Source of the DNA: Escherichia coli
GTDB taxonomy: Bacteria > Pseudomonadota > Gammaproteobacteria > Enterobacterales > Enterobacteriaceae
Reading direction: 5' to 3' (one strand)
NCBI RefSeq assembly: GCF_003334335.1
Contig: NZ_QOWQ01000003.1
DNA length: 64,000 nt
Part shown: piece by piece, positions 1 to 64,000 of the stretch
Numbering within the stretch: position 1 is the first letter of the stretch
How the letters are laid out: each line of letters begins with the position of its first letter
Notes under the pieces: model-generated
The model's database searches: none
What the model saw: the letters and a program-made list of their open reading frames with translations, nothing else
Told to the model about the DNA's origin: nothing
Program-made: the position numbers and the translations under genes

Positions 1-35
1 CTCTGGACGGGAAAGAACTCTAATTGCTCCGCCAC
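1..35 (-). CDS. ydhL: 5' end of ydhL-like small protein (partial; runs off window start)
   Basis: Minus-strand GTG at 35 preceded by SD GAGGAGG; reads MAEQLEFFPVQ...; divergent from nemR as in K-12. Only 11 codons in window. Confidence 0.4.
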   Translation of the reverse strand, partial: MAEQLEFFPVQ

Positions 36-107
36 TTCGCCCTCCTCAGATAAGATTATTACCATTATTGAAGCTGTTAATGTCCAAAGTAGCAACTTTG
101 CTTGCAC

Positions 108-123
108 TAGACCGACTGGTCTA
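108..123. promoter_or_regulatory. NemR operator-like palindrome TAGACCGACTGGTCTA upstream of nemR
   Basis: Inverted repeat TAGACC-N4-GGTCTA read directly, 14 bp upstream of nemR ATG; matches known NemR autoregulatory box. Confidence 0.5.
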
Positions 124-137
124 CTACACTTCAACGC

Positions 138-737
138 ATGAACAAACACACCGAACATGATACTCGCGAACATCTCCTGGCGACGGGCGAGCAACTTTGC
201 CTGCAACGTGGATTCACCGGGATGGGGCTAAGCGAATTACTAAAAACCGCTGAAGTGCCGAAAGGGTCCTTCTATCACTACTTTCGCTCTAAAGAAGCGT
301 TTGGCGTTGCCATGCTTGAGCGTCATTACGCCGCATATCACCAGCGACTGACTGAGTTGCTGCAATCCGGCGAAGGTAACTACCGCGACCGCATACTGGC
401 TTATTACCAGCAAACACTGAACCAGTTTTGCCAACATGGAACCATCAGTGGTTGCCTGACAGTAAAACTCTCTGCAGAAGTGTGCGATCTGTCAGAAGAT
501 ATGCGCAGCGCGATGGATAAAGGTGCTCGCGGCGTGATCGCCCTGCTCTCTCAGGCGCTGGAAAATGGCCGTGAGAACCATTGTTTAACCTTTTGTGGCG
601 AACCGCTGCAACAGGCACAAGTGCTTTACGCACTGTGGCTTGGCGCGAATCTGCAGGCCAAAATTTCGCGCAGTTTCGAGCCACTGGAAAACGCGCTGGC
701 CCATGTAAAAAACATTATTGCGACGCCTGCCGTTTAG
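138..737 (+). CDS. nemR: TetR-family repressor NemR
   Basis: ORF track 199 aa; N-terminal TetR HTH; followed by nemA-gloA. Confidence 0.9.
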   Translation: MNKHTEHDTREHLLATGEQLCLQRGFTGMGLSELLKTAEVPKGSFYHYFRSKEAFGVAMLERHYAAYHQRLTELLQSGEGNYRDRILAYYQQTLNQFCQHGTISGCLTVKLSAEVCDLSEDMRSAMDKGARGVIALLSQALENGRENHCLTFCGEPLQQAQVLYALWLGANLQAKISRSFEPLENALAHVKNIIATPAV

Positions 738-773
738 CAGGCATTTTTTATCACCAGACGACCGGGAGCCTTT

Positions 774-1871
774 ATGTCATCTGAAAAACTGTATTCCCCA
801 CTGAAAGTGGGCGCGATCACGGCGGCAAACCGTATTTTTATGGCACCGCTGACGCGTCTGCGCAGTATTGAACCGGGTGACATTCCTACCCCGTTGATGG
901 CGGAATACTATCGCCAACGTGCCAGTGCCGGTTTGATTATTAGTGAAGCCACGCAAATTTCTGCCCAGGCAAAAGGATATGCAGGTGCGCCTGGCATCCA
1001 TAGTCCGGAGCAAATTGCCGCATGGAAAAAAATCACCGCTGGCGTTCATGCTGAAAATGGTCATATGGCCGTGCAGCTGTGGCACACCGGACGCATTTCT
1101 CACGCCAGCCTGCAACCTGGCGGTCAGGCACCGGTAGCGCCTTCAGCACTTAGCGCGGGAACACGTACTTCTCTGCGCGATGAAAATGGTCAGGCGATCC
1201 GTGTTGAAACATCCATGCCGCGTGCGCTTGAACTGGAAGAGATTCCAGGTATCGTCAATGATTTCCGTCAGGCCATTGCTAACGCGCGTGAAGCCGGTTT
1301 TGATCTGGTAGAGCTCCACTCTGCTCACGGTTATTTGCTGCATCAGTTCCTTTCTCCTTCTTCAAACCATCGTACCGATCAGTACGGCGGCAGCGTGGAA
1401 AATCGCGCACGTTTGGTACTGGAAGTGGTCGATGCCGGGATTGAAGAATGGGGTGCCGATCGCATTGGCATTCGCGTTTCACCAATCGGTACTTTCCAGA
1501 ACACAGATAACGGCCCGAATGAAGAAGCCGATGCACTGTATCTGATTGAACAACTGGGTAAACGCGGCATTGCTTATCTGCATATGTCAGAACCAGATTG
1601 GGCGGGGGGTGAACCGTATACTGATGCGTTCCGCGAAAAAGTACGCGCCCGTTTCCACGGTCCGATTATCGGCGCAGGTGCATACACAGTAGAAAAAGCT
1701 GAAACGCTGATCGGCAAAGGGTTAATTGATGCGGTGGCATTTGGTCGTGACTGGATTGCGAACCCGGATCTGGTCGCCCGCTTGCAGCGCAAAGCTGAGC
1801 TTAACCCACAGCGTGCCGAAAGTTTCTACGGTGGCGGCGCGGAAGGCTATACCGATTACCCGACGTTGTAA
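774..1871 (+). CDS. nemA: N-ethylmaleimide reductase (Old Yellow Enzyme family)
   Basis: ORF track 365 aa; OYE-family motifs; operon position after nemR. Confidence 0.92.
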
Positions 1872-1951
1872 TCCAACATTGCGAGCGGCGTAAAGCCGCC
1901 GCTATACTAAAACAACATTTTGAATCTGTTAGCCATTTTGAGGATAAAAAG

Positions 1952-2359
1952 ATGCGTCTTCTTCATACCATGCTGCGCGTTGGCGATTTGCAACGCTCCA
2001 TCGATTTTTATACCAAAGTGCTGGGCATGAAACTGCTGCGTACCAGCGAAAACCCGGAATACAAATACTCACTGGCGTTTGTTGGCTACGGCCCGGAAAC
2101 CGAAGAAGCGGTGATTGAACTGACCTACAACTGGGGCGTGGATAAATACGAACTCGGCACTGCTTATGGTCACATCGCGCTTAGCGTAGATAACGCCGCT
2201 GAAGCGTGCGAAAAAATCCGTCAAAACGGGGGTAACGTGACCCGTGAAGCGGGTCCGGTAAAAGGCGGTACTACGGTTATCGCGTTTGTGGAAGATCCGG
2301 ACGGTTACAAAATTGAGTTAATCGAAGAGAAAGACGCCGGTCGCGGTCTGGGCAACTAA
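1952..2359 (+). CDS. gloA: Glyoxalase I (lactoylglutathione lyase)
   Basis: ORF track 135 aa; recognised GloA sequence; SD GAGGAT upstream. Confidence 0.92.
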
Positions 2360-2365
2360 TCTCCT

Positions 2366-2398
2366 GCCGGGCGTGAACTCATCGCGCCCGCATCTTTA
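2366..2398 (+). terminator. Putative stem-loop downstream of gloA
   Basis: GC-rich inverted repeat GGGCG...CGCCC after gloA stop; weak T-tract. Confidence 0.3.
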
Positions 2399-2461
2399 CT
2401 GCATCGACAAGTAATATTTGTCATAATGCGCGCTGCAATTTATCCGTATTAAGAGAATCAG

Positions 2462-3109
2462 ATGTCCGATAACGCTCAACTTACCGGTCTGTGCGACCGT
2501 TTTCGTGGTTTTTATCCTGTTGTGATCGATGTTGAAACAGCCGGATTTAACGCCAAAACCGATGCGCTGCTTGAGATTGCCGCCATCACCCTGAAAATGG
2601 ATGAACAAGGCTGGCTGATGCCGGACACCACATTACATTTCCACGTCGAACCATTTGTCGGCGCAAATTTGCAACCAGAAGCCCTCGCCTTCAACGGCAT
2701 TGACCCGAACGATCCCGATCGCGGCGCGGTCAGCGAATACGAGGCGCTGCACGAAATTTTTAAAGTTGTACGTAAAGGTATTAAAGCGAGCGGCTGTAAC
2801 CGCGCCATTATGGTGGCGCACAATGCCAATTTTGATCACAGCTTTATGATGGCCGCCGCAGAACGCGCCTCACTGAAACGTAACCCGTTCCACCCTTTCG
2901 CCACTTTTGACACTGCTGCACTGGCCGGGCTGGCACTCGGACAAACCGTATTGTCAAAGGCTTGCCAGACCGCTGGCATGGACTTCGACAGCACCCAGGC
3001 GCACTCCGCGCTGTACGACACCGAACGCACTGCTGTGCTGTTTTGTGAAATCGTCAACCGCTGGAAACGTCTGGGAGGCTGGCCGCTATCTGCCGCCGAA
3101 GAGGTGTAA
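2462..3109 (+). CDS. rnt: Ribonuclease T (DEDDh exonuclease)
   Basis: ORF track 215 aa; recognised RNase T sequence. Confidence 0.92.
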
Positions 3110-3201
3110 TCGAGTCGATGCCTGATGACATGCAATGATTCAGGCATCTATAGTGAGGCTATTCCACTCATCCTGCATGATATTCACGGGGAATAGCGTT
3201 A

Positions 3202-6200
3202 ATGGCAGATAATCCAGACCCTTCATCGCTCCTGCCGGACGTGTTTTCACCGGCGCCCCGCGACTGGTTTCTTCGCGCCTTTAAACAGCCGACCGCTGTC
3301 CAGCCGCAAACCTGGCATGTGGCGGCGCGAAGCGAACATGCGCTGGTGATTGCACCGACCGGCTCCGGGAAAACGCTGGCAGCATTTCTCTACGCCCTCG
3401 ATCGGCTCTTCCGCGAAGGCGGCGAAGATACCCGCGAGGCGCATAAGCGTAAAACCTCACGCATCCTCTATATTTCACCGATAAAAGCCCTGGGCACCGA
3501 CGTTCAGCGCAACTTGCAGATCCCGTTGAAGGGTATTGCCGATGAACGGCGGCGGCGCGGCGAAACGGAAGTCAATCTTCGCGTAGGGATCCGTACTGGC
3601 GATACGCCTGCACAGGAACGCAGCAAACTCACCCGTAATCCGCCGGATATTCTGATCACCACACCCGAATCACTCTATCTGATGCTGACCTCCCGCGCGC
3701 GCGAAACGCTACGCGGCGTCGAAACGGTAATTATTGATGAAGTCCACGCGGTAGCGGGCAGTAAACGTGGTGCGCATCTGGCGTTAAGTCTGGAGCGGCT
3801 CGATGCGCTGCTCCACACCTCAGCACAGCGAATTGGCCTTTCTGCCACTGTGCGCTCAGCCAGCGATGTGGCAGCATTTCTTGGTGGCGATCGCCCGGTT
3901 ACGGTAGTCAACCCGCCCGCAATGCGCCATCCGCAGATACGAATTGTCGTACCGGTCGCCAATATGGATGATGTCTCATCGGTCGCCAGCGGCACCGGCG
4001 AAGACAGCCATGCCGGCCGGGAAGGCTCCATCTGGCCATATATTGAAACGGGTATCCTTGATGAAGTGTTGCGCCATCGCTCGACCATTGTCTTTACTAA
4101 TTCGCGGGGGCTGGCGGAAAAACTGACGGCACGATTAAATGAGCTTTACGCCGCACGCTTACAGCGTTCCCCGTCTATCGCCGTTGATGCGGCCCATTTC
4201 GAGTCGACCTCCGGCGCAACCTCTAACCGTGTACAAAGTAGCGACGTTTTTATTGCCCGCTCACACCACGGCTCCGTCTCTAAAGAACAACGAGCAATCA
4301 CCGAACAGGCGCTGAAATCGGGTGAATTACGCTGCGTGGTCGCAACCTCCAGTCTTGAACTGGGGATTGATATGGGCGCGGTGGATCTGGTGATTCAGGT
4401 GGCAACGCCGCTTTCTGTTGCCAGTGGGTTACAACGCATTGGTCGCGCCGGACATCAGGTTGGCGGTGTATCTAAAGGGCTGTTTTTCCCCCGTACCCGG
4501 CGTGATTTAGTCGATTCCGCAGTCATTGTAGAGTGTATGTTCGCAGGCAGGCTGGAAAACCTGACACCACCGCATAATCCTCTCGACGTCCTTGCGCAGC
4601 AAACCGTTGCCGCCGCGGCGATGGATGCATTACAGGTAGACGAATGGTACTCCCGCGTACGCCGTGCCGCACCGTGGAAAGATCTGCCAAGACGTGTTTT
4701 TGACGCCACGCTGGATATGCTTTCCGGGCGCTATCCCTCTGGCGATTTTTCTGCTTTTCGCCCCAAACTGGTCTGGAACAGGGAGACCGGGATATTGACC
4801 GCCCGACCTGGCGCTCAATTGTTGGCGGTTACCAGCGGCGGCACCATTCCGGATCGTGGCATGTATAGCGTGTTATTACCCGAAGGTGAAGAAAAGGCCG
4901 GTTCGCGGCGGGTGGGTGAACTGGATGAGGAGATGGTATATGAGTCGCGGGTGAACGACATTATCACTCTCGGCGCTACCTCATGGCGGATCCAACAAAT
5001 CACCCGCGATCAGGTGATTGTGACTCCTGCTCCGGGTCGTTCTGCCCGGCTCCCCTTCTGGCGTGGTGAAGGTAACGGACGTCCGGCTGAATTAGGCGAG
5101 ATGATCGGCGATTTTCTTCATTTGCTGGCGGATGGCGCGTTCTTTTCCGGGACTATTCCCCCGTGGCTGGCAGAAGAAAATACGATCGCCAATATTCAGG
5201 GGTTGATTGAGGAGCAGCGCAACGCGACGGGCATCGTTCCGGGGAGTCGCCATCTGGTCCTCGAACGGTGCCGTGATGAAATTGGTGACTGGCGTATTAT
5301 TTTGCACTCTCCCTATGGAAGACGGGTGCATGAACCCTGGGCGGTGGCGATTGCCGGGCGAATACATGCGCTATGGGGCGCTGACGCGTCGGTGGTCGCC
5401 AGTGATGACGGCATTGTTGCACGTATTCCTGACACCGATGGTAAATTGCCCGATGCCGCGATTTTTTTGTTTGAACCAGAAAAGTTGCTGCAAATTGTCC
5501 GCGAGGCGGTAGGCAGCTCGGCACTTTTCGCCGCCCGTTTTCGCGAATGCGCCGCGCGGGCATTATTAATGCCGGGGCGCACTCCGGGCCATCGCACCCC
5601 GCTTTGGCAACAACGGCTGCGCGCCAGTCAGTTGCTGGAAATCGCTCAGGGATATCCGGATTTTCCGGTCATTCTCGAAACCCTACGCGAATGTCTGCAA
5701 GATGTTTATGATCTTCCCGCACTGGAACGTTTGATGCGTCGCCTGAACGGTGGCGAAATTCAAATATCCGATGTAACGACCACTACGCCCTCGCCTTTCG
5801 CCACAAGTTTATTGTTCGGCTATGTCGCGGAATTTATGTACCAGAGCGACGCCCCGCTGGCAGAGCGCCGGGCATCCGTACTGTCGCTGGACAGCGAGTT
5901 ACTGCGCAATCTACTCGGACAGGTCGATCCGGGGGAATTACTCGACCCGCAGGTCATTCGCCAGGTGGAAGAAGAGTTGCAACGACTGGCTCCTGGCAGA
6001 AGAGCGAAAGGTGAAGAAGGATTGTTCGACCTGCTGCGCGAACTGGGGCCAATGACCGTTGAAGACCTGGCGCAACGGCATACAGGCAGCAGTGAAGAGG
6101 TTGCGTCGTATCTGGAAAATCTTCTTGCAGTAAAACGAATCTTCCCAGCGATGATTAGCGGACAGGAGCGTCTTGCCTGTATGGATGATGCCGCCAGGCT

Positions 6201-7818
6201 GCGTGATGCCCTCGGCGTACGACTACCAGAGTCATTGCCAGAGATTTATTTACATAGAGTCAGTTACCCGCTTCGCGACCTCTTTCTGCGCTATCTCCGG
6301 GCTCATGCTCTGGTCACGGCTGAACAACTGGCTCATGAGTTTAGTCTCGGTATTGCCATTGTCGAAGAGCAGCTTCAGCAACTGCGTGAACAGGGTCTGG
6401 TGATGAATCTGCAACAAGACATCTGGGTGAGCGATGAAGTATTTCGTCGTCTGCGTTTGCGCTCGCTGCAAGCCGCCAGAGAAGCGACGCGTCCCGTTGC
6501 AGCCACGACCTATGCGCGATTGCTGCTGGAACGTCAGGGCGTATTACCCGCCACCGATGGTAGCCCGGCGCTCTTTGCCTCAACATCGCCAGGCGTTTAT
6601 GAGGGCGTAGATGGCGTGATGCGGGTGATCGAACAGCTTGCCGGAGTCGGTTTACCCGCCTCACTCTGGGAAAGCCAGATCCTGCCTGCCCGCGTACGCG
6701 ACTATTCGTCAGAAATGCTCGATGAATTACTGGCAACCGGTGCGGTTATCTGGTCGGGGCAAAAAAAACTGGGTGAAGATGACGGCCTGGTGGCACTGCA
6801 TCTACAGGAATATGCTGCAGAATCGTTCACTCCCGCCGAAGCGGATCAGGCGAATCGTTCGGCGCTGCAACAAGCGATAGTCGCTGTTCTGGCTGACGGA
6901 GGAGCCTGGTTTGCACAACAAATCAGCCAACGGATACGCGACAAAATCGGCGAATCGGTTGATCTCTCTGCCCTGCAAGAGGCGTTATGGGCGCTGGTCT
7001 GGCAAGGCGTCATCACCAGCGACATTTGGGCACCGTTACGCGCCCTCACCCGCAGCAGTTCCAACGCACGCACCTCAACTCGCCGCAGTCACCGGGCTCG
7101 TCGTGGACGTCCTGTCTATGCGCAACCCGTCTCGCCGCGGGTATCTTACAACACACCAAATCTGGCTGGACGCTGGTCGTTATTGCAGGTGGAGCCACTA
7201 AACGATACCGAAAGGATGCTGGCGCTGGCGGAAAATATGCTCGACCGCTACGGCATCATCAGTCGTCAGGCGGTGATAGCCGAAAATATCCCTGGCGGGT
7301 TTCCATCGATGCAAACGCTTTGTCGAAGTATGGAAGACTCCGGGCGAATTATGCGAGGTCGTTTTGTAGAAGGTCTGGGTGGCGCGCAATTCGCTGAACG
7401 TCTGACTATTGACCGATTGCGCGATCTGGCGACACAAGCCACGCAAACGCGCCACTATACACCAGTGGCGCTCTCTGCCAACGATCCGGCTAATGTGTGG
7501 GGAAATCTTCTGCCCTGGCCTGCACATCCGGCAACGCTGGTTCCAACGCGTCGGGCGGGTGCGCTGGTGGTCGTTTCTGGCGGCAAATTGTTACTCTATC
7601 TGGCGCAAGGTGGCAAAAAAATGCTGGTCTGGCAGGAAAAAGAGGAATTACTCGCCCCAGAGGTTTTCCACGCGCTGACTACCGCACTGCGTCGCGAACC
7701 ACGGCTGCGCTTTACGCTAACAGAAGTGAATGATCTACCGGTCCGGCAAACGCCGATGTTTACGCTGCTGCGTGAGGCGGGATTTTCAAGTTCGCCACAA
7801 GGGCTGGATTGGGGATAG
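3202..7818 (+). CDS. lhr: Large ATP-dependent helicase Lhr (DEAD/DEAH box)
   Basis: ORF track 1538 aa; Walker A GSGKT, DEVH box; recognised as Lhr. Confidence 0.92.
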   Translation: MADNPDPSSLLPDVFSPAPRDWFLRAFKQPTAVQPQTWHVAARSEHALVIAPTGSGKTLAAFLYALDRLFREGGEDTREAHKRKTSRILYISPIKALGTDVQRNLQIPLKGIADERRRRGETEVNLRVGIRTGDTPAQERSKLTRNPPDILITTPESLYLMLTSRARETLRGVETVIIDEVHAVAGSKRGAHLALSLERLDALLHTSAQRIGLSATVRSASDVAAFLGGDRPVTVVNPPAMRHPQIRIVVPVANMDDVSSVASGTGEDSHAGREGSIWPYIETGILDEVLRHRSTIVFTNSRGLAEKLTARLNELYAARLQRSPSIAVDAAHFESTSGATSNRVQSSDVFIARSHHGSVSKEQRAITEQALKSGELRCVVATSSLELGIDMGAVDLVIQVATPLSVASGLQRIGRAGHQVGGVSKGLFFPRTRRDLVDSAVIVECMFAGRLENLTPPHNPLDVLAQQTVAAAAMDALQVDEWYSRVRRAAPWKDLPRRVFDATLDMLSGRYPSGDFSAFRPKLVWNRETGILTARPGAQLLAVTSGGTIPDRGMYSVLLPEGEEKAGSRRVGELDEEMVYESRVNDIITLGATSWRIQQITRDQVIVTPAPGRSARLPFWRGEGNGRPAELGEMIGDFLHLLADGAFFSGTIPPWLAEENTIANIQGLIEEQRNATGIVPGSRHLVLERCRDEIGDWRIILHSPYGRRVHEPWAVAIAGRIHALWGADASVVASDDGIVARIPDTDGKLPDAAIFLFEPEKLLQIVREAVGSSALFAARFRECAARALLMPGRTPGHRTPLWQQRLRASQLLEIAQGYPDFPVILETLRECLQDVYDLPALERLMRRLNGGEIQISDVTTTTPSPFATSLLFGYVAEFMYQSDAPLAERRASVLSLDSELLRNLLGQVDPGELLDPQVIRQVEEELQRLAPGRRAKGEEGLFDLLRELGPMTVEDLAQRHTGSSEEVASYLENLLAVKRIFPAMISGQERLACMDDAARLRDALGVRLPESLPEIYLHRVSYPLRDLFLRYLRAHALVTAEQLAHEFSLGIAIVEEQLQQLREQGLVMNLQQDIWVSDEVFRRLRLRSLQAAREATRPVAATTYARLLLERQGVLPATDGSPALFASTSPGVYEGVDGVMRVIEQLAGVGLPASLWESQILPARVRDYSSEMLDELLATGAVIWSGQKKLGEDDGLVALHLQEYAAESFTPAEADQANRSALQQAIVAVLADGGAWFAQQISQRIRDKIGESVDLSALQEALWALVWQGVITSDIWAPLRALTRSSSNARTSTRRSHRARRGRPVYAQPVSPRVSYNTPNLAGRWSLLQVEPLNDTERMLALAENMLDRYGIISRQAVIAENIPGGFPSMQTLCRSMEDSGRIMRGRFVEGLGGAQFAERLTIDRLRDLATQATQTRHYTPVALSANDPANVWGNLLPWPAHPATLVPTRRAGALVVVSGGKLLLYLAQGGKKMLVWQEKEELLAPEVFHALTTALRREPRLRFTLTEVNDLPVRQTPMFTLLREAGFSSSPQGLDWG

Positions 7819-7825
7819 AGAAAGG

Positions 7826-7856
7826 ACTGACGGATGCCCGTTCGCATCCGTCAGTA
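7826..7856. terminator. Bidirectional hairpin between convergent lhr and grxD
   Basis: Inverted repeat ACTGACGGATGC...GCATCCGTCAGT between the two stop codons. Confidence 0.5.
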
Positions 7857-7868
7857 TTGCAGGACGGA

Positions 7869-8216
7869 TTATTCCGCGTCCGGCTCTTCAGACTTGTATT
7901 TAGCGGCAGTTTCTTTGATCAGCTGCTGCAGTTCGCCACGCTGATACATTTCGATCACGATATCACAACCGCCGACCAGCTCGCCGTCAACCCACAGTTG
8001 CGGGAAGGTCGGCCAGTTAGCATATTTCGGCAGTTCCGCACGAATGTCCGGATTCTGCAGAATATCAACATAGGCAAAACGTTCGCCACATGCGGCAAGC
8101 GCCTGGACTGCCTGGGCAGAGAAACCGCAGCTCGGCAGTTTCGGTGAACCTTTCATGTACAGCAGGATCGGGTTTTCAGCAATCTGGCGTTGGATTTTTT
8201 CGATAGTGGTGCTCAT
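7869..8216 (-). CDS. grxD: Monothiol glutaredoxin Grx4
   Basis: ORF track 115 aa; CGFS active-site motif in translation. Confidence 0.92.
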   Translation of the reverse strand: MSTTIEKIQRQIAENPILLYMKGSPKLPSCGFSAQAVQALAACGERFAYVDILQNPDIRAELPKYANWPTFPQLWVDGELVGGCDIVIEMYQRGELQQLIKETAAKYKSEEPDAE

Positions 8217-8549
8217 TGTCTTGCTTCCTCAAACTTCTTTACGGCAGTAATCTGACATTGTAGCGGGTCAGTGCGGCATCGGAAAATAACATTTTCATCA
8301 CGCTTTTGCTATTTTATCCCTTTGCTCTATTTGTTGCATTTCAAATATTCGTTTCTTCTCTGATGCCGGCAAACTGGCGTATTTATAACCATTTTTAGCT
8401 TTCACTGCTGCATTTTTTTGCGCTCGCCAACGAAACGTATTTTTTAACAATAAAAGCTATTAACTTTCTCTTCTTCTATGCATTAGAATCATCAAGTTTT
8501 GTAAATCAGACGCAGGCATGATAGACCTGCCTTAACAGAGGGACGCTCA

Positions 8550-9365
8550 GTGGCGCGGATAAACCGTATTTCGATCACGCTCTGTGCTTTACTTTTTACC
8601 ACCCTGCCTTTAACGCCTATGGCCCATGCTTCAAAGCAAGCCAGGGAGAGTTCTGCTACCACTCATATCACCAAAAAAGCAGATAAAAAGAAAAGCACGG
8701 CAACCACCAAAAAGACCCAGAAAACAGCGAAAAAAGCCGCCAGTAAAAGTACGACCAAAAGCAAAACCGCTTCTTCCGTTAAAAAATCTTCCATTACCGC
8801 TTCTAAAAACGCCAAAACTCGCAGCAAACACGCCGTCAATAAAACGGCCTCAGCCAGCTTTACCGAAAAGTGTACCAAACGTAAGGGCTATAAATCGCAT
8901 TGTGTGAAAGTCAAAAATGCCGCGTCAGGAACTCTTGCCGACGCGCACAAAGCGAAGGTGCAAAAAGCTACGAAAGTGGCAATGAATAAACTGATGCAGC
9001 AAATTGGTAAGCCATATCGTTGGGGTGGCAGCTCACCGCGTACCGGTTTTGATTGCAGCGGCCTGGTTTATTACGCTTATAAAGATTTGGTGAAAATTCG
9101 TATTCCGCGTACGGCGAATGAAATGTATCACCTGCGTGATGCAGCGCCAATCGAACGTAGTGAACTGAAAAACGGCGACCTGGTCTTTTTCCGTACTCAG
9201 GGACGCGGCACAGCCGATCATGTCGGCGTGTATGTCGGCAACGGCAAATTTATTCAGTCACCGCGCACAGGTCAGGAAATTCAAATCACTTCTCTCAGTG
9301 AAGACTACTGGCAGCGCCACTATGTTGGCGCTCGTCGGGTAATGACCCCAAAAACACTTCGCTAA
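8550..9365 (+). CDS. mepH: NlpC/P60 peptidoglycan DD-endopeptidase MepH (YdhO)
   Basis: ORF track 271 aa; GTG start with SD AGAGGGA; signal peptide, basic K/T/S-rich linker, C-terminal NlpC/P60 domain (Cys...His). Confidence 0.88.
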   Translation: MARINRISITLCALLFTTLPLTPMAHASKQARESSATTHITKKADKKKSTATTKKTQKTAKKAASKSTTKSKTASSVKKSSITASKNAKTRSKHAVNKTASASFTEKCTKRKGYKSHCVKVKNAASGTLADAHKAKVQKATKVAMNKLMQQIGKPYRWGGSSPRTGFDCSGLVYYAYKDLVKIRIPRTANEMYHLRDAAPIERSELKNGDLVFFRTQGRGTADHVGVYVGNGKFIQSPRTGQEIQITSLSEDYWQRHYVGARRVMTPKTLR

Positions 9366-9369
9366 AACT

Positions 9370-9405
9370 TTACCCTGTTGTTACGGCAACAGGGTAAGTT
9401 CATCT
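9370..9405 (+). terminator. Rho-independent terminator after mepH
   Basis: Hairpin ACCCTGTTG-TTACGG-CAACAGGGT followed by T-rich run. Confidence 0.5.
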
Positions 9406-9492
9406 TTTGTCTCACCTTTTAATTTGCTACCCTATCCATACGCACAATAAGGCTATTGTACGTATGCAAATTAATAATAAAGGAGAGTAGCA

Positions 9493-10074
9493 ATGTCATT
9501 CGAATTACCTGCACTACCATATGCTAAAGATGCTCTGGCACCGCACATTTCTGCGGAAACCATCGAGTATCACTACGGCAAGCACCATCAGACTTATGTC
9601 ACTAACCTGAACAACCTGATTAAAGGTACCGCGTTTGAAGGTAAATCACTGGAAGAGATTATTCGCAGCTCTGAAGGTGTCGTATTCAACAACGCAGCTC
9701 AGGTCTGGAACCATACTTTCTACTGGAACTGCCTGGCACCGAACGCCGGTGGCGAACCGACTGGAAAAGTCGCTGAAGCTATCGCCGCATCTTTTGGCAG
9801 CTTTGCCGATTTCAAAGCGCAGTTTACTGATGCAGCGATCAAAAACTTTGGTTCTGGCTGGACCTGGCTGGTGAAAAACAGCGATGGCAAACTGGCTATC
9901 GTTTCAACCTCTAACGCGGGTACTCCGCTGACCACCGATGCGACTCCGCTGCTGACCGTTGATGTCTGGGAACACGCTTATTACATCGACTATCGCAATG
10001 CACGTCCTGGCTATCTGGAGCACTTCTGGGCGCTGGTGAACTGGGAATTCGTAGCGAAAAATCTCGCTGCATAA
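9493..10074 (+). CDS. sodB: Iron superoxide dismutase
   Basis: ORF track 193 aa; recognised SodB sequence; strong SD AAGGAG. Confidence 0.95.
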
Positions 10075-10094
10075 TAACTGATGGCAAATGCAGC

Positions 10095-10250
10095 ATTGCC
10101 TGAAGCGCTACGTTTATCAGGCCTACGCGGATCATCGATGTAGGTCGGATAAGGCACTCGCCGCATCCGACAAGCGCTGCATGATACGACGCCTAACGCG
10201 TCTTTTCATGTCAACGCGGATGAGTCGTTAACACCGCATCCGGCAAGATA
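10095..10250. repeat. REP/BIME cluster (three REP-like palindromic units) downstream of sodB
   Basis: Repeated motifs of the type GCCTGATGCGCTACGCTTATCAGGCCTAC and TGTAGGTCGGATAAGGC...GCATCCGACA read directly. Confidence 0.6.
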
Positions 10251-10273
10251 AATCGCACGTTGTCAGCAACTGT

Positions 10274-10303
10274 AACGCAGAAGGTTATCCTTCTGCGTTT
10301 TTG
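10274..10303 (+). terminator. Rho-independent terminator (likely sodB transcript end, after the REP cluster)
   Basis: Hairpin AACGCAGAAGG-TTATC-CTTCTGCGTT followed by TTTTTG. Confidence 0.5.
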
Positions 10304-10308
10304 TTTAA

Positions 10309-21318: not shown

Positions 21319-22923
21319 ATGAAAAAAATTGCTATTGTGGGTGCCGGGCCTACGGGGATCTACACCTTATTCTCGCTTCTACAGCAACAAACTCCACTTT
21401 CTATTTCTATCTTCGAGCAGGCTGACGAGGCCGGTGTCGGGATGCCATACAGTGATGAGGAAAACTCAAAAATGATGCTGGCAAATATTGCCAGTATTGA
21501 AATACCGCCGATTTATTGTACGTATCTCGAATGGCTACAAAAGCAAGAAGACAGCCATCTCCAGCGTTATGGCGTTAAAAAAGAAACCTTGCACGATCGT
21601 CAGTTTTTACCGCGAATTCTGCTGGGCGAATATTTCCGCGATCAATTTTTACGACTAGTAGACCAGGCACGACAGCAAAAATTTGCAGTGGCTGTTTATG
21701 AATCATGCCAGGTTACCGATCTGCAAATTACAAATGCTGGCGTCATGCTCGCTACAAATCAGGATTTACCCAGCGAGACGTTTGATTTAGCGGTGATCGC
21801 CACGGGTCACGTCTGGCCTGATGAAGAAGAAGCAACCCGAACGTATTTTCCCAGCCCGTGGTCAGGCCTGATGGAAGCAAAGGTCGATGCGTGTAACGTG
21901 GGTATTATGGGAACATCCTTGAGCGGACTGGATGCGGCAATGGCAGTGGCTATTCAGCATGGTTCGTTCATTGAAGATGATAAACAACACGTCGTTTTTC
22001 ACCGCGATAACGCAAGTGAAAAGCTAAATATCACGTTGTTGTCGCGCACGGGTATTTTACCCGAAGCCGATTTCTATTGCCCTATTCCCTACGAGCCCTT
22101 ACACATCGTCACCGATCAGGCATTAAATGCTGAGATTCAAAAAGGCGAAGAGGGCCTTTTGGATCGGGTATTTAGATTGATAGTAGAGGAAATCAAGTTT
22201 GCTGATCCAGACTGGAGTCAACGCATAGCCTTAGAGAGCCTGAATGTCGATTCCTTTGCTCAAGCCTGGTTTGCCGAGCGCAAACAACGCGACCCATTTG
22301 ACTGGGCAGAAAAAAATCTCCAGGAAGTCGAACGCAATAAACGAGAAAAACATACTGTTCCCTGGCGTTATGTCATTCTGCGCCTGCATGAAGCCGTACA
22401 GGAAATTGTTCCACATCTGAATGAACACGACCATAAACGGTTCAGTAAAGGCCTTGCCCGGGTTTTCATCGATAATTATGCGGCAATCCCTTCAGAGTCT
22501 ATTCGTCGCCTACTTGCCTTACGTGAAGCGGGAATCATTCATATTCTCGCCCTCGGTGAAGACTACAAAATGGAAATTAATGAGTCGCGCACCGTCCTGA
22601 AAACGGAAGACAACAGCTACTCGTTTGACGTTTTTATTGATGCCCGCGGACAACGTCCGCTTAAAGTGAAAGATATCCCTTTCCCTGGGCTACGCGAGCA
22701 ATTACAGAAAACAGGGGATGAAATCCCTGATGTTGGCGAAGATTATACGTTACAGCAACCCGAAGATATTCGTGGGCGCGTAGCGTTCGGCGCGTTGCCC
22801 TGGTTGATGCACGACCAGCCTTTCGTTCAGGGACTTACGGCATGTGCAGAAATTGGTGAGGCGATGGCTCGGGCGGTCGTAAAGCCTGCATCCCGTGCTC
22901 GTCGGCGTCTTTCGTTTGATTAA
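21319..22923 (+). CDS. ydhS: FAD/NAD(P)-binding protein YdhS
   Basis: ORF track 534 aa; N-terminal Rossmann motif IAIVGAGPTG. Confidence 0.87.
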   Translation: MKKIAIVGAGPTGIYTLFSLLQQQTPLSISIFEQADEAGVGMPYSDEENSKMMLANIASIEIPPIYCTYLEWLQKQEDSHLQRYGVKKETLHDRQFLPRILLGEYFRDQFLRLVDQARQQKFAVAVYESCQVTDLQITNAGVMLATNQDLPSETFDLAVIATGHVWPDEEEATRTYFPSPWSGLMEAKVDACNVGIMGTSLSGLDAAMAVAIQHGSFIEDDKQHVVFHRDNASEKLNITLLSRTGILPEADFYCPIPYEPLHIVTDQALNAEIQKGEEGLLDRVFRLIVEEIKFADPDWSQRIALESLNVDSFAQAWFAERKQRDPFDWAEKNLQEVERNKREKHTVPWRYVILRLHEAVQEIVPHLNEHDHKRFSKGLARVFIDNYAAIPSESIRRLLALREAGIIHILALGEDYKMEINESRTVLKTEDNSYSFDVFIDARGQRPLKVKDIPFPGLREQLQKTGDEIPDVGEDYTLQQPEDIRGRVAFGALPWLMHDQPFVQGLTACAEIGEAMARAVVKPASRARRRLSFD

Positions 22924-22934
22924 AGGTAAAGCTA

Positions 22935-23747
22935 TCAGCACTCAACAAACTGATGCTGTTCATTAAGACGATAGCGGACTCCGGCTCGAATATTGTTTTC
23001 ACCTTCAATGGCGACGGCGAAGCGAACTCTTTCGCCGTCATGATATGCCAGTGCGGCGCTTCCTCCTGGCCCGAGAATAATTGAGTCGACCACGCCCGTG
23101 CTCACTACCGTTGAATTTTCACCGCTGGCAATGATGTGTACATTGTCGCCGCTGTTGGCAATTCTGGCGTTTGCGCCAAAGCTGGCGATTTGCACCAGGT
23201 CACCATTACTGGCGACATGACACCGTTCACCCAATGTACAAACGCGTACTCGCATTCCGGTATTCGCAATCCGACTGCTATCTCCAGCGCTGCTTATCCG
23301 CGAAGAATTACCGGTTACAGCAACCCGTGCGCGTTCACCGGAGCTGCCAATGTGACTGTTAAAGCCGACACTTCCAATCCGCACGCTATAACCCATACTG
23401 GCAATTTGCGCGGCATACCCAGCGGTTGCGATTCTGGCGTTATCCTCACAACAGCCGATGCGAGCATGATCGTCGCTGCGGGCAAACTGACTGCAAAATG
23501 GTCTCTCTCCGGGGTCTGTGGCCAGTTTTTGCATAGAGGAAACTTCCTGATGCGCGAAGTTTTCATCCGCCAGCCATTTTTTCCACGCATACTCAACCAG
23601 ACTCTCCGCCCAGTCCGTATATCCTTCCTCAATCAGTGCATGATGAATATCGGCATAACTACCGCCGCGTGGGAAATGGCGCAGGAACCAGCGATACATC
23701 ACCGCTCCGATACGCCATTCTCGCAGGTCTGCTTGTGTAATGATCAT
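22935..23747 (-). CDS. ydhT: YdhT, last gene of ydhYVWXUT operon; contains about 15 tandem 9-residue repeats
   Basis: ORF track 270 aa; repeats xRIAS-xG-xx across residues ~86-220. Confidence 0.87.
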   Translation of the reverse strand: MIITQADLREWRIGAVMYRWFLRHFPRGGSYADIHHALIEEGYTDWAESLVEYAWKKWLADENFAHQEVSSMQKLATDPGERPFCSQFARSDDHARIGCCEDNARIATAGYAAQIASMGYSVRIGSVGFNSHIGSSGERARVAVTGNSSRISSAGDSSRIANTGMRVRVCTLGERCHVASNGDLVQIASFGANARIANSGDNVHIIASGENSTVVSTGVVDSIILGPGGSAALAYHDGERVRFAVAIEGENNIRAGVRYRLNEQHQFVEC

Positions 23748-23750
23748 TCG

Positions 23751-24536
23751 TTAGTGCCGGTGATAGCCATCGACCATGCTTTTAAAGGTTTCGTGTGGCG
23801 TACGCCCCGTGGTGCAAAGATAAAGATGACCGAAGATAAAAAAGAGGCTTATAAATGCCAGAGCAAAATGTGTCTGCAATAACCAGTATCTTACGCCAGG
23901 AAACACATCTCCCACGGCTTGCGGATAGAGACACAGCAGCCCCGTCAATAGTAACAACGGCAGCAATCCATACATGACACCAACATAGGCGACCTGCTGT
24001 AAGGGATTAAATTTAGACTGGGTTGTTGCCGGGAAAGGATGTTCTTCCCCCTGCATAATGCCAAACAAATAAAATCGCGTTTGTTTTGCCGCTCGTTCCA
24101 GCCACCCCTGACGACGAATGCGATAGTGGTGACCATTATCCCCAACGGCATTGATCAGCACAAAGCCGAGCCAGCATGCCAGTAACAAAAATCCGCAAAC
24201 TTCATGCACCGCAACCAGACTTTTAACCGCAGTTGCGCCCACCATCGCAAAGTGATTTATCAGCCCACTGGCCAGCAACAATACAAAGAGTAACGCATTC
24301 GACCAGTGCCATAATCTGACCGCTTTGCTGTAAAGATAAATCTTCTCACCATGATCGGTGGCTGATTTCTTCACGCCACGAGCACGAAGCAAGGCATGCA
24401 GCCCCAGCACCAACCACATCCCAACCAGCAATACTCCGGCAATGATCAACCACACCGGCCAAAATTCGGGAGTGAACTGTGGCACATAGTTCGCTAACTG
24501 GCTCTGAAACTGTTCAGCATGTTGCGACGGGTTCAT
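23751..24536 (-). CDS. ydhU: PhsC/NrfD-like membrane cytochrome b subunit YdhU
   Basis: ORF track 261 aa; several TM helices with conserved His; 4-bp overlap with ydhX. Confidence 0.87.
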   Translation of the reverse strand: MNPSQHAEQFQSQLANYVPQFTPEFWPVWLIIAGVLLVGMWLVLGLHALLRARGVKKSATDHGEKIYLYSKAVRLWHWSNALLFVLLLASGLINHFAMVGATAVKSLVAVHEVCGFLLLACWLGFVLINAVGDNGHHYRIRRQGWLERAAKQTRFYLFGIMQGEEHPFPATTQSKFNPLQQVAYVGVMYGLLPLLLLTGLLCLYPQAVGDVFPGVRYWLLQTHFALAFISLFFIFGHLYLCTTGRTPHETFKSMVDGYHRH

Positions 24537-25201
24537 ACATTTTCCTTTTTAATCAAATGTTGACCGAACCGGCGATACAGATGCGGTTTCCCGGCACCAG
24601 GTAGCTGATATTGATAGTATTTATTTTGCTGCAACCACGCCTGAATTTCTGGGCTATCTTCGCGACCAAAGATCAATGCGTGTTCCGGGCAGGCGCTGAC
24701 GCAAATGGGCGGAAAGCCTTTTGCCAGTCGGGACTCAGCGCAGAAATCACATTTATCTGCCACTTTAGTGACAGGGTTAAGGTAGCGAACCTGGTACGGA
24801 CAAGCGCCAATGCAATAACTGCAGCCGATGCACTGCGATTTTTCTACCCGCACGATCCCCTGCTCATCACGCCACGACGCCCCCGTCGGGCAAACGTCGA
24901 TGCACGGAGCATCTTCGCAGTGCTGACATGACTGGCGAAAAAAGTGATACTGCGTTTCGTTGTCGTTATCGGTGACTGGAATGTGTGCTATCGATAAACG
25001 GCTTCCCTGAGCGGGGACGTGGTTAGTTTTACGGCATGCGCGGGCGCAAATATTACAGCCATTGCACCGTGACTCGTCATGAATCATGGCATACCGAACT
25101 TCCTTTTCTTGCCTCGTGTTCGCTAACAGAGAAGACGCAGAACCAGTAAAAAAGATTACTGTTCCCATCCCCAGAACAAATTTGCGTCGAGTGAAGGACA
25201 T
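24533..25201 (-). CDS. ydhX: Ferredoxin-like 4Fe-4S protein YdhX with twin-arginine signal
   Basis: Start chosen at MSFTRRKFVLG (Tat motif) with upstream SD; four CxxCxxCxxxCP-type cysteine clusters; ORF track gives a longer upstream extension. Confidence 0.85.
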   Translation of the reverse strand: MSFTRRKFVLGMGTVIFFTGSASSLLANTRQEKEVRYAMIHDESRCNGCNICARACRKTNHVPAQGSRLSIAHIPVTDNDNETQYHFFRQSCQHCEDAPCIDVCPTGASWRDEQGIVRVEKSQCIGCSYCIGACPYQVRYLNPVTKVADKCDFCAESRLAKGFPPICVSACPEHALIFGREDSPEIQAWLQQNKYYQYQLPGAGKPHLYRRFGQHLIKKENV

Positions 25202-25264
25202 CTGATTATCCCCTAATGCAGTGGCTGCAACTGTCCACCCTATCCATGACATCTCCCTGAAATT

Positions 25265-25912
25265 TCAGGGGTTCTGAAACTGCTCTACCTCGAACCATTC
25301 GCATAAGCCATAAGCCTTGCCATAGGTCATAAATCGCTCGCTAAACAAGTACAACACCGCCGTCGATGACTCCACCTGCCGTATATCGGCATATTCAGGT
25401 GCAACATCCATCGCGGCGATCGCGGCTTCAATCTGCGCTTCCTGGAAGTAATATGGCGCTTGCATCAGCATGGCGACTTTGTAAGGACGAGGATACGTCT
25501 GGCACTCAAAACGAACGGCGTGTGCAATGGCGCGACAAATGTCCTGCTCCACAACTTGCAAAGACATCGCCGCGTAGTTTTCACTCATGGCCTGCGTTGA
25601 GTAATAGTAATCATCCTTGCTTCCCGTCAAACAAGCGATATCCGCGTAGTCTCCGTTCTGCTTAATGCTTTCCAGCAAAACTGACAGTTCCTCTTCTGCA
25701 ACCAAATAGGGTGGCGAGAGAAACACGGCGCGCGCCACCAGCTGCCCAGCCGCAGAATGCTGGCGAATGAACTCAGCCAGGATTTCAGCAGGTTCTGGTT
25801 CGGTTACCGTATCAACGGGGTGACGCATCCCCTGCAACCATTGCCGCTTCGCCTCGTCAACTTCGCTGACTTTCGCTAACGGCAATTCATCCTGATGGTT
25901 CATCTTACCCAT
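25265..25912 (-). CDS. ydhW: YdhW, unknown function
   Basis: ORF track 215 aa; operon position between ydhV and ydhX. Confidence 0.85.
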   Translation of the reverse strand: MGKMNHQDELPLAKVSEVDEAKRQWLQGMRHPVDTVTEPEPAEILAEFIRQHSAAGQLVARAVFLSPPYLVAEEELSVLLESIKQNGDYADIACLTGSKDDYYYSTQAMSENYAAMSLQVVEQDICRAIAHAVRFECQTYPRPYKVAMLMQAPYYFQEAQIEAAIAAMDVAPEYADIRQVESSTAVLYLFSERFMTYGKAYGLCEWFEVEQFQNP

Positions 25913-25915
25913 TCC

Positions 25916-28665
<2,750 letters not shown>

Positions 28666-28865
28666 TTATTTCGCATCCTCTTCGCAAACACAGTGCTGAC
28701 AATTCAGCAGCCTGATATTAAGCATTCAACTAATACGCTGCTGACTCTGTCCCCAACACCAGATATTTTCCCTAACCCGATAGTGTATGAGAAAAGATTA
28801 ACGCCGATAAACTAATCCTTTATGGTTAGGAGAAAAAATAATGTGATTATTCTGAGCCCTTAACA

Positions 28866-28879
28866 TTGATCGTTATCAA
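28866..28879. promoter_or_regulatory. FNR box TTGAT-N4-ATCAA upstream of ydhY operon
   Basis: Exact consensus TTGATcgttATCAA read directly, about 200 bp upstream of ydhY ATG; the operon is known to be FNR-activated. Confidence 0.6.
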
Positions 28880-29087
28880 TTAAAATTACAAAGCAAGAAA
28901 TTATAAGTGAACTGATATTTATTATCATTTGAAATAAATTTAACTTAAGCGACAATTATTTGTGACTTTCATTGCAGAAAATAAAAATAACATTATCGCT
29001 ATAAATTAAAATACATACCGAAATTCGTATAATTTCAGCAGTTGTTATTTAGAATGATTAACTGGACCGCAACTGAAGCAAGAATAT

Positions 29088-29113
29088 CAGGATGAAGCTT
29101 ACCGCCTCATCCT
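29088..29113 (-). terminator. Hairpin immediately downstream of fumD
   Basis: Inverted repeat CAGGATGA-N11-TCATCCTG just past fumD stop. Confidence 0.35.
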
Positions 29114-29119
29114 GAATGG

Positions 29120-29329
29120 TCATTTTACCAGTGCGTTAATGACGGTTTCCATCGCCTGCTTTTCCAGCTCACTGCGCTGAATGCGTTTATTGGCTAATGC
29201 TGTACGTAATACGCCTGCGATAACAATATGCTTTGGTTCCTGCCCCAGATCGCGCATTTCCAGCACAACTTTACCGACAACTCTGCACATTTCTCGGTAC
29301 AGTTCATCCTCTTTTGTCCGATTTCCCAT
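29120..29329 (-). CDS. fumD: Small fumarase D (YdhZ)
   Basis: ORF track 69 aa. Confidence 0.85.
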   Translation of the reverse strand: MGNRTKEDELYREMCRVVGKVVLEMRDLGQEPKHIVIAGVLRTALANKRIQRSELEKQAMETVINALVK

Positions 29330-29664
29330 TCTTTATACCTATTTATCATGCCAACTATCAGCATATATCAATCTAACCAATTAAACAAAAATCAAACAAA
29401 ATCAGACAAATAACGCGATAAATTATTTTAACTGTAGCAATTGAGCGATGATATATTTATACACCGGATGAACTTTCACTTATCCTCACACTGACAACTT
29501 CGGCACCAGACGTTGCGCAAACAGTGAAGTTTTTGCGTAACCTTTTCCCTGGAACGTTAAATCTTTGATAACAATTTATTGTCTAACAAGTTGTATATTT
29601 TTTGAAACGCTGTTTTTGTTTTCCTTTTGGATTAATTTCAGCGTATAATGCGCGCCAATTGACT

Positions 29665-29680
29665 CTTGAATGGTTTCAGC
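29665..29680. promoter_or_regulatory. Cra (FruR)-box-like site in pykF promoter region
   Basis: CTTGAATGGTTTCAGC (reverse GCTGAAACCATTCAAG) matches Cra consensus; TATAAT -10 at 29645-29650. Confidence 0.4.
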
Positions 29681-29885
29681 ACTTTGGACTGTAGAACTCA
29701 ACGACTCAAAAACAGGCACTCACGTTGGGCTGAGACACAAGCACACATTCCTCTGCACGCTTTTTCGATGTCACCTATCCTTAGAGCGAGGCACCACCAC
29801 TTTCGTAATACCGGATTCGCTTTCCGGCAGTGCGCCCAGAAAGCAAGTTTCTCCCATCCTTCTCAACTTAAAGACTAAGACTGTC

Positions 29886-31298
29886 ATGAAAAAGACCAAA
29901 ATTGTTTGCACCATCGGACCGAAAACCGAATCTGAAGAGATGTTAGCTAAAATGCTGGACGCTGGCATGAACGTTATGCGTCTGAACTTCTCTCATGGTG
30001 ACTATGCAGAACACGGTCAGCGCATTCAGAATCTGCGCAACGTGATGAGCAAAACTGGTAAAACCGCCGCTATCCTGCTTGATACCAAAGGTCCGGAAAT
30101 CCGCACCATGAAACTGGAAGGCGGTAACGACGTTTCTCTGAAAGCTGGTCAGACCTTTACTTTCACCACTGATAAATCTGTTATCGGCAACAGCGAAATG
30201 GTTGCGGTAACGTATGAAGGTTTCACTACTGACCTGTCTGTTGGCAACACCGTACTGGTTGACGATGGTCTGATCGGTATGGAAGTTACCGCCATTGAAG
30301 GTAACAAAGTTATCTGTAAAGTGCTGAACAACGGTGACCTGGGCGAAAACAAAGGTGTGAACCTGCCTGGCGTTTCCATTGCTCTGCCAGCACTGGCTGA
30401 AAAAGACAAACAGGACCTGATCTTTGGTTGCGAACAAGGCGTAGACTTTGTTGCTGCTTCCTTTATTCGTAAGCGTTCTGACGTTATCGAAATCCGTGAG
30501 CACCTGAAAGCGCACGGCGGCGAAAACATCCACATCATCTCCAAAATCGAAAACCAGGAAGGCCTCAACAACTTCGACGAAATCCTCGAAGCCTCTGACG
30601 GCATCATGGTTGCGCGTGGCGACCTGGGTGTAGAAATCCCGGTAGAAGAAGTTATCTTCGCCCAGAAGATGATGATCGAAAAATGTATCCGTGCACGTAA
30701 AGTCGTTATCACTGCGACCCAGATGCTGGATTCCATGATCAAAAACCCACGCCCGACTCGCGCAGAAGCCGGTGACGTTGCAAACGCCATCCTCGACGGT
30801 ACTGACGCAGTGATGCTGTCTGGTGAATCCGCAAAAGGTAAATACCCGCTGGAAGCGGTTTCTATCATGGCGACCATCTGCGAACGTACCGACCGCGTGA
30901 TGAACAGCCGTCTCGAGTTCAACAATGACAACCGTAAACTGCGCATTACCGAAGCGGTATGCCGTGGTGCCGTTGAAACTGCTGAAAAACTGGATGCTCC
31001 GCTGATCGTGGTTGCTACTCAGGGCGGTAAATCTGCTCGCGCAGTACGTAAATACTTCCCGGATGCCACCATCCTGGCACTGACCACCAACGAAAAAACG
31101 GCTCATCAGTTGGTACTGAGCAAAGGCGTTGTGCCGCAGCTTGTTAAAGAGATCACTTCTACTGATGATTTCTACCGTCTGGGTAAAGAACTGGCTCTGC
31201 AGAGCGGTCTGGCACACAAAGGTGACGTTGTAGTTATGGTTTCTGGTGCACTGGTACCGAGCGGCACTACTAACACCGCATCTGTTCACGTCCTGTAA
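29886..31298 (+). CDS. pykF: Pyruvate kinase I
   Basis: Start at [12 protein letters not shown] (470 aa); ORF track extends 72 codons upstream in frame, which is unlikely. Confidence 0.95.
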
Positions 31299-31328
31299 TA
31301 TTGCTTTTGTGAATTAATTTGTATATCG

Positions 31329-31353
31329 AAGCGCCCTGATGGGCGCTTTTTTT
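31329..31353 (+). terminator. Rho-independent terminator after pykF
   Basis: AAGCGCCC-TGAT-GGGCGCTT followed by TTTTTTT. Confidence 0.7.
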
Positions 31354-31596
31354 ATTTAATCGATAACCAGAAGCAATAAAAAATCAAATCGGATTTCACT
31401 ATATAATCTCACTTTATCTAAGATGAATCCGATGGAAGCATCCTGTTTTCTCTCAATTTTTTTATCTAAAACCCAGCGTTCGATGCTTCTTTGAGCGAAC
31501 GATCAAAAATAAGTGCCTTCCCATCAAAAAAATATTCTCAACATAAAAAACTTTGTGTAATACTTGTAACGCTACATGGAGATTAACTCAATCTAG

Positions 31597-31845
<249 letters not shown>

Positions 31846-31861
31846 TAGTACCTGTGAAGTG

Positions 31862-31893
31862 AAAAATGGCGCACATTGTGCGCCATTTTTTTT
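31862..31893 (+). terminator. Rho-independent terminator after lpp
   Basis: AAAAATGGCGCAC-ATTG-TGCGCCATTTTTTTT. Confidence 0.75.
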
Positions 31894-31908
31894 GTCTGCC
31901 GTTTACCG

Positions 31909-32913
31909 CTACTGCGTCACGCGTAACATATTCCCTTGCTCTGGTTCACCATTCTGCGCTGACTCTACTGAAGGCGCATTGCTGGCTGCGGGAGTTGCTC
32001 CACTGCTCACCGAAACCGGATACCCTGCCCGACGATACAACGCTTTATCGACTAACTTCTGATCTACAGCCTTATTGTCTTTAAATTGCGTAAAGCCTGC
32101 TGGCAGTGTGTATGGCATTGTCTGAACGTTCTGCTGTTCTTCTGCCGATAGTGGTCGATGTACTTCAACATAACGCATCCCGTTAGGCTCCACGGAATAT
32201 TTCACCGGTTCGTTGATCACTTTCACCGGCGTTCCCGTCCGCACGCTGGAGAACAAGGCTTTAATATCCGGTGCATTCATGCGAATACACCCTGAACTGA
32301 CGCGCAAACCGACGCTGTCCGGCGCACTGGTACCATGAATGAGGTATTCGCCATTACCATGCGCGAGGCGCAGTGCGTAACGTCCTAGCGGGTTATTTGG
32401 TCCGGCAGGAACGACTGGCGGTAATTTAATGCCACGCTCCAGCGAACGCTGACGAATGCCTGCCGTAGGCGTCCAGGTTGGGTTAGGGATTTTCTGCCCA
32501 ACACGCGTTTCCATCACCGGCGTTTCCAGCCCCTGCAATCCAATACCTATTGGATAAACCTGCACAATATTTTCTCCCGGCGGATAATAATAAAGGCGCA
32601 GCTCTGCAAGGTTAACGATAATCCCCTGACGCGGTGCATCAGGTAATAACAGTTGTGAAGGAATAGTTATCGTCGTACCAGGTTTTGGCACCGGGGCGAT
32701 AGTGTTATTGGCTTCAAGGATCAACATTGCCGCAGTATCAAAACGTCGGGCAATAGCCTGAAGGTTTTTATCCCCTTCTTGCACCGTATACGTTTGATTT
32801 TGCCCAACCAGTCGGCTTCCGGTTGGTGGTAGCGGATAATCAACCGCCCAGGCAGCCTGGATGGCGCTAAAAGCGCCGATAAGCGTGAGTGTAAGCAAAG
32901 ACGCGCGTTTCAT
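31909..32913 (-). CDS. ldtE: L,D-transpeptidase LdtE (YnhG)
   Basis: ORF track 334 aa; signal peptide; YkuD domain with catalytic SSGCIRM. Confidence 0.9.
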
Positions 32914-33061
32914 TGTAAACCTCCTGTATTTGCCGGAGACTCACGCTGAAACGTCGGATGGCGCTTATGTTCACCTGAAACCAAAACACTCCTGTGCAGG
33001 TCAGTGTAAACATTGACCATCCGGCAATGTGAGCCAACCGGATGAAAGCTGTCCTTTTAGT

Positions 33062-33478
33062 TTAGCTAAGTGCAGCGGCTTTGGCGCGAATTGCGCGAAT
33101 CATCGCTTCCAGACCTTGTGAACGAGATGGGGTGAGATGTTGGGTGAGCGCCATTTTTTCAAACCACGGACGCACATCGAAATTGACAATATCCTGCGGC
33201 GTCATCTGATCGTAGAGAATAAAGACGACCGCAATAAGCCCTTTCACAATCGCCGCATCGCTGTCGCCCTGTAATTCAATAATTCCCTGGGCATTCTGGC
33301 GCATGACAATCCACACCTGACTCTGACAGCCCTGAATGCTATTTTGTGGACTTCTGTCTTCGTCGCGTAATTCTGGCAGACGCTGGCCCAGCTCAATAAT
33401 GTAGAGATATTTCTCTTCCCAGTTGGCGCAGCGTAAAAAATTACGCAGCAACTTTTCTTTATCCGGCAATAAAGCCAT
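33062..33478 (-). CDS. sufE: Sulfur acceptor SufE
   Basis: ORF track 138 aa; suf operon position. Confidence 0.93.
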
Positions 33479-33490
33479 AGTGCCTCCCTG

Positions 33491-34711
33491 TTATCCCAGC
33501 AAACGGTGAATACGTTGCAGGCCGGTCACCAGACGATCCACTTCTTCATGGGTGTTATACATGGCCAGCGACGCCCGACACATCGCAGGGACGTTGTAAT
33601 AGGCCATCAATGGCATTGCGCAGTGATGTCCGGTACGCACAGCAATGCCGTAATTATCGAGAAAACTGCCAACATCATAGGCGTGGTGTTTACCGAGATT
33701 AAAAGCAATAACGCCAAGCCTGTTTTGTGGGCCATAGAGAGTGAGATACGGTACAGATTCCAGCTGTGATAGCGCATAATGCATCAGATTCTGTTCATAC
33801 TCGGCTATGTTATTAAGCCCCAGCGCCGAAACATACTCCAGCGCCGCGCCAAGACCAATGATGCCCCCGGTATTGGGTGTACCGGCTTCAAACCGCCATG
33901 GTGCTTTGGTCCAGGTAGTGCCTTCACTCAGGCTGACGGTGGCGATCATAGAACCGCCCCCTTCCCACGGCGGCATCTCCTGCAACAAGGCTTCTTTCAC
34001 ATAAAGAATGCCAATTCCGGTGGGGCCATACAGTTTATGCCCGGAGAACACGTAAAAGTCGCAATCCAGCGCCTGAACATCCACCGGATGATGCATCACC
34101 GCCTGAGCGCCATCCACCAGCACTTTTGCGCCATGCTGGTGCGCAAGCGTGATCATTTCCGCCAGTGGATTTTCTGTGCCAAGCACGTTGGAGACATGAG
34201 TAATTGCCAGCAGGCGAGTTTTCTCATCAAACAGCGTAGGCAGCGTCTCCAGTTGCAACGTACCATCGGGATTGAGCGGGATCACACGCAGCTCTGCGCC
34301 AACGCGTGCGCAAAGCATCTGCCAGGGAACAATGTTAGCGTGGTGCTCCATCTGACTGATGATGATGTTATCGCCCGCCCGCACGTTGCTGTTGCCCCAG
34401 CTATTGGCGACCAGATTGATCCCTTCCGTCGTGCCGCGGACGAACACCAGCTCTTCCGCCGAACGGGCATTAATAAACAGCGATGCCCGCTTGCGCACGT
34501 TCTCCATTTTCTCGGTCGCCTGGGCGCTTAAGGTATGAATACCACGATGCACCGCCGCGTAGCCATGACGATAAAACTCGGCCTCGGCGTCAATCACCTG
34601 GCTCGGTTTCTGCGCACTGGCGGCGCTGTCGAGATAAGCCAGCGGCAAACCGTTTACCTCACGCGAAAGCACCGGAAAGTCGGCCCGCACTTTGTCGACG
34701 GAAAAAATCAT
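33491..34711 (-). CDS. sufS: Cysteine desulfurase SufS (PLP-dependent)
   Basis: ORF track 406 aa; PLP lysine motif SGHK; 4-bp overlap with sufD. Confidence 0.95.
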
Positions 34712-35979
34712 CTTGCACCTCCTGGCAGCCGTTGACCGATTCGGGCCAGCACCTGCTGTTTAAGCCCCTCATCACGCAGTGCTTCCGTCAGTTCGGCAGC
34801 GAAGGCGTAAATGATCATCTGCTGGGCATCCTGCTGATTGATCCCGCGCGAGCGCAGATAGAATATCTGTTCATCATCAATACGCCCCACCGTCGCGCCG
34901 TGGCTGCATTTCACATCATCTGCATAGATTTCCAGCTGCGGTTTCGTATCCACTTCCGCCAGTTTGCCCATCAGCAGATTGTTGTTGGTCATCTGACCAT
35001 CCGTTTTGATGGCGTGCTGCGCGACGTTGATCAAACCGTTAAATACCGCGCGGCCTTTGTCGCTGACGATAGTTTTGTGCAACTGTCGGCTGTTACAAAA
35101 ACCTTTATTGTGTTCCAGCCAGGTACGGGTATCACACACCTCGTTTTTCACCGGCATCGCCAGGCTATTGATCCGCAGCGTGCTGTTTTCGCCATTGAGT
35201 TGCGTACTGGTGTTGTGTCGTAACACTGCGCCACCCAGCAGGAAACTGTGGCTAAATGCGGTGGCATCCTCAGCCAGCAACAAATCGTTATGAGCAAAGT
35301 GGTGACTGAGCGGGTTTTCAAACGCCAGCTTGATATGCTGCAAGTGGGCATTCGCTGCGACGTTGATAGTGAACCGTGCCCCGGTAAAATGACGAGCATC
35401 ATTCAGGCTGACAAAATGTTCGATCACCGTTGCTTCGGCACCTTCCGCCAGATCCAGATGATGTCGGTAATGGGCAGTGTTCACCTCTTCACCTGCCACG
35501 TCCTGGGTGATATGCATTAACAGCAATGGCTTTGCCGGCCGTTGACCGCGCTTCACGGCGATATGCGTCACGCTTTGTGCCAGGCTTTCCGTCAAATGCA
35601 GAAACACTTCCGCCTGAATAGCGTCGGGTAAACCCTGACGGTCGTCGTTAATGCTCACTTCATATCCGCTGCCTTCAGTTGCATCGCTCAGTGCGGGCAC
35701 GTAACGCCCATCGACAAACACCAGCCGCACGGAGTCTAACGTTAACGCTAAGGCATCACGCTGCTGTGGGGATATCTCTCCCGCAATGCTGACAAACTGG
35801 CTATTGATCAGCCCTTCCAGCGGCGTATATTTCCAGTTTTCATGTTTACGTGTCGGCAGTCCGGTACGCAGCAATTGTTGTAAATGCTGCTGTGCTTGCG
35901 GGGAGCGTTTTGTCCCTTCAGCTTCAAACAAGTGATGCCACTGTTGCAGCGCGTTACTGCTGTTCGGTAAGCCAGCCAT
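34708..35979 (-). CDS. sufD: Fe-S cluster assembly protein SufD
   Basis: ORF track 423 aa; overlaps sufC by 26 bp. Confidence 0.93.
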
Positions 35980-36700
35980 AACCCTGCTCCTCCAGTTGTT
36001 TGACCAACGTGAAATCGCCGGATTTCACAATTCGTCCCTGATATAGCACATGAACGTAATCAGGCTTGATGTAGTCGAGAATGCGTTGGTAGTGCGTAAC
36101 AATGATGAATGAGCGCTTGCCATCACGCAGCGAGTTCACGCCATCGGCGACCACTTTTAATGCGTCAATATCCAGCCCGGAGTCCGACTCATCAAGAATG
36201 CATAACTCCGGTTCCAGCACCGCCATTTGCAAAATATCGTTGCGCTTTTTCTCGCCGCCGGAAAAACCAACGTTTACCGAACGGGTTAATAAATCTTCCG
36301 GCATCTTCAGGAGAGCGATTTTCTCTTCCATCAAATCCTGAAAATCAAAGCGGTCGAGCGTTTCCTGGCCGCGATAGCTGCGCACCGCATTAAGTGCCGT
36401 TTGCAGGAAAAACTGGTTACTGACACCTGGAATCTCCACCGGATACTGGAAGGCCATAAAGATGCCTTCGCCCGCGCGATCTTCCGGCGACAGCGCAAGC
36501 AAATCTTTGCCTTTGAACTCAACCGTGCCGCCCGTCACTTCATAATCTTCTCGCCCGGCAAGCGTTGCCGATAAGGTACTTTTGCCCGAACCGTTTGGCC
36601 CCATAATGGCGTGAACTTCGCCGGGATGAACGTCGAGGCTTAATCCGCGCAGGATAGCTTTATCTTCCACGCTGACGTGTAAATCTTTAATACTTAACAT
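35954..36700 (-). CDS. sufC: Fe-S cluster assembly ATPase SufC
   Basis: ORF track 248 aa; Walker A GPNGSGKST; ABC signature. Confidence 0.95.
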   Translation of the reverse strand: MLSIKDLHVSVEDKAILRGLSLDVHPGEVHAIMGPNGSGKSTLSATLAGREDYEVTGGTVEFKGKDLLALSPEDRAGEGIFMAFQYPVEIPGVSNQFFLQTALNAVRSYRGQETLDRFDFQDLMEEKIALLKMPEDLLTRSVNVGFSGGEKKRNDILQMAVLEPELCILDESDSGLDIDALKVVADGVNSLRDGKRSFIIVTHYQRILDYIKPDYVHVLYQGRIVKSGDFTLVKQLEEQGYGWLTEQQ

Positions 36701-36709
36701 GTTTATTCC

Positions 36710-38197
36710 TTATCCGACGCTGTGTTCAAGACTGATGGCGAGGAGTTTTTGTGCTTCAACGGCAAATTCCAACGGCAGCTCCGAGAACACGTCTTTGCAG
36801 AAACCGTTAACAATCATCGAGATGGCGTCTTCTTCGCTGATCCCGCGTTGCAGGCAGTAAAACAGTTGATCTTCACCAATACGTGATGTCGTTGCCTCGT
36901 GTTCCAGTTGCGCACTATTGTTACGACACTCAACATACGGGAAGGTATGCGCCCCACAATTAGCGCCAATCAGCATTGAGTCGCACTGAGTGAAATTGCG
37001 CGCATTGGTTGCCGTCGGCATGATTTTCACTAAGCCGCGATAACTGTTCTGACTATGTCCGGCAGAGATCCCTTTCGAGATAATGGTCGATTTGGTGTTT
37101 TTACCGATGTGGATCATCTTGGTGCCGGTATCCGCTTGCTGATGACCGCTGGTCAGCGCCACTGAGTAAAACTCACCAATGGAGTTATCGCCGCGCAAAA
37201 TGCAGCTGGGATATTTCCACGTAATCGCTGACCCGGTTTCTGATTGCGTCCATGACATTTTGCTGTTTTCGCCTTCGCACAAAGCACGCTTGGTGACGAA
37301 GTTGAGAATACCGCCGGTGTTGTTATCGCCAGGAAACCAGTTTTGTACCGTGGAATATTTCACCTCGGCGTTTTTATGGATGATGACTTCCACCACTGCC
37401 GCGTGTAACTGATAGCTGTCACGCACCGGAGCGGAACAGCCTTCAATGTAGCTGACGTAGCTGTCTTCGTCGGCCACCAGAATGGTGCGCTCAAACTGCC
37501 CGGTTTTTTCTGCGTTAATGCGAAAATAGGTGGAAAGTTCCATCGGGCAGCGCACGCCTTTAGGCACATAAATAAACGTACCGTCAGAGGCTACCGCCGC
37601 ATTAAGCGCGGCAAAGAAGTTGTCATTCCCCGGCACCACGGTGCCGAGATATTTACGCACCAGTTCCGGGTGATCGTGGATCGCCTCACCAAAGGAACAG
37701 AAAATAATTCCCTGCTCCGCCAGTTTTTCGCGATAAGTAGTGGCAACCGAAACTGAGTCGAAAATGGCATCCACCGCCACCTCTTTGCCTTCCCGCACGG
37801 GAACGCCCAACTGCTCAAACGCCGCCTCCACCTCTTTACTTAAAAAGGCGTTCGCGCCAGTTTGCTGCACCGCGCCAGGTTCAGACGCGCAAGTGTCGTC
37901 ACAATTACCGCACGATGGTGCTGAGTAGTAGCTGTAATCCTGATAATTCAGCTTGTCGTAGTGCGCTTTCAACCAGTGCGGTTCTTCCATCTCCAGCCAT
38001 GCGCGATAGGCGTTTAGACGAAACTCCAGCATCCACTCCGGCTCATTACGCTTCGCCGAAATTGCGCGCACCACCTCTTCGTTTATCCCCTTTGCCAGCT
38101 CATCGGTGGCTAACTGGGTGAAGAATCCTTCTTTATAATTCAGCGGGCCGCCGGTCCAGGTTTTGACATCGTCAGTTGCTTCAGTATTACGAGACAT
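36710..38197 (-). CDS. sufB: Fe-S cluster scaffold SufB
   Basis: Start at [10 protein letters not shown] (495 aa); ORF track extends 13 codons upstream. Confidence 0.93.
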
Positions 38198-38205
38198 AGT
38201 ACCGC

Positions 38206-38574
38206 CTATACCCCAAAGCTTTCGCCACAGCCACATTCATTCTGGGCTTTAGGGTTGTGAAATTTGAATATCTGATTAAGTCCTTCACGAACGAAATCGA
38301 CTTCCGTGCCATCAATAAACGGCATCGCTTGCAGCGGGACAAACAGCTTCGCGCCGTCGTGTTCAAACAGCAGATCGTCTTTGTCCGGCTCGCTAACACT
38401 GTCGAGCACATAGCCAAAGCCCGCGCAGCCCGTTTGCTTCACGCCTAAGCGCACGCCGACCATACCCGGCTGCTTTGCCACCAGCTCACGGATGTGTATC
38501 GCCGCTGCGGGTGTCAGCGTTAAGCCTTGCCAGGCGAAATCTTGTGGGTTAAAGGTTCCTGAATGCATGTCCAT
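38206..38574 (-). CDS. sufA: A-type Fe-S carrier SufA
   Basis: ORF track 122 aa; C-terminal CGCGESF motif. Confidence 0.93.
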
Positions 38575-38620
38575 CGATTTACCTCACTTCATCGCTTTCA
38601 GCGTATAACAGCATGTTAGT

Positions 38621-38633
38621 GATAATGATTATC
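38621..38633. promoter_or_regulatory. Fur-box-like GATAATGATTATC overlapping the sufA promoter
   Basis: GATAAT-G-ATTATC palindrome 47-59 bp upstream of sufA ATG; the suf operon is Fur-repressed. Confidence 0.45.
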
Positions 38634-38851
38634 AGTTCAACCCAGCAAACGCAGGGGCTTTACCGTAAAACATGCTTTTTGCCTGCTTTTAATAAGCATA
38701 GACCCTGATGTGTGGGTTAACAGGCACGCTAAGAATTAGGTATCTCATTGTTAGATAATGGTTATTATCTAAGGAGCATTAAGGCTGTGATGAAAAAGAA
38801 AAAGTTGTATTGAAAATGACTATTTAAGAGATAGGTAAAAAAGTGCAGCGT

Positions 38852-38925
38852 TCAGAAATAAGAAAACCCTTAAGTCTGTGCGACACAGGCTTAAGGGTTT
38901 CTACCCCATCCGGCGCTTATCTCCG
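38852..38925 (-). ncRNA. rydB: Probable small RNA RydB region (sufA-ydiH intergenic); coordinates approximate
   Basis: 17-bp near-perfect stem AAACCCTTAAGTCTGTG/CACAGGCTTAAGGGTTT at 38864-38900, with a U-tract on the minus strand; rydB maps to this interval in K-12. Ends not determined. Confidence 0.3.
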
Positions 38926-39121
38926 GCACTCTCAGTGGCTTAGCTCTTGAAGGGGCGATAAGAATAATCTCATAAAGCTAACCCGCCGTTTTAACACAAA
39001 CTGCGATTAGTATTATTTTTGAACAATATCAGGCGGTAGATAAGCAGTATTAAGAAGGTCATCGAACCTGGACGGAGGTTAATCCAGGTCGATTTGGCGA
39101 ACTTGCGGCATTAAGTCAGGA

Positions 39122-39310
39122 TCAATGCACGCCCAGACGCCAGGCAAAGTAGATTTCTTCTTTTAATTCAGCAGAAGAGAGAGTAAGCAGGTCAGCAAAT
39201 TCAAGTTCTAGTTGTTTCAGACGTTTGAGATATTGGGCAGGTGAAAGATTGCTCTGGTCACGGCGTAAAAATTCAATGGCCAGCTGGGTGGGATCAAGTT
39301 GAGTAGACAT
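39122..39310 (-). CDS. ydiH: Small protein YdiH (62 aa), unknown function
   Basis: Start chosen at MSTQLDPTQ; ORF track gives an 89-aa extended version. Confidence 0.7.
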   Translation of the reverse strand: MSTQLDPTQLAIEFLRRDQSNLSPAQYLKRLKQLELEFADLLTLSSAELKEEIYFAWRLGVH

Positions 39311-39409
39311 AGCATCCTCGCTTTTAGACAAGACCTGCACAGTATACCACCGTTTACTGTGCAGATAATGACCAAAAGCAATATGCGTCACACTTTTCTG
39401 GTGACAACG

Positions 39410-39820
39410 TCACAAAATGGCGGTCGTCAATCGTGACGAACAGCACAAACGCCCTTTCTCATCGAAGATTTCAATCTGCCAGACCTGGTGACGCGAACCG
39501 AGATGCAACGGTTTGCATACGCCGCGCACCCGCCCTTCTCGTGCCGAGCGGACGTGGTTAGCATTGATTTCCAGACCAACCACTTTTTGCTCACCTTCGG
39601 TACATAAATAACCGGCAACGGAACCGATACTTTCGGCCAGTACCACGGATGCTCCTCCATGCAGCAACCCGAAAGGCTGCTTTGTCCGCGAGTCTACTGG
39701 CATTGTCGCTTCAAGGGTGTCATCACCAATATGTTCAAAGCGAATATCCAGGAACCCCACCATGTTTCCTTCACCCATAGCATTCAGTGCTTCCAGGGTG
39801 ATTTTCCGTTTCCATATCAT
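39410..39820 (-). CDS. menI: Hotdog-fold thioesterase (1,4-dihydroxy-2-naphthoyl-CoA hydrolase) MenI/YdiI
   Basis: ORF track 136 aa; 4-bp overlap with ydiJ. Confidence 0.88.
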   Translation of the reverse strand: MIWKRKITLEALNAMGEGNMVGFLDIRFEHIGDDTLEATMPVDSRTKQPFGLLHGGASVVLAESIGSVAGYLCTEGEQKVVGLEINANHVRSAREGRVRGVCKPLHLGSRHQVWQIEIFDEKGRLCCSSRLTTAIL

Positions 39821-42800
39821 TTAATAATCTCCAGTAAAGCCTGCACAGGATGGCGTACCCCCGTGCCTTCAACCCGTTTTACCTGGCTACGGCAGGAATA
39901 TCCGGTCGCCAGACAGCGGTTACGCGGCAGTCGCTGCATAGCCTGATGCCAGGATAACTCATAGATCCCGAGCGAATTTTCATGGTTTTTCGCTTCATGT
40001 CCGTAAGTCCCTGCCATGCCGCAGCAACCCACGCTGACATTTTCCAGTTTCGCGCCAAAACGGGCAAATATCGCGGCCCATTGTGCTGGCGCACCCGGCA
40101 AGGCGGTAACTTCGGTACAGTGACCAAAGAAATACCATGATTCACCGCTGACTGTAGCCACTGGCTGTGACTCAAGTGCGCTTGCCAGCCATTCATTCGC
40201 CAGTAAGACGTTAAACTCGCCACGCTCCTCGCCCAGCGCCAGTTTATATTCATCGCGATAACAAAGTACCAGCGCCGGATCGACGCCCACCATTGGCATA
40301 CCCAGCTTCGCCATACGGTTGAGGAAATCCGCCGTCTTTTTCGCCGTCTTCGCAAAACGATTAAGAAAACCTTTAATATGCTGGGCTTTGCCATTTGGCG
40401 AAAATGGCAGTAACACAGGCTGGAAACCTAATTTTTCGACCAGACGGACAAAATCCGCCACCACTTGCGCATCGTAATAGCTGGTAAAGGGGTCCTGCAC
40501 CACCAACACTGTGCGCGCTTTCTGCTCTGCATTGAGAGATTCAAGCTGTTCCAGCGTCATGTTTGCCGAGCGATGCCCCACCATTTGTTGTTGTAGCGAG
40601 GGGACCGACAGCAGCGGCAAATCAACCATGCCGATATGTTTTTCCGAGAGTTTGCGCACCAGCGGCTGGTTAATGAAGAAGTTAAAGGTTTTCGGCGCGC
40701 GTGCCATCAGCGGCGCGTAGCTCTCGACCGTAGCGACGAGGTGGTCGCGCAGCGGGCGTAAATAACGGGTGTGATAGAGCTGCAGAAAACGAGAGCGAAA
40801 CTCCGGCACATCAATTTTGATGGGGCACTGGGTCGAACACGCTTTACAGGCCAGACAGCCCGACATCGCCTCTTTGACTTCGTGTGAGAAGTCATATTCG
40901 CCTTTATTCGCATGCCAGCTATTGCGCGTGCGGGCAATTAACGTCCGCAAACTGACGCCGGATTCAGGCAGTTCTTGTTCCAGTTTGAGTGGATCAACGC
41001 CGCGATCCGCCAACAAACGCAGCCATTCACGCACCAGCGTTGCGCGCCCTTTCGGTGAATGAATCCGGTTCTGGGTGATCTTCATCGACGGACACATCGG
41101 ACTACGGGCATCAAAGTTGAAGCATAAACCGTTGCCGTTACACTCCATCGCACCGCGCCACTGCTGGCGTACCGCAATGGGGATCTGCCGATCGAATGTA
41201 CCGCGCTTCACCGCGTCCACTTTCATCATCGGCGCATCGAGACCTTCTGGCGGGCAAATCTTCCCTGGGTTGAGTCGGTTATGCGGGTCAAATGCCGCTT
41301 TCACTTTGCGCAGTTCTGCAAAAAGTTCCTCACCGAAAAACGCCGGGCTGTATTCAGCGCGAAAACCTTTGCCGTGCTCGCCCCACAACAAACCACCGTA
41401 TTTCGCAGTCAGCGCCACCACGTCATCAGAGATTTGCTTCATCAAAATCTCTTGTTGAGGATCGCACATATCCAGCGCTGGACGGACGTGCAAGACACCT
41501 GCGTCGACGTGACCGAACATACCGTAGCTTAAGCCGTGGCTGTCGAGCAGCGCGCGAAATTCAGCAATATAATCCGCCAGGTGTTCCGGCGGTACGCAGG
41601 TATCCTCAGCAAACGGAATTGGCTTAGCGGCACCTTTGGCATTGCCAAGCAGACCAACGGCTTTTTTGCGCATTGCATAGATACGTTCAACCCCCGCCAG
41701 CTCACGGCACACCTGCCAGCCGATGACACCTGCTTGATGACTGGCGATCAGCTCATCCAACCGCGCACAGAGTGCATTTACCCGCTCATCAATCAGCGCC
41801 TCATCATCACCAGCAAATTCCACAATGTTCAGCCCGAGCATCTCTTGGTCAGGCACATCGGTAATCAACTCGCTGACGGAATGCCAGACAATATCTTCCC
41901 GCGCCAGATTCAGCACTTTTGAGTCCACCGTCTCTACCGAAAGCGCCCGCGCCTCAACCATAAACGGCGCGTTACGCAGCGCAGAGTCAAAAGAGTCATA
42001 TTTGACGTTCACCAGACGGCGCACTTTAGGCAAGCGTGTAATATCCAGCCGCGCTTCGGTAATAAAGGCCAGCGTCCCTTCTGAACCCGTCAGAATGCGC
42101 GTCAGGTCGAACTCGGTCATCTCATCGTTAAAGACATGACGCAGATCGTAACCGGTAAGAAAGCGGTTAAGTTTGGGGAAGTTGTCGATAATTAACTGGC
42201 GTTGCTGACGGCAACGTTGATAAACCGTGTTATAAATTCGCCCGATTGTGGTATTGGATTTACCCAGCGTTTCCGCCAATTCGACGGGTAAAGGTTGCGT
42301 ATCGAGAATATCGCCCCCCAACAACACCGCGCGTACGCCAAGTACGTGATCTGACGTTTTGCCATAGACCAGCGATCCCTGACCGGATGCATCGGTATTG
42401 ATCATCCCACCGAGCGTTGCCCGGTTGCTGGTCGAAAGTTCCGGCGCAAAAAAGTAGCCGAACGGTTTCAGGTACTGATTGAGTTGATCTTTTATCACCC
42501 CGGCCTCAACGCGCACCCAGCCCTCTTCAGGGTTAATTTCGATGATGCGGTTCATATGGCGGGACATATCAACAATAATCCCCTGGTTGAGCGCCTGACC
42601 GTTAGTGCCGGTGCCGCCGCCGCGGGGGGTAAAGATCAGCGATGAATAGCGTTCCTGCGCGGCAAGACGGGCGATCAGCGCCACATCTGCGGTTGAACGC
42701 GGAAATACCACCGCATCGGGGAGAAGTTGGTAAATACTGTTGTCGGTCGACATTGTCAGACGATCGGCATAACTTGTCGCCGTATCGCCGGTAAAACCTT

Positions 42801-42873
42801 GTTGCTCCAGCTCTTGCAAAAAATTAAGCACCAGTTGAACGACGCCGGGTGCCTGGGAAATCTGTGGAATCAT
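39817..42873 (-). CDS. ydiJ: FAD-linked oxidoreductase with C-terminal Fe-S/CCG domains, YdiJ
   Basis: ORF track 1018 aa; N-terminal FAD-binding domain, central 4Fe-4S cysteine clusters. Confidence 0.88.
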   Translation of the reverse strand: MIPQISQAPGVVQLVLNFLQELEQQGFTGDTATSYADRLTMSTDNSIYQLLPDAVVFPRSTADVALIARLAAQERYSSLIFTPRGGGTGTNGQALNQGIIVDMSRHMNRIIEINPEEGWVRVEAGVIKDQLNQYLKPFGYFFAPELSTSNRATLGGMINTDASGQGSLVYGKTSDHVLGVRAVLLGGDILDTQPLPVELAETLGKSNTTIGRIYNTVYQRCRQQRQLIIDNFPKLNRFLTGYDLRHVFNDEMTEFDLTRILTGSEGTLAFITEARLDITRLPKVRRLVNVKYDSFDSALRNAPFMVEARALSVETVDSKVLNLAREDIVWHSVSELITDVPDQEMLGLNIVEFAGDDEALIDERVNALCARLDELIASHQAGVIGWQVCRELAGVERIYAMRKKAVGLLGNAKGAAKPIPFAEDTCVPPEHLADYIAEFRALLDSHGLSYGMFGHVDAGVLHVRPALDMCDPQQEILMKQISDDVVALTAKYGGLLWGEHGKGFRAEYSPAFFGEELFAELRKVKAAFDPHNRLNPGKICPPEGLDAPMMKVDAVKRGTFDRQIPIAVRQQWRGAMECNGNGLCFNFDARSPMCPSMKITQNRIHSPKGRATLVREWLRLLADRGVDPLKLEQELPESGVSLRTLIARTRNSWHANKGEYDFSHEVKEAMSGCLACKACSTQCPIKIDVPEFRSRFLQLYHTRYLRPLRDHLVATVESYAPLMARAPKTFNFFINQPLVRKLSEKHIGMVDLPLLSVPSLQQQMVGHRSANMTLEQLESLNAEQKARTVLVVQDPFTSYYDAQVVADFVRLVEKLGFQPVLLPFSPNGKAQHIKGFLNRFAKTAKKTADFLNRMAKLGMPMVGVDPALVLCYRDEYKLALGEERGEFNVLLANEWLASALESQPVATVSGESWYFFGHCTEVTALPGAPAQWAAIFARFGAKLENVSVGCCGMAGTYGHEAKNHENSLGIYELSWHQAMQRLPRNRCLATGYSCRSQVKRVEGTGVRHPVQALLEIIK

Positions 42874-43261
42874 TATATTGACCCTTTCCTGCGGTCTGTG
42901 ATGTAGGTCGATACACTATTCTTTCAGGCTGCTGCAATAGCGCACTGAAAGGTGATGTTTGTTTACTCTATGGATTTCGTGTTGCAGGAAGGCGGCAAGC
43001 GAGTGAACTCCAGGAGCTTACAATAGTAAGTGACTGGGGTGAACGAACGTAGCCGCAGCACATGCAACTTGAAATACGACGAGTAAATCGTTTGCGTGTT
43101 GCCTGAGTTGTTGTACCACATTTTTTTCTAACACGCCCATCAGAATTAAGGGCAGAATCGGCCTGTTAAAAACCGCTGAAATTGCTCATCATTATGCAGG
43201 TGAGTTTCGCGTGTTCACGTCGCGTCGACGATTTGACGCACAAAAAAGGTGAAAAGTAGTT

Positions 43262-44374
43262 ATGGTAAATGTTCGTCAGCCCAGGGATGTCGCACAAATT
43301 CTGCTTTCGGTGCTGTTTTTAGCCATCATGATTGTGGCATGTCTGTGGATTGTTCAACCCTTTATTCTCGGCTTTGCATGGGCCGGTACGGTGGTTATCG
43401 CCACCTGGCCGGTATTGTTACGTTTGCAAAAGATCATGTTTGGCCGCCGCTCTCTCGCCGTTCTGGTGATGACGCTGTTATTAGTGATGGTGTTTATCAT
43501 CCCTATTGCTTTGCTGGTTAACAGTATCGTCGACGGCAGCGGCCCGCTAATTAAAGCCATTTCCAGCGGTGACATGACGTTACCCGATCTGGCGTGGCTT
43601 AATACCATTCCGGTGATTGGCGCGAAGCTGTATGCAGGCTGGCACAACTTGCTGGATATGGGGGGGACGGCGATCATGGCGAAAGTCCGCCCTTATATTG
43701 GCACCACCACCACCTGGTTCGTTGGGCAGGCGGCGCATATCGGGCGCTTTATGGTGCATTGTGCGCTGATGCTTCTCTTCAGTGCCCTGCTGTACTGGCG
43801 CGGTGAACAGGTGGCACAAGGCATTCGCCATTTTGCAACCCGTCTGGCAGGCGTTCGCGGAGATGCCGCCGTGCTGCTGGCGGCACAGGCTATCCGCGCG
43901 GTGGCGCTGGGTGTGGTGGTGACGGCGTTAGTACAGGCAGTGCTTGGCGGTATCGGCCTCGCCGTATCCGGCGTACCTTATGCAACGTTGCTAACGGTGT
44001 TAATGATCCTCTCCTGCCTTGTCCAGCTTGGCCCGTTGCCGGTACTGATTCCGGCGATTATCTGGCTCTACTGGACTGGCGATACCACCTGGGGAACGGT
44101 ATTGTTAGTGTGGAGCGGTGTGGTTGGCACGCTGGATAACGTCATCCGCCCAATGTTAATTCGCATGGGTGCCGATTTACCGCTGATCCTGATTCTCTCT
44201 GGCGTTATTGGTGGTTTGATTGCTTTCGGGATGATCGGTCTGTTTATTGGTCCGGTTCTGTTAGCCGTTTCCTGGCGTCTGTTTGCCGCGTGGGTGGAAG
44301 AAGTCCCGCCGCCGACGGACCAACCGGAAGAAATTCTCGAAGAACTTGGCGAAATCGAGAAACCGAATAAGTAA
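43262..44374 (+). CDS. ydiK: AI-2E/UPF0118 family membrane transporter YdiK
   Basis: ORF track 370 aa; polytopic membrane profile. Confidence 0.87.
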   Translation: MVNVRQPRDVAQILLSVLFLAIMIVACLWIVQPFILGFAWAGTVVIATWPVLLRLQKIMFGRRSLAVLVMTLLLVMVFIIPIALLVNSIVDGSGPLIKAISSGDMTLPDLAWLNTIPVIGAKLYAGWHNLLDMGGTAIMAKVRPYIGTTTTWFVGQAAHIGRFMVHCALMLLFSALLYWRGEQVAQGIRHFATRLAGVRGDAAVLLAAQAIRAVALGVVVTALVQAVLGGIGLAVSGVPYATLLTVLMILSCLVQLGPLPVLIPAIIWLYWTGDTTWGTVLLVWSGVVGTLDNVIRPMLIRMGADLPLILILSGVIGGLIAFGMIGLFIGPVLLAVSWRLFAAWVEEVPPPTDQPEEILEELGEIEKPNK

Positions 44375-44381
44375 TTTCTCA

Positions 44382-44406
44382 TCAGGCGGCTCTGCCGCCT
44401 GATTGT
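44382..44406 (+). terminator. Hairpin after ydiK
   Basis: TCAGGCGGC-TCTG-CCGCCTGA just past ydiK stop. Confidence 0.5.
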
Positions 44407-44559
44407 TAACCACCGCTAATTGATATTTGCTTGCTCTTCCCCATATTTTCCTGCTTACCGCCATTCAGCTGGTAGTACCTGTCGCAAATTCTTTACAGTT
44501 TTTAAACTAATGAGACGAATCTGATCGACGCAAAAAGTCCGTATGCCTACTATTAGCTC

Positions 44560-44665
44560 ACGGTTATAAATCAACATATTGATTTATAAGCATGGAAATC
44601 CCCTGAGTGAAACAACGAATTGCTGTGTGTAGTCTTTGCCCATCTCCCACGATGGGCTTTTTTTT
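44560..44665 (+). ncRNA. rprA: Small regulatory RNA RprA (activator of rpoS translation)
   Basis: Sequence ACGGTTATAAATCAACATATTGATTTATAAGCATGG...GCCCATCTCCCACGATGGGCTTTTTTT recognised as RprA, with intrinsic terminator. Confidence 0.85.
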
Positions 44666-44802
44666 AACATTTTTCCGCTTCGCTACCTCGCCCCTCACTC
44701 TTTCCAATAATGTTGCACAAGATACTGTGACTCTCTTCAAGCCGTCAGCAGGCTGATAATGTTATTTATATTTTATTGTTTATTTCATGCAGCCATTACA
44801 CG

Positions 44803-45159
44803 ATGAACGCTTATGAACTCCAGGCACTCCGCCATATTTTTGCCATGACTATTGATGAATGCGCGACCTGGATTGCCCAGACCGGTGACAGTGAAAGCTG
44901 GCGTCAGTGGGAAAATGGCAAGTGTGCCATTCCTGATCGTGTAGTCGAGCAACTGTTGGCTATGCGTCAGCAAAGAAAAAAACATCTTCATGCCATCATA
45001 GAGAAAATAAATAACCGCATCGGCAACAACACCATGCGTTTTTTCCCCGACTTAACCGCATTTCAACGAGTCTACCCTGATGGCAATTTTATTGACTGGA
45101 AGATCTATCAATCGGTAGCTGCTGAATTATATGCACACGATCTGGAGCGGCTTTGTTAA
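44803..45159 (+). CDS. ydiL: YdiL, unknown function
   Basis: Start at MNAYELQ (118 aa); ORF track starts 9 codons earlier. Confidence 0.8.
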   Translation: MNAYELQALRHIFAMTIDECATWIAQTGDSESWRQWENGKCAIPDRVVEQLLAMRQQRKKHLHAIIEKINNRIGNNTMRFFPDLTAFQRVYPDGNFIDWKIYQSVAAELYAHDLERLC

Positions 45160-45258
45160 TTTTTCCACAGAAAGGAATTGTCGTTGTTACAACAATAATG
45201 AACGGATGCTGACACAACATCGCTTCACTTTTTAAAGCACCTTTGCTAAGTAGAACCT

Positions 45259-46473
45259 ATGAAAAATCCCTATTTCCCTACCGCACTTGGGTTGTATTTT
45301 AATTACCTGGTGCATGGTATGGGCGTCCTTTTGATGAGCCTGAATATGGCCTCGCTGGAGACACTTTGGCAGACTAATGCCGCGGGTGTCTCGATAGTTA
45401 TCTCATCGCTGGGCATTGGTCGATTAAGTGTCTTGCTTTTTGCAGGATTATTATCCGATCGCTTTGGTCGCCGCCCTTTTATCATGCTCGGGATGTGCTG
45501 CTATATGGCCTTCTTTTTTGGCATCCTGCAGACCAATAACATCATTATCGCTTATGTTTTTGGCTTTCTGGCGGGAATGGCAAACAGTTTTCTCGATGCA
45601 GGCACTTATCCCAGTTTGATGGAAGCTTTTCCACGCTCACCTGGGACAGCCAATATTTTAATTAAAGCATTTGTTTCCAGCGGACAATTTTTATTACCGC
45701 TAATCATTAGCCTGTTAGTGTGGGCTGAACTGTGGTTCGGTTGGTCCTTTATGATTGCTGCAGGCATTATGTTTATTAACGCTCTGTTTTTATACCGTTG
45801 TACGTTCCCACCCCATCCGGGTCGTCGCTTACCTGTCATAAAGAAAACCACCAGCTCTACGGAACATCGCTGTTCAATTATCGATTTAGCCAGTTATACC
45901 TTATATGGCTATATCTCAATGGCAACGTTTTATCTGGTTAGCCAGTGGCTGGCACAGTACGGACAATTTGTTGCAGGCATGTCATACACTATGTCGATCA
46001 AACTACTCAGTATCTACACCGTGGGTTCGCTGCTTTGTGTATTTATTACCGCTCCACTCATTCGTAATACCGTTCGCCCAACAACATTACTGATGCTGTA
46101 CACCTTTATCTCATTTATTGCTCTGTTTACCGTCTGCCTGCATCCCACATTTTATGTGGTGATAATATTTGCTTTTGTCATTGGTTTTACCTCTGCTGGA
46201 GGTGTTGTGCAAATTGGCCTGACGTTAATGGCTGAACGTTTCCCTTACGCTAAAGGTAAAGCTACAGGGATCTATTACAGTGCGGGCAGTATTGCGACCT
46301 TTACTATTCCGTTGATTACGGCTCATCTGTCCCAAAGAAGTATTGCCGATATTATGTGGTTCGATACCGCCATCGCTGCCATCGGTTTTTTACTGGCACT
46401 GTTTATCGGCTTACGCAGCCGCAAAAAAACGCGGCATCACTCGCTAAAGGAAAATGTCGCTCCGGGTGGGTAA
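45259..46473 (+). CDS. ydiM: MFS transporter YdiM
   Basis: ORF track 404 aa; 12-TM profile. Confidence 0.87.
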   Translation: MKNPYFPTALGLYFNYLVHGMGVLLMSLNMASLETLWQTNAAGVSIVISSLGIGRLSVLLFAGLLSDRFGRRPFIMLGMCCYMAFFFGILQTNNIIIAYVFGFLAGMANSFLDAGTYPSLMEAFPRSPGTANILIKAFVSSGQFLLPLIISLLVWAELWFGWSFMIAAGIMFINALFLYRCTFPPHPGRRLPVIKKTTSSTEHRCSIIDLASYTLYGYISMATFYLVSQWLAQYGQFVAGMSYTMSIKLLSIYTVGSLLCVFITAPLIRNTVRPTTLLMLYTFISFIALFTVCLHPTFYVVIIFAFVIGFTSAGGVVQIGLTLMAERFPYAKGKATGIYYSAGSIATFTIPLITAHLSQRSIADIMWFDTAIAAIGFLLALFIGLRSRKKTRHHSLKENVAPGG

Positions 46474-46699
46474 TGCAATATTCTTTTCAGGTCATGCAAG
46501 ATCTTACGGATAAATAACTCTTTCTGCGCTAACTAAGGAAAATCGCGATCAAAAACAAACTATGACATGCAATATTCCTGGAAACATAAACTTTATGCCA
46601 TGTACCCAGGGAAAATCATCTTCAGTATAGTAATTATGTAAACCGTCGGAGAACAATACGTACGGTAACGAAATTATCTTTCAGCAAGGAGCTGTGAAA

Positions 46700-47965
46700 A
46701 TGTCTCAAAATAAGGCTTTCAGCACGCCATTTATCCTGGCTGTTCTTTGTATTTACTTCAGCTACTTCCTGCACGGCATTAGTGTTATTACGCTTGCCCA
46801 AAATATGTCATCTCTGGCGGAAAAGTTTTCCACTGACAACGCGGGCATTGCCTACTTAATTTCCGGTATCGGTTTGGGGCGATTGATCAGTATTTTATTC
46901 TTCGGTGTGATCTCCGATAAGTTTGGTCGTCGGGCGGTGATATTAATGGCAGTAATAATGTATCTGCTATTCTTCTTTGGTATTCCCGCTTGCCCGAATT
47001 TAACTCTCGCCTACGGTCTGGCAGTGTGCGTAGGTATCGCTAACTCAGCGCTGGATACGGGTGGCTACCCCGCGCTCATGGAATGCTTTCCGAAAGCCTC
47101 TGGTTCGGCGGTCATACTGGTTAAAGCGATGGTGTCATTTGGGCAAATGTTCTACCCAATGCTGGTGAGCTATATGTTGCTCAATAATATCTGGTACGGC
47201 TATGGGCTGATTATTCCGGGTATTCTATTTGTACTGATCACGCTGATGCTGTTGAAAAGCAAATTCCCCAGCCAGTTGGTGGACGCCAGCGTAACTAATG
47301 AATTACCGCAAATGAACAGCAAACCGTTAGTCTGGCTGGAAGGTGTTTCATCGGTACTGTTCGGTGTAGCCGCATTCTCGACCTTTTATGTGATTGTGGT
47401 GTGGATGCCCAAATATGCGATGGCTTTTGCTGGTATGTCAGAAGCTGAGGCATTAAAAACCATCTCTTATTACAGTATGGGCTCGTTGGTCTGTGTCTTT
47501 ATTTTTGCCGCACTACTGAAAAAAATGGTCCGGCCCATCTGGGCTAATGTATTTAACTCTGCACTGGCAACAATAACAGCAGCCATTATCTACCTGTACC
47601 CTTCTCCACTGGTGTGCAATGCCGGAGCCTTTGTTATCGGTTTCTCAGCAGCTGGCGGCATTTTACAGCTCGGCGTTTCGGTCATGTCAGAGTTTTTTCC
47701 CAAAAGCAAAGCCAAAGTCACCAGTATTTATATGATGATGGGTGGACTGGCTAACTTTGTTATTCCACTGATTACCGGTTATCTGTCGAACATCGGCCTG
47801 CAATATATCATTGTTCTCGATTTTACTTTCGCGCTGCTGGCCCTGATTACCGCAATTATTGTTTTTATCCGCTATTACCGCGTTTTCATTATTCCTGAAA
47901 ATGATGTGCGGTTTGGCGAGCGTAAATTTTGCACCCGGTTAAACACAATTAAGCATAGAGGTTAA
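46700..47965 (+). CDS. ydiN: MFS transporter YdiN
   Basis: Start at MSQNK with SD AAGGAG; 421 aa; paralogous to ydiM. Confidence 0.87.
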
Positions 47966-47976
47966 AGGAGTTAATT

Positions 47977-48843
47977 ATGGATGTTACCGCAAAATACGAA
48001 TTGATTGGGTTGATGGCCTATCCTATCCGCCACAGTTTATCGCCCGAAATGCAGAATAAAGCCTTAGAAAAAGCGGGATTGCCATTTACCTATATGGCCT
48101 TCGAAGTGGATAACGATAGCTTTCCTGGAGCAATTGAAGGATTAAAAGCCCTCAAAATGCGCGGAACTGGTGTATCGATGCCGAACAAACAACTGGCGTG
48201 TGAATATGTTGATGAATTAACACCAGCTGCCAAACTGGTGGGGGCCATCAACACCATCGTTAATGATGATGGCTATCTGCGTGGCTATAACACCGACGGC
48301 ACGGGCCATATTCGCGCCATTAAAGAGAGCGGTTTTGATATCAAAGGCAAAACGATGGTGCTGTTAGGGGCCGGTGGTGCCTCAACGGCAATTGGCGCGC
48401 AGGGGGCAATTGAAGGTTTAAAAGAAATTAAACTCTTTAACCGTCGGGATGAGTTCTTCGATAAAGCCCTCGCCTTCGCGCAGCGGGTTAATGAAAACAC
48501 CGATTGTGTCGTCACGGTCACCGATCTCGCCGATCAGCAAGCCTTTGCTGAAGCCCTGGCTTCCGCCGACATTTTAACCAATGGCACAAAAGTGGGTATG
48601 AAACCCCTTGAGAATGAATCATTGGTTAATGATATCAGTCTGTTACATCCGGGACTTCTGGTCACTGAATGCGTGTATAACCCGCATATGACGAAGTTAT
48701 TGCAGCAGGCGCAACAAGCTGGTTGCAAAACGATTGATGGATACGGCATGTTGTTGTGGCAAGGGGCTGAACAGTTCACATTATGGACTGGCAAAGATTT
48801 CCCTCTGGAATATGTTAAACAGGTCATGGGGTTCGGTGCCTGA
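47977..48843 (+). CDS. ydiB: Quinate/shikimate 5-dehydrogenase YdiB
   Basis: ORF track 288 aa; Rossmann GAGGA motif; precedes aroD. Confidence 0.9.
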
Positions 48844-48873
48844 CAGGCTGACCGCGTGCAGAAAGGGTAAAAA

Positions 48874-49632
48874 ATGAAAACCGTAACTGTAAAAGATCTC
48901 GTCATTGGTACGGGCGCACCTAAAATCATCGTCTCGCTGATGGCGAAAGATATCGCCAGCGTGAAATCCGAAGCTCTCGCCTATCGTGAAGCGGACTTTG
49001 ATATTCTGGAATGGCGTGTGGACCACTATGCCGACCTCTCCAATGTGGAGTCTGTCATGGCGGCAGCAAAAATTCTCCGTGAGACCATGCCAGAAAAACC
49101 GCTGCTGTTTACCTTCCGCAGTGCCAAAGAAGGCGGCGAGCAGGCGATTTCCACCGAGGCTTATATTGCACTCAATCGTGCAGCCATCGACAGCGGCCTG
49201 GTTGATATGATCGATCTGGAGTTATTTACCGGTGATGATCAGGTTAAAGAAACCGTCGCCTACGCCCACGCGCATGATGTGAAAGTAGTCATGTCCAACC
49301 ATGACTTCCATAAAACGCCGGAAGCCGAAGAAATCATTGCCCGTCTGCGCAAAATGCAATCCTTCGACGCCGATATTCCTAAGATTGCGCTGATGCCGCA
49401 AAGTACCAGCGATGTGCTGACGTTGCTTGCCGCGACCCTGGAGATGCAGGAGCAGTATGCCGATCGTCCAATTATCACGATGTCGATGGCAAAAACTGGC
49501 GTAATTTCTCGTCTGGCTGGTGAAGTATTTGGCTCGGCGGCAACTTTTGGTGCGGTAAAAAAAGCGTCTGCGCCAGGGCAAATCTCGGTAAATGATTTGC
49601 GCACGGTATTAACTATTTTACACCAGGCATAA
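48874..49632 (+). CDS. aroD: 3-dehydroquinate dehydratase type I
   Basis: ORF track 252 aa; recognised AroD sequence. Confidence 0.93.
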
Positions 49633-49774
49633 GCAATAATATTTCGGCGGGAACACCCTCCCCGCCGAACTAAAAAATATATTCAATCGTATTTAATAAA
49701 AATATTTCGTGAGTCTCTGTGCGCTAATTCTCCATTTGGCGTAGGGAAAATCACATCTGAATCAGGAATTAACA

Positions 49775-51370
49775 ATGAAACCTGTAAAACCACCTCGTAT
49801 TAATGGACGAGTGCCGGTCCTGTCGGCACAGGAAGCGGTGAATTATATTCCCGACGAAGCAACACTTTGTGTGTTAGGCGCTGGCGGCGGTATTCTGGAA
49901 GCCACCACGTTAATTACTGCTCTTGCTGATAAATATAAACAGACTCAAACACCACGTAATTTATCGATTATTAGTCCAACAGGGCTTGGCGATCGCGCCG
50001 ACCGTGGTATTAGTCCTCTGGCGCAAGAAGGTCTGGTGAAATGGGCATTATGTGGTCACTGGGGACAATCGCCGCGTATTTCTGAACTCGCAGAACAAAA
50101 TAAAATTATTGCTTATAACTACCCACAAGGTGTACTTACACAAACCTTACGCGCCGCCGCAGCCCACCAGCCTGGTATTATTAGTGATATTGGCATCGGG
50201 ACATTTGTCGATCCACGCCAGCAAGGCGGCAAACTGAATGAAGTCACTAAAGAAGACCTGATTAAACTGGTCGAGTTTGATAACAAAGAATATCTCTATT
50301 ACAAAGCGATTGCGCCAGATATTGCCTTCATTCGCGCTACCACCTGCGACAGTGAAGGCTACGCCACTTTTGAAGATGAGGTGATGTATCTCGACGCATT
50401 GGTTATTGCCCAGGCGGTGCACAATAACGGCGGTATTGTGATGATGCAGGTGCAGAAAATGGTTAAGAAAGCCACGCTGCATCCTAAATCTGTCCGTATT
50501 CCGGGTTATCTGGTGGATATTGTGGTGGTCGATCCGGATCAAACCCAACTGTATGGCGGTGCACCGGTTAACCGCTTTATTTCTGGTGACTTCACCCTTG
50601 ATGACAGTACCAAACTTAGCCTGCCCCTAAACCAACGTAAATTAGTTGCGCGGCGCGCATTATTCGAAATGCGTAAAGGCGCGGTGGGGAATGTCGGCGT
50701 CGGTATTGCTGACGGCATTGGCCTGGTCGCCCGAGAAGAAGGTTGTGCTGATGACTTTATTCTGACGGTAGAAACAGGTCCGATTGGCGGAATTACTTCA
50801 CAGGGGATCGCCTTTGGCGCGAACGTGAATACCCGTGCCATTCTGGATATGACGTCCCAGTTTGATTTTTATCACGGTGGCGGTCTGGATGTTTGTTATT
50901 TGAGTTTTGCTGAAGTCGACCAGCACGGTAACGTCGGCGTGCATAAATTCAATGGTAAAATCATGGGCACCGGTGGATTTATTGATATCAGTGCCACTTC
51001 GAAGAAAATCATTTTCTGCGGCACATTAACTGCGGGCAGTTTAAAAACAGAAATTACCGACGGCAAATTAAATATCGTCCAGGAAGGACGGGTGAAGAAA
51101 TTTATTCGGGAACTACCGGAAATTACTTTCAGCGGAAAAATCGCTCTCGAGCGAGGGCTGGATGTTCGTTATATCACTGAGCGCGCAGTATTCACGCTGA
51201 AAGAAGACGGCCTGCATTTAATCGAAATCGCCCCTGGCGTCGATTTACAAAAAGATATTCTCGACAAAATGGATTTCACCCCAGTGATTTCGCCAGAACT
51301 CAAACTGATGGACGAAAGATTATTTATCGATGCGGCGATGGGTTTTGTCCTGCCTGAAGCGGCTCATTAA
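49775..51370 (+). CDS. ydiF: Acyl-CoA:acetate CoA-transferase family protein YdiF
   Basis: ORF track 531 aa; fused alpha/beta CoA-transferase domains. Confidence 0.88.
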   Translation: MKPVKPPRINGRVPVLSAQEAVNYIPDEATLCVLGAGGGILEATTLITALADKYKQTQTPRNLSIISPTGLGDRADRGISPLAQEGLVKWALCGHWGQSPRISELAEQNKIIAYNYPQGVLTQTLRAAAAHQPGIISDIGIGTFVDPRQQGGKLNEVTKEDLIKLVEFDNKEYLYYKAIAPDIAFIRATTCDSEGYATFEDEVMYLDALVIAQAVHNNGGIVMMQVQKMVKKATLHPKSVRIPGYLVDIVVVDPDQTQLYGGAPVNRFISGDFTLDDSTKLSLPLNQRKLVARRALFEMRKGAVGNVGVGIADGIGLVAREEGCADDFILTVETGPIGGITSQGIAFGANVNTRAILDMTSQFDFYHGGGLDVCYLSFAEVDQHGNVGVHKFNGKIMGTGGFIDISATSKKIIFCGTLTAGSLKTEITDGKLNIVQEGRVKKFIRELPEITFSGKIALERGLDVRYITERAVFTLKEDGLHLIEIAPGVDLQKDILDKMDFTPVISPELKLMDERLFIDAAMGFVLPEAAH

Positions 51371-51383
51371 CAGGAGTATAATG

Positions 51384-52535
51384 ATGGATTTTTCTTTAAA
51401 TGAAGAACAAGAACTGCTGCTGGCCAGTATTCGCGAACTGATTACGACTAACTTTCCGGAAGAGTATTTCCGCACCTGCGATCAAAACGGGACATATCCG
51501 CGTGAGTTTATGCGGGCGCTGGCGGATAACGGTATTTCCATGCTTGGCGTGCCGGAAGAATTTGGTGGTATCCCTGCGGATTACGTCACCCAAATGCTGG
51601 CGCTGATGGAAGTGTCAAAATGCGGTGCTCCGGCATTTTTAATTACCAACGGTCAATGTATTCACAGTATGCGCCGTTTCGGTTCTGCAGAGCAGCTACG
51701 TAAAACGGCAGAGAGCACCCTGGAAACGGGTGATCCCGCCTATGCCCTGGCGTTGACGGAACCAGGTGCTGGCTCAGATAACAACAGTGCCACTACCACT
51801 TACACGCGTAAAAACGGCAAGGTCTACATCAACGGACAAAAAACCTTTATTACCGGTGCGAAAGAGTACCCGTATATGCTGGTGCTGGCGCGCGATCCGC
51901 AACCGAAAGATCCCAAAAAAGCCTTCACCCTGTGGTGGGTCGACTCCAGTAAGCCCGGCATTAAGATTAACCCGCTGCATAAAATCGGCTGGCATATGCT
52001 CAGCACCTGCGAAGTCTATCTCGACAACGTGGAGGTTGAAGAGAGCGACATGGTGGGCGAAGAAGGAATGGGTTTCCTCAATGTGATGTACAACTTTGAG
52101 ATGGAGCGCCTGATCAACGCCGCGCGCAGCACCGGCTTTGCCGAATGCGCCTTTGAAGATGCCGCCCGCTATGCCAACCAACGTATCGCTTTTGGTAAGC
52201 CCATTGGTCATAACCAGATGATCCAGGAAAAACTGGCGCTGATGGCGATTAAGATCGACAACATGCGCAACATGGTGCTGAAAGTGGCATGGCAAGCCGA
52301 TCAGCATCAGTCACTGCGCACCAGCGCGGCGCTGGCAAAACTGTACTGTGCACGTACCGCAATGGAAGTCATTGATGATGCGATTCAAATCGTGGGCGGT
52401 CTGGGCTATACCGATGAGGCGCGCGTCTCCCGCTTCTGGCGTGATGTCCGTTGTGAACGTATCGGCGGCGGTACAGACGAAATTATGATTTACGTAGCAG
52501 GTCGGCAGATCCTGAAAGACTATCAGAACAAATAA
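51384..52535 (+). CDS. ydiO: Acyl-CoA dehydrogenase family protein YdiO
   Basis: Start at MDFSLNEEQ (383 aa); ORF track extends 18 codons upstream. Confidence 0.88.
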   Translation: MDFSLNEEQELLLASIRELITTNFPEEYFRTCDQNGTYPREFMRALADNGISMLGVPEEFGGIPADYVTQMLALMEVSKCGAPAFLITNGQCIHSMRRFGSAEQLRKTAESTLETGDPAYALALTEPGAGSDNNSATTTYTRKNGKVYINGQKTFITGAKEYPYMLVLARDPQPKDPKKAFTLWWVDSSKPGIKINPLHKIGWHMLSTCEVYLDNVEVEESDMVGEEGMGFLNVMYNFEMERLINAARSTGFAECAFEDAARYANQRIAFGKPIGHNQMIQEKLALMAIKIDNMRNMVLKVAWQADQHQSLRTSAALAKLYCARTAMEVIDDAIQIVGGLGYTDEARVSRFWRDVRCERIGGGTDEIMIYVAGRQILKDYQNK

Positions 52536-52537
52536 TC

Positions 52538-52575
52538 TGCAGGCGGCGCAGCTTCTTAACAAACTGCGCCGCCAG
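52538..52575. terminator. Hairpin between convergent ydiO and ydiP
   Basis: GGCGGCGCAG-N12-CTGCGCCGCC. Confidence 0.45.
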
Positions 52576-52577
52576 AT

Positions 52578-53489
52578 TTATCCAACAAGACTTACCGGTT
52601 GAGGAAATTCAGATAGGATTTCTTGTTCCGCAAAACAGTTTTTAAATTGTCTACGGTAATCGCTGGGCGAACAACCGACATGGCGCAAAAACAGTTTGGC
52701 AAAGTGATCGACATTTTCATAACCCACACGCCAGGAGATCTCTGCCTGTGATAATTCAGTATTAGTGAGTGACCATTTTGCTTCCGTCATACGCCGTTGA
52801 ATAACATAGTTAATAGGGGAAATACGATACTCTTTGGTAAATTCATGGCAAATATAACTGACGCTGGCACGAAATTTTTTCGATAACTGTTCTAAAGTGA
52901 TTTTTTCGCGATAATTATTATTCAGATAGAAAAGAATATCTTTTATCAGAACATCTTTTTTAATATACCCCTGCTCCGAACGATAAGCATTTTTAAAATT
53001 TTCGTAGTAAAGAATGGCTAACGTATAGGCAAATGCATCCCATAACGAAGATGTTTGGCTATTTTTACTTTGCGGCAAAATCACACTTAGCTCATTAAAT
53101 AAGGTTTTTATGACTTCTTTTCCCTGCCCCGCGGCAATTACCGGACAAGAATGCGGTTGCAGTAGCTGATTTTCCTCAGCCCCCTGAAACTGAAAGCCGT
53201 ACAGCGCACAGGTACACGTCGTTGCCGGATCGTTAACGTCAGAGGCCACCGCATGCAGCCTGCCGCGTTCTATCACCACAATGTCATCCGCATGTGCGAC
53301 ATATAACGAAGAATCGATGGTAAACCTTGCAACCCCTTTCTTGACGTAAATCAACTCGGTTTCATTGTCATGAACGTGATGTCCGGACTCCCATTTTGGA
53401 TCATCGCTAAATGCAAAACGTGAAAGCCGTGGCGTTTTACCGGCGACAAACAGCGTTTCACTGGCGTTATCAAAACAGCGTTGATACAT
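52578..53489 (-). CDS. ydiP: AraC-family transcriptional regulator YdiP
   Basis: ORF track 303 aa; C-terminal AraC-type HTH. Confidence 0.87.
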   Translation of the reverse strand: MYQRCFDNASETLFVAGKTPRLSRFAFSDDPKWESGHHVHDNETELIYVKKGVARFTIDSSLYVAHADDIVVIERGRLHAVASDVNDPATTCTCALYGFQFQGAEENQLLQPHSCPVIAAGQGKEVIKTLFNELSVILPQSKNSQTSSLWDAFAYTLAILYYENFKNAYRSEQGYIKKDVLIKDILFYLNNNYREKITLEQLSKKFRASVSYICHEFTKEYRISPINYVIQRRMTEAKWSLTNTELSQAEISWRVGYENVDHFAKLFLRHVGCSPSDYRRQFKNCFAEQEILSEFPQPVSLVG

Positions 53490-53804
53490 GACAACCTCCC
53501 TATTCCATGAGCAAGCAAAAACAATATATGCCGGATAAAATACGGCGTGTATTGCGGTTATACAACCGCGTTTAGCGAGAGCTAAACAAGATTATTTACA
53601 CTGAATGCAAGATTGTACGGTCATGGAATAACTATATTGCCGCAAATTGCACTTTTGTTTTAGCGATCGCATTTTTTTTGCAAGATTGTTGGCAAGGAAA
53701 ACAGCTTGCTCCGTCGAAAACCCCGCACCGCTATCGCACACTATTTTCAGGCCATTTTTACCTTCCATCGGAGATGGTTCCGTATGCGACTCACAGGAGA
53801 AATC

Positions 53805-54569
53805 ATGAAAATAATAACCTGCTTTAAGCTGGTGCCTGAAGAACAGGACATTGTTGTCACTCCAGAATACACCCTGAATTTCGACAATGCCGACGCCAAA
53901 ATCAGCCAGTTCGATCTCAATGCCATTGAAGCTGCAAGCCAGCTCGCAACAGATGACGATGAGATAGCCGCGCTGACCGTTGGCGGCTCATTGTTGCAGA
54001 ACTCGAAAGTGCGCAAAGACGTGCTATCCCGCGGGCCGCACAGCCTGTATTTGGTGCAGGATGCGCAACTTGAACATGCACTGCCTCTCGATACCGCAAA
54101 AGCGCTGGCGGCAGCAATTGAAAAGATCGGCTTCGATTTACTGATCTTTGGTGAAGGTTCCGGCGACCTTTATGCCCAGCAGGTTGGCTTGCTGGTCGGA
54201 GAAATTCTGCAACTTCCGGTGATTAATGCAGTGAGTGCTATTCAGCGTCAGGGCAATACACTGGTGATTGAACGCACGCTTGAAGATGATGTTGAAGTTA
54301 TTGAACTCTCTGTTCCAGCCGTGCTCTGCGTCACCTCCGATATTAACGTGCCACGCATTCCTTCGATGAAAGCCATTCTCGGCGCGGGTAAAAAACCGGT
54401 AAATCAGTGGCAGGCAAGTGATATTGACTGGAGCCAGAGCGCGCCACTTGCTGAACTGGTCGGCATTCGCGTACCGCCGCAAACAGAACGTAAGCACATC
54501 ATTATCGATAACGATTCGCCGGAGGCCATTGCCGAGCTGGCGGAACATCTGAAGAAAGCCCTGAACTGA
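53805..54569 (+). CDS. ydiQ: Electron transfer flavoprotein beta-subunit homologue YdiQ (FixA-like)
   Basis: Start at MKIITCFK with SD AGGAGA (254 aa); ORF track extends 33 codons upstream. Confidence 0.88.
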   Translation: MKIITCFKLVPEEQDIVVTPEYTLNFDNADAKISQFDLNAIEAASQLATDDDEIAALTVGGSLLQNSKVRKDVLSRGPHSLYLVQDAQLEHALPLDTAKALAAAIEKIGFDLLIFGEGSGDLYAQQVGLLVGEILQLPVINAVSAIQRQGNTLVIERTLEDDVEVIELSVPAVLCVTSDINVPRIPSMKAILGAGKKPVNQWQASDIDWSQSAPLAELVGIRVPPQTERKHIIIDNDSPEAIAELAEHLKKALN

Positions 54570-54588
54570 AGCCTACGGAGAAGAAACG

Positions 54589-55527
54589 ATGAGTCAATTA
54601 AACAGCGTCTGGGTCTTTAGCGATAATCCTGAACGTTATGCTGAACTGTTTGGCGGCGCTCAGCAATGGGGCCAACAGGTGTATGCCATTGTACAAAATA
54701 CCGACCAGGCGCAGGCAGTTATGCCTTATGGTCCAAAATGTCTTTATGTTCTTGCGCAAAACGACGCGCTGCAACGCACTGAAAATTACGCCGAAAGCAT
54801 TGCTGCCCTGCTGAAAGATAAACACCCCGCTATGTTGCTGTTGGCCGCGACGAAACGTGGTAAAGCGCTGGCAGCACGGTTAAGTGTGCAACTGAATGCG
54901 GCGCTGGTGAACGATGCCACGGCGGTGGATATTGTCGATGGTCACATTTGCGCCGAACACCGGATGTATGGCGGGTTAGCGTTCGCTCAGGAAAAGATCA
55001 ACAGCCCGCTGGCGATCATTACCCTTGCACCCGGTGTTCAGGAACCGTGCACCAGTGATACCTCTCATCAGTGCCCGACAGAAACGGTACCTTATGTTGC
55101 TCCGCGTCATGAAATTCTCTGTCGCGAACGCCGTGCGAAAGCCGCAAGCAGCGTGGACCTGAGCAAAGCAAAACGTGTGGTTGGCGTCGGTCGTGGACTG
55201 GCGGCGCAGGATGACCTAAAAATGGTCCACGAACTGGCGGCGGTGCTGAATGCTGAAGTCGGCTGTTCACGTCCAATTGCCGAAGGCGAGAACTGGATGG
55301 AGCGTGAACGTTATATCGGTGTCTCCGGCGTGTTGCTGAAATCCGATCTCTACCTGACGCTGGGGATCTCCGGGCAGATCCAGCATATGGTTGGCGGCAA
55401 CGGCGCAAAAGTGATTGTCGCCATCAATAAAGATAAAAATGCGCCAATCTTCAACTATGCCGACTACGGTCTGGTGGGCGATATCTACAAAGTCGTCCCT
55501 GCCCTGATTAGCCAGTTGAGCCGCTAA
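54589..55527 (+). CDS. ydiR: Electron transfer flavoprotein alpha-subunit homologue YdiR (FixB-like)
   Basis: ORF track 312 aa. Confidence 0.88.
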   Translation: MSQLNSVWVFSDNPERYAELFGGAQQWGQQVYAIVQNTDQAQAVMPYGPKCLYVLAQNDALQRTENYAESIAALLKDKHPAMLLLAATKRGKALAARLSVQLNAALVNDATAVDIVDGHICAEHRMYGGLAFAQEKINSPLAIITLAPGVQEPCTSDTSHQCPTETVPYVAPRHEILCRERRAKAASSVDLSKAKRVVGVGRGLAAQDDLKMVHELAAVLNAEVGCSRPIAEGENWMERERYIGVSGVLLKSDLYLTLGISGQIQHMVGGNGAKVIVAINKDKNAPIFNYADYGLVGDIYKVVPALISQLSR

Positions 55528-55582
55528 TTCCCCTTTCAACCACATCTCCCGCTGTAAACGCAGCGGGAAGGGAGCATAACGC

Positions 55583-56872
55583 ATGTCGGATGACAAATTT
55601 GATGCCATTGTGGTCGGTGCGGGCGTTGCTGGTAGCGTTGCCGCACTGGTCATGGCACGAGCCGGGCTGGATGTCCTGGTGATAGAACGCGGCGACAGTG
55701 CCGGATGTAAAAACATGACCGGCGGGCGTCTTTATGCCCACACACTTGAAGCAATCATTCCAGGCTTTGCAGTATCAGCGCCGGTAGAACGCAAGGTCAC
55801 ACGCGAGAAAATCTCCTTCTTAACCGAAGAAAGCGCCGTTACCCTCGATTTTCACCGCGAGCAGCCAGATGTTCCGCAACACGCATCTTATACCGTATTG
55901 CGTAATCGTCTGGACCCGTGGTTGATGGAACAAGCCGAGCAGGCGGGCGCGCAGTTTATCCCAGGCGTTCGCGTCGACGCGCTGGTTCGTGAAGGAAACA
56001 AGGTCACTGGCGTGCAGGCTGGGGATGATATTCTCGAAGCGAATGTGGTGATTCTGGCTGATGGCGTTAACTCGATGCTTGGCCGCTCGCTGGGAATGGT
56101 TCCCGCTTCCGATCCGCATCATTACGCTGTTGGTGTTAAAGAGGTTATTGGCCTCACACCAGAACAGATCAACGATCGCTTTAATATTACGGGCGAGGAA
56201 GGTGCCGCCTGGCTGTTTGCCGGTTCCCCTTCTGACGGCCTGATGGGCGGGGGATTTCTCTATACCAACAAGGATTCCATATCCTTGGGGCTGGTTTGTG
56301 GATTGGGTGATATCGCCCATGCGCAAAAAAGCGTGCCGCAAATGCTGGAAGATTTTAAACAACACCCCGCCATTCGCCCGCTGATTAGCGGCGGCAAACT
56401 GCTTGAATATTCCGCGCATATGGTGCCGGAAGGCGGTCTGGCAATGGTGCCGCAACTGGTTAACGAGGGCGTGATGATCGTTGGTGACGCCGCAGGCTTC
56501 TGCCTGAATTTGGGTTTTACGGTCCGCGGCATGGATTTAGCCATTGCATCGGCTCAGGCTGCCGCCACAACGGTGATCGCCGCCAAAGAACGCGCGGATT
56601 TCTCCGCCAGCAGTCTGGCGCAATACAAACGTGAGCTGGAACAAAGCTGCGTCATGCGTGATATGCAGCATTTTCGCAAGATCCCGGCGCTGATGGAAAA
56701 CCCGCGCCTGTTTAGCCAATACCCACGAATGGTAGCCGACATCATGAACGAGATGTTCACCATCGACGGCAAACCAAACCAGCCGGTACGAAAAATGATC
56801 ATGGGACATGCGAAGAAAATTGGGCTGATCAACTTGCTGAAAGATGGCATTAAGGGAGCAACCGCGCTATGA
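55583..56872 (+). CDS. ydiS: ETF-quinone oxidoreductase-like flavoprotein YdiS (FixC-like)
   Basis: ORF track 429 aa; N-terminal FAD motif IVVGAGVAGS. Confidence 0.88.
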   Translation: MSDDKFDAIVVGAGVAGSVAALVMARAGLDVLVIERGDSAGCKNMTGGRLYAHTLEAIIPGFAVSAPVERKVTREKISFLTEESAVTLDFHREQPDVPQHASYTVLRNRLDPWLMEQAEQAGAQFIPGVRVDALVREGNKVTGVQAGDDILEANVVILADGVNSMLGRSLGMVPASDPHHYAVGVKEVIGLTPEQINDRFNITGEEGAAWLFAGSPSDGLMGGGFLYTNKDSISLGLVCGLGDIAHAQKSVPQMLEDFKQHPAIRPLISGGKLLEYSAHMVPEGGLAMVPQLVNEGVMIVGDAAGFCLNLGFTVRGMDLAIASAQAAATTVIAAKERADFSASSLAQYKRELEQSCVMRDMQHFRKIPALMENPRLFSQYPRMVADIMNEMFTIDGKPNQPVRKMIMGHAKKIGLINLLKDGIKGATAL

Positions 56873-57162
56873 GCCAGAACGCTACGGTTAACGTCGACAT
56901 CAAATTAGGCGTCAATAAATTCCATGTTGATGAGGGCCACCCGCATATCATTCTGGCGGAAAATCCCGATATCAATGAATTCCATAAATTAATGAAAGCC
57001 TGCCCTGCCGGACTTTATAAGCAGGATGACGCAGGAAACATTCATTTTGATTCCGCCGGTTGTCTGGAGTGCGGCACCTGTCGGGTGCTGTGCGGTAACA
57101 CTATTCTCGAACAGTGGCAATATCCCGCAGGCACCTTCGGTATTGATTTTCGCTACGGCTAA
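56869..57162 (+). CDS. ydiT: Ferredoxin-like protein YdiT (FixX-like)
   Basis: ORF track 97 aa; Cys motif CxxCxxC; 4-bp overlap with ydiS. Confidence 0.87.
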   Translation: MSQNATVNVDIKLGVNKFHVDEGHPHIILAENPDINEFHKLMKACPAGLYKQDDAGNIHFDSAGCLECGTCRVLCGNTILEQWQYPAGTFGIDFRYG

Positions 57163-57218
57163 TCATGCATCCCACAGGCCCGCATCTCGGGCCTGATGTT
57201 CTGTTTCGAGAGTCCAAC

Positions 57219-58865
57219 ATGAAAGTGACATTAACGTTTAACGAACAACGTCGTGCGGCGTATCGTCAGCAAGGGTTATGGGGCGATGCTTCGCTGGCCG
57301 ATTACTGGCAGCAGACCGCTCGTGCGATGCCAGACAAAATTGCCGTGGTCGATAATCATGGTGCATCGTACACCTATAGCGCGCTCGATCACGCCGCGAG
57401 CTGTCTGGCAAACTGGATGTTAGCGAAGGGTATTGAATCAGGCGATCGCATCGCATTTCAACTGCCTGGCTGGTGTGAATTTACCGTTATCTATCTTGCC
57501 TGCCTGAAAATCGGTGCAGTTTCCGTGCCGCTGTTGCCTTCCTGGCGGGAAGCAGAACTGGTGTGGGTGCTCAATAAGTGTCAGGCAAAAATGTTCTTTG
57601 CACCGACGTTGTTTAAACAAACGCGTCCGGTAGATTTAATCCTGCCGCTGCAAAATCAGCTTCCACAACTACAACAAATTGTCGGCGTGGACAAACTGGC
57701 TCCCGCCACCTCTTCCCTCTCATTAAGTCAGATTATCGCCGACAATACCTCACTGACCACGGCGATAACGACCCACGGCGATGAATTAGCTGCGGTGCTG
57801 TTTACCTCCGGAACCGAGGGTCTGCCAAAGGGCGTGATGCTAACGCATAACAATATTCTCGCCAGTGAGCGGGCTTATTGCGCGCGACTGAATCTGACCT
57901 GGCAGGATGTCTTTATGATGCCTGCGCCACTTGGTCACGCAACGGGCTTTCTGCATGGCGTAACGGCACCATTCTTAATTGGCGCTCGCAGCGTGTTGTT
58001 AGATATTTTCACTCCTGATGCGTGTCTCGCGCTGCTTGAGCAGCAGCGTTGCACCTGTATGCTCGGCGCAACGCCGTTTGTCTATGATCTTTTGAATGTA
58101 CTAGAGAAACAACCCGCGGACCTTTCAGCGCTGCGTTTCTTTCTTTGCGGCGGAACCACAATCCCCAAAAAAGTGGCGCGTGAATGCCAGCAGCGCGGCA
58201 TTAAATTATTAAGTGTTTATGGTTCCACAGAAAGTTCGCCGCATGCGGTGGTGAATCTCGATGATCCTTTGTCGCGCTTTATGCACACCGATGGTTACGC
58301 TGCCGCAGGTGTAGAGATTAAAGTGGTCGATGACGCACGCAAGACCTTACCGCCAGGTTGCGAAGGTGAAGAAGCCTCGCGTGGCCCCAATGTGTTTATG
58401 GGGTATTTTGATGAACCTGAATTAACCGCCCGTGCCCTGGATGAAGAAGGCTGGTATTACAGCGGCGATCTCTGCCGTATGGATGAGGCTGGCTATATAA
58501 AAATTACCGGACGCAAAAAAGATATTATTGTCCGCGGCGGCGAAAATATTAGCAGCCGTGAAGTGGAAGATATTTTATTGCAGCATCCTAAAATTCACGA
58601 TGCCTGTGTGGTTGCAATGTCCGATGAACGTTTAGGTGAACGATCATGCGCTTATGTCGTGCTGAAAGCGCCGCATCATTCATTATCGCTGGAAGAGGTA
58701 GTGGCTTTTTTTAGCCGTAAACGGGTCGCAAAATATAAATATCCTGAACATATCGTGGTAATCGAAAAACTACCGCGAACTACCTCAGGTAAAATACAAA
58801 AGTTTTTGTTAAGAAAAGATATTATGCGGCGTTTAACGCAGGATGTCTGTGAAGAGATTGAATAA
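57219..58865 (+). CDS. fadK: Short/medium-chain acyl-CoA synthetase FadK (YdiD)
   Basis: Start at MKVTLTFNEQ (SD GAGAG); AMP-binding motif TSGTEGLPKG; ORF track extends 18 codons upstream. Confidence 0.88.
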   Translation: MKVTLTFNEQRRAAYRQQGLWGDASLADYWQQTARAMPDKIAVVDNHGASYTYSALDHAASCLANWMLAKGIESGDRIAFQLPGWCEFTVIYLACLKIGAVSVPLLPSWREAELVWVLNKCQAKMFFAPTLFKQTRPVDLILPLQNQLPQLQQIVGVDKLAPATSSLSLSQIIADNTSLTTAITTHGDELAAVLFTSGTEGLPKGVMLTHNNILASERAYCARLNLTWQDVFMMPAPLGHATGFLHGVTAPFLIGARSVLLDIFTPDACLALLEQQRCTCMLGATPFVYDLLNVLEKQPADLSALRFFLCGGTTIPKKVARECQQRGIKLLSVYGSTESSPHAVVNLDDPLSRFMHTDGYAAAGVEIKVVDDARKTLPPGCEGEEASRGPNVFMGYFDEPELTARALDEEGWYYSGDLCRMDEAGYIKITGRKKDIIVRGGENISSREVEDILLQHPKIHDACVVAMSDERLGERSCAYVVLKAPHHSLSLEEVVAFFSRKRVAKYKYPEHIVVIEKLPRTTSGKIQKFLLRKDIMRRLTQDVCEEIE

Positions 58866-58875
58866 GTTTCATCTT

Positions 58876-58915
58876 CGGGGATCACATAACCCCGGCGACT
58901 AAACGCCGCCGGGGA
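58876..58915. terminator. GC-rich hairpins between convergent fadK and ppsA
   Basis: CGGGG-N9-CCCCG and CCCCGG...CCGGGG repeats between the two stops. Confidence 0.45.
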
Positions 58916-58921
58916 TTTATT

Positions 58922-61300
58922 TTATTTCTTCAGTTCAGCCAGGCTTAACCAGGTTTGCACCACGGTGTCCGGGTTCAGAGACAGGCTATCGATCCCCTCT
59001 TCCATCAACCATGCGGCAAAGTCTTCGTGGTCGGACGGACCCTGACCGCAAATCCCGACATATTTGCCCTGTTTCTTCGCGGCACGGATAGCCATCGACA
59101 GCAGTGCTTTCACCGCATCGTTGCGCTCATCGAACAATTCAGACACCACGCCGGAGTCACGGTCCAGACCGAGCGCCAGCTGCGTCATATCGTTTGAGCC
59201 AATTGAGAAGCCGTCGAAATATTCGAGGAACTGCTCGGCCAGCAAGGCGTTGGACGGGATTTCACACATCATGATGATTTTCAGCCCGTTCTCGCCACGT
59301 TTCAGCCCCTGACGCGCCAGTTCTTCAACCACCGCTTTCGCCTGATCTACGGTACGCACGAACGGGATCATGATCTCAACGTTGGTCAGTCCCATGTCGT
59401 TGCGCACACGTTTCACTGCTTCACACTCCAGCGCGAAACAGTCGCGGAAGCTGTCGGAAACATAGCGGCCCGCGCCACGGAAGCCGAGCATCGGGTTCTC
59501 TTCATCTGGCTCGTAACGCTCACCACCGACCAGGTTGGCATATTCGTTCGATTTAAAATCAGAGAGACGGACAATGACGCGCTTCGGATAAAACGCGGCA
59601 CCCAGCGTCGCGATCCCTTCAGTCAGACGACCAACGTAAAATTCACGCGGAGAATCAAAACCTTTCATCATCTCGCGGATTTCGTTTTGCAACTGCGGTT
59701 CCTGATCGTCAAACTCAAGCAGTGCGCGTGGGTGGACGCCAATCATACGGTTGATGATAAATTCCAGACGCGCAAGGCCCACGCCTTCGTTCGGTAGGCA
59801 GGCGAAGTCGAAAGCACGGTCCGGGTTACCGACGTTCATCATCACTTTCAACGGCAGATCCGGCATCGTTTCTACGCTGGAGCTTTTCACGCTAAATTCC
59901 AGCAACTCCGCATAGACGTAACCGGTATCACCTTCGGCACAAGAAACAGTGACGTTCTCACCGTCTTTCATCCGTTCTGTTGCATCTCCACAGCCCACTA
60001 CCGCCGGAATGCCCAGTTCACGAGCGATGATCGCCGCGTGACAGGTACGACCGCCACGGTTGGTGACGATGGCAGATGCTTTCTTCATGATCGGTTCCCA
60101 GTCCGGGTCGGTCATGTCAGTAACCAGCACGTCGCCAGGTTCGATGCGGTTCATTTCGCTGATGTCATGGATGACTTTCACCGGACCCGCACCGATGCGA
60201 TGACCGATAGCACGGCCTTCGGCGATAATCTTACCCTGTGAATGCAGCGTATAACGCTCCATGACCTGACCGCGTGAGCGCACGGTTTCCGGACGCGCCT
60301 GCACAATGAACAGTTTACCGGTGTGGCCATCTTTCGCCCACTCAATATCCATCGGGCGACCGTAGTGTTTCTCAATTTGTACGGCCTGTTTTGCCAGTTC
60401 CTGCACTTCTTCGTTGGTCAGCGAGAAGATGTCACGCTGTTCCTGCGGTACGTCTTCGATTTTAACCTGCTTGCCGTGCTCCTGGGTCGGCGCGTAAACC
60501 ATGCGGATTTTTTTCGACCCCATGGTGCGGCGCACGATAGCCGGGCGATTCGCCGCCAGTGTCGGTTTATGCACGTAAAACTCATCCGGGTTAACCGCAC
60601 CCTGCACGACCATCTCACCAAGGCCCCATGCGGAAGTGATAAACACCACCTGGTCAAAGCCGGATTCGGTATCAATGGAGAACATCACGCCAGATGATGC
60701 GAGGTCAGAGCGCACCATCCGTTGAACACCGGCGGAGAGCGCCACACCACGGTGATCGTAACCCTGGTGCACACGATAAGAGATGGCGCGATCGTTAAAC
60801 AGAGAAGCAAATACATGTTTCACTGCCACGAGAACGGCGTCAAAACCCTGAACGTTGAGGAAGGTTTCCTGCTGACCGGCAAAAGAAGCGTCCGGCATAT
60901 CTTCTGCGGTGGCGGAGGAGCGCACCGCAAAAGAGGCGTTTTCGTCATCGGCGGAAAGCTGTGCATAGGCTTCGCGGATGGCGTTTTCCAGCTCAGGCTG
61001 GAAGGGAGTGTCGATAATCCACTGGCGGATTTGCGCGCCCGCTTTCGCAAGCTGAGTAACATCGTCAATATCCGTTTTATCCAGCAGTTCATAAATGCGC
61101 TGGTTTACGCCGCTTTGGTCCAGAAACTGGTTAAACGCGTCGGCGGTTGTGGCGAAACCATTCGGAACGGAAACACCCATTCCGGAAAGATTAGTAATCA
61201 TTTCACCCAGGGAGGCATTTTTGCCCCCAACCCTGTCTACATCATTCATGCCGAGTTGGTTATACCAAAGCACCAGCGGTGACGAGCCATTGTTGGACAT
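58922..61300 (-). CDS. ppsA: Phosphoenolpyruvate synthase
   Basis: ORF track 792 aa; PEP-utilising enzyme motifs; recognised PpsA. Confidence 0.95.
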
Positions 61301-61385
61301 CGAACAATCCTTTTGTGATAAATGAACGGTTTGAGAAACACATTTCTGCGCATTTATCTTTGCATATTTAACCGGATGAAAAAAA

Positions 61386-61401
61386 CGGTGAATCGTTCAA
61401 G
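61386..61401. promoter_or_regulatory. Cra-box-like site upstream of ppsA
   Basis: GGTGAATCGTTCAAGC about 90 bp upstream of ppsA ATG; ppsA is a known Cra-activated gene. Confidence 0.4.
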
Positions 61402-61632
61402 CAAATATATTTTTTTACTTTTTAAGACTGATCCCAGCGTTGCGCAAATCTGCTCTCTTCGACAATTTCCACATAAACCATCGGTATAAACGAAACCATA
61501 AAAATGAAATGCTGTTTTCATAAAAAATAAAATTGAAGGTTCATTTTATAAACCAGACATAACGTTCTACGCTTCTGTGCGTTTTTAATTTATGCTTTCA
61601 TAGAATTATGTCTGCATCACGGGAAGAACAAA

Positions 61633-62466
61633 ATGGATAATGCTGTTGATCGCCACGTTTTTTATATTTCTGATGGTACGGCAATAACTGCGGAGGTATT
61701 AGGACACGCAGTAATGTCACAATTTCCCGTCACTATCAGCAGCATCACGCTGCCGTTTGTCGAAAATGAGAGCCGTGCACGGGCAGTGAAGGATCAGATT
61801 GACGCAATTTATCACCAGACAGGCGTGCGCCCGCTGGTCTTCTACTCCATCGTGTTGCCGGAGATTCGCGCCATCATCTTGCAAAGTGAAGGCTTTTGCC
61901 AGGATATCGTTCAGGCGCTGGTTGCCCCGCTACAACAAGAGATGAAACTGGATCCAACGCCGATTGCTCATCGTACCCATGGCCTTAACCCTAATAATCT
62001 CAATAAATATGATGCGCGCATTGCGGCGATTGATTACACCCTCGCCCACGATGACGGCATTTCGTTGCGCAATCTGGACCAGGCTCAGGTGATCCTGCTC
62101 GGTGTTTCTCGCTGTGGTAAAACCCCCACCAGTCTGTATCTGGCAATGCAGTTTGGTATCCGCGCGGCAAACTACCCCTTTATTGCCGACGATATGGATA
62201 ATCTGGTGCTACCCGCGTCGCTCAAACCGCTTCAGCATAAATTGTTCGGCCTGACTATCGACCCGGAACGTCTGGCGGCGATTCGCGAGGAACGTCGGGA
62301 GAACAGTCGCTATGCCTCGCTTCGTCAGTGCAGGATGGAAGTCGCGGAAGTGGAAGCCTTGTACCGTAAAAATCAGATCCCGTGGATTAACAGTACCAAT
62401 TATTCGGTAGAAGAGATTGCCACCAAGATCCTCGATATCATGGGCCTTAGTCGCCGAATGTACTAG
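61633..62466 (+). CDS. ppsR: PEP synthase regulatory kinase/phosphorylase PpsR (YdiA)
   Basis: ORF track 277 aa; P-loop GVSRCGKT; divergent from ppsA. Confidence 0.92.
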
Positions 62467-62477
62467 AGAACTAGTGC
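62460..62477. promoter_or_regulatory. TrpR operator of aroH promoter
   Basis: GTACTAGAGAACTAGTGC matches Trp repressor operator consensus; overlaps the ppsR stop codon. Confidence 0.6.
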
Positions 62478-62622
62478 ATTAGCTTATTTTTTTGTTATCA
62501 TGCTAACCACCCGGCGAGGTGTGACACACCTCGCACTTGAAATCAGCAGCGATTGGTTTATCGTGATGCGCATCACTTCCCGGCAGTCCTGCCGTAGAAG
62601 CAACAAATTTCTGAGACTTGTA

Positions 62623-63669
62623 ATGAACAGAACTGACGAACTCCGTACTGCGCGTATTGAGAGCCTGGTAACGCCCGCCGAACTCGCGCTACGGTATCCC
62701 GTAACGCCTGGCGTCGCCACCCATGTCACCGACTCCCGCCGCAGAATTGAAAAAATACTGAATGGTGAAGATAAGCGACTGTTGGTCATTATTGGCCCCT
62801 GCTCGATCCACGATCTCACCGCTGCAATGGAGTACGCCACCCGTCTGCAGTCGCTGCGCAACCAGTACCAGTCACGGCTGGAAATCGTAATGCGCACCTA
62901 TTTTGAAAAACCACGAACTGTTGTCGGCTGGAAAGGACTAATCTCCGATCCAGATTTAAACGGCAGCTATCGGGTAAATCACGGTCTGGAGCTGGCGCGC
63001 AAATTACTTTTACAGGTAAATGAGCTGGGCGTCCCAACCGCGACCGAGTTCCTCGATATGGTGACCGGTCAGTTTATTGCTGATTTAATCAGTTGGGGCG
63101 CGATTGGCGCACGTACTACCGAAAGTCAGATCCACCGCGAAATGGCTTCGGCACTCTCCTGTCCGGTAGGTTTTAAAAATGGTACCGATGGCAATACGCG
63201 GATTGCTGTGGATGCTATCCGCGCAGCCCGCGCCAGCCATATGTTCCTCTCGCCAGACAAAAATGGTCAGATGACCATCTATCAGACCAGCGGCAACCCG
63301 TATGGCCACATTATTATGCGTGGCGGCAAAAAACCGAATTATCATGCCGATGATATCGCCGCAGCCTGCGATACGCTGCACGAGTTTGATTTACCTGAAC
63401 ATCTGGTGGTGGATTTCAGCCACGGTAACTGCCAGAAGCAGCACCGTCGCCAGTTAGAAGTTTGTGAGGATATTTGTCAGCAAATCCGCAATGGCTCTAC
63501 GGCGATTGCTGGAATTATGGCGGAAAGTTTCCTGCGCGAAGGAACGCAAAAAATCGTCGGCAGTCAGCCGCTCACTTACGGTCAATCCATTACCGACCCG
63601 TGTCTGGGCTGGGAGGATACCGAACGCCTGGTCGAAAAACTCGCCTCTGCGGTAGATACCCGCTTCTGA
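62623..63669 (+). CDS. aroH: Trp-sensitive DAHP synthase
   Basis: Start at MNRTDELRT (348 aa); ORF track extends 41 codons upstream across the operator, which is implausible. Confidence 0.93.
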   Translation: MNRTDELRTARIESLVTPAELALRYPVTPGVATHVTDSRRRIEKILNGEDKRLLVIIGPCSIHDLTAAMEYATRLQSLRNQYQSRLEIVMRTYFEKPRTVVGWKGLISDPDLNGSYRVNHGLELARKLLLQVNELGVPTATEFLDMVTGQFIADLISWGAIGARTTESQIHREMASALSCPVGFKNGTDGNTRIAVDAIRAARASHMFLSPDKNGQMTIYQTSGNPYGHIIMRGGKKPNYHADDIAAACDTLHEFDLPEHLVVDFSHGNCQKQHRRQLEVCEDICQQIRNGSTAIAGIMAESFLREGTQKIVGSQPLTYGQSITDPCLGWEDTERLVEKLASAVDTRF

Positions 63670-63674
63670 ATGCG

Positions 63675-63703
63675 TGCCCATTCCTGACGGAATGGGCATT
63701 TCT
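63675..63703 (+). terminator. Rho-independent terminator after aroH
   Basis: TGCCCATTC-CTGACG-GAATGGGCA followed by TTTCTG. Confidence 0.55.
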
Positions 63704-63800
63704 GCGCAACTTGTTGTCTTCTCAACAAATTACTGCTTGCTCTGGTCAGCCATAATATTGATAATAAGAATCATTGTTATATCAATTATTATTAATTTTT

Positions 63801-63992
63801 ATGCGTTATACGGATAGCAGAAAACTCACGCCTGAAACGGATGCCAATCACAAGACCGCTTCCCCGCAGCCTATTCGGCGAATTTCCAGCCAGACACTGT
63901 TAGGTCCGGATGGCAAACTGATTATCGATCATGACGGGCAAGAATATCTGCTCCGTAAAACTCAGGCTGGCAAGCTGCTGTTGACCAAGTAG
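63801..63992 (+). CDS. ydiE: HemP-like small protein YdiE
   Basis: Start at MRYTDS (63 aa); ORF track starts 9 codons earlier. Confidence 0.75.
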
Positions 63993-64000
63993 CCTTTAAC

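Follow-up and report, generated by a model that had tools for sequence, protein, structure and literature searches.

YdhT of Escherichia coli, a predicted nonapeptide-repeat solenoid with relatives in phage early regions

The product of ydhT, the terminal gene of the ydhYVWXUT operon of Escherichia coli, contains an array of ∼15 tandem nonapeptides that is strictly periodic at the protein level and is predicted to form a β-solenoid between two small globular domains. The explanation that we favor, and to which we give an even chance of being right as a whole, is that YdhT is a capped solenoid that represents a frozen chromosomal branch of a phage protein family and acts as a scaffold or adaptor for the YdhX/YdhU module of enterobacteria. 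As a part of this explanation, and with the same reservation, YdhT appears to be a soluble, cytoplasmic protein in three parts: the helical YdhT_N domain, a rod in which ∼15 nonapeptides are stacked and, at the C terminus, a small β cap.

The ydhT gene and its operon

The window analyzed here is a stretch of 64,000 nucleotides of E. coli DNA, and on its minus strand the genes ydhV, ydhW, ydhX, ydhU and ydhT follow one another in this order as the 3′ end of the ydhYVWXUT operon. The ydhT coding sequence (22935..23747, minus strand, taken from the list of ORFs) consists of 270 codons, with the stop codon at 22935-22937. Upstream of it, on the same strand and likewise identified as ORFs, lie ydhU (23751..24536), a cytochrome b-type membrane subunit with orthologs that contain the PF01292 (Ni_hydr_CYTB) domain; ydhX (24533..25201, with the start at MSFTRRKF chosen), a 4Fe-4S ferredoxin-type subunit with a Tat signal, the twin-arginine motif of which is kept among the orthologs; ydhW (25265..25912), with the PF27264 (YdhW_C) domain; and ydhV (25916..28018), the AOR/WOR-family pyranopterin subunit, with PF02730 and PF01314 in the orthologs (PMC13328260). 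The stop codon of ydhU is followed, after 3 nt, by the ATG of ydhT.

The identity of the gene is unequivocal: the NCBIfam model NF007410 (‘protein YdhT') matches residues 2-270 with 489.7 bits, compared with the cut-off of 300, and the protein of the window is 99% identical to P0001, a cluster with 6294 member sequences. The precomputed annotation of P0001 and of all YdhT orthologs includes the YdhT_N domain (PF27195). Neither a signal peptide nor a long apolar run was found in YdhT.

YdhT is listed among the gene products of the E. coli ydhYVWXU(T) operon, which is classified as a Class V WOR (WOR41; YdhV/YdhY), a class in which no enzyme has had its substrate identified or its holoenzyme purified (PMC13328260). 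PMC10845959, after Partridge 2008, describes the ydh operon as FNR-regulated, and a statement cited to Reschke 2019 presents YdhV as a bis-Mo-MPT enzyme. The literature searched contains no account of the repeats, fold or function of YdhT; an entry for ‘ydhT' among the synthetic-lethal genes in PMC5120140 is a misprint of yhdT.

The nonapeptide array

The sequence-only reading had proposed that YdhT contains ∼15 tandem nonapeptides, encoded at positions 23088-23492, with a 27-bp periodicity. These coordinates correspond exactly to residues 86-220, and the count holds in that the region comprises 13 canonical units, one half-canonical unit and one degenerate unit, with a strand predicted by AlphaFold2 (AF2) in each. 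The canonical units (residues 104-220; 23088..23438, minus strand), delineated by the glycine spacing, the position table and the single strand per unit, form the predicted core of the β-solenoid. The two units that precede them (residues 86-103; 23439..23492, minus strand), namely SQFARSDDH and ARIGCCEDN, are in register with the rest of the array and are predicted to contain strands at residues 87-90 and 96-99 but lack the glycine in position 7: the unit 86-94 is degenerate, and the unit 95-103 keeps the R-I-G start, with glutamate replacing the glycine. The position table translates into the unit [ASV]-[RHQ]-[IV]-[AG]-[STN]-x-G-x-x, in agreement with the formula derived earlier by inspection. 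The 13 glycines in position 7 (residues 110, 119, 128 and so on up to 218) are spaced by exactly nine residues and are nearly invariant in the alignment of 59 sequences (A1).

The regularity of the array is strictly that of nine residues. In the autocorrelation of residues 86-220 with BLOSUM62, the z scores, computed against 500 shuffles, are 12.8, 10.8, 10.7, 9.8 and 9.6 at lags 9, 18, 27, 36 and 45, respectively, and do not exceed 1.1 at any other lag, so that the periodicity survives this check by self-similarity. A super-period of 18 residues, which is present in ∼21% of the family members, is not seen in YdhT, where the identity between units is 0.36 at lag 1 versus 0.33 at lag 2. The claim of a 27-bp periodicity holds in part: the period of nine is strong in the protein, but the signal in the DNA is weak. 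At lag 27, 45% of the nucleotides are identical compared with 29% in codon shuffles (z = 7.1), identity amounts to 32% at third codon positions and to no more than 63% between the two most similar units, and no 27-bp array was detected in the ydhT DNA by Tandem Repeats Finder. The weakness of the DNA period, together with the absence of an array, shows that this is an old repeat that is kept at the protein level rather than a recent duplication of DNA.

Predicted structure of YdhT

The AF2 model obtained for YdhT alone, with an alignment of 59 sequences that includes orthologs and distant relatives, has a mean pLDDT of 94.4 and a pTM of 0.90, with all five models scoring at least 89.8. The repeat region is modeled with high confidence as a solenoid, as had been surmised from the sequence, and a non-solenoid fold was not obtained. 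A second AF2 run, with a different alignment, reproduced the same elements of YdhT, with pLDDT of 85-98 in the repeats. AlphaFold tends to be generous toward repeats. Taking these results together, the modeled fold of residues 86-220, a parallel β-solenoid, is very probably correct.

The N-terminal part (residues 1-85; 23493..23747, minus strand), delineated from the AF2 model and the precomputed Pfam annotation, consists of the five-helix YdhT_N domain (PF27195) and a linker. The predicted helices span residues 5-10, 15-24, 31-40, 44-58 and 62-77, with pLDDT of 94-97, and the linker, residues 78-90, has pLDDT of 71-83; F25, P26, G28 and L50 are invariant in 21 diverse N-domains. Between residues 87 and 216, each nonapeptide unit is predicted to contain a single β-strand that begins at unit position 2. 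The C-terminal β domain (residues 221-270; 22938..23087, minus strand), which caps the solenoid in the AF2 model and is the most constrained part of YdhT, contains predicted strands at residues 220-225, 230-236, 241-247, 258-261 and 267-269, with pLDDT of 97-98, and its residues D237, G249 and Y259 are nearly invariant in the 59-sequence alignment.

The lengths of the strands in the array alternate (7/4/7/4/5/4/5/4/5/4 and so on), which suggests that two units, or 18 residues, make up each coil, with ∼7 coils in total; the coil size and the handedness of the rod are thus inferences. In such an arrangement, each unit would form a short strand at positions 2-5, with the isoleucine or valine of position 3 buried, followed by a tight turn built round the invariant glycine of position 7, and the array as a whole would be a flat, two-sheet parallel β-solenoid with 18 residues per coil and ∼7 coils.

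No relative of known structure came to light in searches of the PDB sequences: neither YdhT itself nor the profiles built for the full-length protein and for its N- and C-domains yielded a real match. The apparent match between the N-domain profile and designer PPR proteins (E = 3e-8) sums 11 repeats of 1-3 bits each, with a per-domain i-Evalue of ∼1e3, and was dismissed as spurious, although it might be a faint indication that the N-domain contains a helical hairpin of the PPR/TPR type.

Comparison with characterized repeat classes

Solenoids built of short, glycine-containing repeats are already a known kind of structure, and some of the relatives of YdhT carry the names of well-studied repeat proteins, as in ‘collagen-like protein'. 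The Foldseek matches in AFDB50 and BFVD are all uncharacterized members of the same family, some of them with misleading names such as ‘Hemolysin IA', ‘Collagen triple helix repeat' and ‘Ice nucleation protein'. Taken at face value, these names would make YdhT an RTX-type, Ca-dependent β-roll, a collagen-like protein or an ice-nucleation repeat, a possibility that we consider extremely remote given that YdhT contains none of the respective signatures and is cytoplasmic. The β-roll of RTX proteins and serralysins consists of GGXGXDXUX nonapeptides (PMC2174480) in which the GGxGxD turn binds Ca. The GG.G.D pattern does not occur in YdhT or in the 50 extracted ORFs of YdhT homologs, and is never found twice in any of the 194 family proteins; compared with the RTX unit, the YdhT unit accordingly has no Ca site, a single glycine and a longer strand, in a protein that is cytoplasmic rather than secreted. 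Collagen-like runs of at least four G-X-Y triplets are absent from YdhT, where glycine occupies every 9th and not every 3rd residue, and the Pfam Collagen model gives only sub-threshold matches, in two relatives (best i-Evalue 4.5e-3). The ice-nucleation period is not detected either (z = −3.3 at lag 8 and −0.5 at lag 16), nor are the periods of pentapeptide and hexapeptide repeats (z = −1.6, 0.5 and 0.5 at lags 5, 6 and 12, respectively), and none of these three classes is matched in Pfam.

A scan of YdhT against a local copy of Pfam-A that predates PF27195 produced nothing significant (the best match was DUF6876, E = 0.16), and the HemolysinCabind, bactofilin (PF04519), Curlin_rpt, pentapeptide and hexapeptide models matched neither YdhT nor its relatives. 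In its solenoid form, YdhT resembles curlin or the RTX β-roll, but without the Ca-binding motif. Curlin repeats are ∼19-23 residues long and carry Gln/Asn ladders, and CsgA is secreted and polymerizes, whereas the putative 18-residue coil of YdhT consists of two equivalent nonapeptides, its ends are capped and a signal peptide is missing. The antifreeze β-helix of Marinomonas primoryensis (3p4g) is Ca-bound and extracellular, being part of a giant adhesin, and is only 10% identical to YdhT. Judged by sequence motifs, the nonapeptide class of YdhT lacks the hallmark of each of the named repeat families against which it was tested, and the Pfam copy searched contains no model of its repeat.

Conservation of ydhT in Enterobacterales

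A scan of the genome collection for YdhV yielded 70 loci, which were searched with the five E. coli Ydh proteins using tblastn. In ∼45 ydhV loci of Enterobacterales, that is, in every one except Edwardsiella, ydhT lies directly 3′ of ydhU as the last gene of the operon; the genera with this arrangement are Escherichia, Citrobacter, Leminorella, Limnobaculum, Budvicia, Proteus, Symbiopectobacterium, Serratia and Brenneria. In Edwardsiella, ydhU is absent and ydhT follows ydhX. Across the 70 loci, ydhX is present wherever ydhT is. The ∼25 ydhV loci from Firmicutes, Fusobacteria and Desulfobacterota, with YdhV 47-59% identical, have ydhW after ydhV, as is the case in nearly all loci with a full-length ydhV, including those that lack ydhT, but contain no ydhT, no ydhU and no YdhX-type subunit downstream. 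Thus, ydhT is located outside the conserved core of the Class V WOR and is missing from the ydhV loci beyond Enterobacterales.

YdhT diverges fast between genera: the Proteus protein is 35% identical to that of E. coli, compared with 42% for YdhW and 80% for YdhV. Within Escherichia, ydhT is under strong purifying selection, with dN/dS of 0.05-0.10 overall, 0.03-0.15 in the repeats and at most 0.04 in the C-domain. The units of the array are conserved individually. Within YdhT, they are 34% identical to one another (median of 32% in 45 operon orthologs), and in the comparison of E. coli with Citrobacter, orthologous units are 68% identical versus 34% for the non-orthologous ones. The arrays of the phage-type relatives, in contrast, are homogenized, with a median unit identity of 65%, and 70% in phage GF-2.

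The number of units varies among the ydhT orthologs of different genera, from 8 to 17. Natural in-frame variants of ydhT lack 8, 5 or 2 whole units, and an evolved line of Serratia symbiotica had lost 54 bp, equivalent to two units, from a gene with the annotation ydhT_1 (PMC12505973). Even unit numbers, which would correspond to whole coils, are not preferred among the orthologs (8 and 13-17 units) or among these deletions.

The phage-associated family

An exhaustive HMMER search of 1.84 billion cluster representatives yielded 611 matches at E<=1e-3, of which 210 pass E<=1e-10 and 27 pass E<=1e-30, so that the number of clusters (at 50% identity) in the family is at least 611. In nearly all of the 150 family matches listed, the repeats are spaced by exactly nine residues, with 7-22 units per protein (median 14) and the consensus unit [AS]-[QRK]-[IL]-[AG]-S-S-G-[DYN]-x. 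Downstream of the array, all members share one C-domain, with the consensus G.GG..ALAY.DG.R.RF....GENGI......Y.L.....FVE, and the N-terminal heads vary: YdhT_N (PF27195), DUF7666 (found in 20 of the 59 proteins aligned), the phrog_18079 head, or a DarG-like macrodomain with the phrog_18079 head after it. Residues 100-270 of YdhT match positions 154-310 of phrog_4433 (E = 1.7e-6, with other family members reaching E = 1e-59), the C-domain corresponding to the C-terminal part of this profile, and phrog_27197 is matched by the family members P0113, P0129 and others. The DUF7666 proteins, phrog_4433 and phrog_18079, which are also among the Foldseek matches, are true homologs of the YdhT array and C-domain. 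YdhT itself has no match to DUF7666 and carries the YdhT_N head instead; the DUF7666-type proteins further differ from it in that their arrays are homogenized (∼65% unit identity compared with 34% in YdhT) and in that they are encoded in phage early regions rather than in an oxidoreductase operon.

All sampled contexts of family members outside the operon are early or accessory regions of phages. The gp55 protein of Edwardsiella phage GF-2 is 34-36% identical to YdhT over the full length, including the N-domain, and its gene immediately follows that of an N-like antiterminator and precedes those of CIII and Erf. In Komagataeibacter phage phiKX1, a gene named ‘ydhT' adjoins (follows) an antirepressor gene. 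One YdhT_N-type member is found on a 38-kb metagenomic contig together with the YqaJ, RusA and GapR genes, a DUF7666-type member is surrounded by HNH, HTH and Tad2-like genes, and the contigs of both types are full of small, early-type genes. On this evidence, YdhT very likely belongs to a large family that resides mostly in phage early regions. The unannotated phage record CP025887.1 contains a ydhT that is 98.9% identical and was given no weight as a phage context.

YdhT matched none of the defence families of PADLOC. A role as a DNA mimic was rejected because the repeat region is not strongly acidic: its net charge is +4 in the E. coli protein and has a median of +2 in the family, for which the median pI is 6.1.

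Possible functions of YdhT

YdhT matches no enzyme family in Pfam, NCBIfam, the PDB or PADLOC, and we take the rod, which lacks a recognizable catalytic site, to be a rigid scaffold or adaptor. A partner might be bound by the exposed ladders formed by Arg, His or Gln at position 2 and by Asp, Asn, Tyr or Glu at position 8, and the end domains, as well as the units with their individual conservation, may contribute; the range of 8-17 units among the orthologs argues, however, against a binding surface of a precise size. Under the favored explanation, YdhT would be the chromosomal, ‘frozen' branch of a family whose other members sit in phage early regions, and in Enterobacterales the gene would have become fixed as the last, translationally coupled one of the FNR-regulated ydhYVWXUT operon, where its product, instead of taking part in catalysis, may help to assemble, mature or regulate the electron-transfer module formed by YdhX and YdhU, which is specific to enterobacteria. 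That YdhT serves the X/U branch is the most economical guess given that ydhT is found only together with ydhX, which encodes a Tat-exported ferredoxin, and usually also with the cytochrome b gene ydhU, and that YdhW travels with YdhV.

Even so, we regard a role of YdhT in the assembly or function of the Ydh enzyme as tentative, a possibility on the doubtful side, for three reasons. The co-occurrence of ydhT with ydhX and ydhU cannot be separated from taxonomy, given that every locus with ydhT comes from Enterobacterales. The phage relatives with the YdhT_N domain have no Ydh enzyme, so the ancestral function cannot be Ydh-specific. Finally, in the AF2 model of a YdhT-(G4S)6-YdhX fusion, built with 13 paired orthologs and unpaired YdhT relatives (pTM 0.54), the YdhX half, including the Tat signal peptide, is unfolded, with pLDDT of 22-49, so that the model carries no information on an interaction and does not speak against one.

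The same phage relatives raise the alternative that ydhT is a captured phage gene unrelated to the oxidoreductase, for instance one that acts in phage exclusion, a remnant of counter-defence or one whose product binds some general host target, for which the 3′ end of the operon merely provides expression. That full-length relatives, alike down to the N-domain, are encoded in phage early regions, that other family members possess a DarG-like macrodomain head or are located near a Tad2-like gene, and that no ydhV locus outside Enterobacterales contains ydhT all fit with such an origin, as does, weakly, a machine-learning study that lists the ydhT gene cluster among the predictors of infection by one phage (PMC12579225). 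Against it, the gene has kept its terminal position, close-packed or translationally coupled, in at least 10 genera over which the identity of YdhT drops to ∼35%, and it persists in Edwardsiella despite the loss of ydhU; strong purifying selection and the frozen, individually conserved units, unlike the homogenized phage arrays, also speak against this alternative, as does the lack of a match in PADLOC, and on balance we deem it rather unlikely. Still less probable, indeed very unlikely, is that the solenoid self-associates into a filament or fibre, in the manner of curli or bactofilin, and forms a polymeric cytoskeletal or amyloid-like element. A confidently predicted globular domain caps the rod at either end (pLDDT 94-98), the Curlin_rpt and bactofilin models of Pfam are not matched, no secretion signal is present, and the array length is fixed within each species, which is a better fit to a monomeric rod. 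Finally, by analogy with the β-helix core of SufB/SufD, YdhT could be a cofactor-assembly scaffold that holds a metal or an Fe-S cluster for the many Fe-S centres of YdhY and YdhX, which seems to us highly improbable.

The explanation of YdhT as an adaptor of the YdhX/YdhU module can be extended into an evolutionary scenario that we offer as speculation, unlikely to hold in all its steps. A widespread early module of phages, consisting of a variable head, a solenoid stalk and a conserved cap and used against host targets, would have been captured once, in an ancestor of Enterobacterales, then frozen and repurposed as a dedicated cytoplasmic factor for assembling or regulating the periplasm-facing YdhX/YdhU branch of the molybdo/tungsto-enzyme.

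Implications

E. coli has a single pyranopterin enzyme of the AOR/WOR type, and ydhYVWXUT is the operon that encodes it. Both ydhT and the operon were known already; the present analysis adds the link to the phage family, the contrast between frozen and homogenized arrays, and the recognition that YdhT is not a core subunit but an addition specific to one lineage. For the reconstitution of the enzyme, this implies that Y, V and W form the core and that X, U and T are lineage add-ons, with YdhT, found in Enterobacterales only among the ydhV loci, as a putative non-catalytic solenoid adaptor.

Beyond E. coli, YdhT draws attention to a repeat family that is large, with no fewer than 611 clusters when sequences are grouped at 50% identity, and that has no solved structure and no repeat model in the Pfam copy searched. 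The abundance of this family in phage early regions, sometimes in fusion with a DarG-like macrodomain, makes it a candidate scaffold for host-targeting phage proteins, and the frozen chromosomal arrays, set against the homogenized arrays of the phages, provide a clean example of how a repeat protein changes after domestication.

Gene boundaries and neighborhood of ydhT in the window

The stop codons of ydhT (22935-23747, minus strand) and of the convergent gene ydhS (21319-22923, plus strand) are separated by only 11 bp, and the single terminator-like hairpin on the ydhT strand lies at 22729-22712, that is, about 200 bp into ydhS. Together, ydhS and ydhT appear in PMC12288877 as an excludon candidate, excludons being cases of overlapping convergent transcription. 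In the operon that ends with ydhT, the mechanical ORF of ydhX (24533-25252) starts 17 codons 5' of the twin-arginine start MSFTRRKF, which is conserved in all ydhX orthologs, so that the true start of this gene is probably at 25201.

Upstream of ydhS, two neighboring tRNA-Val(GAC) genes (20623-20780, plus strand) are flanked by ORFs of 418 aa (19059-20315, minus strand) and 101 aa (20888-21193). The 418-aa product contains many short strand-like segments rich in Gly, Val and Thr, such as GGRAENTVVTGAGWLKVATGG and GGVFMLAGKASDTLLAGG, and, judging from its sequence, looks like another beta-helical protein resembling autotransporter passengers, with no obvious outer-membrane barrel.

Retention, apparent loss and remodeling of ydhT in other genomes

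The ydh operon of Edwardsiella tarda (CP100802.1, locus L003, 3690-8954) has the composition ydhY-V-W-X-T; ydhT is retained despite the absence of the cytochrome b gene ydhU. A nap operon, one component of which is a NapC-type cytochrome, lies beside the ydh operon in convergent orientation. Citrobacter sp. NCU1 carries two ydh operons (loci L024 and L042). At L024 (14304-15050), ydhT is truncated after 38 codons and is followed by ORF fragments that appear to be transposase- and integrase-like, which suggests that this copy was lost via mobile element insertion.

A gene 98.9% identical to ydhT is found at 18751-19560 of CP025887.1 (‘Escherichia phage 503046'), an unannotated 23-kb record filed as phage; it may be either chromosomal operon DNA that was filed as phage or a genuine phage copy. 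In an evolved line of Serratia symbiotica, the sole change reported in ‘ydhT_1', a gene of 1413 nt, is a 54-bp in-frame deletion (PMC12505973, section 10 Table). Its length is exactly that of two nonapeptide units, or a single coil of the predicted structure, and is consistent with slippage from one repeat unit to another.

Macrodomain-containing relatives of YdhT

Two members of the family encoded outside the window, P0081 and P0089, start with a DarG-like macrodomain, which is followed by the phrog_18079 head, a nonapeptide array as in YdhT and the C-domain. The macrodomain of P0089 matches PADLOC PDLC02990 (E = 1.9e-20) and also phrog_335, annotated as ‘phosphatase'. Going by this domain order, these proteins look like candidates for a phage anti-DarT counter-defense function on a YdhT-type scaffold.

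Follow-up and report, generated by a model that had tools for sequence, protein, structure and literature searches.

The window analysed here, a stretch of 64,000 nucleotides from the Escherichia coli chromosome, holds ydhS, then ydhT-ydhU(phsC)-ydhX-ydhW-ydhV-ydhY on the minus strand, and then fumD, ynhH, pykF and lpp. Read in the direction of transcription, the ydh genes are ydhY (28039..28665), coding for a WorS-type ferredoxin but a pseudogene in the window (internal stop); ydhV (25916..28018), coding for a pyranopterin enzyme of the AOR/WOR family of 700 aa without signal peptide; ydhW (25265..25903), coding for a predicted tandem winged-helix protein co-conserved with YdhY-YdhV in most loci; ydhX (24533..25201), coding for an NrfC/PsrB-type four-cluster ferredoxin of 222 aa; ydhU (23751..24536, annotated phsC), coding for a membrane cytochrome b of the PhsC/Ni_hydr_CYTB type that is the likely membrane dock of YdhX; and ydhT (22935..23747), the last gene of the operon, without signal and seen only in Enterobacterales loci. 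A 5.3-kb query from the locus matched all but one of 5426 complete E. coli genomes, and in 5394 the match spanned 80% or more of its length. Elsewhere in the window, two tandem tRNA-Val(GAC) genes of ordinary appearance lie between ydhQ and ydhR (20623-20780).

The minus strand of 25121-25201 encodes exactly MSFTRRKFVLGMGTVIFFTGSASSLLA, the first 27 codons of ydhX, and from its sequence this 81-bp stretch is predicted to be a genuine, ordinary Tat signal. Residues 4-10 read T-R-R-K-F-V-L and are followed by an h-region of 20 uncharged residues with a mean Kyte-Doolittle value of 1.1; the putative cleavage end is L-L-A followed by N, with Ala at -1 and Leu at -3. The motif is kept as [ST]RR[KQE]F in orthologues. 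In a scan of every ATG, GTG or TTG with at least 60 codons downstream in the six frames (1602 candidate starts), ydhX was the sole ORF with [ST]RRxF[LIVMA] in the first 35 residues and at least 13 uncharged residues after it. Moreover, positions 2-215 of TIGR03149, the NrfC equivalog profile, align with YdhX residues 3-210, signal included, and the alignment with the solved PsrB chain 2vpw_B (E 2e-34) begins only at residue 36, so that residues 1-35 appear to be a removable N-terminal extension. The mature part is of the kind that must fold and bind its cofactors before export, with a Fer4_11 domain, multiple 4Fe-4S motifs and NrfC/PsrB homology.

A chance motif or a wrongly called ydhX start is very improbable. 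All that speaks for it is an in-frame ATG upstream, at 25252, and the longer ydhX extension that this codon would give is not conserved in other genera. The annotated ATG, which is also the RefSeq start in near-identical strains, is favoured because it is preceded, 7 nt on its 5' side, by a Shine-Dalgarno sequence, AGGGGA (25209..25214, minus strand); conservation in orthologues, NrfC homology and uniqueness in the window likewise argue against the chance reading. The TAT_signal model was absent from the top 25 Pfam/NCBIfam hits, where only ferredoxin families appeared, and support for the YdhX signal therefore comes from the motif, the NrfC homology and published SignalP 6.0 calls. Indeed, YdhX with the exact same peptide is among the predicted E. 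coli Tat substrates (PMC7549933) and is also a listed substrate in PMC3027627, and the SignalP 6.0 calls are Tat/SPI for YdhX and Tat/SPII for YdhY, the two proteins chosen as examples of these signal types in a 2026 toolkit paper (PMC13101318). Thus, the canonical motif and hydrophobic core that the preliminary description had reported for YdhX are borne out by uniqueness among the 1602 starts, by homology to the NrfC signal and by the published Tat/SPI call. Since published tables and SignalP 6.0 output carry it, this observation is correct and not new: the Tat signal of YdhX and the signal-less YdhV are both already catalogued knowledge.

The best family and structure matches of YdhX are Tat-exported four-cluster ferredoxins of the NrfC/PsrB/PhsB type (TIGR03149, E 2e-74; 2vpw_B), which transfer electrons in periplasmic respiratory enzymes and with which it shares a Tat-type signal in the same position and a gene followed by an overlapping gene for a membrane quinone-interacting subunit. 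It is not an NrfC equivalog, because its score of 249.8 bits lies below the TIGR03149 cut-off of 377.6. In contrast to the NrfC/PsrB systems, the membrane partner of YdhX is a PhsC-type cytochrome b rather than NrfD/PsrC, and the catalytic partner is of the AOR family rather than of the DMSO-reductase family or NrfA. The ydhX stop and the ydhU start share 4 nt (24533-24536), which suggests that translation of the ferredoxin is coupled to that of its cytochrome b partner.

YdhV, described beforehand as lacking a signal peptide, has indeed none that could be recognised, as befits a hitchhiker passenger. In alignments with solved aldehyde:ferredoxin oxidoreductases (AORs), residue 4 of YdhV falls on their residue 3, positions 4-703 of the NCBIfam equivalog NF007354 (1372 bits) align with residues 1-700, and in the best full-length relatives (38-57% identity, among 150 listed from a search of 1.84 billion representatives) the match begins at target residue 1-9. 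The fold thus starts at residue 3-4, as in the solved AORs, the profile and the listed homologues. The in-frame upstream extension of the ydhV ORF (MRKRLPNRGVKNYRVERYYCVNLAKEKI) contains no hydrophobic stretch, and a cryptic signal, which would have spoken against the earlier proposal, is ruled out to the extent that sequence allows. YdhV has the AFOR_N plus AFOR_C build of a WorL protein, as seen from NF007354 and PDB AOR hits for YdhV and from both domains on homologues. Recombinant YdhV produced alone comes cofactor-loaded (Reschke 2019, summarised in PMC13328260), which shows that it folds without export.

The third protein of interest, YdhY, is interrupted in this strain. A single C-to-A change on the coding strand at position 28601 turns the Ser22 codon TCA into TAA (28600..28602, minus strand), inside the signal, so that the N-terminus reads LTRLEFLRI* in the window; the disruption reported in the preliminary description is therefore real. 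Codons 14-41 (28543..28626, minus strand; TRLEFLR(I)SGKGLAGLTIAPALLSLLGC) would otherwise encode a Tat-derived signal without the second arginine and with a lipobox-like L-L-G-C end. Thus, unlike Class V tungsten oxidoreductases in general, the window has a pseudogene in the place of WorS, stopped at codon 22, and even the intact E. coli allele has R-L and not R-R. An exact-match query of 61 nt found the S22* allele in 3 of 5397 complete E. coli genomes, all three annotated "internal stop". These genomes are identical to one another over about 6 kb but for one gap in one comparison, and they differ from the window by 43 mismatches over about 6 kb. The nearest relative examined, strain 720632, has the intact TCA codon and differs from the window by 6 mismatches in 8301 positions. 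Since the window is near this intact-codon strain and far from the three S22* genomes, the allele stands on two haplotypes, through either independent origin or a short recombination tract. The stop at codon 22 of ydhY probably leaves this strain without a working Ydh system; speculatively, translation resuming at TTG codon 39 would yield a YdhY that lacks the signal. Strains with the S22* allele are therefore unsuitable for Ydh localisation work.

To see which ferredoxin would carry YdhV, we compared 78 genomic loci with YdhV homologues of 41-98% identity, in which ORFs were labelled by BLASTP with the six Ydh proteins of E. coli as references; the loci were searched with a 6-sequence YdhV alignment, a 16-sequence alignment being too divergent. 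Nearly all of the 78 loci have a YdhY-like ferredoxin beside the YdhV homologue, and a YdhW homologue is usually close by; this YdhY-YdhV module spans Firmicutes, Coriobacteriia, Spirochaetota, Desulfobacterota, Chloroflexi and Shewanella. The YdhY homologue is directly upstream of ydhV on the same strand in most phyla and divergent in Coriobacteriia. The downstream X-U-T block was found in only 9 of the 78 loci, all of them from Enterobacterales (Escherichia, Citrobacter, Budvicia, Proteus, Brenneria), and three further operons reached through YdhY homologues (Telmatospirillum and two metagenome contigs) have the order Y-V-W-X-U without T. The downstream ydhX-ydhU pair was thus seen only in proteobacterial operons (9 of 78 loci plus the 3 extra), and gene linkage to YdhV is general for YdhY and restricted for YdhX to the proteobacterial Y-V-W-X-U lineage.

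The arginine pair follows the same division. A canonical RR stands on the YdhY homologue in every locus that could be evaluated and has no ydhX downstream, 65 of 65 (for example TRRQFLK, SRREFLK or TRRDVLA); a regular-expression tally had given 64, and hand inspection amended five motifs and added one locus (L055). In the X-containing operons, 11 of 11 evaluable, YdhY has TRLEFLR, TRQEFLR or TRKEFLR, and it is YdhX that has [ST]RR[KQE]F, a pattern that carries little statistical weight because it probably reflects one evolutionary event. Given that RR stands on YdhY wherever ydhX is absent, YdhY would be the ancestral and most direct carrier of YdhV and YdhX a later addition, as judged from these sequences. 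The published classification agrees: a 2026 scheme of tungsten oxidoreductases has YdhV as WorL and YdhY as WorS, the Tat-signal-bearing partner, defines Class V by WorS bearing a Tat signal, a transmembrane segment or both, and deduces that the orientation is periplasmic, and it mentions neither the broken arginine pair of the enterobacterial WorS nor YdhX (PMC13328260). In the lineage in which the second arginine of YdhY is gone, the role left for YdhX is therefore no more than that of an added or substitute carrier. The earlier suggestion that YdhV, unless cytoplasmic, is carried by YdhX as a hitchhiker is thus kept in part: YdhX does have the only intact RR in the E. coli operon, but elsewhere the conserved RR-bearing partner of YdhV is YdhY.

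Solved structures were also considered as a means of picking the AOR small subunit, and were rejected for this use, as YdhX and YdhY both match these and many other ferredoxins similarly: YdhX is ahead for 9mqx_E (E 9e-18 vs 2e-13), and YdhY for 8c0z_C (7e-15 vs 9e-12) and 6x6u_B (3e-12 vs 4e-7). Because such matches do not separate the two ferredoxins, the subunit contacts proposed below are derived from gene order.

Several other arrangements were noted among the loci. In 15 Coriobacteriia loci, the divergent YdhY has RR and a long hydrophobic segment, VLAMAGCGVAGLVVGGVLASWGV, which from its sequence looks like an uncleaved anchor, and a YdhX-like ferredoxin without signal (start MARYGMLI) is encoded a few kb off. 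Three loci from Desulfobacterota and Nitrospirota MAGs (L047, L049 and L055) have the order Y-U-V-W, with a YdhU-like cytochrome b between the RR-bearing YdhY and YdhV; in these loci, which have no YdhX in this order, YdhY may dock directly on the cytochrome b. Finally, Mo-cofactor genes (MoaA-like radical SAM, MobB, FdhD, MoeA), at 6840-7958 of locus L081 and at 4915-7951 and 13190-14446 of locus L082, flank the Y-V-W-X-U operons there, in parallel with the FdhD and MoeA genes reported beside the Cetobacterium somerae operon.

For the remaining module protein, YdhW, membership of the TorD/DmsD family of signal-binding chaperones (REMP) was considered and rejected, there being no Pfam hit and no TorD-like AF2 model. 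The confident AF2 model matches tandem winged-helix proteins (ESCRT-II VPS22, ScpB, MarR-like), with two predicted tandem winged-helix-like domains and a conserved YPRP motif. YdhW had no match in the Pfam version searched, and precomputed annotations show the newer PF27264 (YdhW_C); in most phyla it occurs together with YdhY-YdhV. In seven loci of the Y-V-W-X-U lineage, YdhW has an N-terminal extension with twin-arginine-like motifs (NRRRLFG, SRRRWLL, GRRRFLR, SKRRLLL), with no hydrophobic region after them and with no counterpart in other phyla; E. coli and Citrobacter have a degenerate form, KRQWLQ, which in the window lies at 25829-25855 (codons 17-25, EAKRQWLQG). Speculatively, from its sequence, this [RK]R[RQ]-hydrophobic motif might share in Tat cargo recognition.

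What the loss of the second arginine means depends on the state of the rest of the YdhY signal. YdhY is not a twin-arginine protein in the strict sense, its motif being T-R-L-E-F-L-R in E. coli, with L, Q or K at the second position across the lineage. Among 19 non-redundant YdhY sequences from the lineage without RR, mean pairwise identity is 0.70 over the part that runs from the motif to the lipobox Cys, compared with 0.71 for the ferredoxin domain. The first Arg, the Phe, the Pro and the lipobox G-C are invariant (the predicted L-L-G-C has its G-C in 19 of 19), and the second-Arg column alone is free (L in 9, Q in 8, K in 2). Many RR-bearing YdhY homologues likewise end in a lipobox-like [LIFM]GC. 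There is neither a decayed h-region nor a relaxed N-terminus, and a dead remnant was rejected for YdhY, as the signal is as conserved as the ferredoxin domain. The preliminary description had called TRLEFLR a degenerate Tat-like motif; this holds for the lost second arginine and not for the remainder, which is conserved like the mature domain and for which SignalP 6.0 returns Tat/SPII (PMC13101318). Around YdhY codons 22-25 (SGKG; 28591-28602 in the window), right behind the Tat motif, we further observed that F-L-K/R-x-S-G-K-G-L-A-G is kept in homologues across distant phyla. Signal peptides are usually far less conserved, which suggests that the YdhY signal has a binding partner dedicated to it.

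A first alternative is that, with RR lost, YdhV-YdhY stays in the cytoplasm as NarG does, that only YdhX is exported and that the haems of YdhU pass electrons across the membrane. We regard this as rather unlikely. None of the 11 X-containing operons retains the second Arg of YdhY, and its position is free to vary (L9, Q8, K2), which would suit such a change, and YdhY resembles a NarG-type remnant in having a recognisable Tat motif with a broken arginine pair. Remnants of the NarG type are not known to have a functional h-region, and YdhY differs from them in that both its h-region and its lipobox are fully conserved. Enzymes that stay unexported yet carry remnant Tat signals are documented (Ize 2009, cited in PMC10924467), and the cofactor-loaded state of YdhV expressed alone (PMC13328260) also agrees with a cytoplasmic enzyme. 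However, a remnant should decay, yet the h-region, Pro and G-C of YdhY are invariant and the signal is no less conserved than the ferredoxin domain; SignalP 6.0 still calls Tat/SPII, and a lone periplasmic YdhX without a periplasmic catalytic partner would have no obvious role.

The conserved signal could also mean that YdhY is still Tat-competent on its own with R-L, comparable to TtrB with K-R, so that YdhV would ride on YdhY only and meet a separately exported YdhX in the periplasm. In its favour, YdhV universally has YdhY as its neighbour, everywhere else YdhY is the subunit that bears the signal, purifying selection on this signal is strong, and the published Tat/SPII call points the same way. 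Against this, R-L, R-Q and R-K all alter the second Arg, and RR is missing from YdhY in just those operons that have an RR-bearing YdhX. TtrB has a Tat signal with K-R, and the natural exceptions known to us keep the second Arg in this manner (K-R); we know of no working natural Tat signal with a hydrophobic residue in its place. Export of YdhY by itself is thus, in our view, unlikely.

The reading that we hold to be somewhat more probable than its competitors taken together joins the two ferredoxins: YdhX would be exported by Tat and dock on YdhU, and YdhV would be the passenger, with YdhY as its direct carrier and YdhX co-exported or helping. This model builds on sequence features, homology, gene co-occurrence and conservation, and the export route, subunit contacts and periplasmic location in it are predicted. 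YdhX would acquire its Fe-S clusters in the cytoplasm, cross the membrane folded and dock on YdhU. YdhV, the Mo/W-pyranopterin catalytic subunit, would bind YdhY as WorL binds WorS and could reach the periplasm only as a hitchhiker. In the proteobacterial Y-V-W-X-U(-T) lineage, YdhY would have kept its h-region and lipobox and lost the second Arg, leaving YdhX with the sole canonical RR. Since no other pair is intact in the E. coli operon, co-export with or assistance by YdhX is plausible, and the most likely assembly in E. coli would be a YdhV-YdhY unit exported together with YdhX or helped by it. A periplasmic V-Y-X chain might then feed YdhU and, through it, the quinone pool. A further, doubtful possibility is that a YdhV-YdhY-YdhX cargo is recognised via the RR of YdhX and that the YdhY signal, though without RR, is nonetheless inserted and matured into a lipoprotein anchor. 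If true, one member of a cargo would here complement, in trans, the defective Tat signal of another. Points against joint export of YdhV, YdhY and YdhX are that no precedent is known to us for a Tat passenger retaining an uncleaved or lipidated signal of its own, that no natural Tat signal is known to work with a hydrophobic residue for the second Arg, and that YdhV folds without export. A periplasmic Ydh complex has been predicted before (PMC4257093), and Tat export by hitchhiking, like the Tat lipoprotein signal, is an established phenomenon (PMC10924467). The searchable literature yielded only predictions of Tat dependence and no localisation experiments on any Ydh protein.

The proposed assembly is akin to that of the hydrogenases, where HyaA/HybO go with their large subunits, and of PaoA/YagT, which carries PaoB and PaoC, in that a signal-less cofactor enzyme stands beside a signal-bearing Fe-S subunit (PMC10924467; the YagT signal is listed in PMC7549933). 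Unlike in these systems, there are two ferredoxins with Tat-type N-termini in Ydh, the one beside YdhV has lost its RR, and co-export is here a prediction. The operon also fits Class V (clade 41) WorL-WorS, with YdhV as WorL, YdhY as WorS and YdhW-like genes that travel with the class (PMC13328260).

To conclude, what our analysis adds is comparative: YdhY, and not YdhX, would be the conserved carrier of this enzyme class. We know of no member of the class that has been purified from its native host or that has an assigned activity or physiological role. The loss of RR from YdhY exactly where an RR-bearing YdhX occurs, with the rest of the signal still selected, is a small and testable addition, and this pattern gives a concrete design for localisation experiments.

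Follow-up and report, generated by a model that had tools for sequence, protein, structure and literature searches.

The intergenic DNA between rydB and sufA in Escherichia coli carries a short palindrome and a long hairpin, and the question it raises is what each of these inverted repeats does for the genes on either side. A first-pass annotation, made from the sequence, had offered the palindrome as an additional Fur, IscR or OxyR site or as a promoter element of the small RNA, and the hairpin as the terminator of rydB or ydiH. We followed up both elements in the 64,000-nucleotide stretch of E. coli K-12 DNA that contains them (hereafter the window, in which a coordinate equals the NC_000913.3 coordinate minus 1,725,812). 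A 571-bp query around the palindrome and hairpin was 100% identical to strain BW25113 and was found in 5,422 of 5,426 complete E. coli genomes; beyond the species, the comparative set consisted of 80 Enterobacteriaceae sufA loci, whose upstream regions were aligned or scanned.

We conclude that the palindrome and the hairpin are two separate, already characterised elements of the rydB-sufA intergenic region. In the joint reading that we favour, and that we hold to be likely, the palindrome belongs to the known ORE-II/IHF site of sufA and the hairpin is the terminator of rydB, with the trailer removed from the RydB RNA. The genes of the locus all lie on the minus strand and the order of transcription is ydiH, rydB, hairpin, palindrome, sufA:

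38206-38574, minus strand: sufA (mapped from NC_000913.3)
38901-38968, minus strand: rydB as annotated (mapped from NC_000913.3)
39122-39310, minus strand: ydiH (mapped from NC_000913.3)

At four loci from Citrobacter and Salmonella, rydB and its hairpin lie 0.9-1.9 kb from sufA instead of the usual ~380 bp; inserted extra DNA (STM1368 in Salmonella) separates the terminator from the suf control region, and the rydB-hairpin unit is intact. The gap between menI and ydiH holds another long inverted repeat at 39319-39380, CTGCACAGTA-N10-TACTGTGCAG with extended flanks; it closely precedes the ydiH start codon and could be a menI terminator-like structure or a ydiH leader structure. An Rfam match to mir-1278 at the same positions, at 22 bits versus a gathering score of 61, was set aside as a chance match to this repeat.

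The palindrome and the sufA control region

The elements upstream of sufA, with positions given relative to the inferred sufA start where stated, are as follows:

38613-38661, minus strand: sufA core promoter (motif matches and promoter geometry)
38613-38618, minus strand: sufA -10, TAACAT (sequence)
38620-38634, minus strand: Fur box TGATAATGATTATCA (perfect 7-1-7 match)
38635-38640, minus strand: sufA -35, TTGAAC (sequence)
38636-38661 (-30 to -55), minus strand: IscR type-2 site (perfect match)
38741-38753 (-135 to -147), minus strand: IHF core element TAACAATGAGATA (2 mismatches to WATCAANNNNTTR)
38751-38772 (-145 to -166), no strand assigned: palindrome, a perfect 9+9 inverted repeat (sequence)
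38798-38836 (about -192 to -230), minus strand: OxyR-type block ACCTATCTCTTAAATAGTCATTTTCAATACAACTTTT, ORE-I (conserved block)

Promoter geometry puts the sufA start at A38606, or 32 nt before the ATG, the same distance that Lee et al. are said to have given in 2004. The core promoter is conserved in the alignment, and the promoter-proximal Fur box to which the first-pass annotation had drawn attention was borne out as a perfect 7-1-7 element that is kept everywhere. Between the IHF and IscR sites, at 38688-38705 (about -82 to -99 from the sufA start), lies the block GGGTCTATGCTTAwTAAAAG, which across 14 aligned Escherichia, Citrobacter and Leclercia sequences is as conserved as the Fur box. 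The block includes half-repeats of the ATGC type (ATGCTTATTAAAAGCA) and matched none of the motifs scanned; it could be a site for another regulator, NsrR being no more than our guess.

The palindrome was described at first with 8-bp arms at 38752-38771. It is indeed perfect, but its arms are 9 nt long, TTAGATAAT (38751-38759) and ATTATCTAA (38764-38772), separated by the spacer ggtt. In first-order Markov simulations of the 547-bp intergenic region at 41% GC, a perfect 9+9 repeat with a spacer of at most 10 arose in 2.4% of runs; for an 8+8 repeat the figure was 9.4%. The palindrome is unusual, not extreme. Its base composition (A or T at 17 of 22 positions) and its place are more informative: it lies directly 5' of the IHF core and overlaps that core by its last 3 bases.

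The K-12 core, TAACAATGAGATA, has 2 mismatches to the IHF consensus, and matches this good are common, with 494 in the window. Cores with 0-1 mismatches to WATCAANNNNTTR occur in the same upstream zone at 68 of the 80 sufA loci; in 61 of these 68 the distance to the sufA ATG is 179-181 nt, and 44 cores match perfectly. Across genera the core is preceded by a conserved flank, AAAnnCATTATT, which supplies the AT-rich 5' tract of an IHF site, and the K-12 palindrome aligns exactly onto this flank and the core, with the proximal arm (38751-38759, reading ATTATCTAA on the minus strand) composed of the conserved CATTATy and the first three bases of TAACAATGAGATA. In the footprints that Lee et al. 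reportedly obtained in 2004, ORE-II extends from -156 to -127 and ORE-I from -236 to -197. The ORE-II span, which we take to correspond to 38762-38733 here, includes the IHF core and the proximal arm, and the palindrome is best read as the AT-rich 5' flank, or half, of the known IHF site ORE-II.

Reviews of suf regulation divide the region into ORE-I for OxyR, ORE-II for IHF and ORE-III for IscR and Fur, and describe IHF binding at ORE-II as required for OxyR activation; they also describe how bending or looping by IHF brings the far-upstream OxyR site to the promoter (PMC8300815, PMC8593673). By this scheme, IHF would bend the DNA at the palindrome and core, and OxyR at ORE-I, ~80 bp further upstream, would thereby contact RNA polymerase at the sufA promoter. 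The consequences for suf regulation are small, in that the palindrome adds no regulator to a promoter whose control by OxyR, IHF, IscR and Fur was already known.

The two-fold symmetry of the palindrome calls for its own account. In the 80-locus comparison, arms of at least 8 nt are confined to E. coli-clade sequences and the other loci have arms of 1-6 nt. Because the distal arm belongs to the E. coli lineage alone and the proximal arm (CATTATy) is the only one conserved across genera, the perfect symmetry is most likely incidental to an AT-rich, bendable flank and not the mark of an operator for a dimeric regulator. Escherichia (K-12 and five further loci) has a degenerate IHF core with 2 mismatches, in contrast to most other genera, whose core at this distance from sufA is perfect or has a single mismatch; the clade with the degenerate core is also the clade whose flank became palindromic.

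The other regulators proposed for the palindrome fit less well. For OxyR, conservation favours another place: the conserved OxyR-type block sits ~60 bp further upstream, at 38798-38836, and is the only place at which OxyR-type conservation extends across genera, with CTAT-N7-ATAG present at 56 of 80 loci and almost always 259-261 nt upstream of the sufA ATG, which in K-12 corresponds to 38834-38798, about -228 to -192. A crude OxyR consensus gave 13/20 for the palindrome region, equal to the true site, so that the scan itself cannot separate the two. For IscR, a scan with the type-2 consensus (AWARCCCYTSnGTTTGMnGKKKTKWA) returned nothing with up to 9 mismatches overlapping the palindrome, and the perfect type-2 site of the region is the one at 38636-38661. 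A promoter element of the small RNA is impossible, as the palindrome comes after rydB in the direction of transcription.

Fur is the candidate that the arms themselves bring to mind, for they hold perfect GATAAT and ATTATC hexamers. An auxiliary operator here would have Fur dimers occupy the inverted GATAAT hexamers at -150/-160 and compete with IHF, so that iron would govern activation by OxyR and IHF. Across four compared E. coli strains the arms do not change and the spacer alone varies, being GGTT or GATT; the GATT variant, which is common and probably ancestral, gives AGATAATGATTATTA, with just 2 mismatches to the 7-1-7 Fur motif TGATAATnATTATCA. The K-12 sequence, however, has 3 mismatches to that motif and 6 to the 19-mer GATAATGATAATCATTATC, the latter a background level reached by 23 equally good sites in the window, and its hexamers are arranged 6-4-6 and not 6-1-6. 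Whereas the genuine Fur box is conserved everywhere, the distal arm is lost beyond the E. coli clade, and the reviews put Fur at ORE-III only. We therefore consider an auxiliary Fur operator very unlikely, and the extra Fur box of the first-pass annotation is not supported.

We give still less credence to the idea that the palindrome is a second, upstream sufA promoter or the operator of an E. coli-specific regulator. A promoter scan did return 38791-38764 on the minus strand (ATCACA, 16-nt spacer, GATAAT; 9/12 matches) with the distal arm as its -10, and the palindrome is perfect and fixed within E. coli. But the scan gave 3 sites against 1.6 expected by chance, and the sequence is not conserved beyond Escherichia. 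We know of no report of an upstream sufA start site. The reading of the palindrome as the 5' flank of the IHF site is the one that we retain.

The hairpin downstream of rydB

The second inverted repeat comprises two parts:

38864-38900, minus strand: hairpin (17-bp stem, 3-nt loop) immediately after the RydB body
38854-38866, minus strand: U-rich tail UUUUCUUAUUUCU (sequence; conserved in CCCUUAAG-type hairpins)

Its description as a 17-bp hairpin with one mismatch, at 38864-38900 and with a U-tract on the minus strand, proved correct. The arms (38864-38880 and 38884-38900) are 17 nt each and 94% complementary; their one mismatch reads C-A in RNA from the minus strand and G-U in RNA from the plus strand. 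After the G+C core of the hairpin comes, on the minus strand, UUUUCUUAUUUCU, of which the first three U's can pair with the AAA at 38898-38900. Folding of the minus strand, a check that the first-pass annotation had proposed, gave -22 kcal/mol with z = -6.05. No other 17-nt stem with at most one mismatch occurs in the window, and none occurred in 10 simulated windows.

A long stem-loop 0-4 nt after the RydB body was found at 24 loci from six genera (Escherichia, Citrobacter, Salmonella, Leclercia, Pseudenterobacter and Silvania). At 20 of the 24, the lower stem (AACCCUUAAG/CUUAAGGGUU) and a good U-tract are conserved, and the upper stem and loop vary with compensation. In an alignment of 21 sequences, 93.8% of the cells in the helix were paired and 7 of the 17 pairs showed double compensatory changes; the covariation score was reached by 0 of 500 shuffles, and sliding the partner columns collapsed the pairing. 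Wobbles across species are mostly G-U on the rydB strand, and every variant tested folds stably (z from -4.5 to -9.3). Four loci of the Citrobacter koseri type carry an unrelated, perfect stem of 19-20 bp (CGAACGrTC...) 3' of rydB, with a weak U-tract in at least two of them (L014 and L022). This replacement of one long stem by another suggests that the long stem itself, beyond termination, is under selection.

The hairpin thus has the stem-loop and U-tract of a Rho-independent terminator, together with compensatory conservation. The proposal that it terminates rydB or ydiH is sustained by its lying on the same strand directly after rydB, by the U-tract, by the covariation across genera and by RepRanger, which lists a Rho-independent terminator (RIT) for rydB; the Salmonella rydB, annotated at 105 nt, has a length that would include the hairpin. 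The mapped RNA end qualifies it: the one 3' end that the curated Term-seq table gives for this region falls 5 nt into the 5' arm and not at the U-tract. The complete curated Term-seq table holds no 3' end at 17645xx or 17646xx (NC_000913.3), and ends at the U-tract would be expected near 1764664-1764675. A consensus terminator scan of 38400-39500 also returned no site, probably because the scanner does not tolerate an internal mismatch; given the clear folding and covariation, this negative was set aside. Structure and conservation, and not an observed end, point to termination at the U-tract. The hairpin is a conserved terminator-type structure for both rydB and ydiH, the latter because no other terminator follows ydiH.

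Under this reading, the hairpin and U-tract would stop transcription of rydB, and any read-through from ydiH, as a Rho-independent terminator, and would shield the suf control region, which Fur represses, from a small RNA gene that is expressed very strongly. Basal sufABCD mRNA amounts to ~0.07 copies per cell, and so low a level with rydB only ~300 bp upstream implies that insulation at the hairpin would be efficient.

Two further origins for the hairpin, a REP-like or otherwise mobile palindromic element and the plus-strand terminator of an antisense transcript, are in our judgement barely credible. Plus-strand RNA does have a G-U pair in place of the C-A mismatch. Its tail, UUUCUACCCC, is nevertheless poor, most wobbles are G-U on the rydB strand, and there is no converging plus-strand gene. 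As to a mobile element, the insertion sequence IS1397 has entered at the foot of the hairpin in one isolate, but the hairpin is present in one copy per genome (median 1 place, 5,421 genomes), and a dispersed REP/BIME palindrome was rejected on that count.

The insertion itself is found in E. coli SC434, a soil isolate (NZ_LR778142.1; positions 2842-4276 of our locus L082). The IS3-family element lies exactly at the foot, at a point equivalent to 38897-38900 of the window, with a GTTT target duplication, and splits the RydB body from its terminator. IS1397 prefers palindromic units as targets.

The 3' end and abundance of RydB

The RNA encoded upstream of the hairpin is defined by two features:

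38896-38956, minus strand: mature RydB RNA, 61 nt (Rfam and Term-seq)
38964-38972, minus strand: putative extended -10 of the rydB promoter, TGaGATTAT (inferred from sequence)

The Rfam model RF00118 (rydB) matches 38896-38956 over its full length (81.6 bits, E 2.6e-19), and the hairpin lies outside the match except for the last 5, unpaired model positions. Mapping of RNA 3' ends, which had been put forward as a check on the hairpin, yielded one end in its 5' arm and none at the U-tract. This 3' end, at 1764708 on the minus strand (38896), is the only one in the region and was recorded in all three growth conditions (Adams et al. 2021). It coincides with the end of the Rfam model and is the fifth base of the 5' arm of the hairpin; from there to the loop is 12 bp, and the GGGG that closes the RydB body lies 8 nt before it.

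The Term-seq scores of this end are 2.17 and 4.14 million (two entries), compared with 2.2 and 0.9 million for tmRNA, 1.2 and 3.9 million for CsrB and 3.7 and 6.0 million for processed GlmY; 6S RNA (0.4 million) and lpp (0.08-0.18 million) score lower. RydB has no known targets or function, and a score on par with tmRNA, CsrB and processed GlmY is remarkable for a small RNA without a known target.

No U-tract lies just upstream of 38896, which means that intrinsic termination does not itself produce this end. As it falls inside the 5' arm, the abundant form of RydB is one without the hairpin. We infer that processing has most likely stripped the mature 61-nt RydB of its terminator; if the trailer is lost rapidly, this could also explain the missing 3' ends at the U-tract. 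The primary rydB transcript would then be ~95-105 nt long and quickly processed, with a nuclease or 3'-to-5' trimming removing the hairpin to leave the abundant 61-nt RydB that ends at 38896. Candidate routes are a cut by RNase III in the stem, or an endonuclease cut followed by an exonuclease that stalls 8 nt from the RydB body.

The same data could be taken to mean that the hairpin is mainly a processing determinant, for example an RNase III site, that fixes the 3' end of RydB, and that transcription ends elsewhere or inefficiently. The dominant 3' end does fall within the stem, with 12 bp between it and the loop; at 17-20 bp the stem is unusually long; and the curated Term-seq table has no end at the U-tract. 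The C. koseri group, moreover, has an unrelated but equally long stem with a weak U-tract, and where the U-tract is poor (L014 and L022) such a stem fits processing as well as or better than termination. On the other side, a good U-tract is present at 20 of the 24 loci, the main text of the RNase III target paper makes no mention of rydB, and the 8-nt tail past the closing stem of RydB is also expected from a stalled 3' exonuclease. Exonucleases such as RNase II and PNPase, when stalled, would leave a tail of this kind. We regard a role mainly in processing as unlikely, and termination followed by trailer removal as the preferred account.

A combined function is somewhat easier to entertain, though still doubtful: the long stem would be both the terminator and a specific substrate, cut for instance by RNase III at 12 bp from the loop, from which RydB would obtain its precise, terminator-less 3' end. 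If this is true, RydB would be a very abundant, stable-RNA-like molecule akin to GlmY or M1 RNA and not a base-pairing small RNA of the Hfq type, and the hairpin would be at once a processing signal and an insulator of the suf control region.

The 5' end of rydB can be approached from its promoter region, where the block ATGAGAnTATTCTTAT is conserved. The putative -10 and the start of the Rfam match at 38956 together suggest a transcription start near 38956-38957, in which case the annotated 5' end at 38968 would fall inside the -10. The MG1655 record for rydB (1764713-1764780, 68 nt) fits neither this likely start nor the mapped 3' end at 38896 (1764708), and E. coli genomes annotated by PGAP have no rydB feature under the match. 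For annotation, the E. coli record omits the conserved terminator and the Salmonella annotation appears to include it. Functional work on RydB could be guided by regarding it as very abundant and processed at its 3' end.

Comparison with known systems

The palindrome matches the known ORE-II IHF site in locus, in position and in design, being a core with an AT-rich 5' flank between the OxyR site and the IscR/Fur promoter, with a spacing conserved across Enterobacteriaceae. There is no functional difference; what distinguishes E. coli is that the flank is a perfect 9+9 palindrome and that the core is more degenerate than in other genera. With a Fur box the palindrome shares inverted GATAAT/ATTATC hexamers, but these are spaced by 4 nt and not 1, with 6 mismatches to the 19-mer, and the palindrome is not conserved, unlike the genuine Fur box 130 bp downstream.

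The hairpin resembles the Rho-independent terminators of other small RNAs in being a stable, covarying stem-loop with a U-tract, directly after the body of the RNA and on the same strand, and differs from them in the unusual length of its stem, 17 bp. Mature RydB departs from typical Hfq-dependent small RNAs in that it lacks its terminator and ends inside the 5' arm. In this respect it is closer to GlmY, M1 RNA (rnpB), 4.5S RNA and tmRNA, which likewise have very high Term-seq 3'-end scores at positions without a U-tract. The precursors of these four RNAs are longer and bear terminators, and by analogy with those of GlmY and M1 RNA, the RydB precursor would also be longer than the mature RNA and carry the hairpin as its terminator.

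What the first reader, a model, noticed from the sequence alone, without database searches (positions are those of the whole stretch)
45259..49632. Paralogous MFS pair ydiM/ydiN linked to quinate/shikimate dehydrogenase and dehydroquinase
Two similar MFS transporters precede ydiB and aroD with short gaps (ydiN stop to ydiB start is 11 bp). The arrangement looks like a hydroaromatic (quinate/shikimate) uptake and conversion module grafted onto the biosynthetic aroD.
Basis: inference. Interest (0 to 1): 0.25.

Follow-up and report, generated by a model that had tools for sequence, protein, structure and literature searches.

The report
Quinate/shikimate uptake genes of E. coli
This is the annotated E. 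coli K-12 ydiM-ydiN-ydiB-aroD region: two anciently duplicated membrane transporters beside the enzymes that interconvert quinate, dehydroquinate, dehydroshikimate and shikimate, a real and conserved link that others have already proposed in print and that probably reaches into the downstream CoA-enzyme genes.

Summary
The window is E. coli K-12 MG1655, and 45259-49632 is exactly ydiM, ydiN, ydiB and aroD. YdiM and YdiN are 36% identical (E=8e-86). The ydiN-ydiB gap is 11 bp and the ydiB-aroD gap is 30 bp. The ydiM-ydiN gap, however, is 226 bp and holds a conserved operator and -10 element, so ydiM is a separate unit.

The idea of a hydroaromatic uptake and conversion module is supported. In 73 loci seeded on the transporter (31 genera, 3 phyla), all have a YdiB-type dehydrogenase within 3 kb, and 68 also have a dehydroquinase. 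The idea is already published (Johansson & Liden 2006; Hu 2009; Khalfaoui-Hassani 2023). The substrate has still not been tested directly.

"Grafted onto biosynthetic aroD" is not supported. aroD belongs to the conserved transporter/dehydrogenase/dehydroquinase trio, also in Firmicutes.

New here: relatives of downstream ydiF, ydiO, ydiQRST and fadK stay with this trio in at least seven different gene orders. That suggests a cai/fix-like reductive pathway for quinate or shikimate. This rests on gene context only.

Verdict: a known locus with low novelty as stated, plus one testable extension.

The parts
44803..45159 (+). ydiL, a small Aca2/YdiL-type helix-turn-helix protein 99 bp upstream of ydiM. 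It is a possible regulator or partner of ydiM.
   Evidence: RefSeq annotation. Pfam PF08965 matches full length at E=3e-61. It sits upstream of ydiM in nearly all Enterobacterales loci that hold ydiM.
45259..46473 (+). ydiM, an MFS transporter (404 aa). It is the E. coli counterpart of the transporter that sits between ydiB and aroD in Firmicute operons.
   Evidence: It is 36% identical to YdiN. Firmicute module transporters are 46-58% identical to YdiM but only 36-42% to YdiN, and the NJ tree groups them with YdiM.
46473..46483 (+). First copy of the 11-mer ATGCAATATTC, overlapping the ydiM stop codon. A half copy ATGCAAGAT lies at 46493.
   Evidence: It is conserved at this place in Escherichia, Citrobacter, Kosakonia and Intestinirhabdus (alignment A2).
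46566..46604 (+). Conserved operator-like block upstream of ydiN. It contains the second ATGCAATATTC copy.
   Evidence: It is conserved in every Enterobacterales sequence aligned, with or without the neighbouring LysR gene (A2 and A3). In Dickeya it reads TGCAA-N6-TTGCA. Function is inferred.
46626..46631 (+). Predicted -10 hexamer TATAGT of a ydiN promoter with a poor -35, which suggests dependence on an activator.
   Evidence: T, A, A and T of the hexamer are invariant columns in A2 and A3. The consensus scan did not call it because the -35 is weak. This is inference only, with no transcription start data.
46700..47965 (+). ydiN, an MFS transporter (421 aa) and first gene of the tight ydiN-ydiB-aroD unit.
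   Evidence: Orthologues (64-97% identity) lie directly upstream of ydiB in all Enterobacterales and Sutterella loci.
47977..48843 (+). ydiB, NAD(P)-dependent quinate/shikimate dehydrogenase.
   Evidence: NCBIfam NF009390 scores 670 bits against a cut-off of 349. AGGAG lies 7 nt before the ATG, inside the 11-bp gap after ydiN.
48874..49632 (+). aroD, type I 3-dehydroquinate dehydratase.
   Evidence: TIGR01093 scores 292 bits against a cut-off of 139. It starts 30 bp after ydiB with no terminator-like site between them.
49643..49669 (.). G+C-rich hairpin just after the aroD stop codon. Its T-run lies on the minus-strand side, so it is a doubtful terminator for aroD.
49775..51370 (+). ydiF, a family I CoA-transferase. 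It is an inferred downstream member of the hydroaromatic system.
   Evidence: It follows aroD in all Enterobacterales and Sutterella loci long enough to show it. Of 7 homologues (60-70% identity) looked up in other bacteria, 5 sit beside a dehydroquinase. The Megasphaera locus L066 shows the same.
51384..52535 (+). ydiO, an acyl-CoA dehydrogenase/enoyl-CoA reductase and CaiA paralogue. Inferred member.
   Evidence: NF008997 scores 782 bits; the second-best hit is CaiA at 451 bits. Homologues at 66-83% identity share an operon with a type I dehydroquinase in L079, L082, L087 and L089.
52578..53489 (-). ydiP, an AraC-family regulator between ydiO and ydiQ.
   Evidence: It is conserved at this place in Enterobacterales. 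AraC-type genes also flank the transporters in L079, L082 and L087.
53805..57162 (+). ydiQ, ydiR, ydiS and ydiT: electron-transfer flavoprotein beta and alpha subunits plus FixC- and FixX-like proteins (paralogues of fixABCX). Inferred members.
   Evidence: NCBIfam. They stay with the trio in Sutterella (inverted), L068, L079, L087 and L089.
57219..58865 (+). fadK (ydiD), an acyl-CoA ligase. Inferred member in a priming-ligase role like CaiC.
   Evidence: NF004758 scores 1087 bits; the second-best hit is cyclohexanecarboxylate-CoA ligase at 417 bits. Orthologues lie beside the trio in Sutterella (59-62%) and Sporolactobacillus L068 (53%). AMP-ligases are also present in L087 and L089.

Best explanation
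ydiN-ydiB-aroD is a transport-plus-conversion unit for hydroaromatic acids.

Shown: the three genes are packed at 11 and 30 bp with their own ribosome-binding sites and no terminator-like site between them. YdiB is a quinate/shikimate dehydrogenase and AroD a type I dehydroquinase. A transporter of this family sits next to a YdiB-type dehydrogenase and a dehydroquinase across three phyla.

Inferred: YdiN, and its older paralogue YdiM, are proton-coupled MFS permeases for quinate, shikimate and/or 3-dehydroshikimate. Imported quinate is oxidised by YdiB to 3-dehydroquinate, and AroD dehydrates that to 3-dehydroshikimate. The product then either joins chorismate synthesis (salvage) or passes to the CoA-dependent enzymes encoded just downstream.

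Expression is inferred to start at an activator-dependent promoter in the 226-bp gap, with a conserved operator at 46566-46604 and a -10 element at 46626-46631. ydiM, with ydiL, is a separate unit. Because the same AroD is E. coli's only dehydroquinase (established knowledge), it must also be expressed independently for biosynthesis.
For: Anatomy.

Enzyme identities are above curated cut-offs.

Cross-phylum linkage: 73 of 73 loci have a YdiB-type gene, and 68 of 73 also have a dehydroquinase, within 3 kb of the transporter, across 31 genera. The usual Firmicute order is ydiB-MFS-aroD. Telmatospirillum has a type II dehydroquinase instead, a substitution that argues for a need for the activity itself. 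The linked dehydrogenases are 46-55% identical to YdiB, whereas AroE-like copies in the same loci are 27-30%.

A regulatory block upstream of ydiN is conserved.

Literature: ydiN, ydiB and aroD are co-induced under carbon limitation, and YdiN has been proposed as a shikimate or by-product transporter (PMC4585142). ydiN deletion gave about 1.3-fold more shikimate in flasks (PMC8788726). About 75% of YdiM/YdiN homologues lie next to a shikimate-pathway gene (PMC10588857). ydiN and ydiB deletions were reported as aromatic auxotrophs (PMC2672614), which I read as polarity on aroD and therefore as evidence of co-transcription.
Against: I found no direct transport assay for YdiM or YdiN in the papers I could reach.

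Neither protein reaches any curated family cut-off. The best named hit, the aromatic acid:H+ symporter family, scores 39-41 bits against a cut-off of 418. Neither resembles the known shikimate permease ShiA beyond the generic MFS loop motif.

The ydiN deletion effect is small and vanished in a fermenter.

The reported YdiM deletion phenotype is loss of bo3 oxidase activity and slow 64Cu uptake, not a hydroaromatic defect.

E. coli is not known to grow on quinate or shikimate (my knowledge).

Enterobacteriaceae lack the LysR gene that accompanies the operon elsewhere, so the E. coli copy may be poorly inducible.
Confidence: 0.6

Rival explanations
1. The module is only the front end of a larger, cai/fix-like reductive pathway. 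After quinate is converted to dehydroquinate and then dehydroshikimate (or shikimate), the alpha,beta-unsaturated acid is activated to a CoA thioester by YdiF, with FadK as the priming ligase. Its ring double bond is then reduced by YdiO using electrons delivered through YdiQR and YdiST. Hydroaromatics would thus serve as an anaerobic electron sink or be routed towards cyclohexanecarboxylates. This extends the best explanation rather than excluding it.
For: The block ydiL to fadK is kept in all Enterobacterales loci. The same orthologues stay together in different orders in: Sutterella, where fadK-ydiTSRQ is inverted; L079, ordered MFS-AraC-MFS-ydiF-ydiO-etfBA-ydiB-aroD-fixCX; L082; L087; L089, where the dehydroquinase lies between etfA and fixC; and Sporolactobacillus L068. 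In Negativicutes, Sporolactobacillus vineae and Liquorilactobacillus an OYE/BaiCD-type enoate reductase sits with the trio instead. That is a second kind of C=C reductase at the same place. YdiO, YdiQRST and FadK have CaiA, FixABCX and cyclohexanecarboxylate-CoA ligase as their next-best families. Gut flora convert shikimate to cyclohexanecarboxylate (Brewster 1978, as cited in PMC7558350).
Against: The evidence is gene context only. YdiO, YdiQRST and FadK have been linked to anaerobic fatty-acid use and are used as a crotonyl-CoA reductase in engineered reverse beta-oxidation (my knowledge). Many of the proteobacterial examples could descend from transfers of a single block. One 74%-identical YdiO homologue stands alone. 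A 62% homologue in Desulfovibrio belongs to a system without a dehydroquinase. Most Lactobacillaceae loci have the trio without any such reductase.
Confidence: 0.35
2. YdiN (and YdiM) act mainly as exporters that release quinate, dehydroshikimate or other by-products when the pathway runs backwards or overflows. On this view they do not serve as uptake systems.
For: Johansson & Liden proposed YdiN as an exporter of aromatic by-products, as summarised in PMC4585142. TCDB lists YdiM as a putative isoprenol exporter (cited in PMC10588857).
Against: The same review also shows YdiN as a back-importer of shikimate. ydiN deletion raised the external shikimate titre, which fits re-uptake better than export. 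In Firmicutes the trio sits with substrate-responsive LysR regulators and extra dehydrogenase and transporter copies, which is typical of utilisation loci.
Confidence: 0.15
3. YdiM is a copper (metal) importer needed to make active cytochrome bo3 oxidase, and its position next to shikimate genes is incidental or indirect.
For: In PMC10588857, ydiM deletion lowered bo3 oxidase activity and slowed whole-cell 64Cu uptake, and Met-rich motifs were noted in the transmembrane helices.
Against: The authors themselves report that the family is tied to shikimate-pathway genes and call the link to copper unclear. The paper describes complementation only with the cyo operon plasmid, not with ydiM, and never mentions polarity. 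An indirect effect is therefore open, for example through aroD expression, chorismate and ubiquinone supply (my inference). My survey finds the YdiM clade inside ydiB-MFS-aroD operons of Lactobacillaceae and Megasphaera. To my knowledge many of these lack heme-copper oxidases.
Confidence: 0.08
4. The transporters carry unrelated substrates, and the neighbourhood is inherited synteny without functional meaning.
For: There is no biochemical substrate assignment and no curated family match. Within Enterobacterales the conservation could be plain vertical synteny.
Against: The association survives changes of gene order, of phylum and of dehydroquinase type. Plain synteny does not explain that.
Confidence: 0.05

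Closest known systems
Firmicute ydiB-MFS-aroD operons with a divergent LysR gene (Lactobacillaceae, Sporolactobacillus, Megasphaera and other Negativicutes; loci L046-L075)
   Same: They hold the same three protein families: YdiB-type dehydrogenase at 46-55% identity, YdiM-clade transporter at 46-58% and type I dehydroquinase at 39-51%. A LysR orthologue (42-46% identical to the Megasphaera one) also sits upstream of ydiN in Yersinia, Dickeya, Brenneria and Serratia.
   Different: In these operons the transporter sits between the two enzymes. E. coli has two transporter genes upstream, lacks the LysR gene, and has ydiL and ydiP instead. Many Firmicute loci carry extra transporter or dehydrogenase copies or an OYE-type reductase.
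Aerobic quinate/shikimate utilisation clusters (Acinetobacter qui-pca, Corynebacterium qsuABCD, Aspergillus and Neurospora qut/qa). Described from my own knowledge.
   Same: They share the logic of a permease plus quinate/shikimate dehydrogenase plus dehydroquinase encoded together and induced by hydroaromatics.
   Different: Those clusters include a dehydroshikimate dehydratase that leads to protocatechuate and ring cleavage, and they generally use a type II dehydroquinase. No such dehydratase is annotated among the neighbouring genes here, and the dehydroquinase is type I. E. coli's copy is also its only biosynthetic dehydroquinase.
ShiA, the characterised shikimate:H+ symporter of E. coli (b1981)
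   Same: It is an MFS permease of the same organism acting on the same class of compound. Both shiA and ydiN are deleted together in shikimate production strains.
   Different: BLASTP finds only the generic cytoplasmic-loop motif, with E=0.003 against YdiN and 0.024 against YdiM. shiA lies elsewhere on the chromosome and is not linked to pathway enzymes.
caiTABCDE / fixABCX carnitine system of E. coli. Roles are from my own knowledge; sequence relations were tested here.
   Same: YdiO has CaiA as its next-best family. YdiQ, YdiR, YdiS and YdiT have FixA, FixB, FixC and FixX. FadK hits the CaiC family more weakly. The parts list is the same: transporter, CoA-transferase, dehydratase, enoyl-CoA reductase, priming ligase and a dedicated electron-input module.
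   Different: YdiF is a family I CoA-transferase (PF01144), not a CaiB-type family III enzyme. The transporters are MFS, not BCCT. The dehydratase is a dehydroquinase acting on the free acid. The substrate is unproven.
Aromatic acid:H+ symporter family (TC 2.A.1.15; NCBIfam TIGR00895), under which TCDB lists YdiM and YdiN according to PMC10588857
   Same: It is the best or second-best named NCBIfam hit for both proteins, and its members carry ring carboxylic acids.
   Different: The scores of 39 and 41 bits are far below the curated cut-off of 418.55, so membership is not established by that model.

Membership tests
Major facilitator superfamily | Match to the MFS_1 profile over a protein of about 400 aa, with the conserved cytoplasmic-loop motif. 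| tested here: met
   The 99%-identical cluster representative P0001 and all listed homologues carry PF07690. The G-R-L...D-[KR]-F-G-R-R motif is visible in both proteins. Both are annotated as MFS transporters.
Aromatic acid:H+ symporter family (TIGR00895 / TC 2.A.1.15) | Whole-protein score above the curated cut-off of 418.55 bits. | tested here: not met
   YdiM scores 39 bits and YdiN 41.4 bits.
ShiA-type shikimate permease (metabolite:H+ symporter family) | Full-length sequence similarity to ShiA. | tested here: not met
   BLASTP finds only short fragments, with best E=0.003 for YdiN and 0.024 for YdiM.
Quinate/shikimate dehydrogenase YdiB (NF009390) | Score above the curated cut-off, and distinct from AroE. 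| tested here: met
   It scores 669.9 bits against 349. AroE models score lower and below their own cut-offs.
Type I 3-dehydroquinate dehydratase (TIGR01093) | Score above the curated cut-off. | tested here: met
   It scores 292.2 bits against 139.3.
Single operon ydiN-ydiB-aroD | Co-transcription of the three genes. | tested here: inconclusive
   Gaps are 11 and 30 bp, with no terminator-like site in them, and the order is conserved. Co-induction and deletion phenotypes come from the literature only. No transcript data could be examined.
Hydroaromatic uptake/conversion module | The transporter carries quinate, shikimate or dehydroshikimate. | not testable with these tools
   Only indirect evidence exists: 73 of 73 loci are linked to a YdiB-type gene, and ydiN deletion gives a 1.3-fold titre effect.
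Hydroaromatic uptake/conversion module | Conserved neighbourhood of transporter, quinate/shikimate dehydrogenase and dehydroquinase beyond close relatives. | tested here: met
   68 of 73 loci, and 29 of 31 genera in three phyla, show it. Type II replaces type I dehydroquinase in Telmatospirillum.
Aerobic qui/qsu/qut-type catabolic cluster | A dehydroshikimate dehydratase leading to protocatechuate is encoded with the cluster. | tested here: not met
   No such gene is among the annotated neighbours from ydiH to selO. No dedicated sequence search was run.
cai/fix-like CoA-dependent reductive system (extended reading) | A CaiA-like reductase, FixABCX-like electron module and acyl-CoA ligase are encoded together. 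| tested here: met
   The next-best families are CaiA (451 bits) for YdiO, FixA/B/C/X for YdiQRST and an acyl-CoA ligase for FadK. They are contiguous in the window.
cai/fix-like CoA-dependent reductive system (extended reading) | A CaiB-type (family III) CoA-transferase. | tested here: not met
   YdiF and its homologues carry PF01144, family I. The Desulfovibrio system L088, which does have a family III enzyme, lacks the dehydroquinase.
cai/fix-like CoA-dependent reductive system (extended reading) | Enzymatic activity on hydroaromatic CoA thioesters. | not testable with these tools
   The evidence is gene context only.

The most novel reading that the evidence does not exclude
The whole 14-kb block ydiL-ydiM-ydiN-ydiB-aroD-ydiF-ydiO-ydiP-ydiQRST-fadK may be one system for reductive use of plant hydroaromatic acids under anoxia. 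Its logic would parallel the carnitine cai/fix system. Quinate or shikimate is imported by YdiN/YdiM. YdiB and AroD convert it to the ring enoate (dehydroshikimate or shikimate). YdiF, primed by FadK, makes the CoA thioester. YdiO then reduces the ring double bond with electrons from YdiQR and YdiST. In Negativicutes and some Bacilli an OYE-type enoate reductase would do the reduction directly. This would assign a physiological role to about ten poorly understood E. coli genes. It would also name candidate genes for the long-known conversion of dietary quinate and shikimate to reduced cyclohexane carboxylates by gut and lactic acid bacteria.
Probability: 0.35. Interest if true: 0.7.

Novelty: already known. 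Interest (0 to 1): 0.3.

Why it matters
As stated, the finding restates a published, still unproven hypothesis about annotated E. coli K-12 genes, so it changes little by itself.

It matters in two ways. First, YdiM and YdiN remain without a demonstrated substrate, even though ydiN is routinely deleted in shikimate production strains. The conserved operator and promoter, and the lost LysR partner, give concrete handles for testing induction.

Second, the comparative data suggest that aroD's neighbours on both sides form one system. If so, E. coli's only dehydroquinase sits inside a hydroaromatic utilisation cluster rather than the reverse. The y-genes ydiF, ydiO and ydiQRST, now treated as generic beta-oxidation parts in metabolic engineering, would then have a different native substrate. 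Quinate and shikimate are abundant in plant food, for example as chlorogenic acids. The genes for their reduction by gut bacteria are, as far as I could find, unassigned.

Tried and rejected
- Rfam scan of 44300-50000 for a leader or riboswitch in the gaps found only the RprA sRNA upstream of ydiL.
- The consensus promoter/terminator scan found fewer promoter-like sites than in shuffles (7 against 9.8) and nothing in the ydiN-ydiB or ydiB-aroD gaps. It missed the conserved -10 element because the -35 is poor.
- I searched for a pseudogene remnant of the Yersinia/Dickeya-type LysR gene in the E. coli ydiM-ydiN gap and in the whole window, and found none.
- Relation to ShiA was rejected.
- No solved-structure relative of YdiN exists at E<=0.001.
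- The TGCAA-type operator motif of Enterobacterales is not shared by the LysR-operon intergenic regions of Firmicutes.
- 'Recent tandem duplication' of ydiM/ydiN was rejected, because the two fall in different deep clades.
- 'Module grafted onto aroD' was rejected, because aroD is part of the conserved trio.
- Literature searches: ydiO+ydiF+shikimate gave zero papers. The searches for dihydroshikimate, for quinate, shikimate, Lactobacillus and electron acceptor, and for quinate, CoA transferase, dehydroquinate dehydratase, anaerobic and gene cluster gave nothing relevant. The library holds open-access papers only, so absence there is weak evidence.
- I did not run structure prediction. The tool returns no coordinates, so it could not show which residues line the transport cavity.

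Full report
**What is there**

The stretch 45000-50000 is 100% identical to E. coli K-12 MG1655. It is present in all 5426 complete E. coli genomes searched, and 5317 cover at least 80% of it. RefSeq annotation of the identical sequence and the ORF list give the following, all on the + strand:
- ydiM 45259-46473
- ydiN 46700-47965
- ydiB 47977-48843
- aroD 48874-49632

YdiM and YdiN are true paralogues, 36% identical over 385 residues with E=8e-86. The ydiN-ydiB gap is 11 bp and contains AGGAG. The ydiB-aroD gap is 30 bp. YdiB and AroD pass the curated NCBIfam cut-offs for quinate/shikimate dehydrogenase (670 against 349 bits) and type I dehydroquinase (292 against 139 bits). The two transporters reach no curated family cut-off. 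Their best named hit, the aromatic acid:H+ symporter family, scores about 40 bits against 418.

**One correction to the observation**

ydiM and ydiN are 226 bp apart, which is not a short gap. This gap carries the 11-mer ATGCAATATTC twice, at 46473 and 46567. Alignments of the region upstream of ydiN show a block at 46566-46604 and a TAnAnT hexamer (TATAGT, 46626-46631). Both are conserved in every species aligned: Escherichia, Citrobacter, Kosakonia, Intestinirhabdus, Serratia, Yersinia, Dickeya, Brenneria and Prodigiosinella.

In the Yersinia, Dickeya, Brenneria, Serratia/Symbiopectobacterium and Prodigiosinella loci the same gap is 1.5-2 kb. There it holds a LysR-family gene on the opposite strand. 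Escherichia, Citrobacter and Kosakonia lack that gene, and no remnant is detectable in E. coli.

I infer that ydiN-ydiB-aroD has its own activator-dependent promoter, and that ydiM (with ydiL, 99 bp upstream) is a separate unit. The consensus scan found no terminator-like site in the two short gaps. No known RNA element lies in the region apart from RprA upstream of ydiL.

**Is the link to hydroaromatic metabolism more than local synteny?**

I built an alignment of YdiN, YdiM and homologues down to 41% identity. I used it to fetch loci from one genome per species. Selection was by transporter peptide patterns only, so it is blind to the neighbouring genes. I then located relatives of the E. 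coli proteins in the flanks.
- Of 73 usable loci from 31 genera, all 73 have a YdiB-type gene (at least 40% identity) within 3 kb of a transporter copy.
- 68 of the 73 loci, covering 29 of the 31 genera, also have a dehydroquinase within 3 kb.
- Enterobacterales keep ydiL-ydiM-ydiN-ydiB-aroD-ydiF.
- Sutterella keeps ydiN-ydiB-aroD-ydiF.
- Most Lactobacillaceae, Sporolactobacillus and Megasphaera-type Negativicutes have ydiB-MFS-aroD with a divergent LysR gene.
- Telmatospirillum pairs the transporter with ydiB and a type II dehydroquinase.

The linked dehydrogenases are 46-55% identical to YdiB. AroE-like genes in the same loci are 27-30% identical. The association therefore survives changes of phylum, gene order and enzyme type, which inherited synteny does not explain.

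A neighbour-joining tree puts E. coli YdiM with the Firmicute module transporters. YdiN falls in a separate clade with Sutterella and Telmatospirillum. The pair is thus an old duplication, and YdiM, not YdiN, is the counterpart of the transporter inside the Firmicute operons.

**What is already published**

The idea is not new.
- Johansson and Liden (2006) found ydiN, ydiB and aroD co-induced under carbon limitation and proposed YdiN as a shikimate or by-product transporter. This is as summarised in PMC4585142 and PMC8788726.
- Hu et al. 2009 grouped YdiL, YdiM and YdiN with aro genes from operon rearrangements. They reported aromatic auxotrophy of ydiN and ydiB deletions (PMC2672614). I read that as polarity on aroD.
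- Khalfaoui-Hassani et al. 2023 described the paralogue pair. They found about 75% of homologues next to a shikimate-pathway gene, and an aroD-ydiM-ydiB arrangement in Klebsiella. They also reported that ydiM deletion lowers bo3 oxidase activity and 64Cu uptake (PMC10588857).
- That last paper reports complementation only with the cyo operon and does not discuss polarity. An indirect effect through aroD and quinone supply therefore remains possible (my inference).
- ydiN deletion raised shikimate titre about 1.3-fold in flasks but not in a fermenter.

I found no transport assay. The transporters are unrelated to the characterised shikimate permease ShiA beyond the generic MFS loop. They have no solved-structure relative at E<=0.001.

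**The 'grafted onto biosynthetic aroD' part**

The comparative data argue against it. aroD is one of the three conserved members of the module in Firmicutes as well as in Proteobacteria. Megasphaera paucivorans carries the trio with its type I enzyme. Beside it are a type II dehydroquinase, aroK and an aroE-type gene. The simpler description is that E. coli's single dehydroquinase (established knowledge) lies inside an ancient hydroaromatic module. Which came first cannot be decided from these data.

In all Enterobacterales loci aroD is followed by ydiF, ydiO, ydiP (opposite strand), ydiQRST and, in E. coli, fadK.

The same orthologues stay with the trio in other orders:
- Sutterella has fadK-ydiTSRQ inverted and divergent from ydiN-ydiB-aroD-ydiF-ydiO.
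- Sporolactobacillus sp. L068 has, in order: FixB, FixC, FixX, a LysR gene on the opposite strand, an acyl-CoA dehydrogenase, ydiB, aroD, two transporters and a FadK equivalog, at 53-59% identity for YdiS, YdiT and FadK.

I then seeded on the other genes instead.
- YdiF: of seven YdiF homologues (60-70% identity) looked up outside Enterobacterales, five sit beside a dehydroquinase.
  - L079 has MFS-AraC-MFS-ydiF-ydiO-etfB-etfA-ydiB-aroD-fixC-fixX on one strand.
  - L082 has the same set with different downstream genes: a PanE-like reductase, a MaoC dehydratase and a glyoxalase-fold protein in place of fixC-fixX.
  - In both, identities to E. coli are 82-83% for YdiO, 76-77% for YdiB and 68-69% for AroD.
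  - Three Firmicute contigs carry YdiF, a MaoC dehydratase, a PanE-like reductase, a small protein of unknown function (glyoxalase-fold in L085) and a type II dehydroquinase. The Megasphaera locus carries the same set.
- YdiO: four homologues were looked up.
  - L089 (77%) has the dehydroquinase between etfA and fixC.
  - L087 (66%) has the full set.
  - A 74% homologue stands alone.
  - A 62% Desulfovibrio homologue belongs to a CaiB-type system without a dehydroquinase.
- In nine Negativicutes loci, Sporolactobacillus vineae and Liquorilactobacillus, an OYE/BaiCD-type Fe-S flavoenzyme sits in or next to the operon. It belongs to the enoate or dienoyl-CoA reductase family.
- For E. coli YdiO, YdiQRST and FadK the next-best families are CaiA, FixABCX and cyclohexanecarboxylate-CoA ligase.

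**How it most likely works**

Shown: the gene anatomy, the two enzyme identities and the conserved neighbourhoods.

Inferred with moderate confidence (about 0.6):
- YdiN and YdiM move quinate, shikimate and/or dehydroshikimate across the membrane.
- YdiB and AroD convert imported quinate through dehydroquinate to dehydroshikimate.
- The product can enter chorismate synthesis.

Inferred with lower confidence (about 0.35):
- Dehydroshikimate and shikimate carry a ring double bond conjugated to the carboxylate.
- The downstream genes therefore form a cai/fix-like route. YdiF, primed by FadK, makes the CoA thioester. YdiO reduces it with electrons supplied through YdiQR and YdiST.
- The OYE-type enzyme would do the equivalent step in Negativicutes.

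This would fit old reports that gut flora turn shikimate into cyclohexanecarboxylate (Brewster 1978, as cited in PMC7558350). From my memory, lactobacilli also reduce quinate and shikimate.

Against it:
- The evidence is gene context only.
- These E. coli genes have been tied to anaerobic fatty-acid use and are used as a crotonyl-CoA reductase in engineering (my knowledge).
- Most Lactobacillaceae loci carry no such reductase beside the trio.
- No paper in the searchable library joins ydiO, ydiF and shikimate, or describes an anaerobic CoA-dependent quinate cluster. That library is open-access only.

**Verdict**

The 'graft' idea is not supported, and the ydiM-ydiN gap is regulatory, not short. 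As stated the finding is ordinary: a known locus with a known hypothesis. The added value is threefold: the cross-phylum count, the conserved operator and lost LysR partner, and the evidence that the module continues into ydiF-ydiO-ydiQRST-fadK.

Noticed in passing
window 44560-44667 (+): The RprA small RNA lies between ydiK and ydiL (Rfam RF00034, 118.5 bits against a gathering score of 70). It is followed by a terminator-like hairpin at 44638-44657.
   Followed up: no
window 44803-45159 (+): YdiL is a full-length Aca2/YdiL-family helix-turn-helix protein (PF08965, E=3e-61). It is kept upstream of ydiM in nearly all Enterobacterales loci that hold ydiM. The family name comes from anti-CRISPR-associated regulators, and its role here is unknown.
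   Followed up: partly
window 46473-46483, 46567-46577, 46626-46631: The 11-mer ATGCAATATTC occurs twice in the ydiM-ydiN gap, with a half copy at 46493. Downstream lies a conserved block and an invariant TAnAnT hexamer. Together these look like the operator and -10 element of an activator-dependent ydiN promoter.
   Followed up: partly
L021-L024, L026-L030, L032, L038, L045 (about 6000-7400, minus strand): A LysR-family gene, 42-46% identical to the one divergent from the Megasphaera operon, lies between ydiM and ydiN in Yersinia, Dickeya, Brenneria, Serratia/Symbiopectobacterium and Prodigiosinella. It is absent from Escherichia, Citrobacter and Kosakonia, and no remnant is left in E. coli.
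   Followed up: yes
window 49643-49669: A strong hairpin right after the aroD stop codon has its T-run on the minus-strand side, although no minus-strand gene ends there. It may be a poor or two-way terminator, or a repeat element.
   Followed up: no
L066:10964-14938 (-), L080:10001-14011, L083:10001-14082, L085:10001-14923, L082:16817-18745: A recurrent cassette in anaerobic Firmicutes holds a YdiF-type CoA-transferase, a MaoC dehydratase, a PanE/ApbA-like reductase, a small protein of about 130 aa (weak glyoxalase-fold hit in L082 and L085) and a type II dehydroquinase. L082 holds only the reductase, dehydratase and small-protein part. I know of no described pathway that matches it.
   Followed up: partly
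L057, L059-L062, L064-L066, L069, L071, L074 (upstream of ydiB); L060, L063 (downstream): An OYE/BaiCD-like Fe-S flavoenzyme of about 680 aa is encoded directly with the ydiB-MFS-aroD operon in Negativicutes, Sporolactobacillus vineae and Liquorilactobacillus. Dehydroshikimate is a cyclohexenone and so a plausible substrate.
   Followed up: partly
L084:2155-7990: In Hominifimenecus, three carboxylesterase/BD-FAE-type esterase genes and another esterase precede the YdiF-MaoC-PanE-like genes. They could release quinate from chlorogenic-acid-type esters.
   Followed up: no
window about 58922-63669: According to the annotation of the identical K-12 sequence, ppsA, ppsR and the DAHP synthase gene aroH follow fadK. 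The region therefore holds three shikimate-pathway genes (ydiB, aroD, aroH) plus the PEP-forming enzyme. The window coordinates are derived from record coordinates.
   Followed up: no
hits H1-H3; proteins P0007 and P0175: A few E. coli strains carry IS1 or ISVsa5 insertions inside this region. Single metagenome gene calls fuse YdiN with YdiB domains (P0007, 668 aa) or a shikimate-dehydrogenase N-domain with a CoA-transferase (P0175). These are probably read-through or assembly artefacts.
   Followed up: no
L051, L049, L058: Some Lactobacillaceae carry two or three transporter copies and two YdiB-type genes in one locus. The tree shows two distinct Lactobacillaceae transporter clades, which suggests separate substrates such as quinate and shikimate.
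   Followed up: partly
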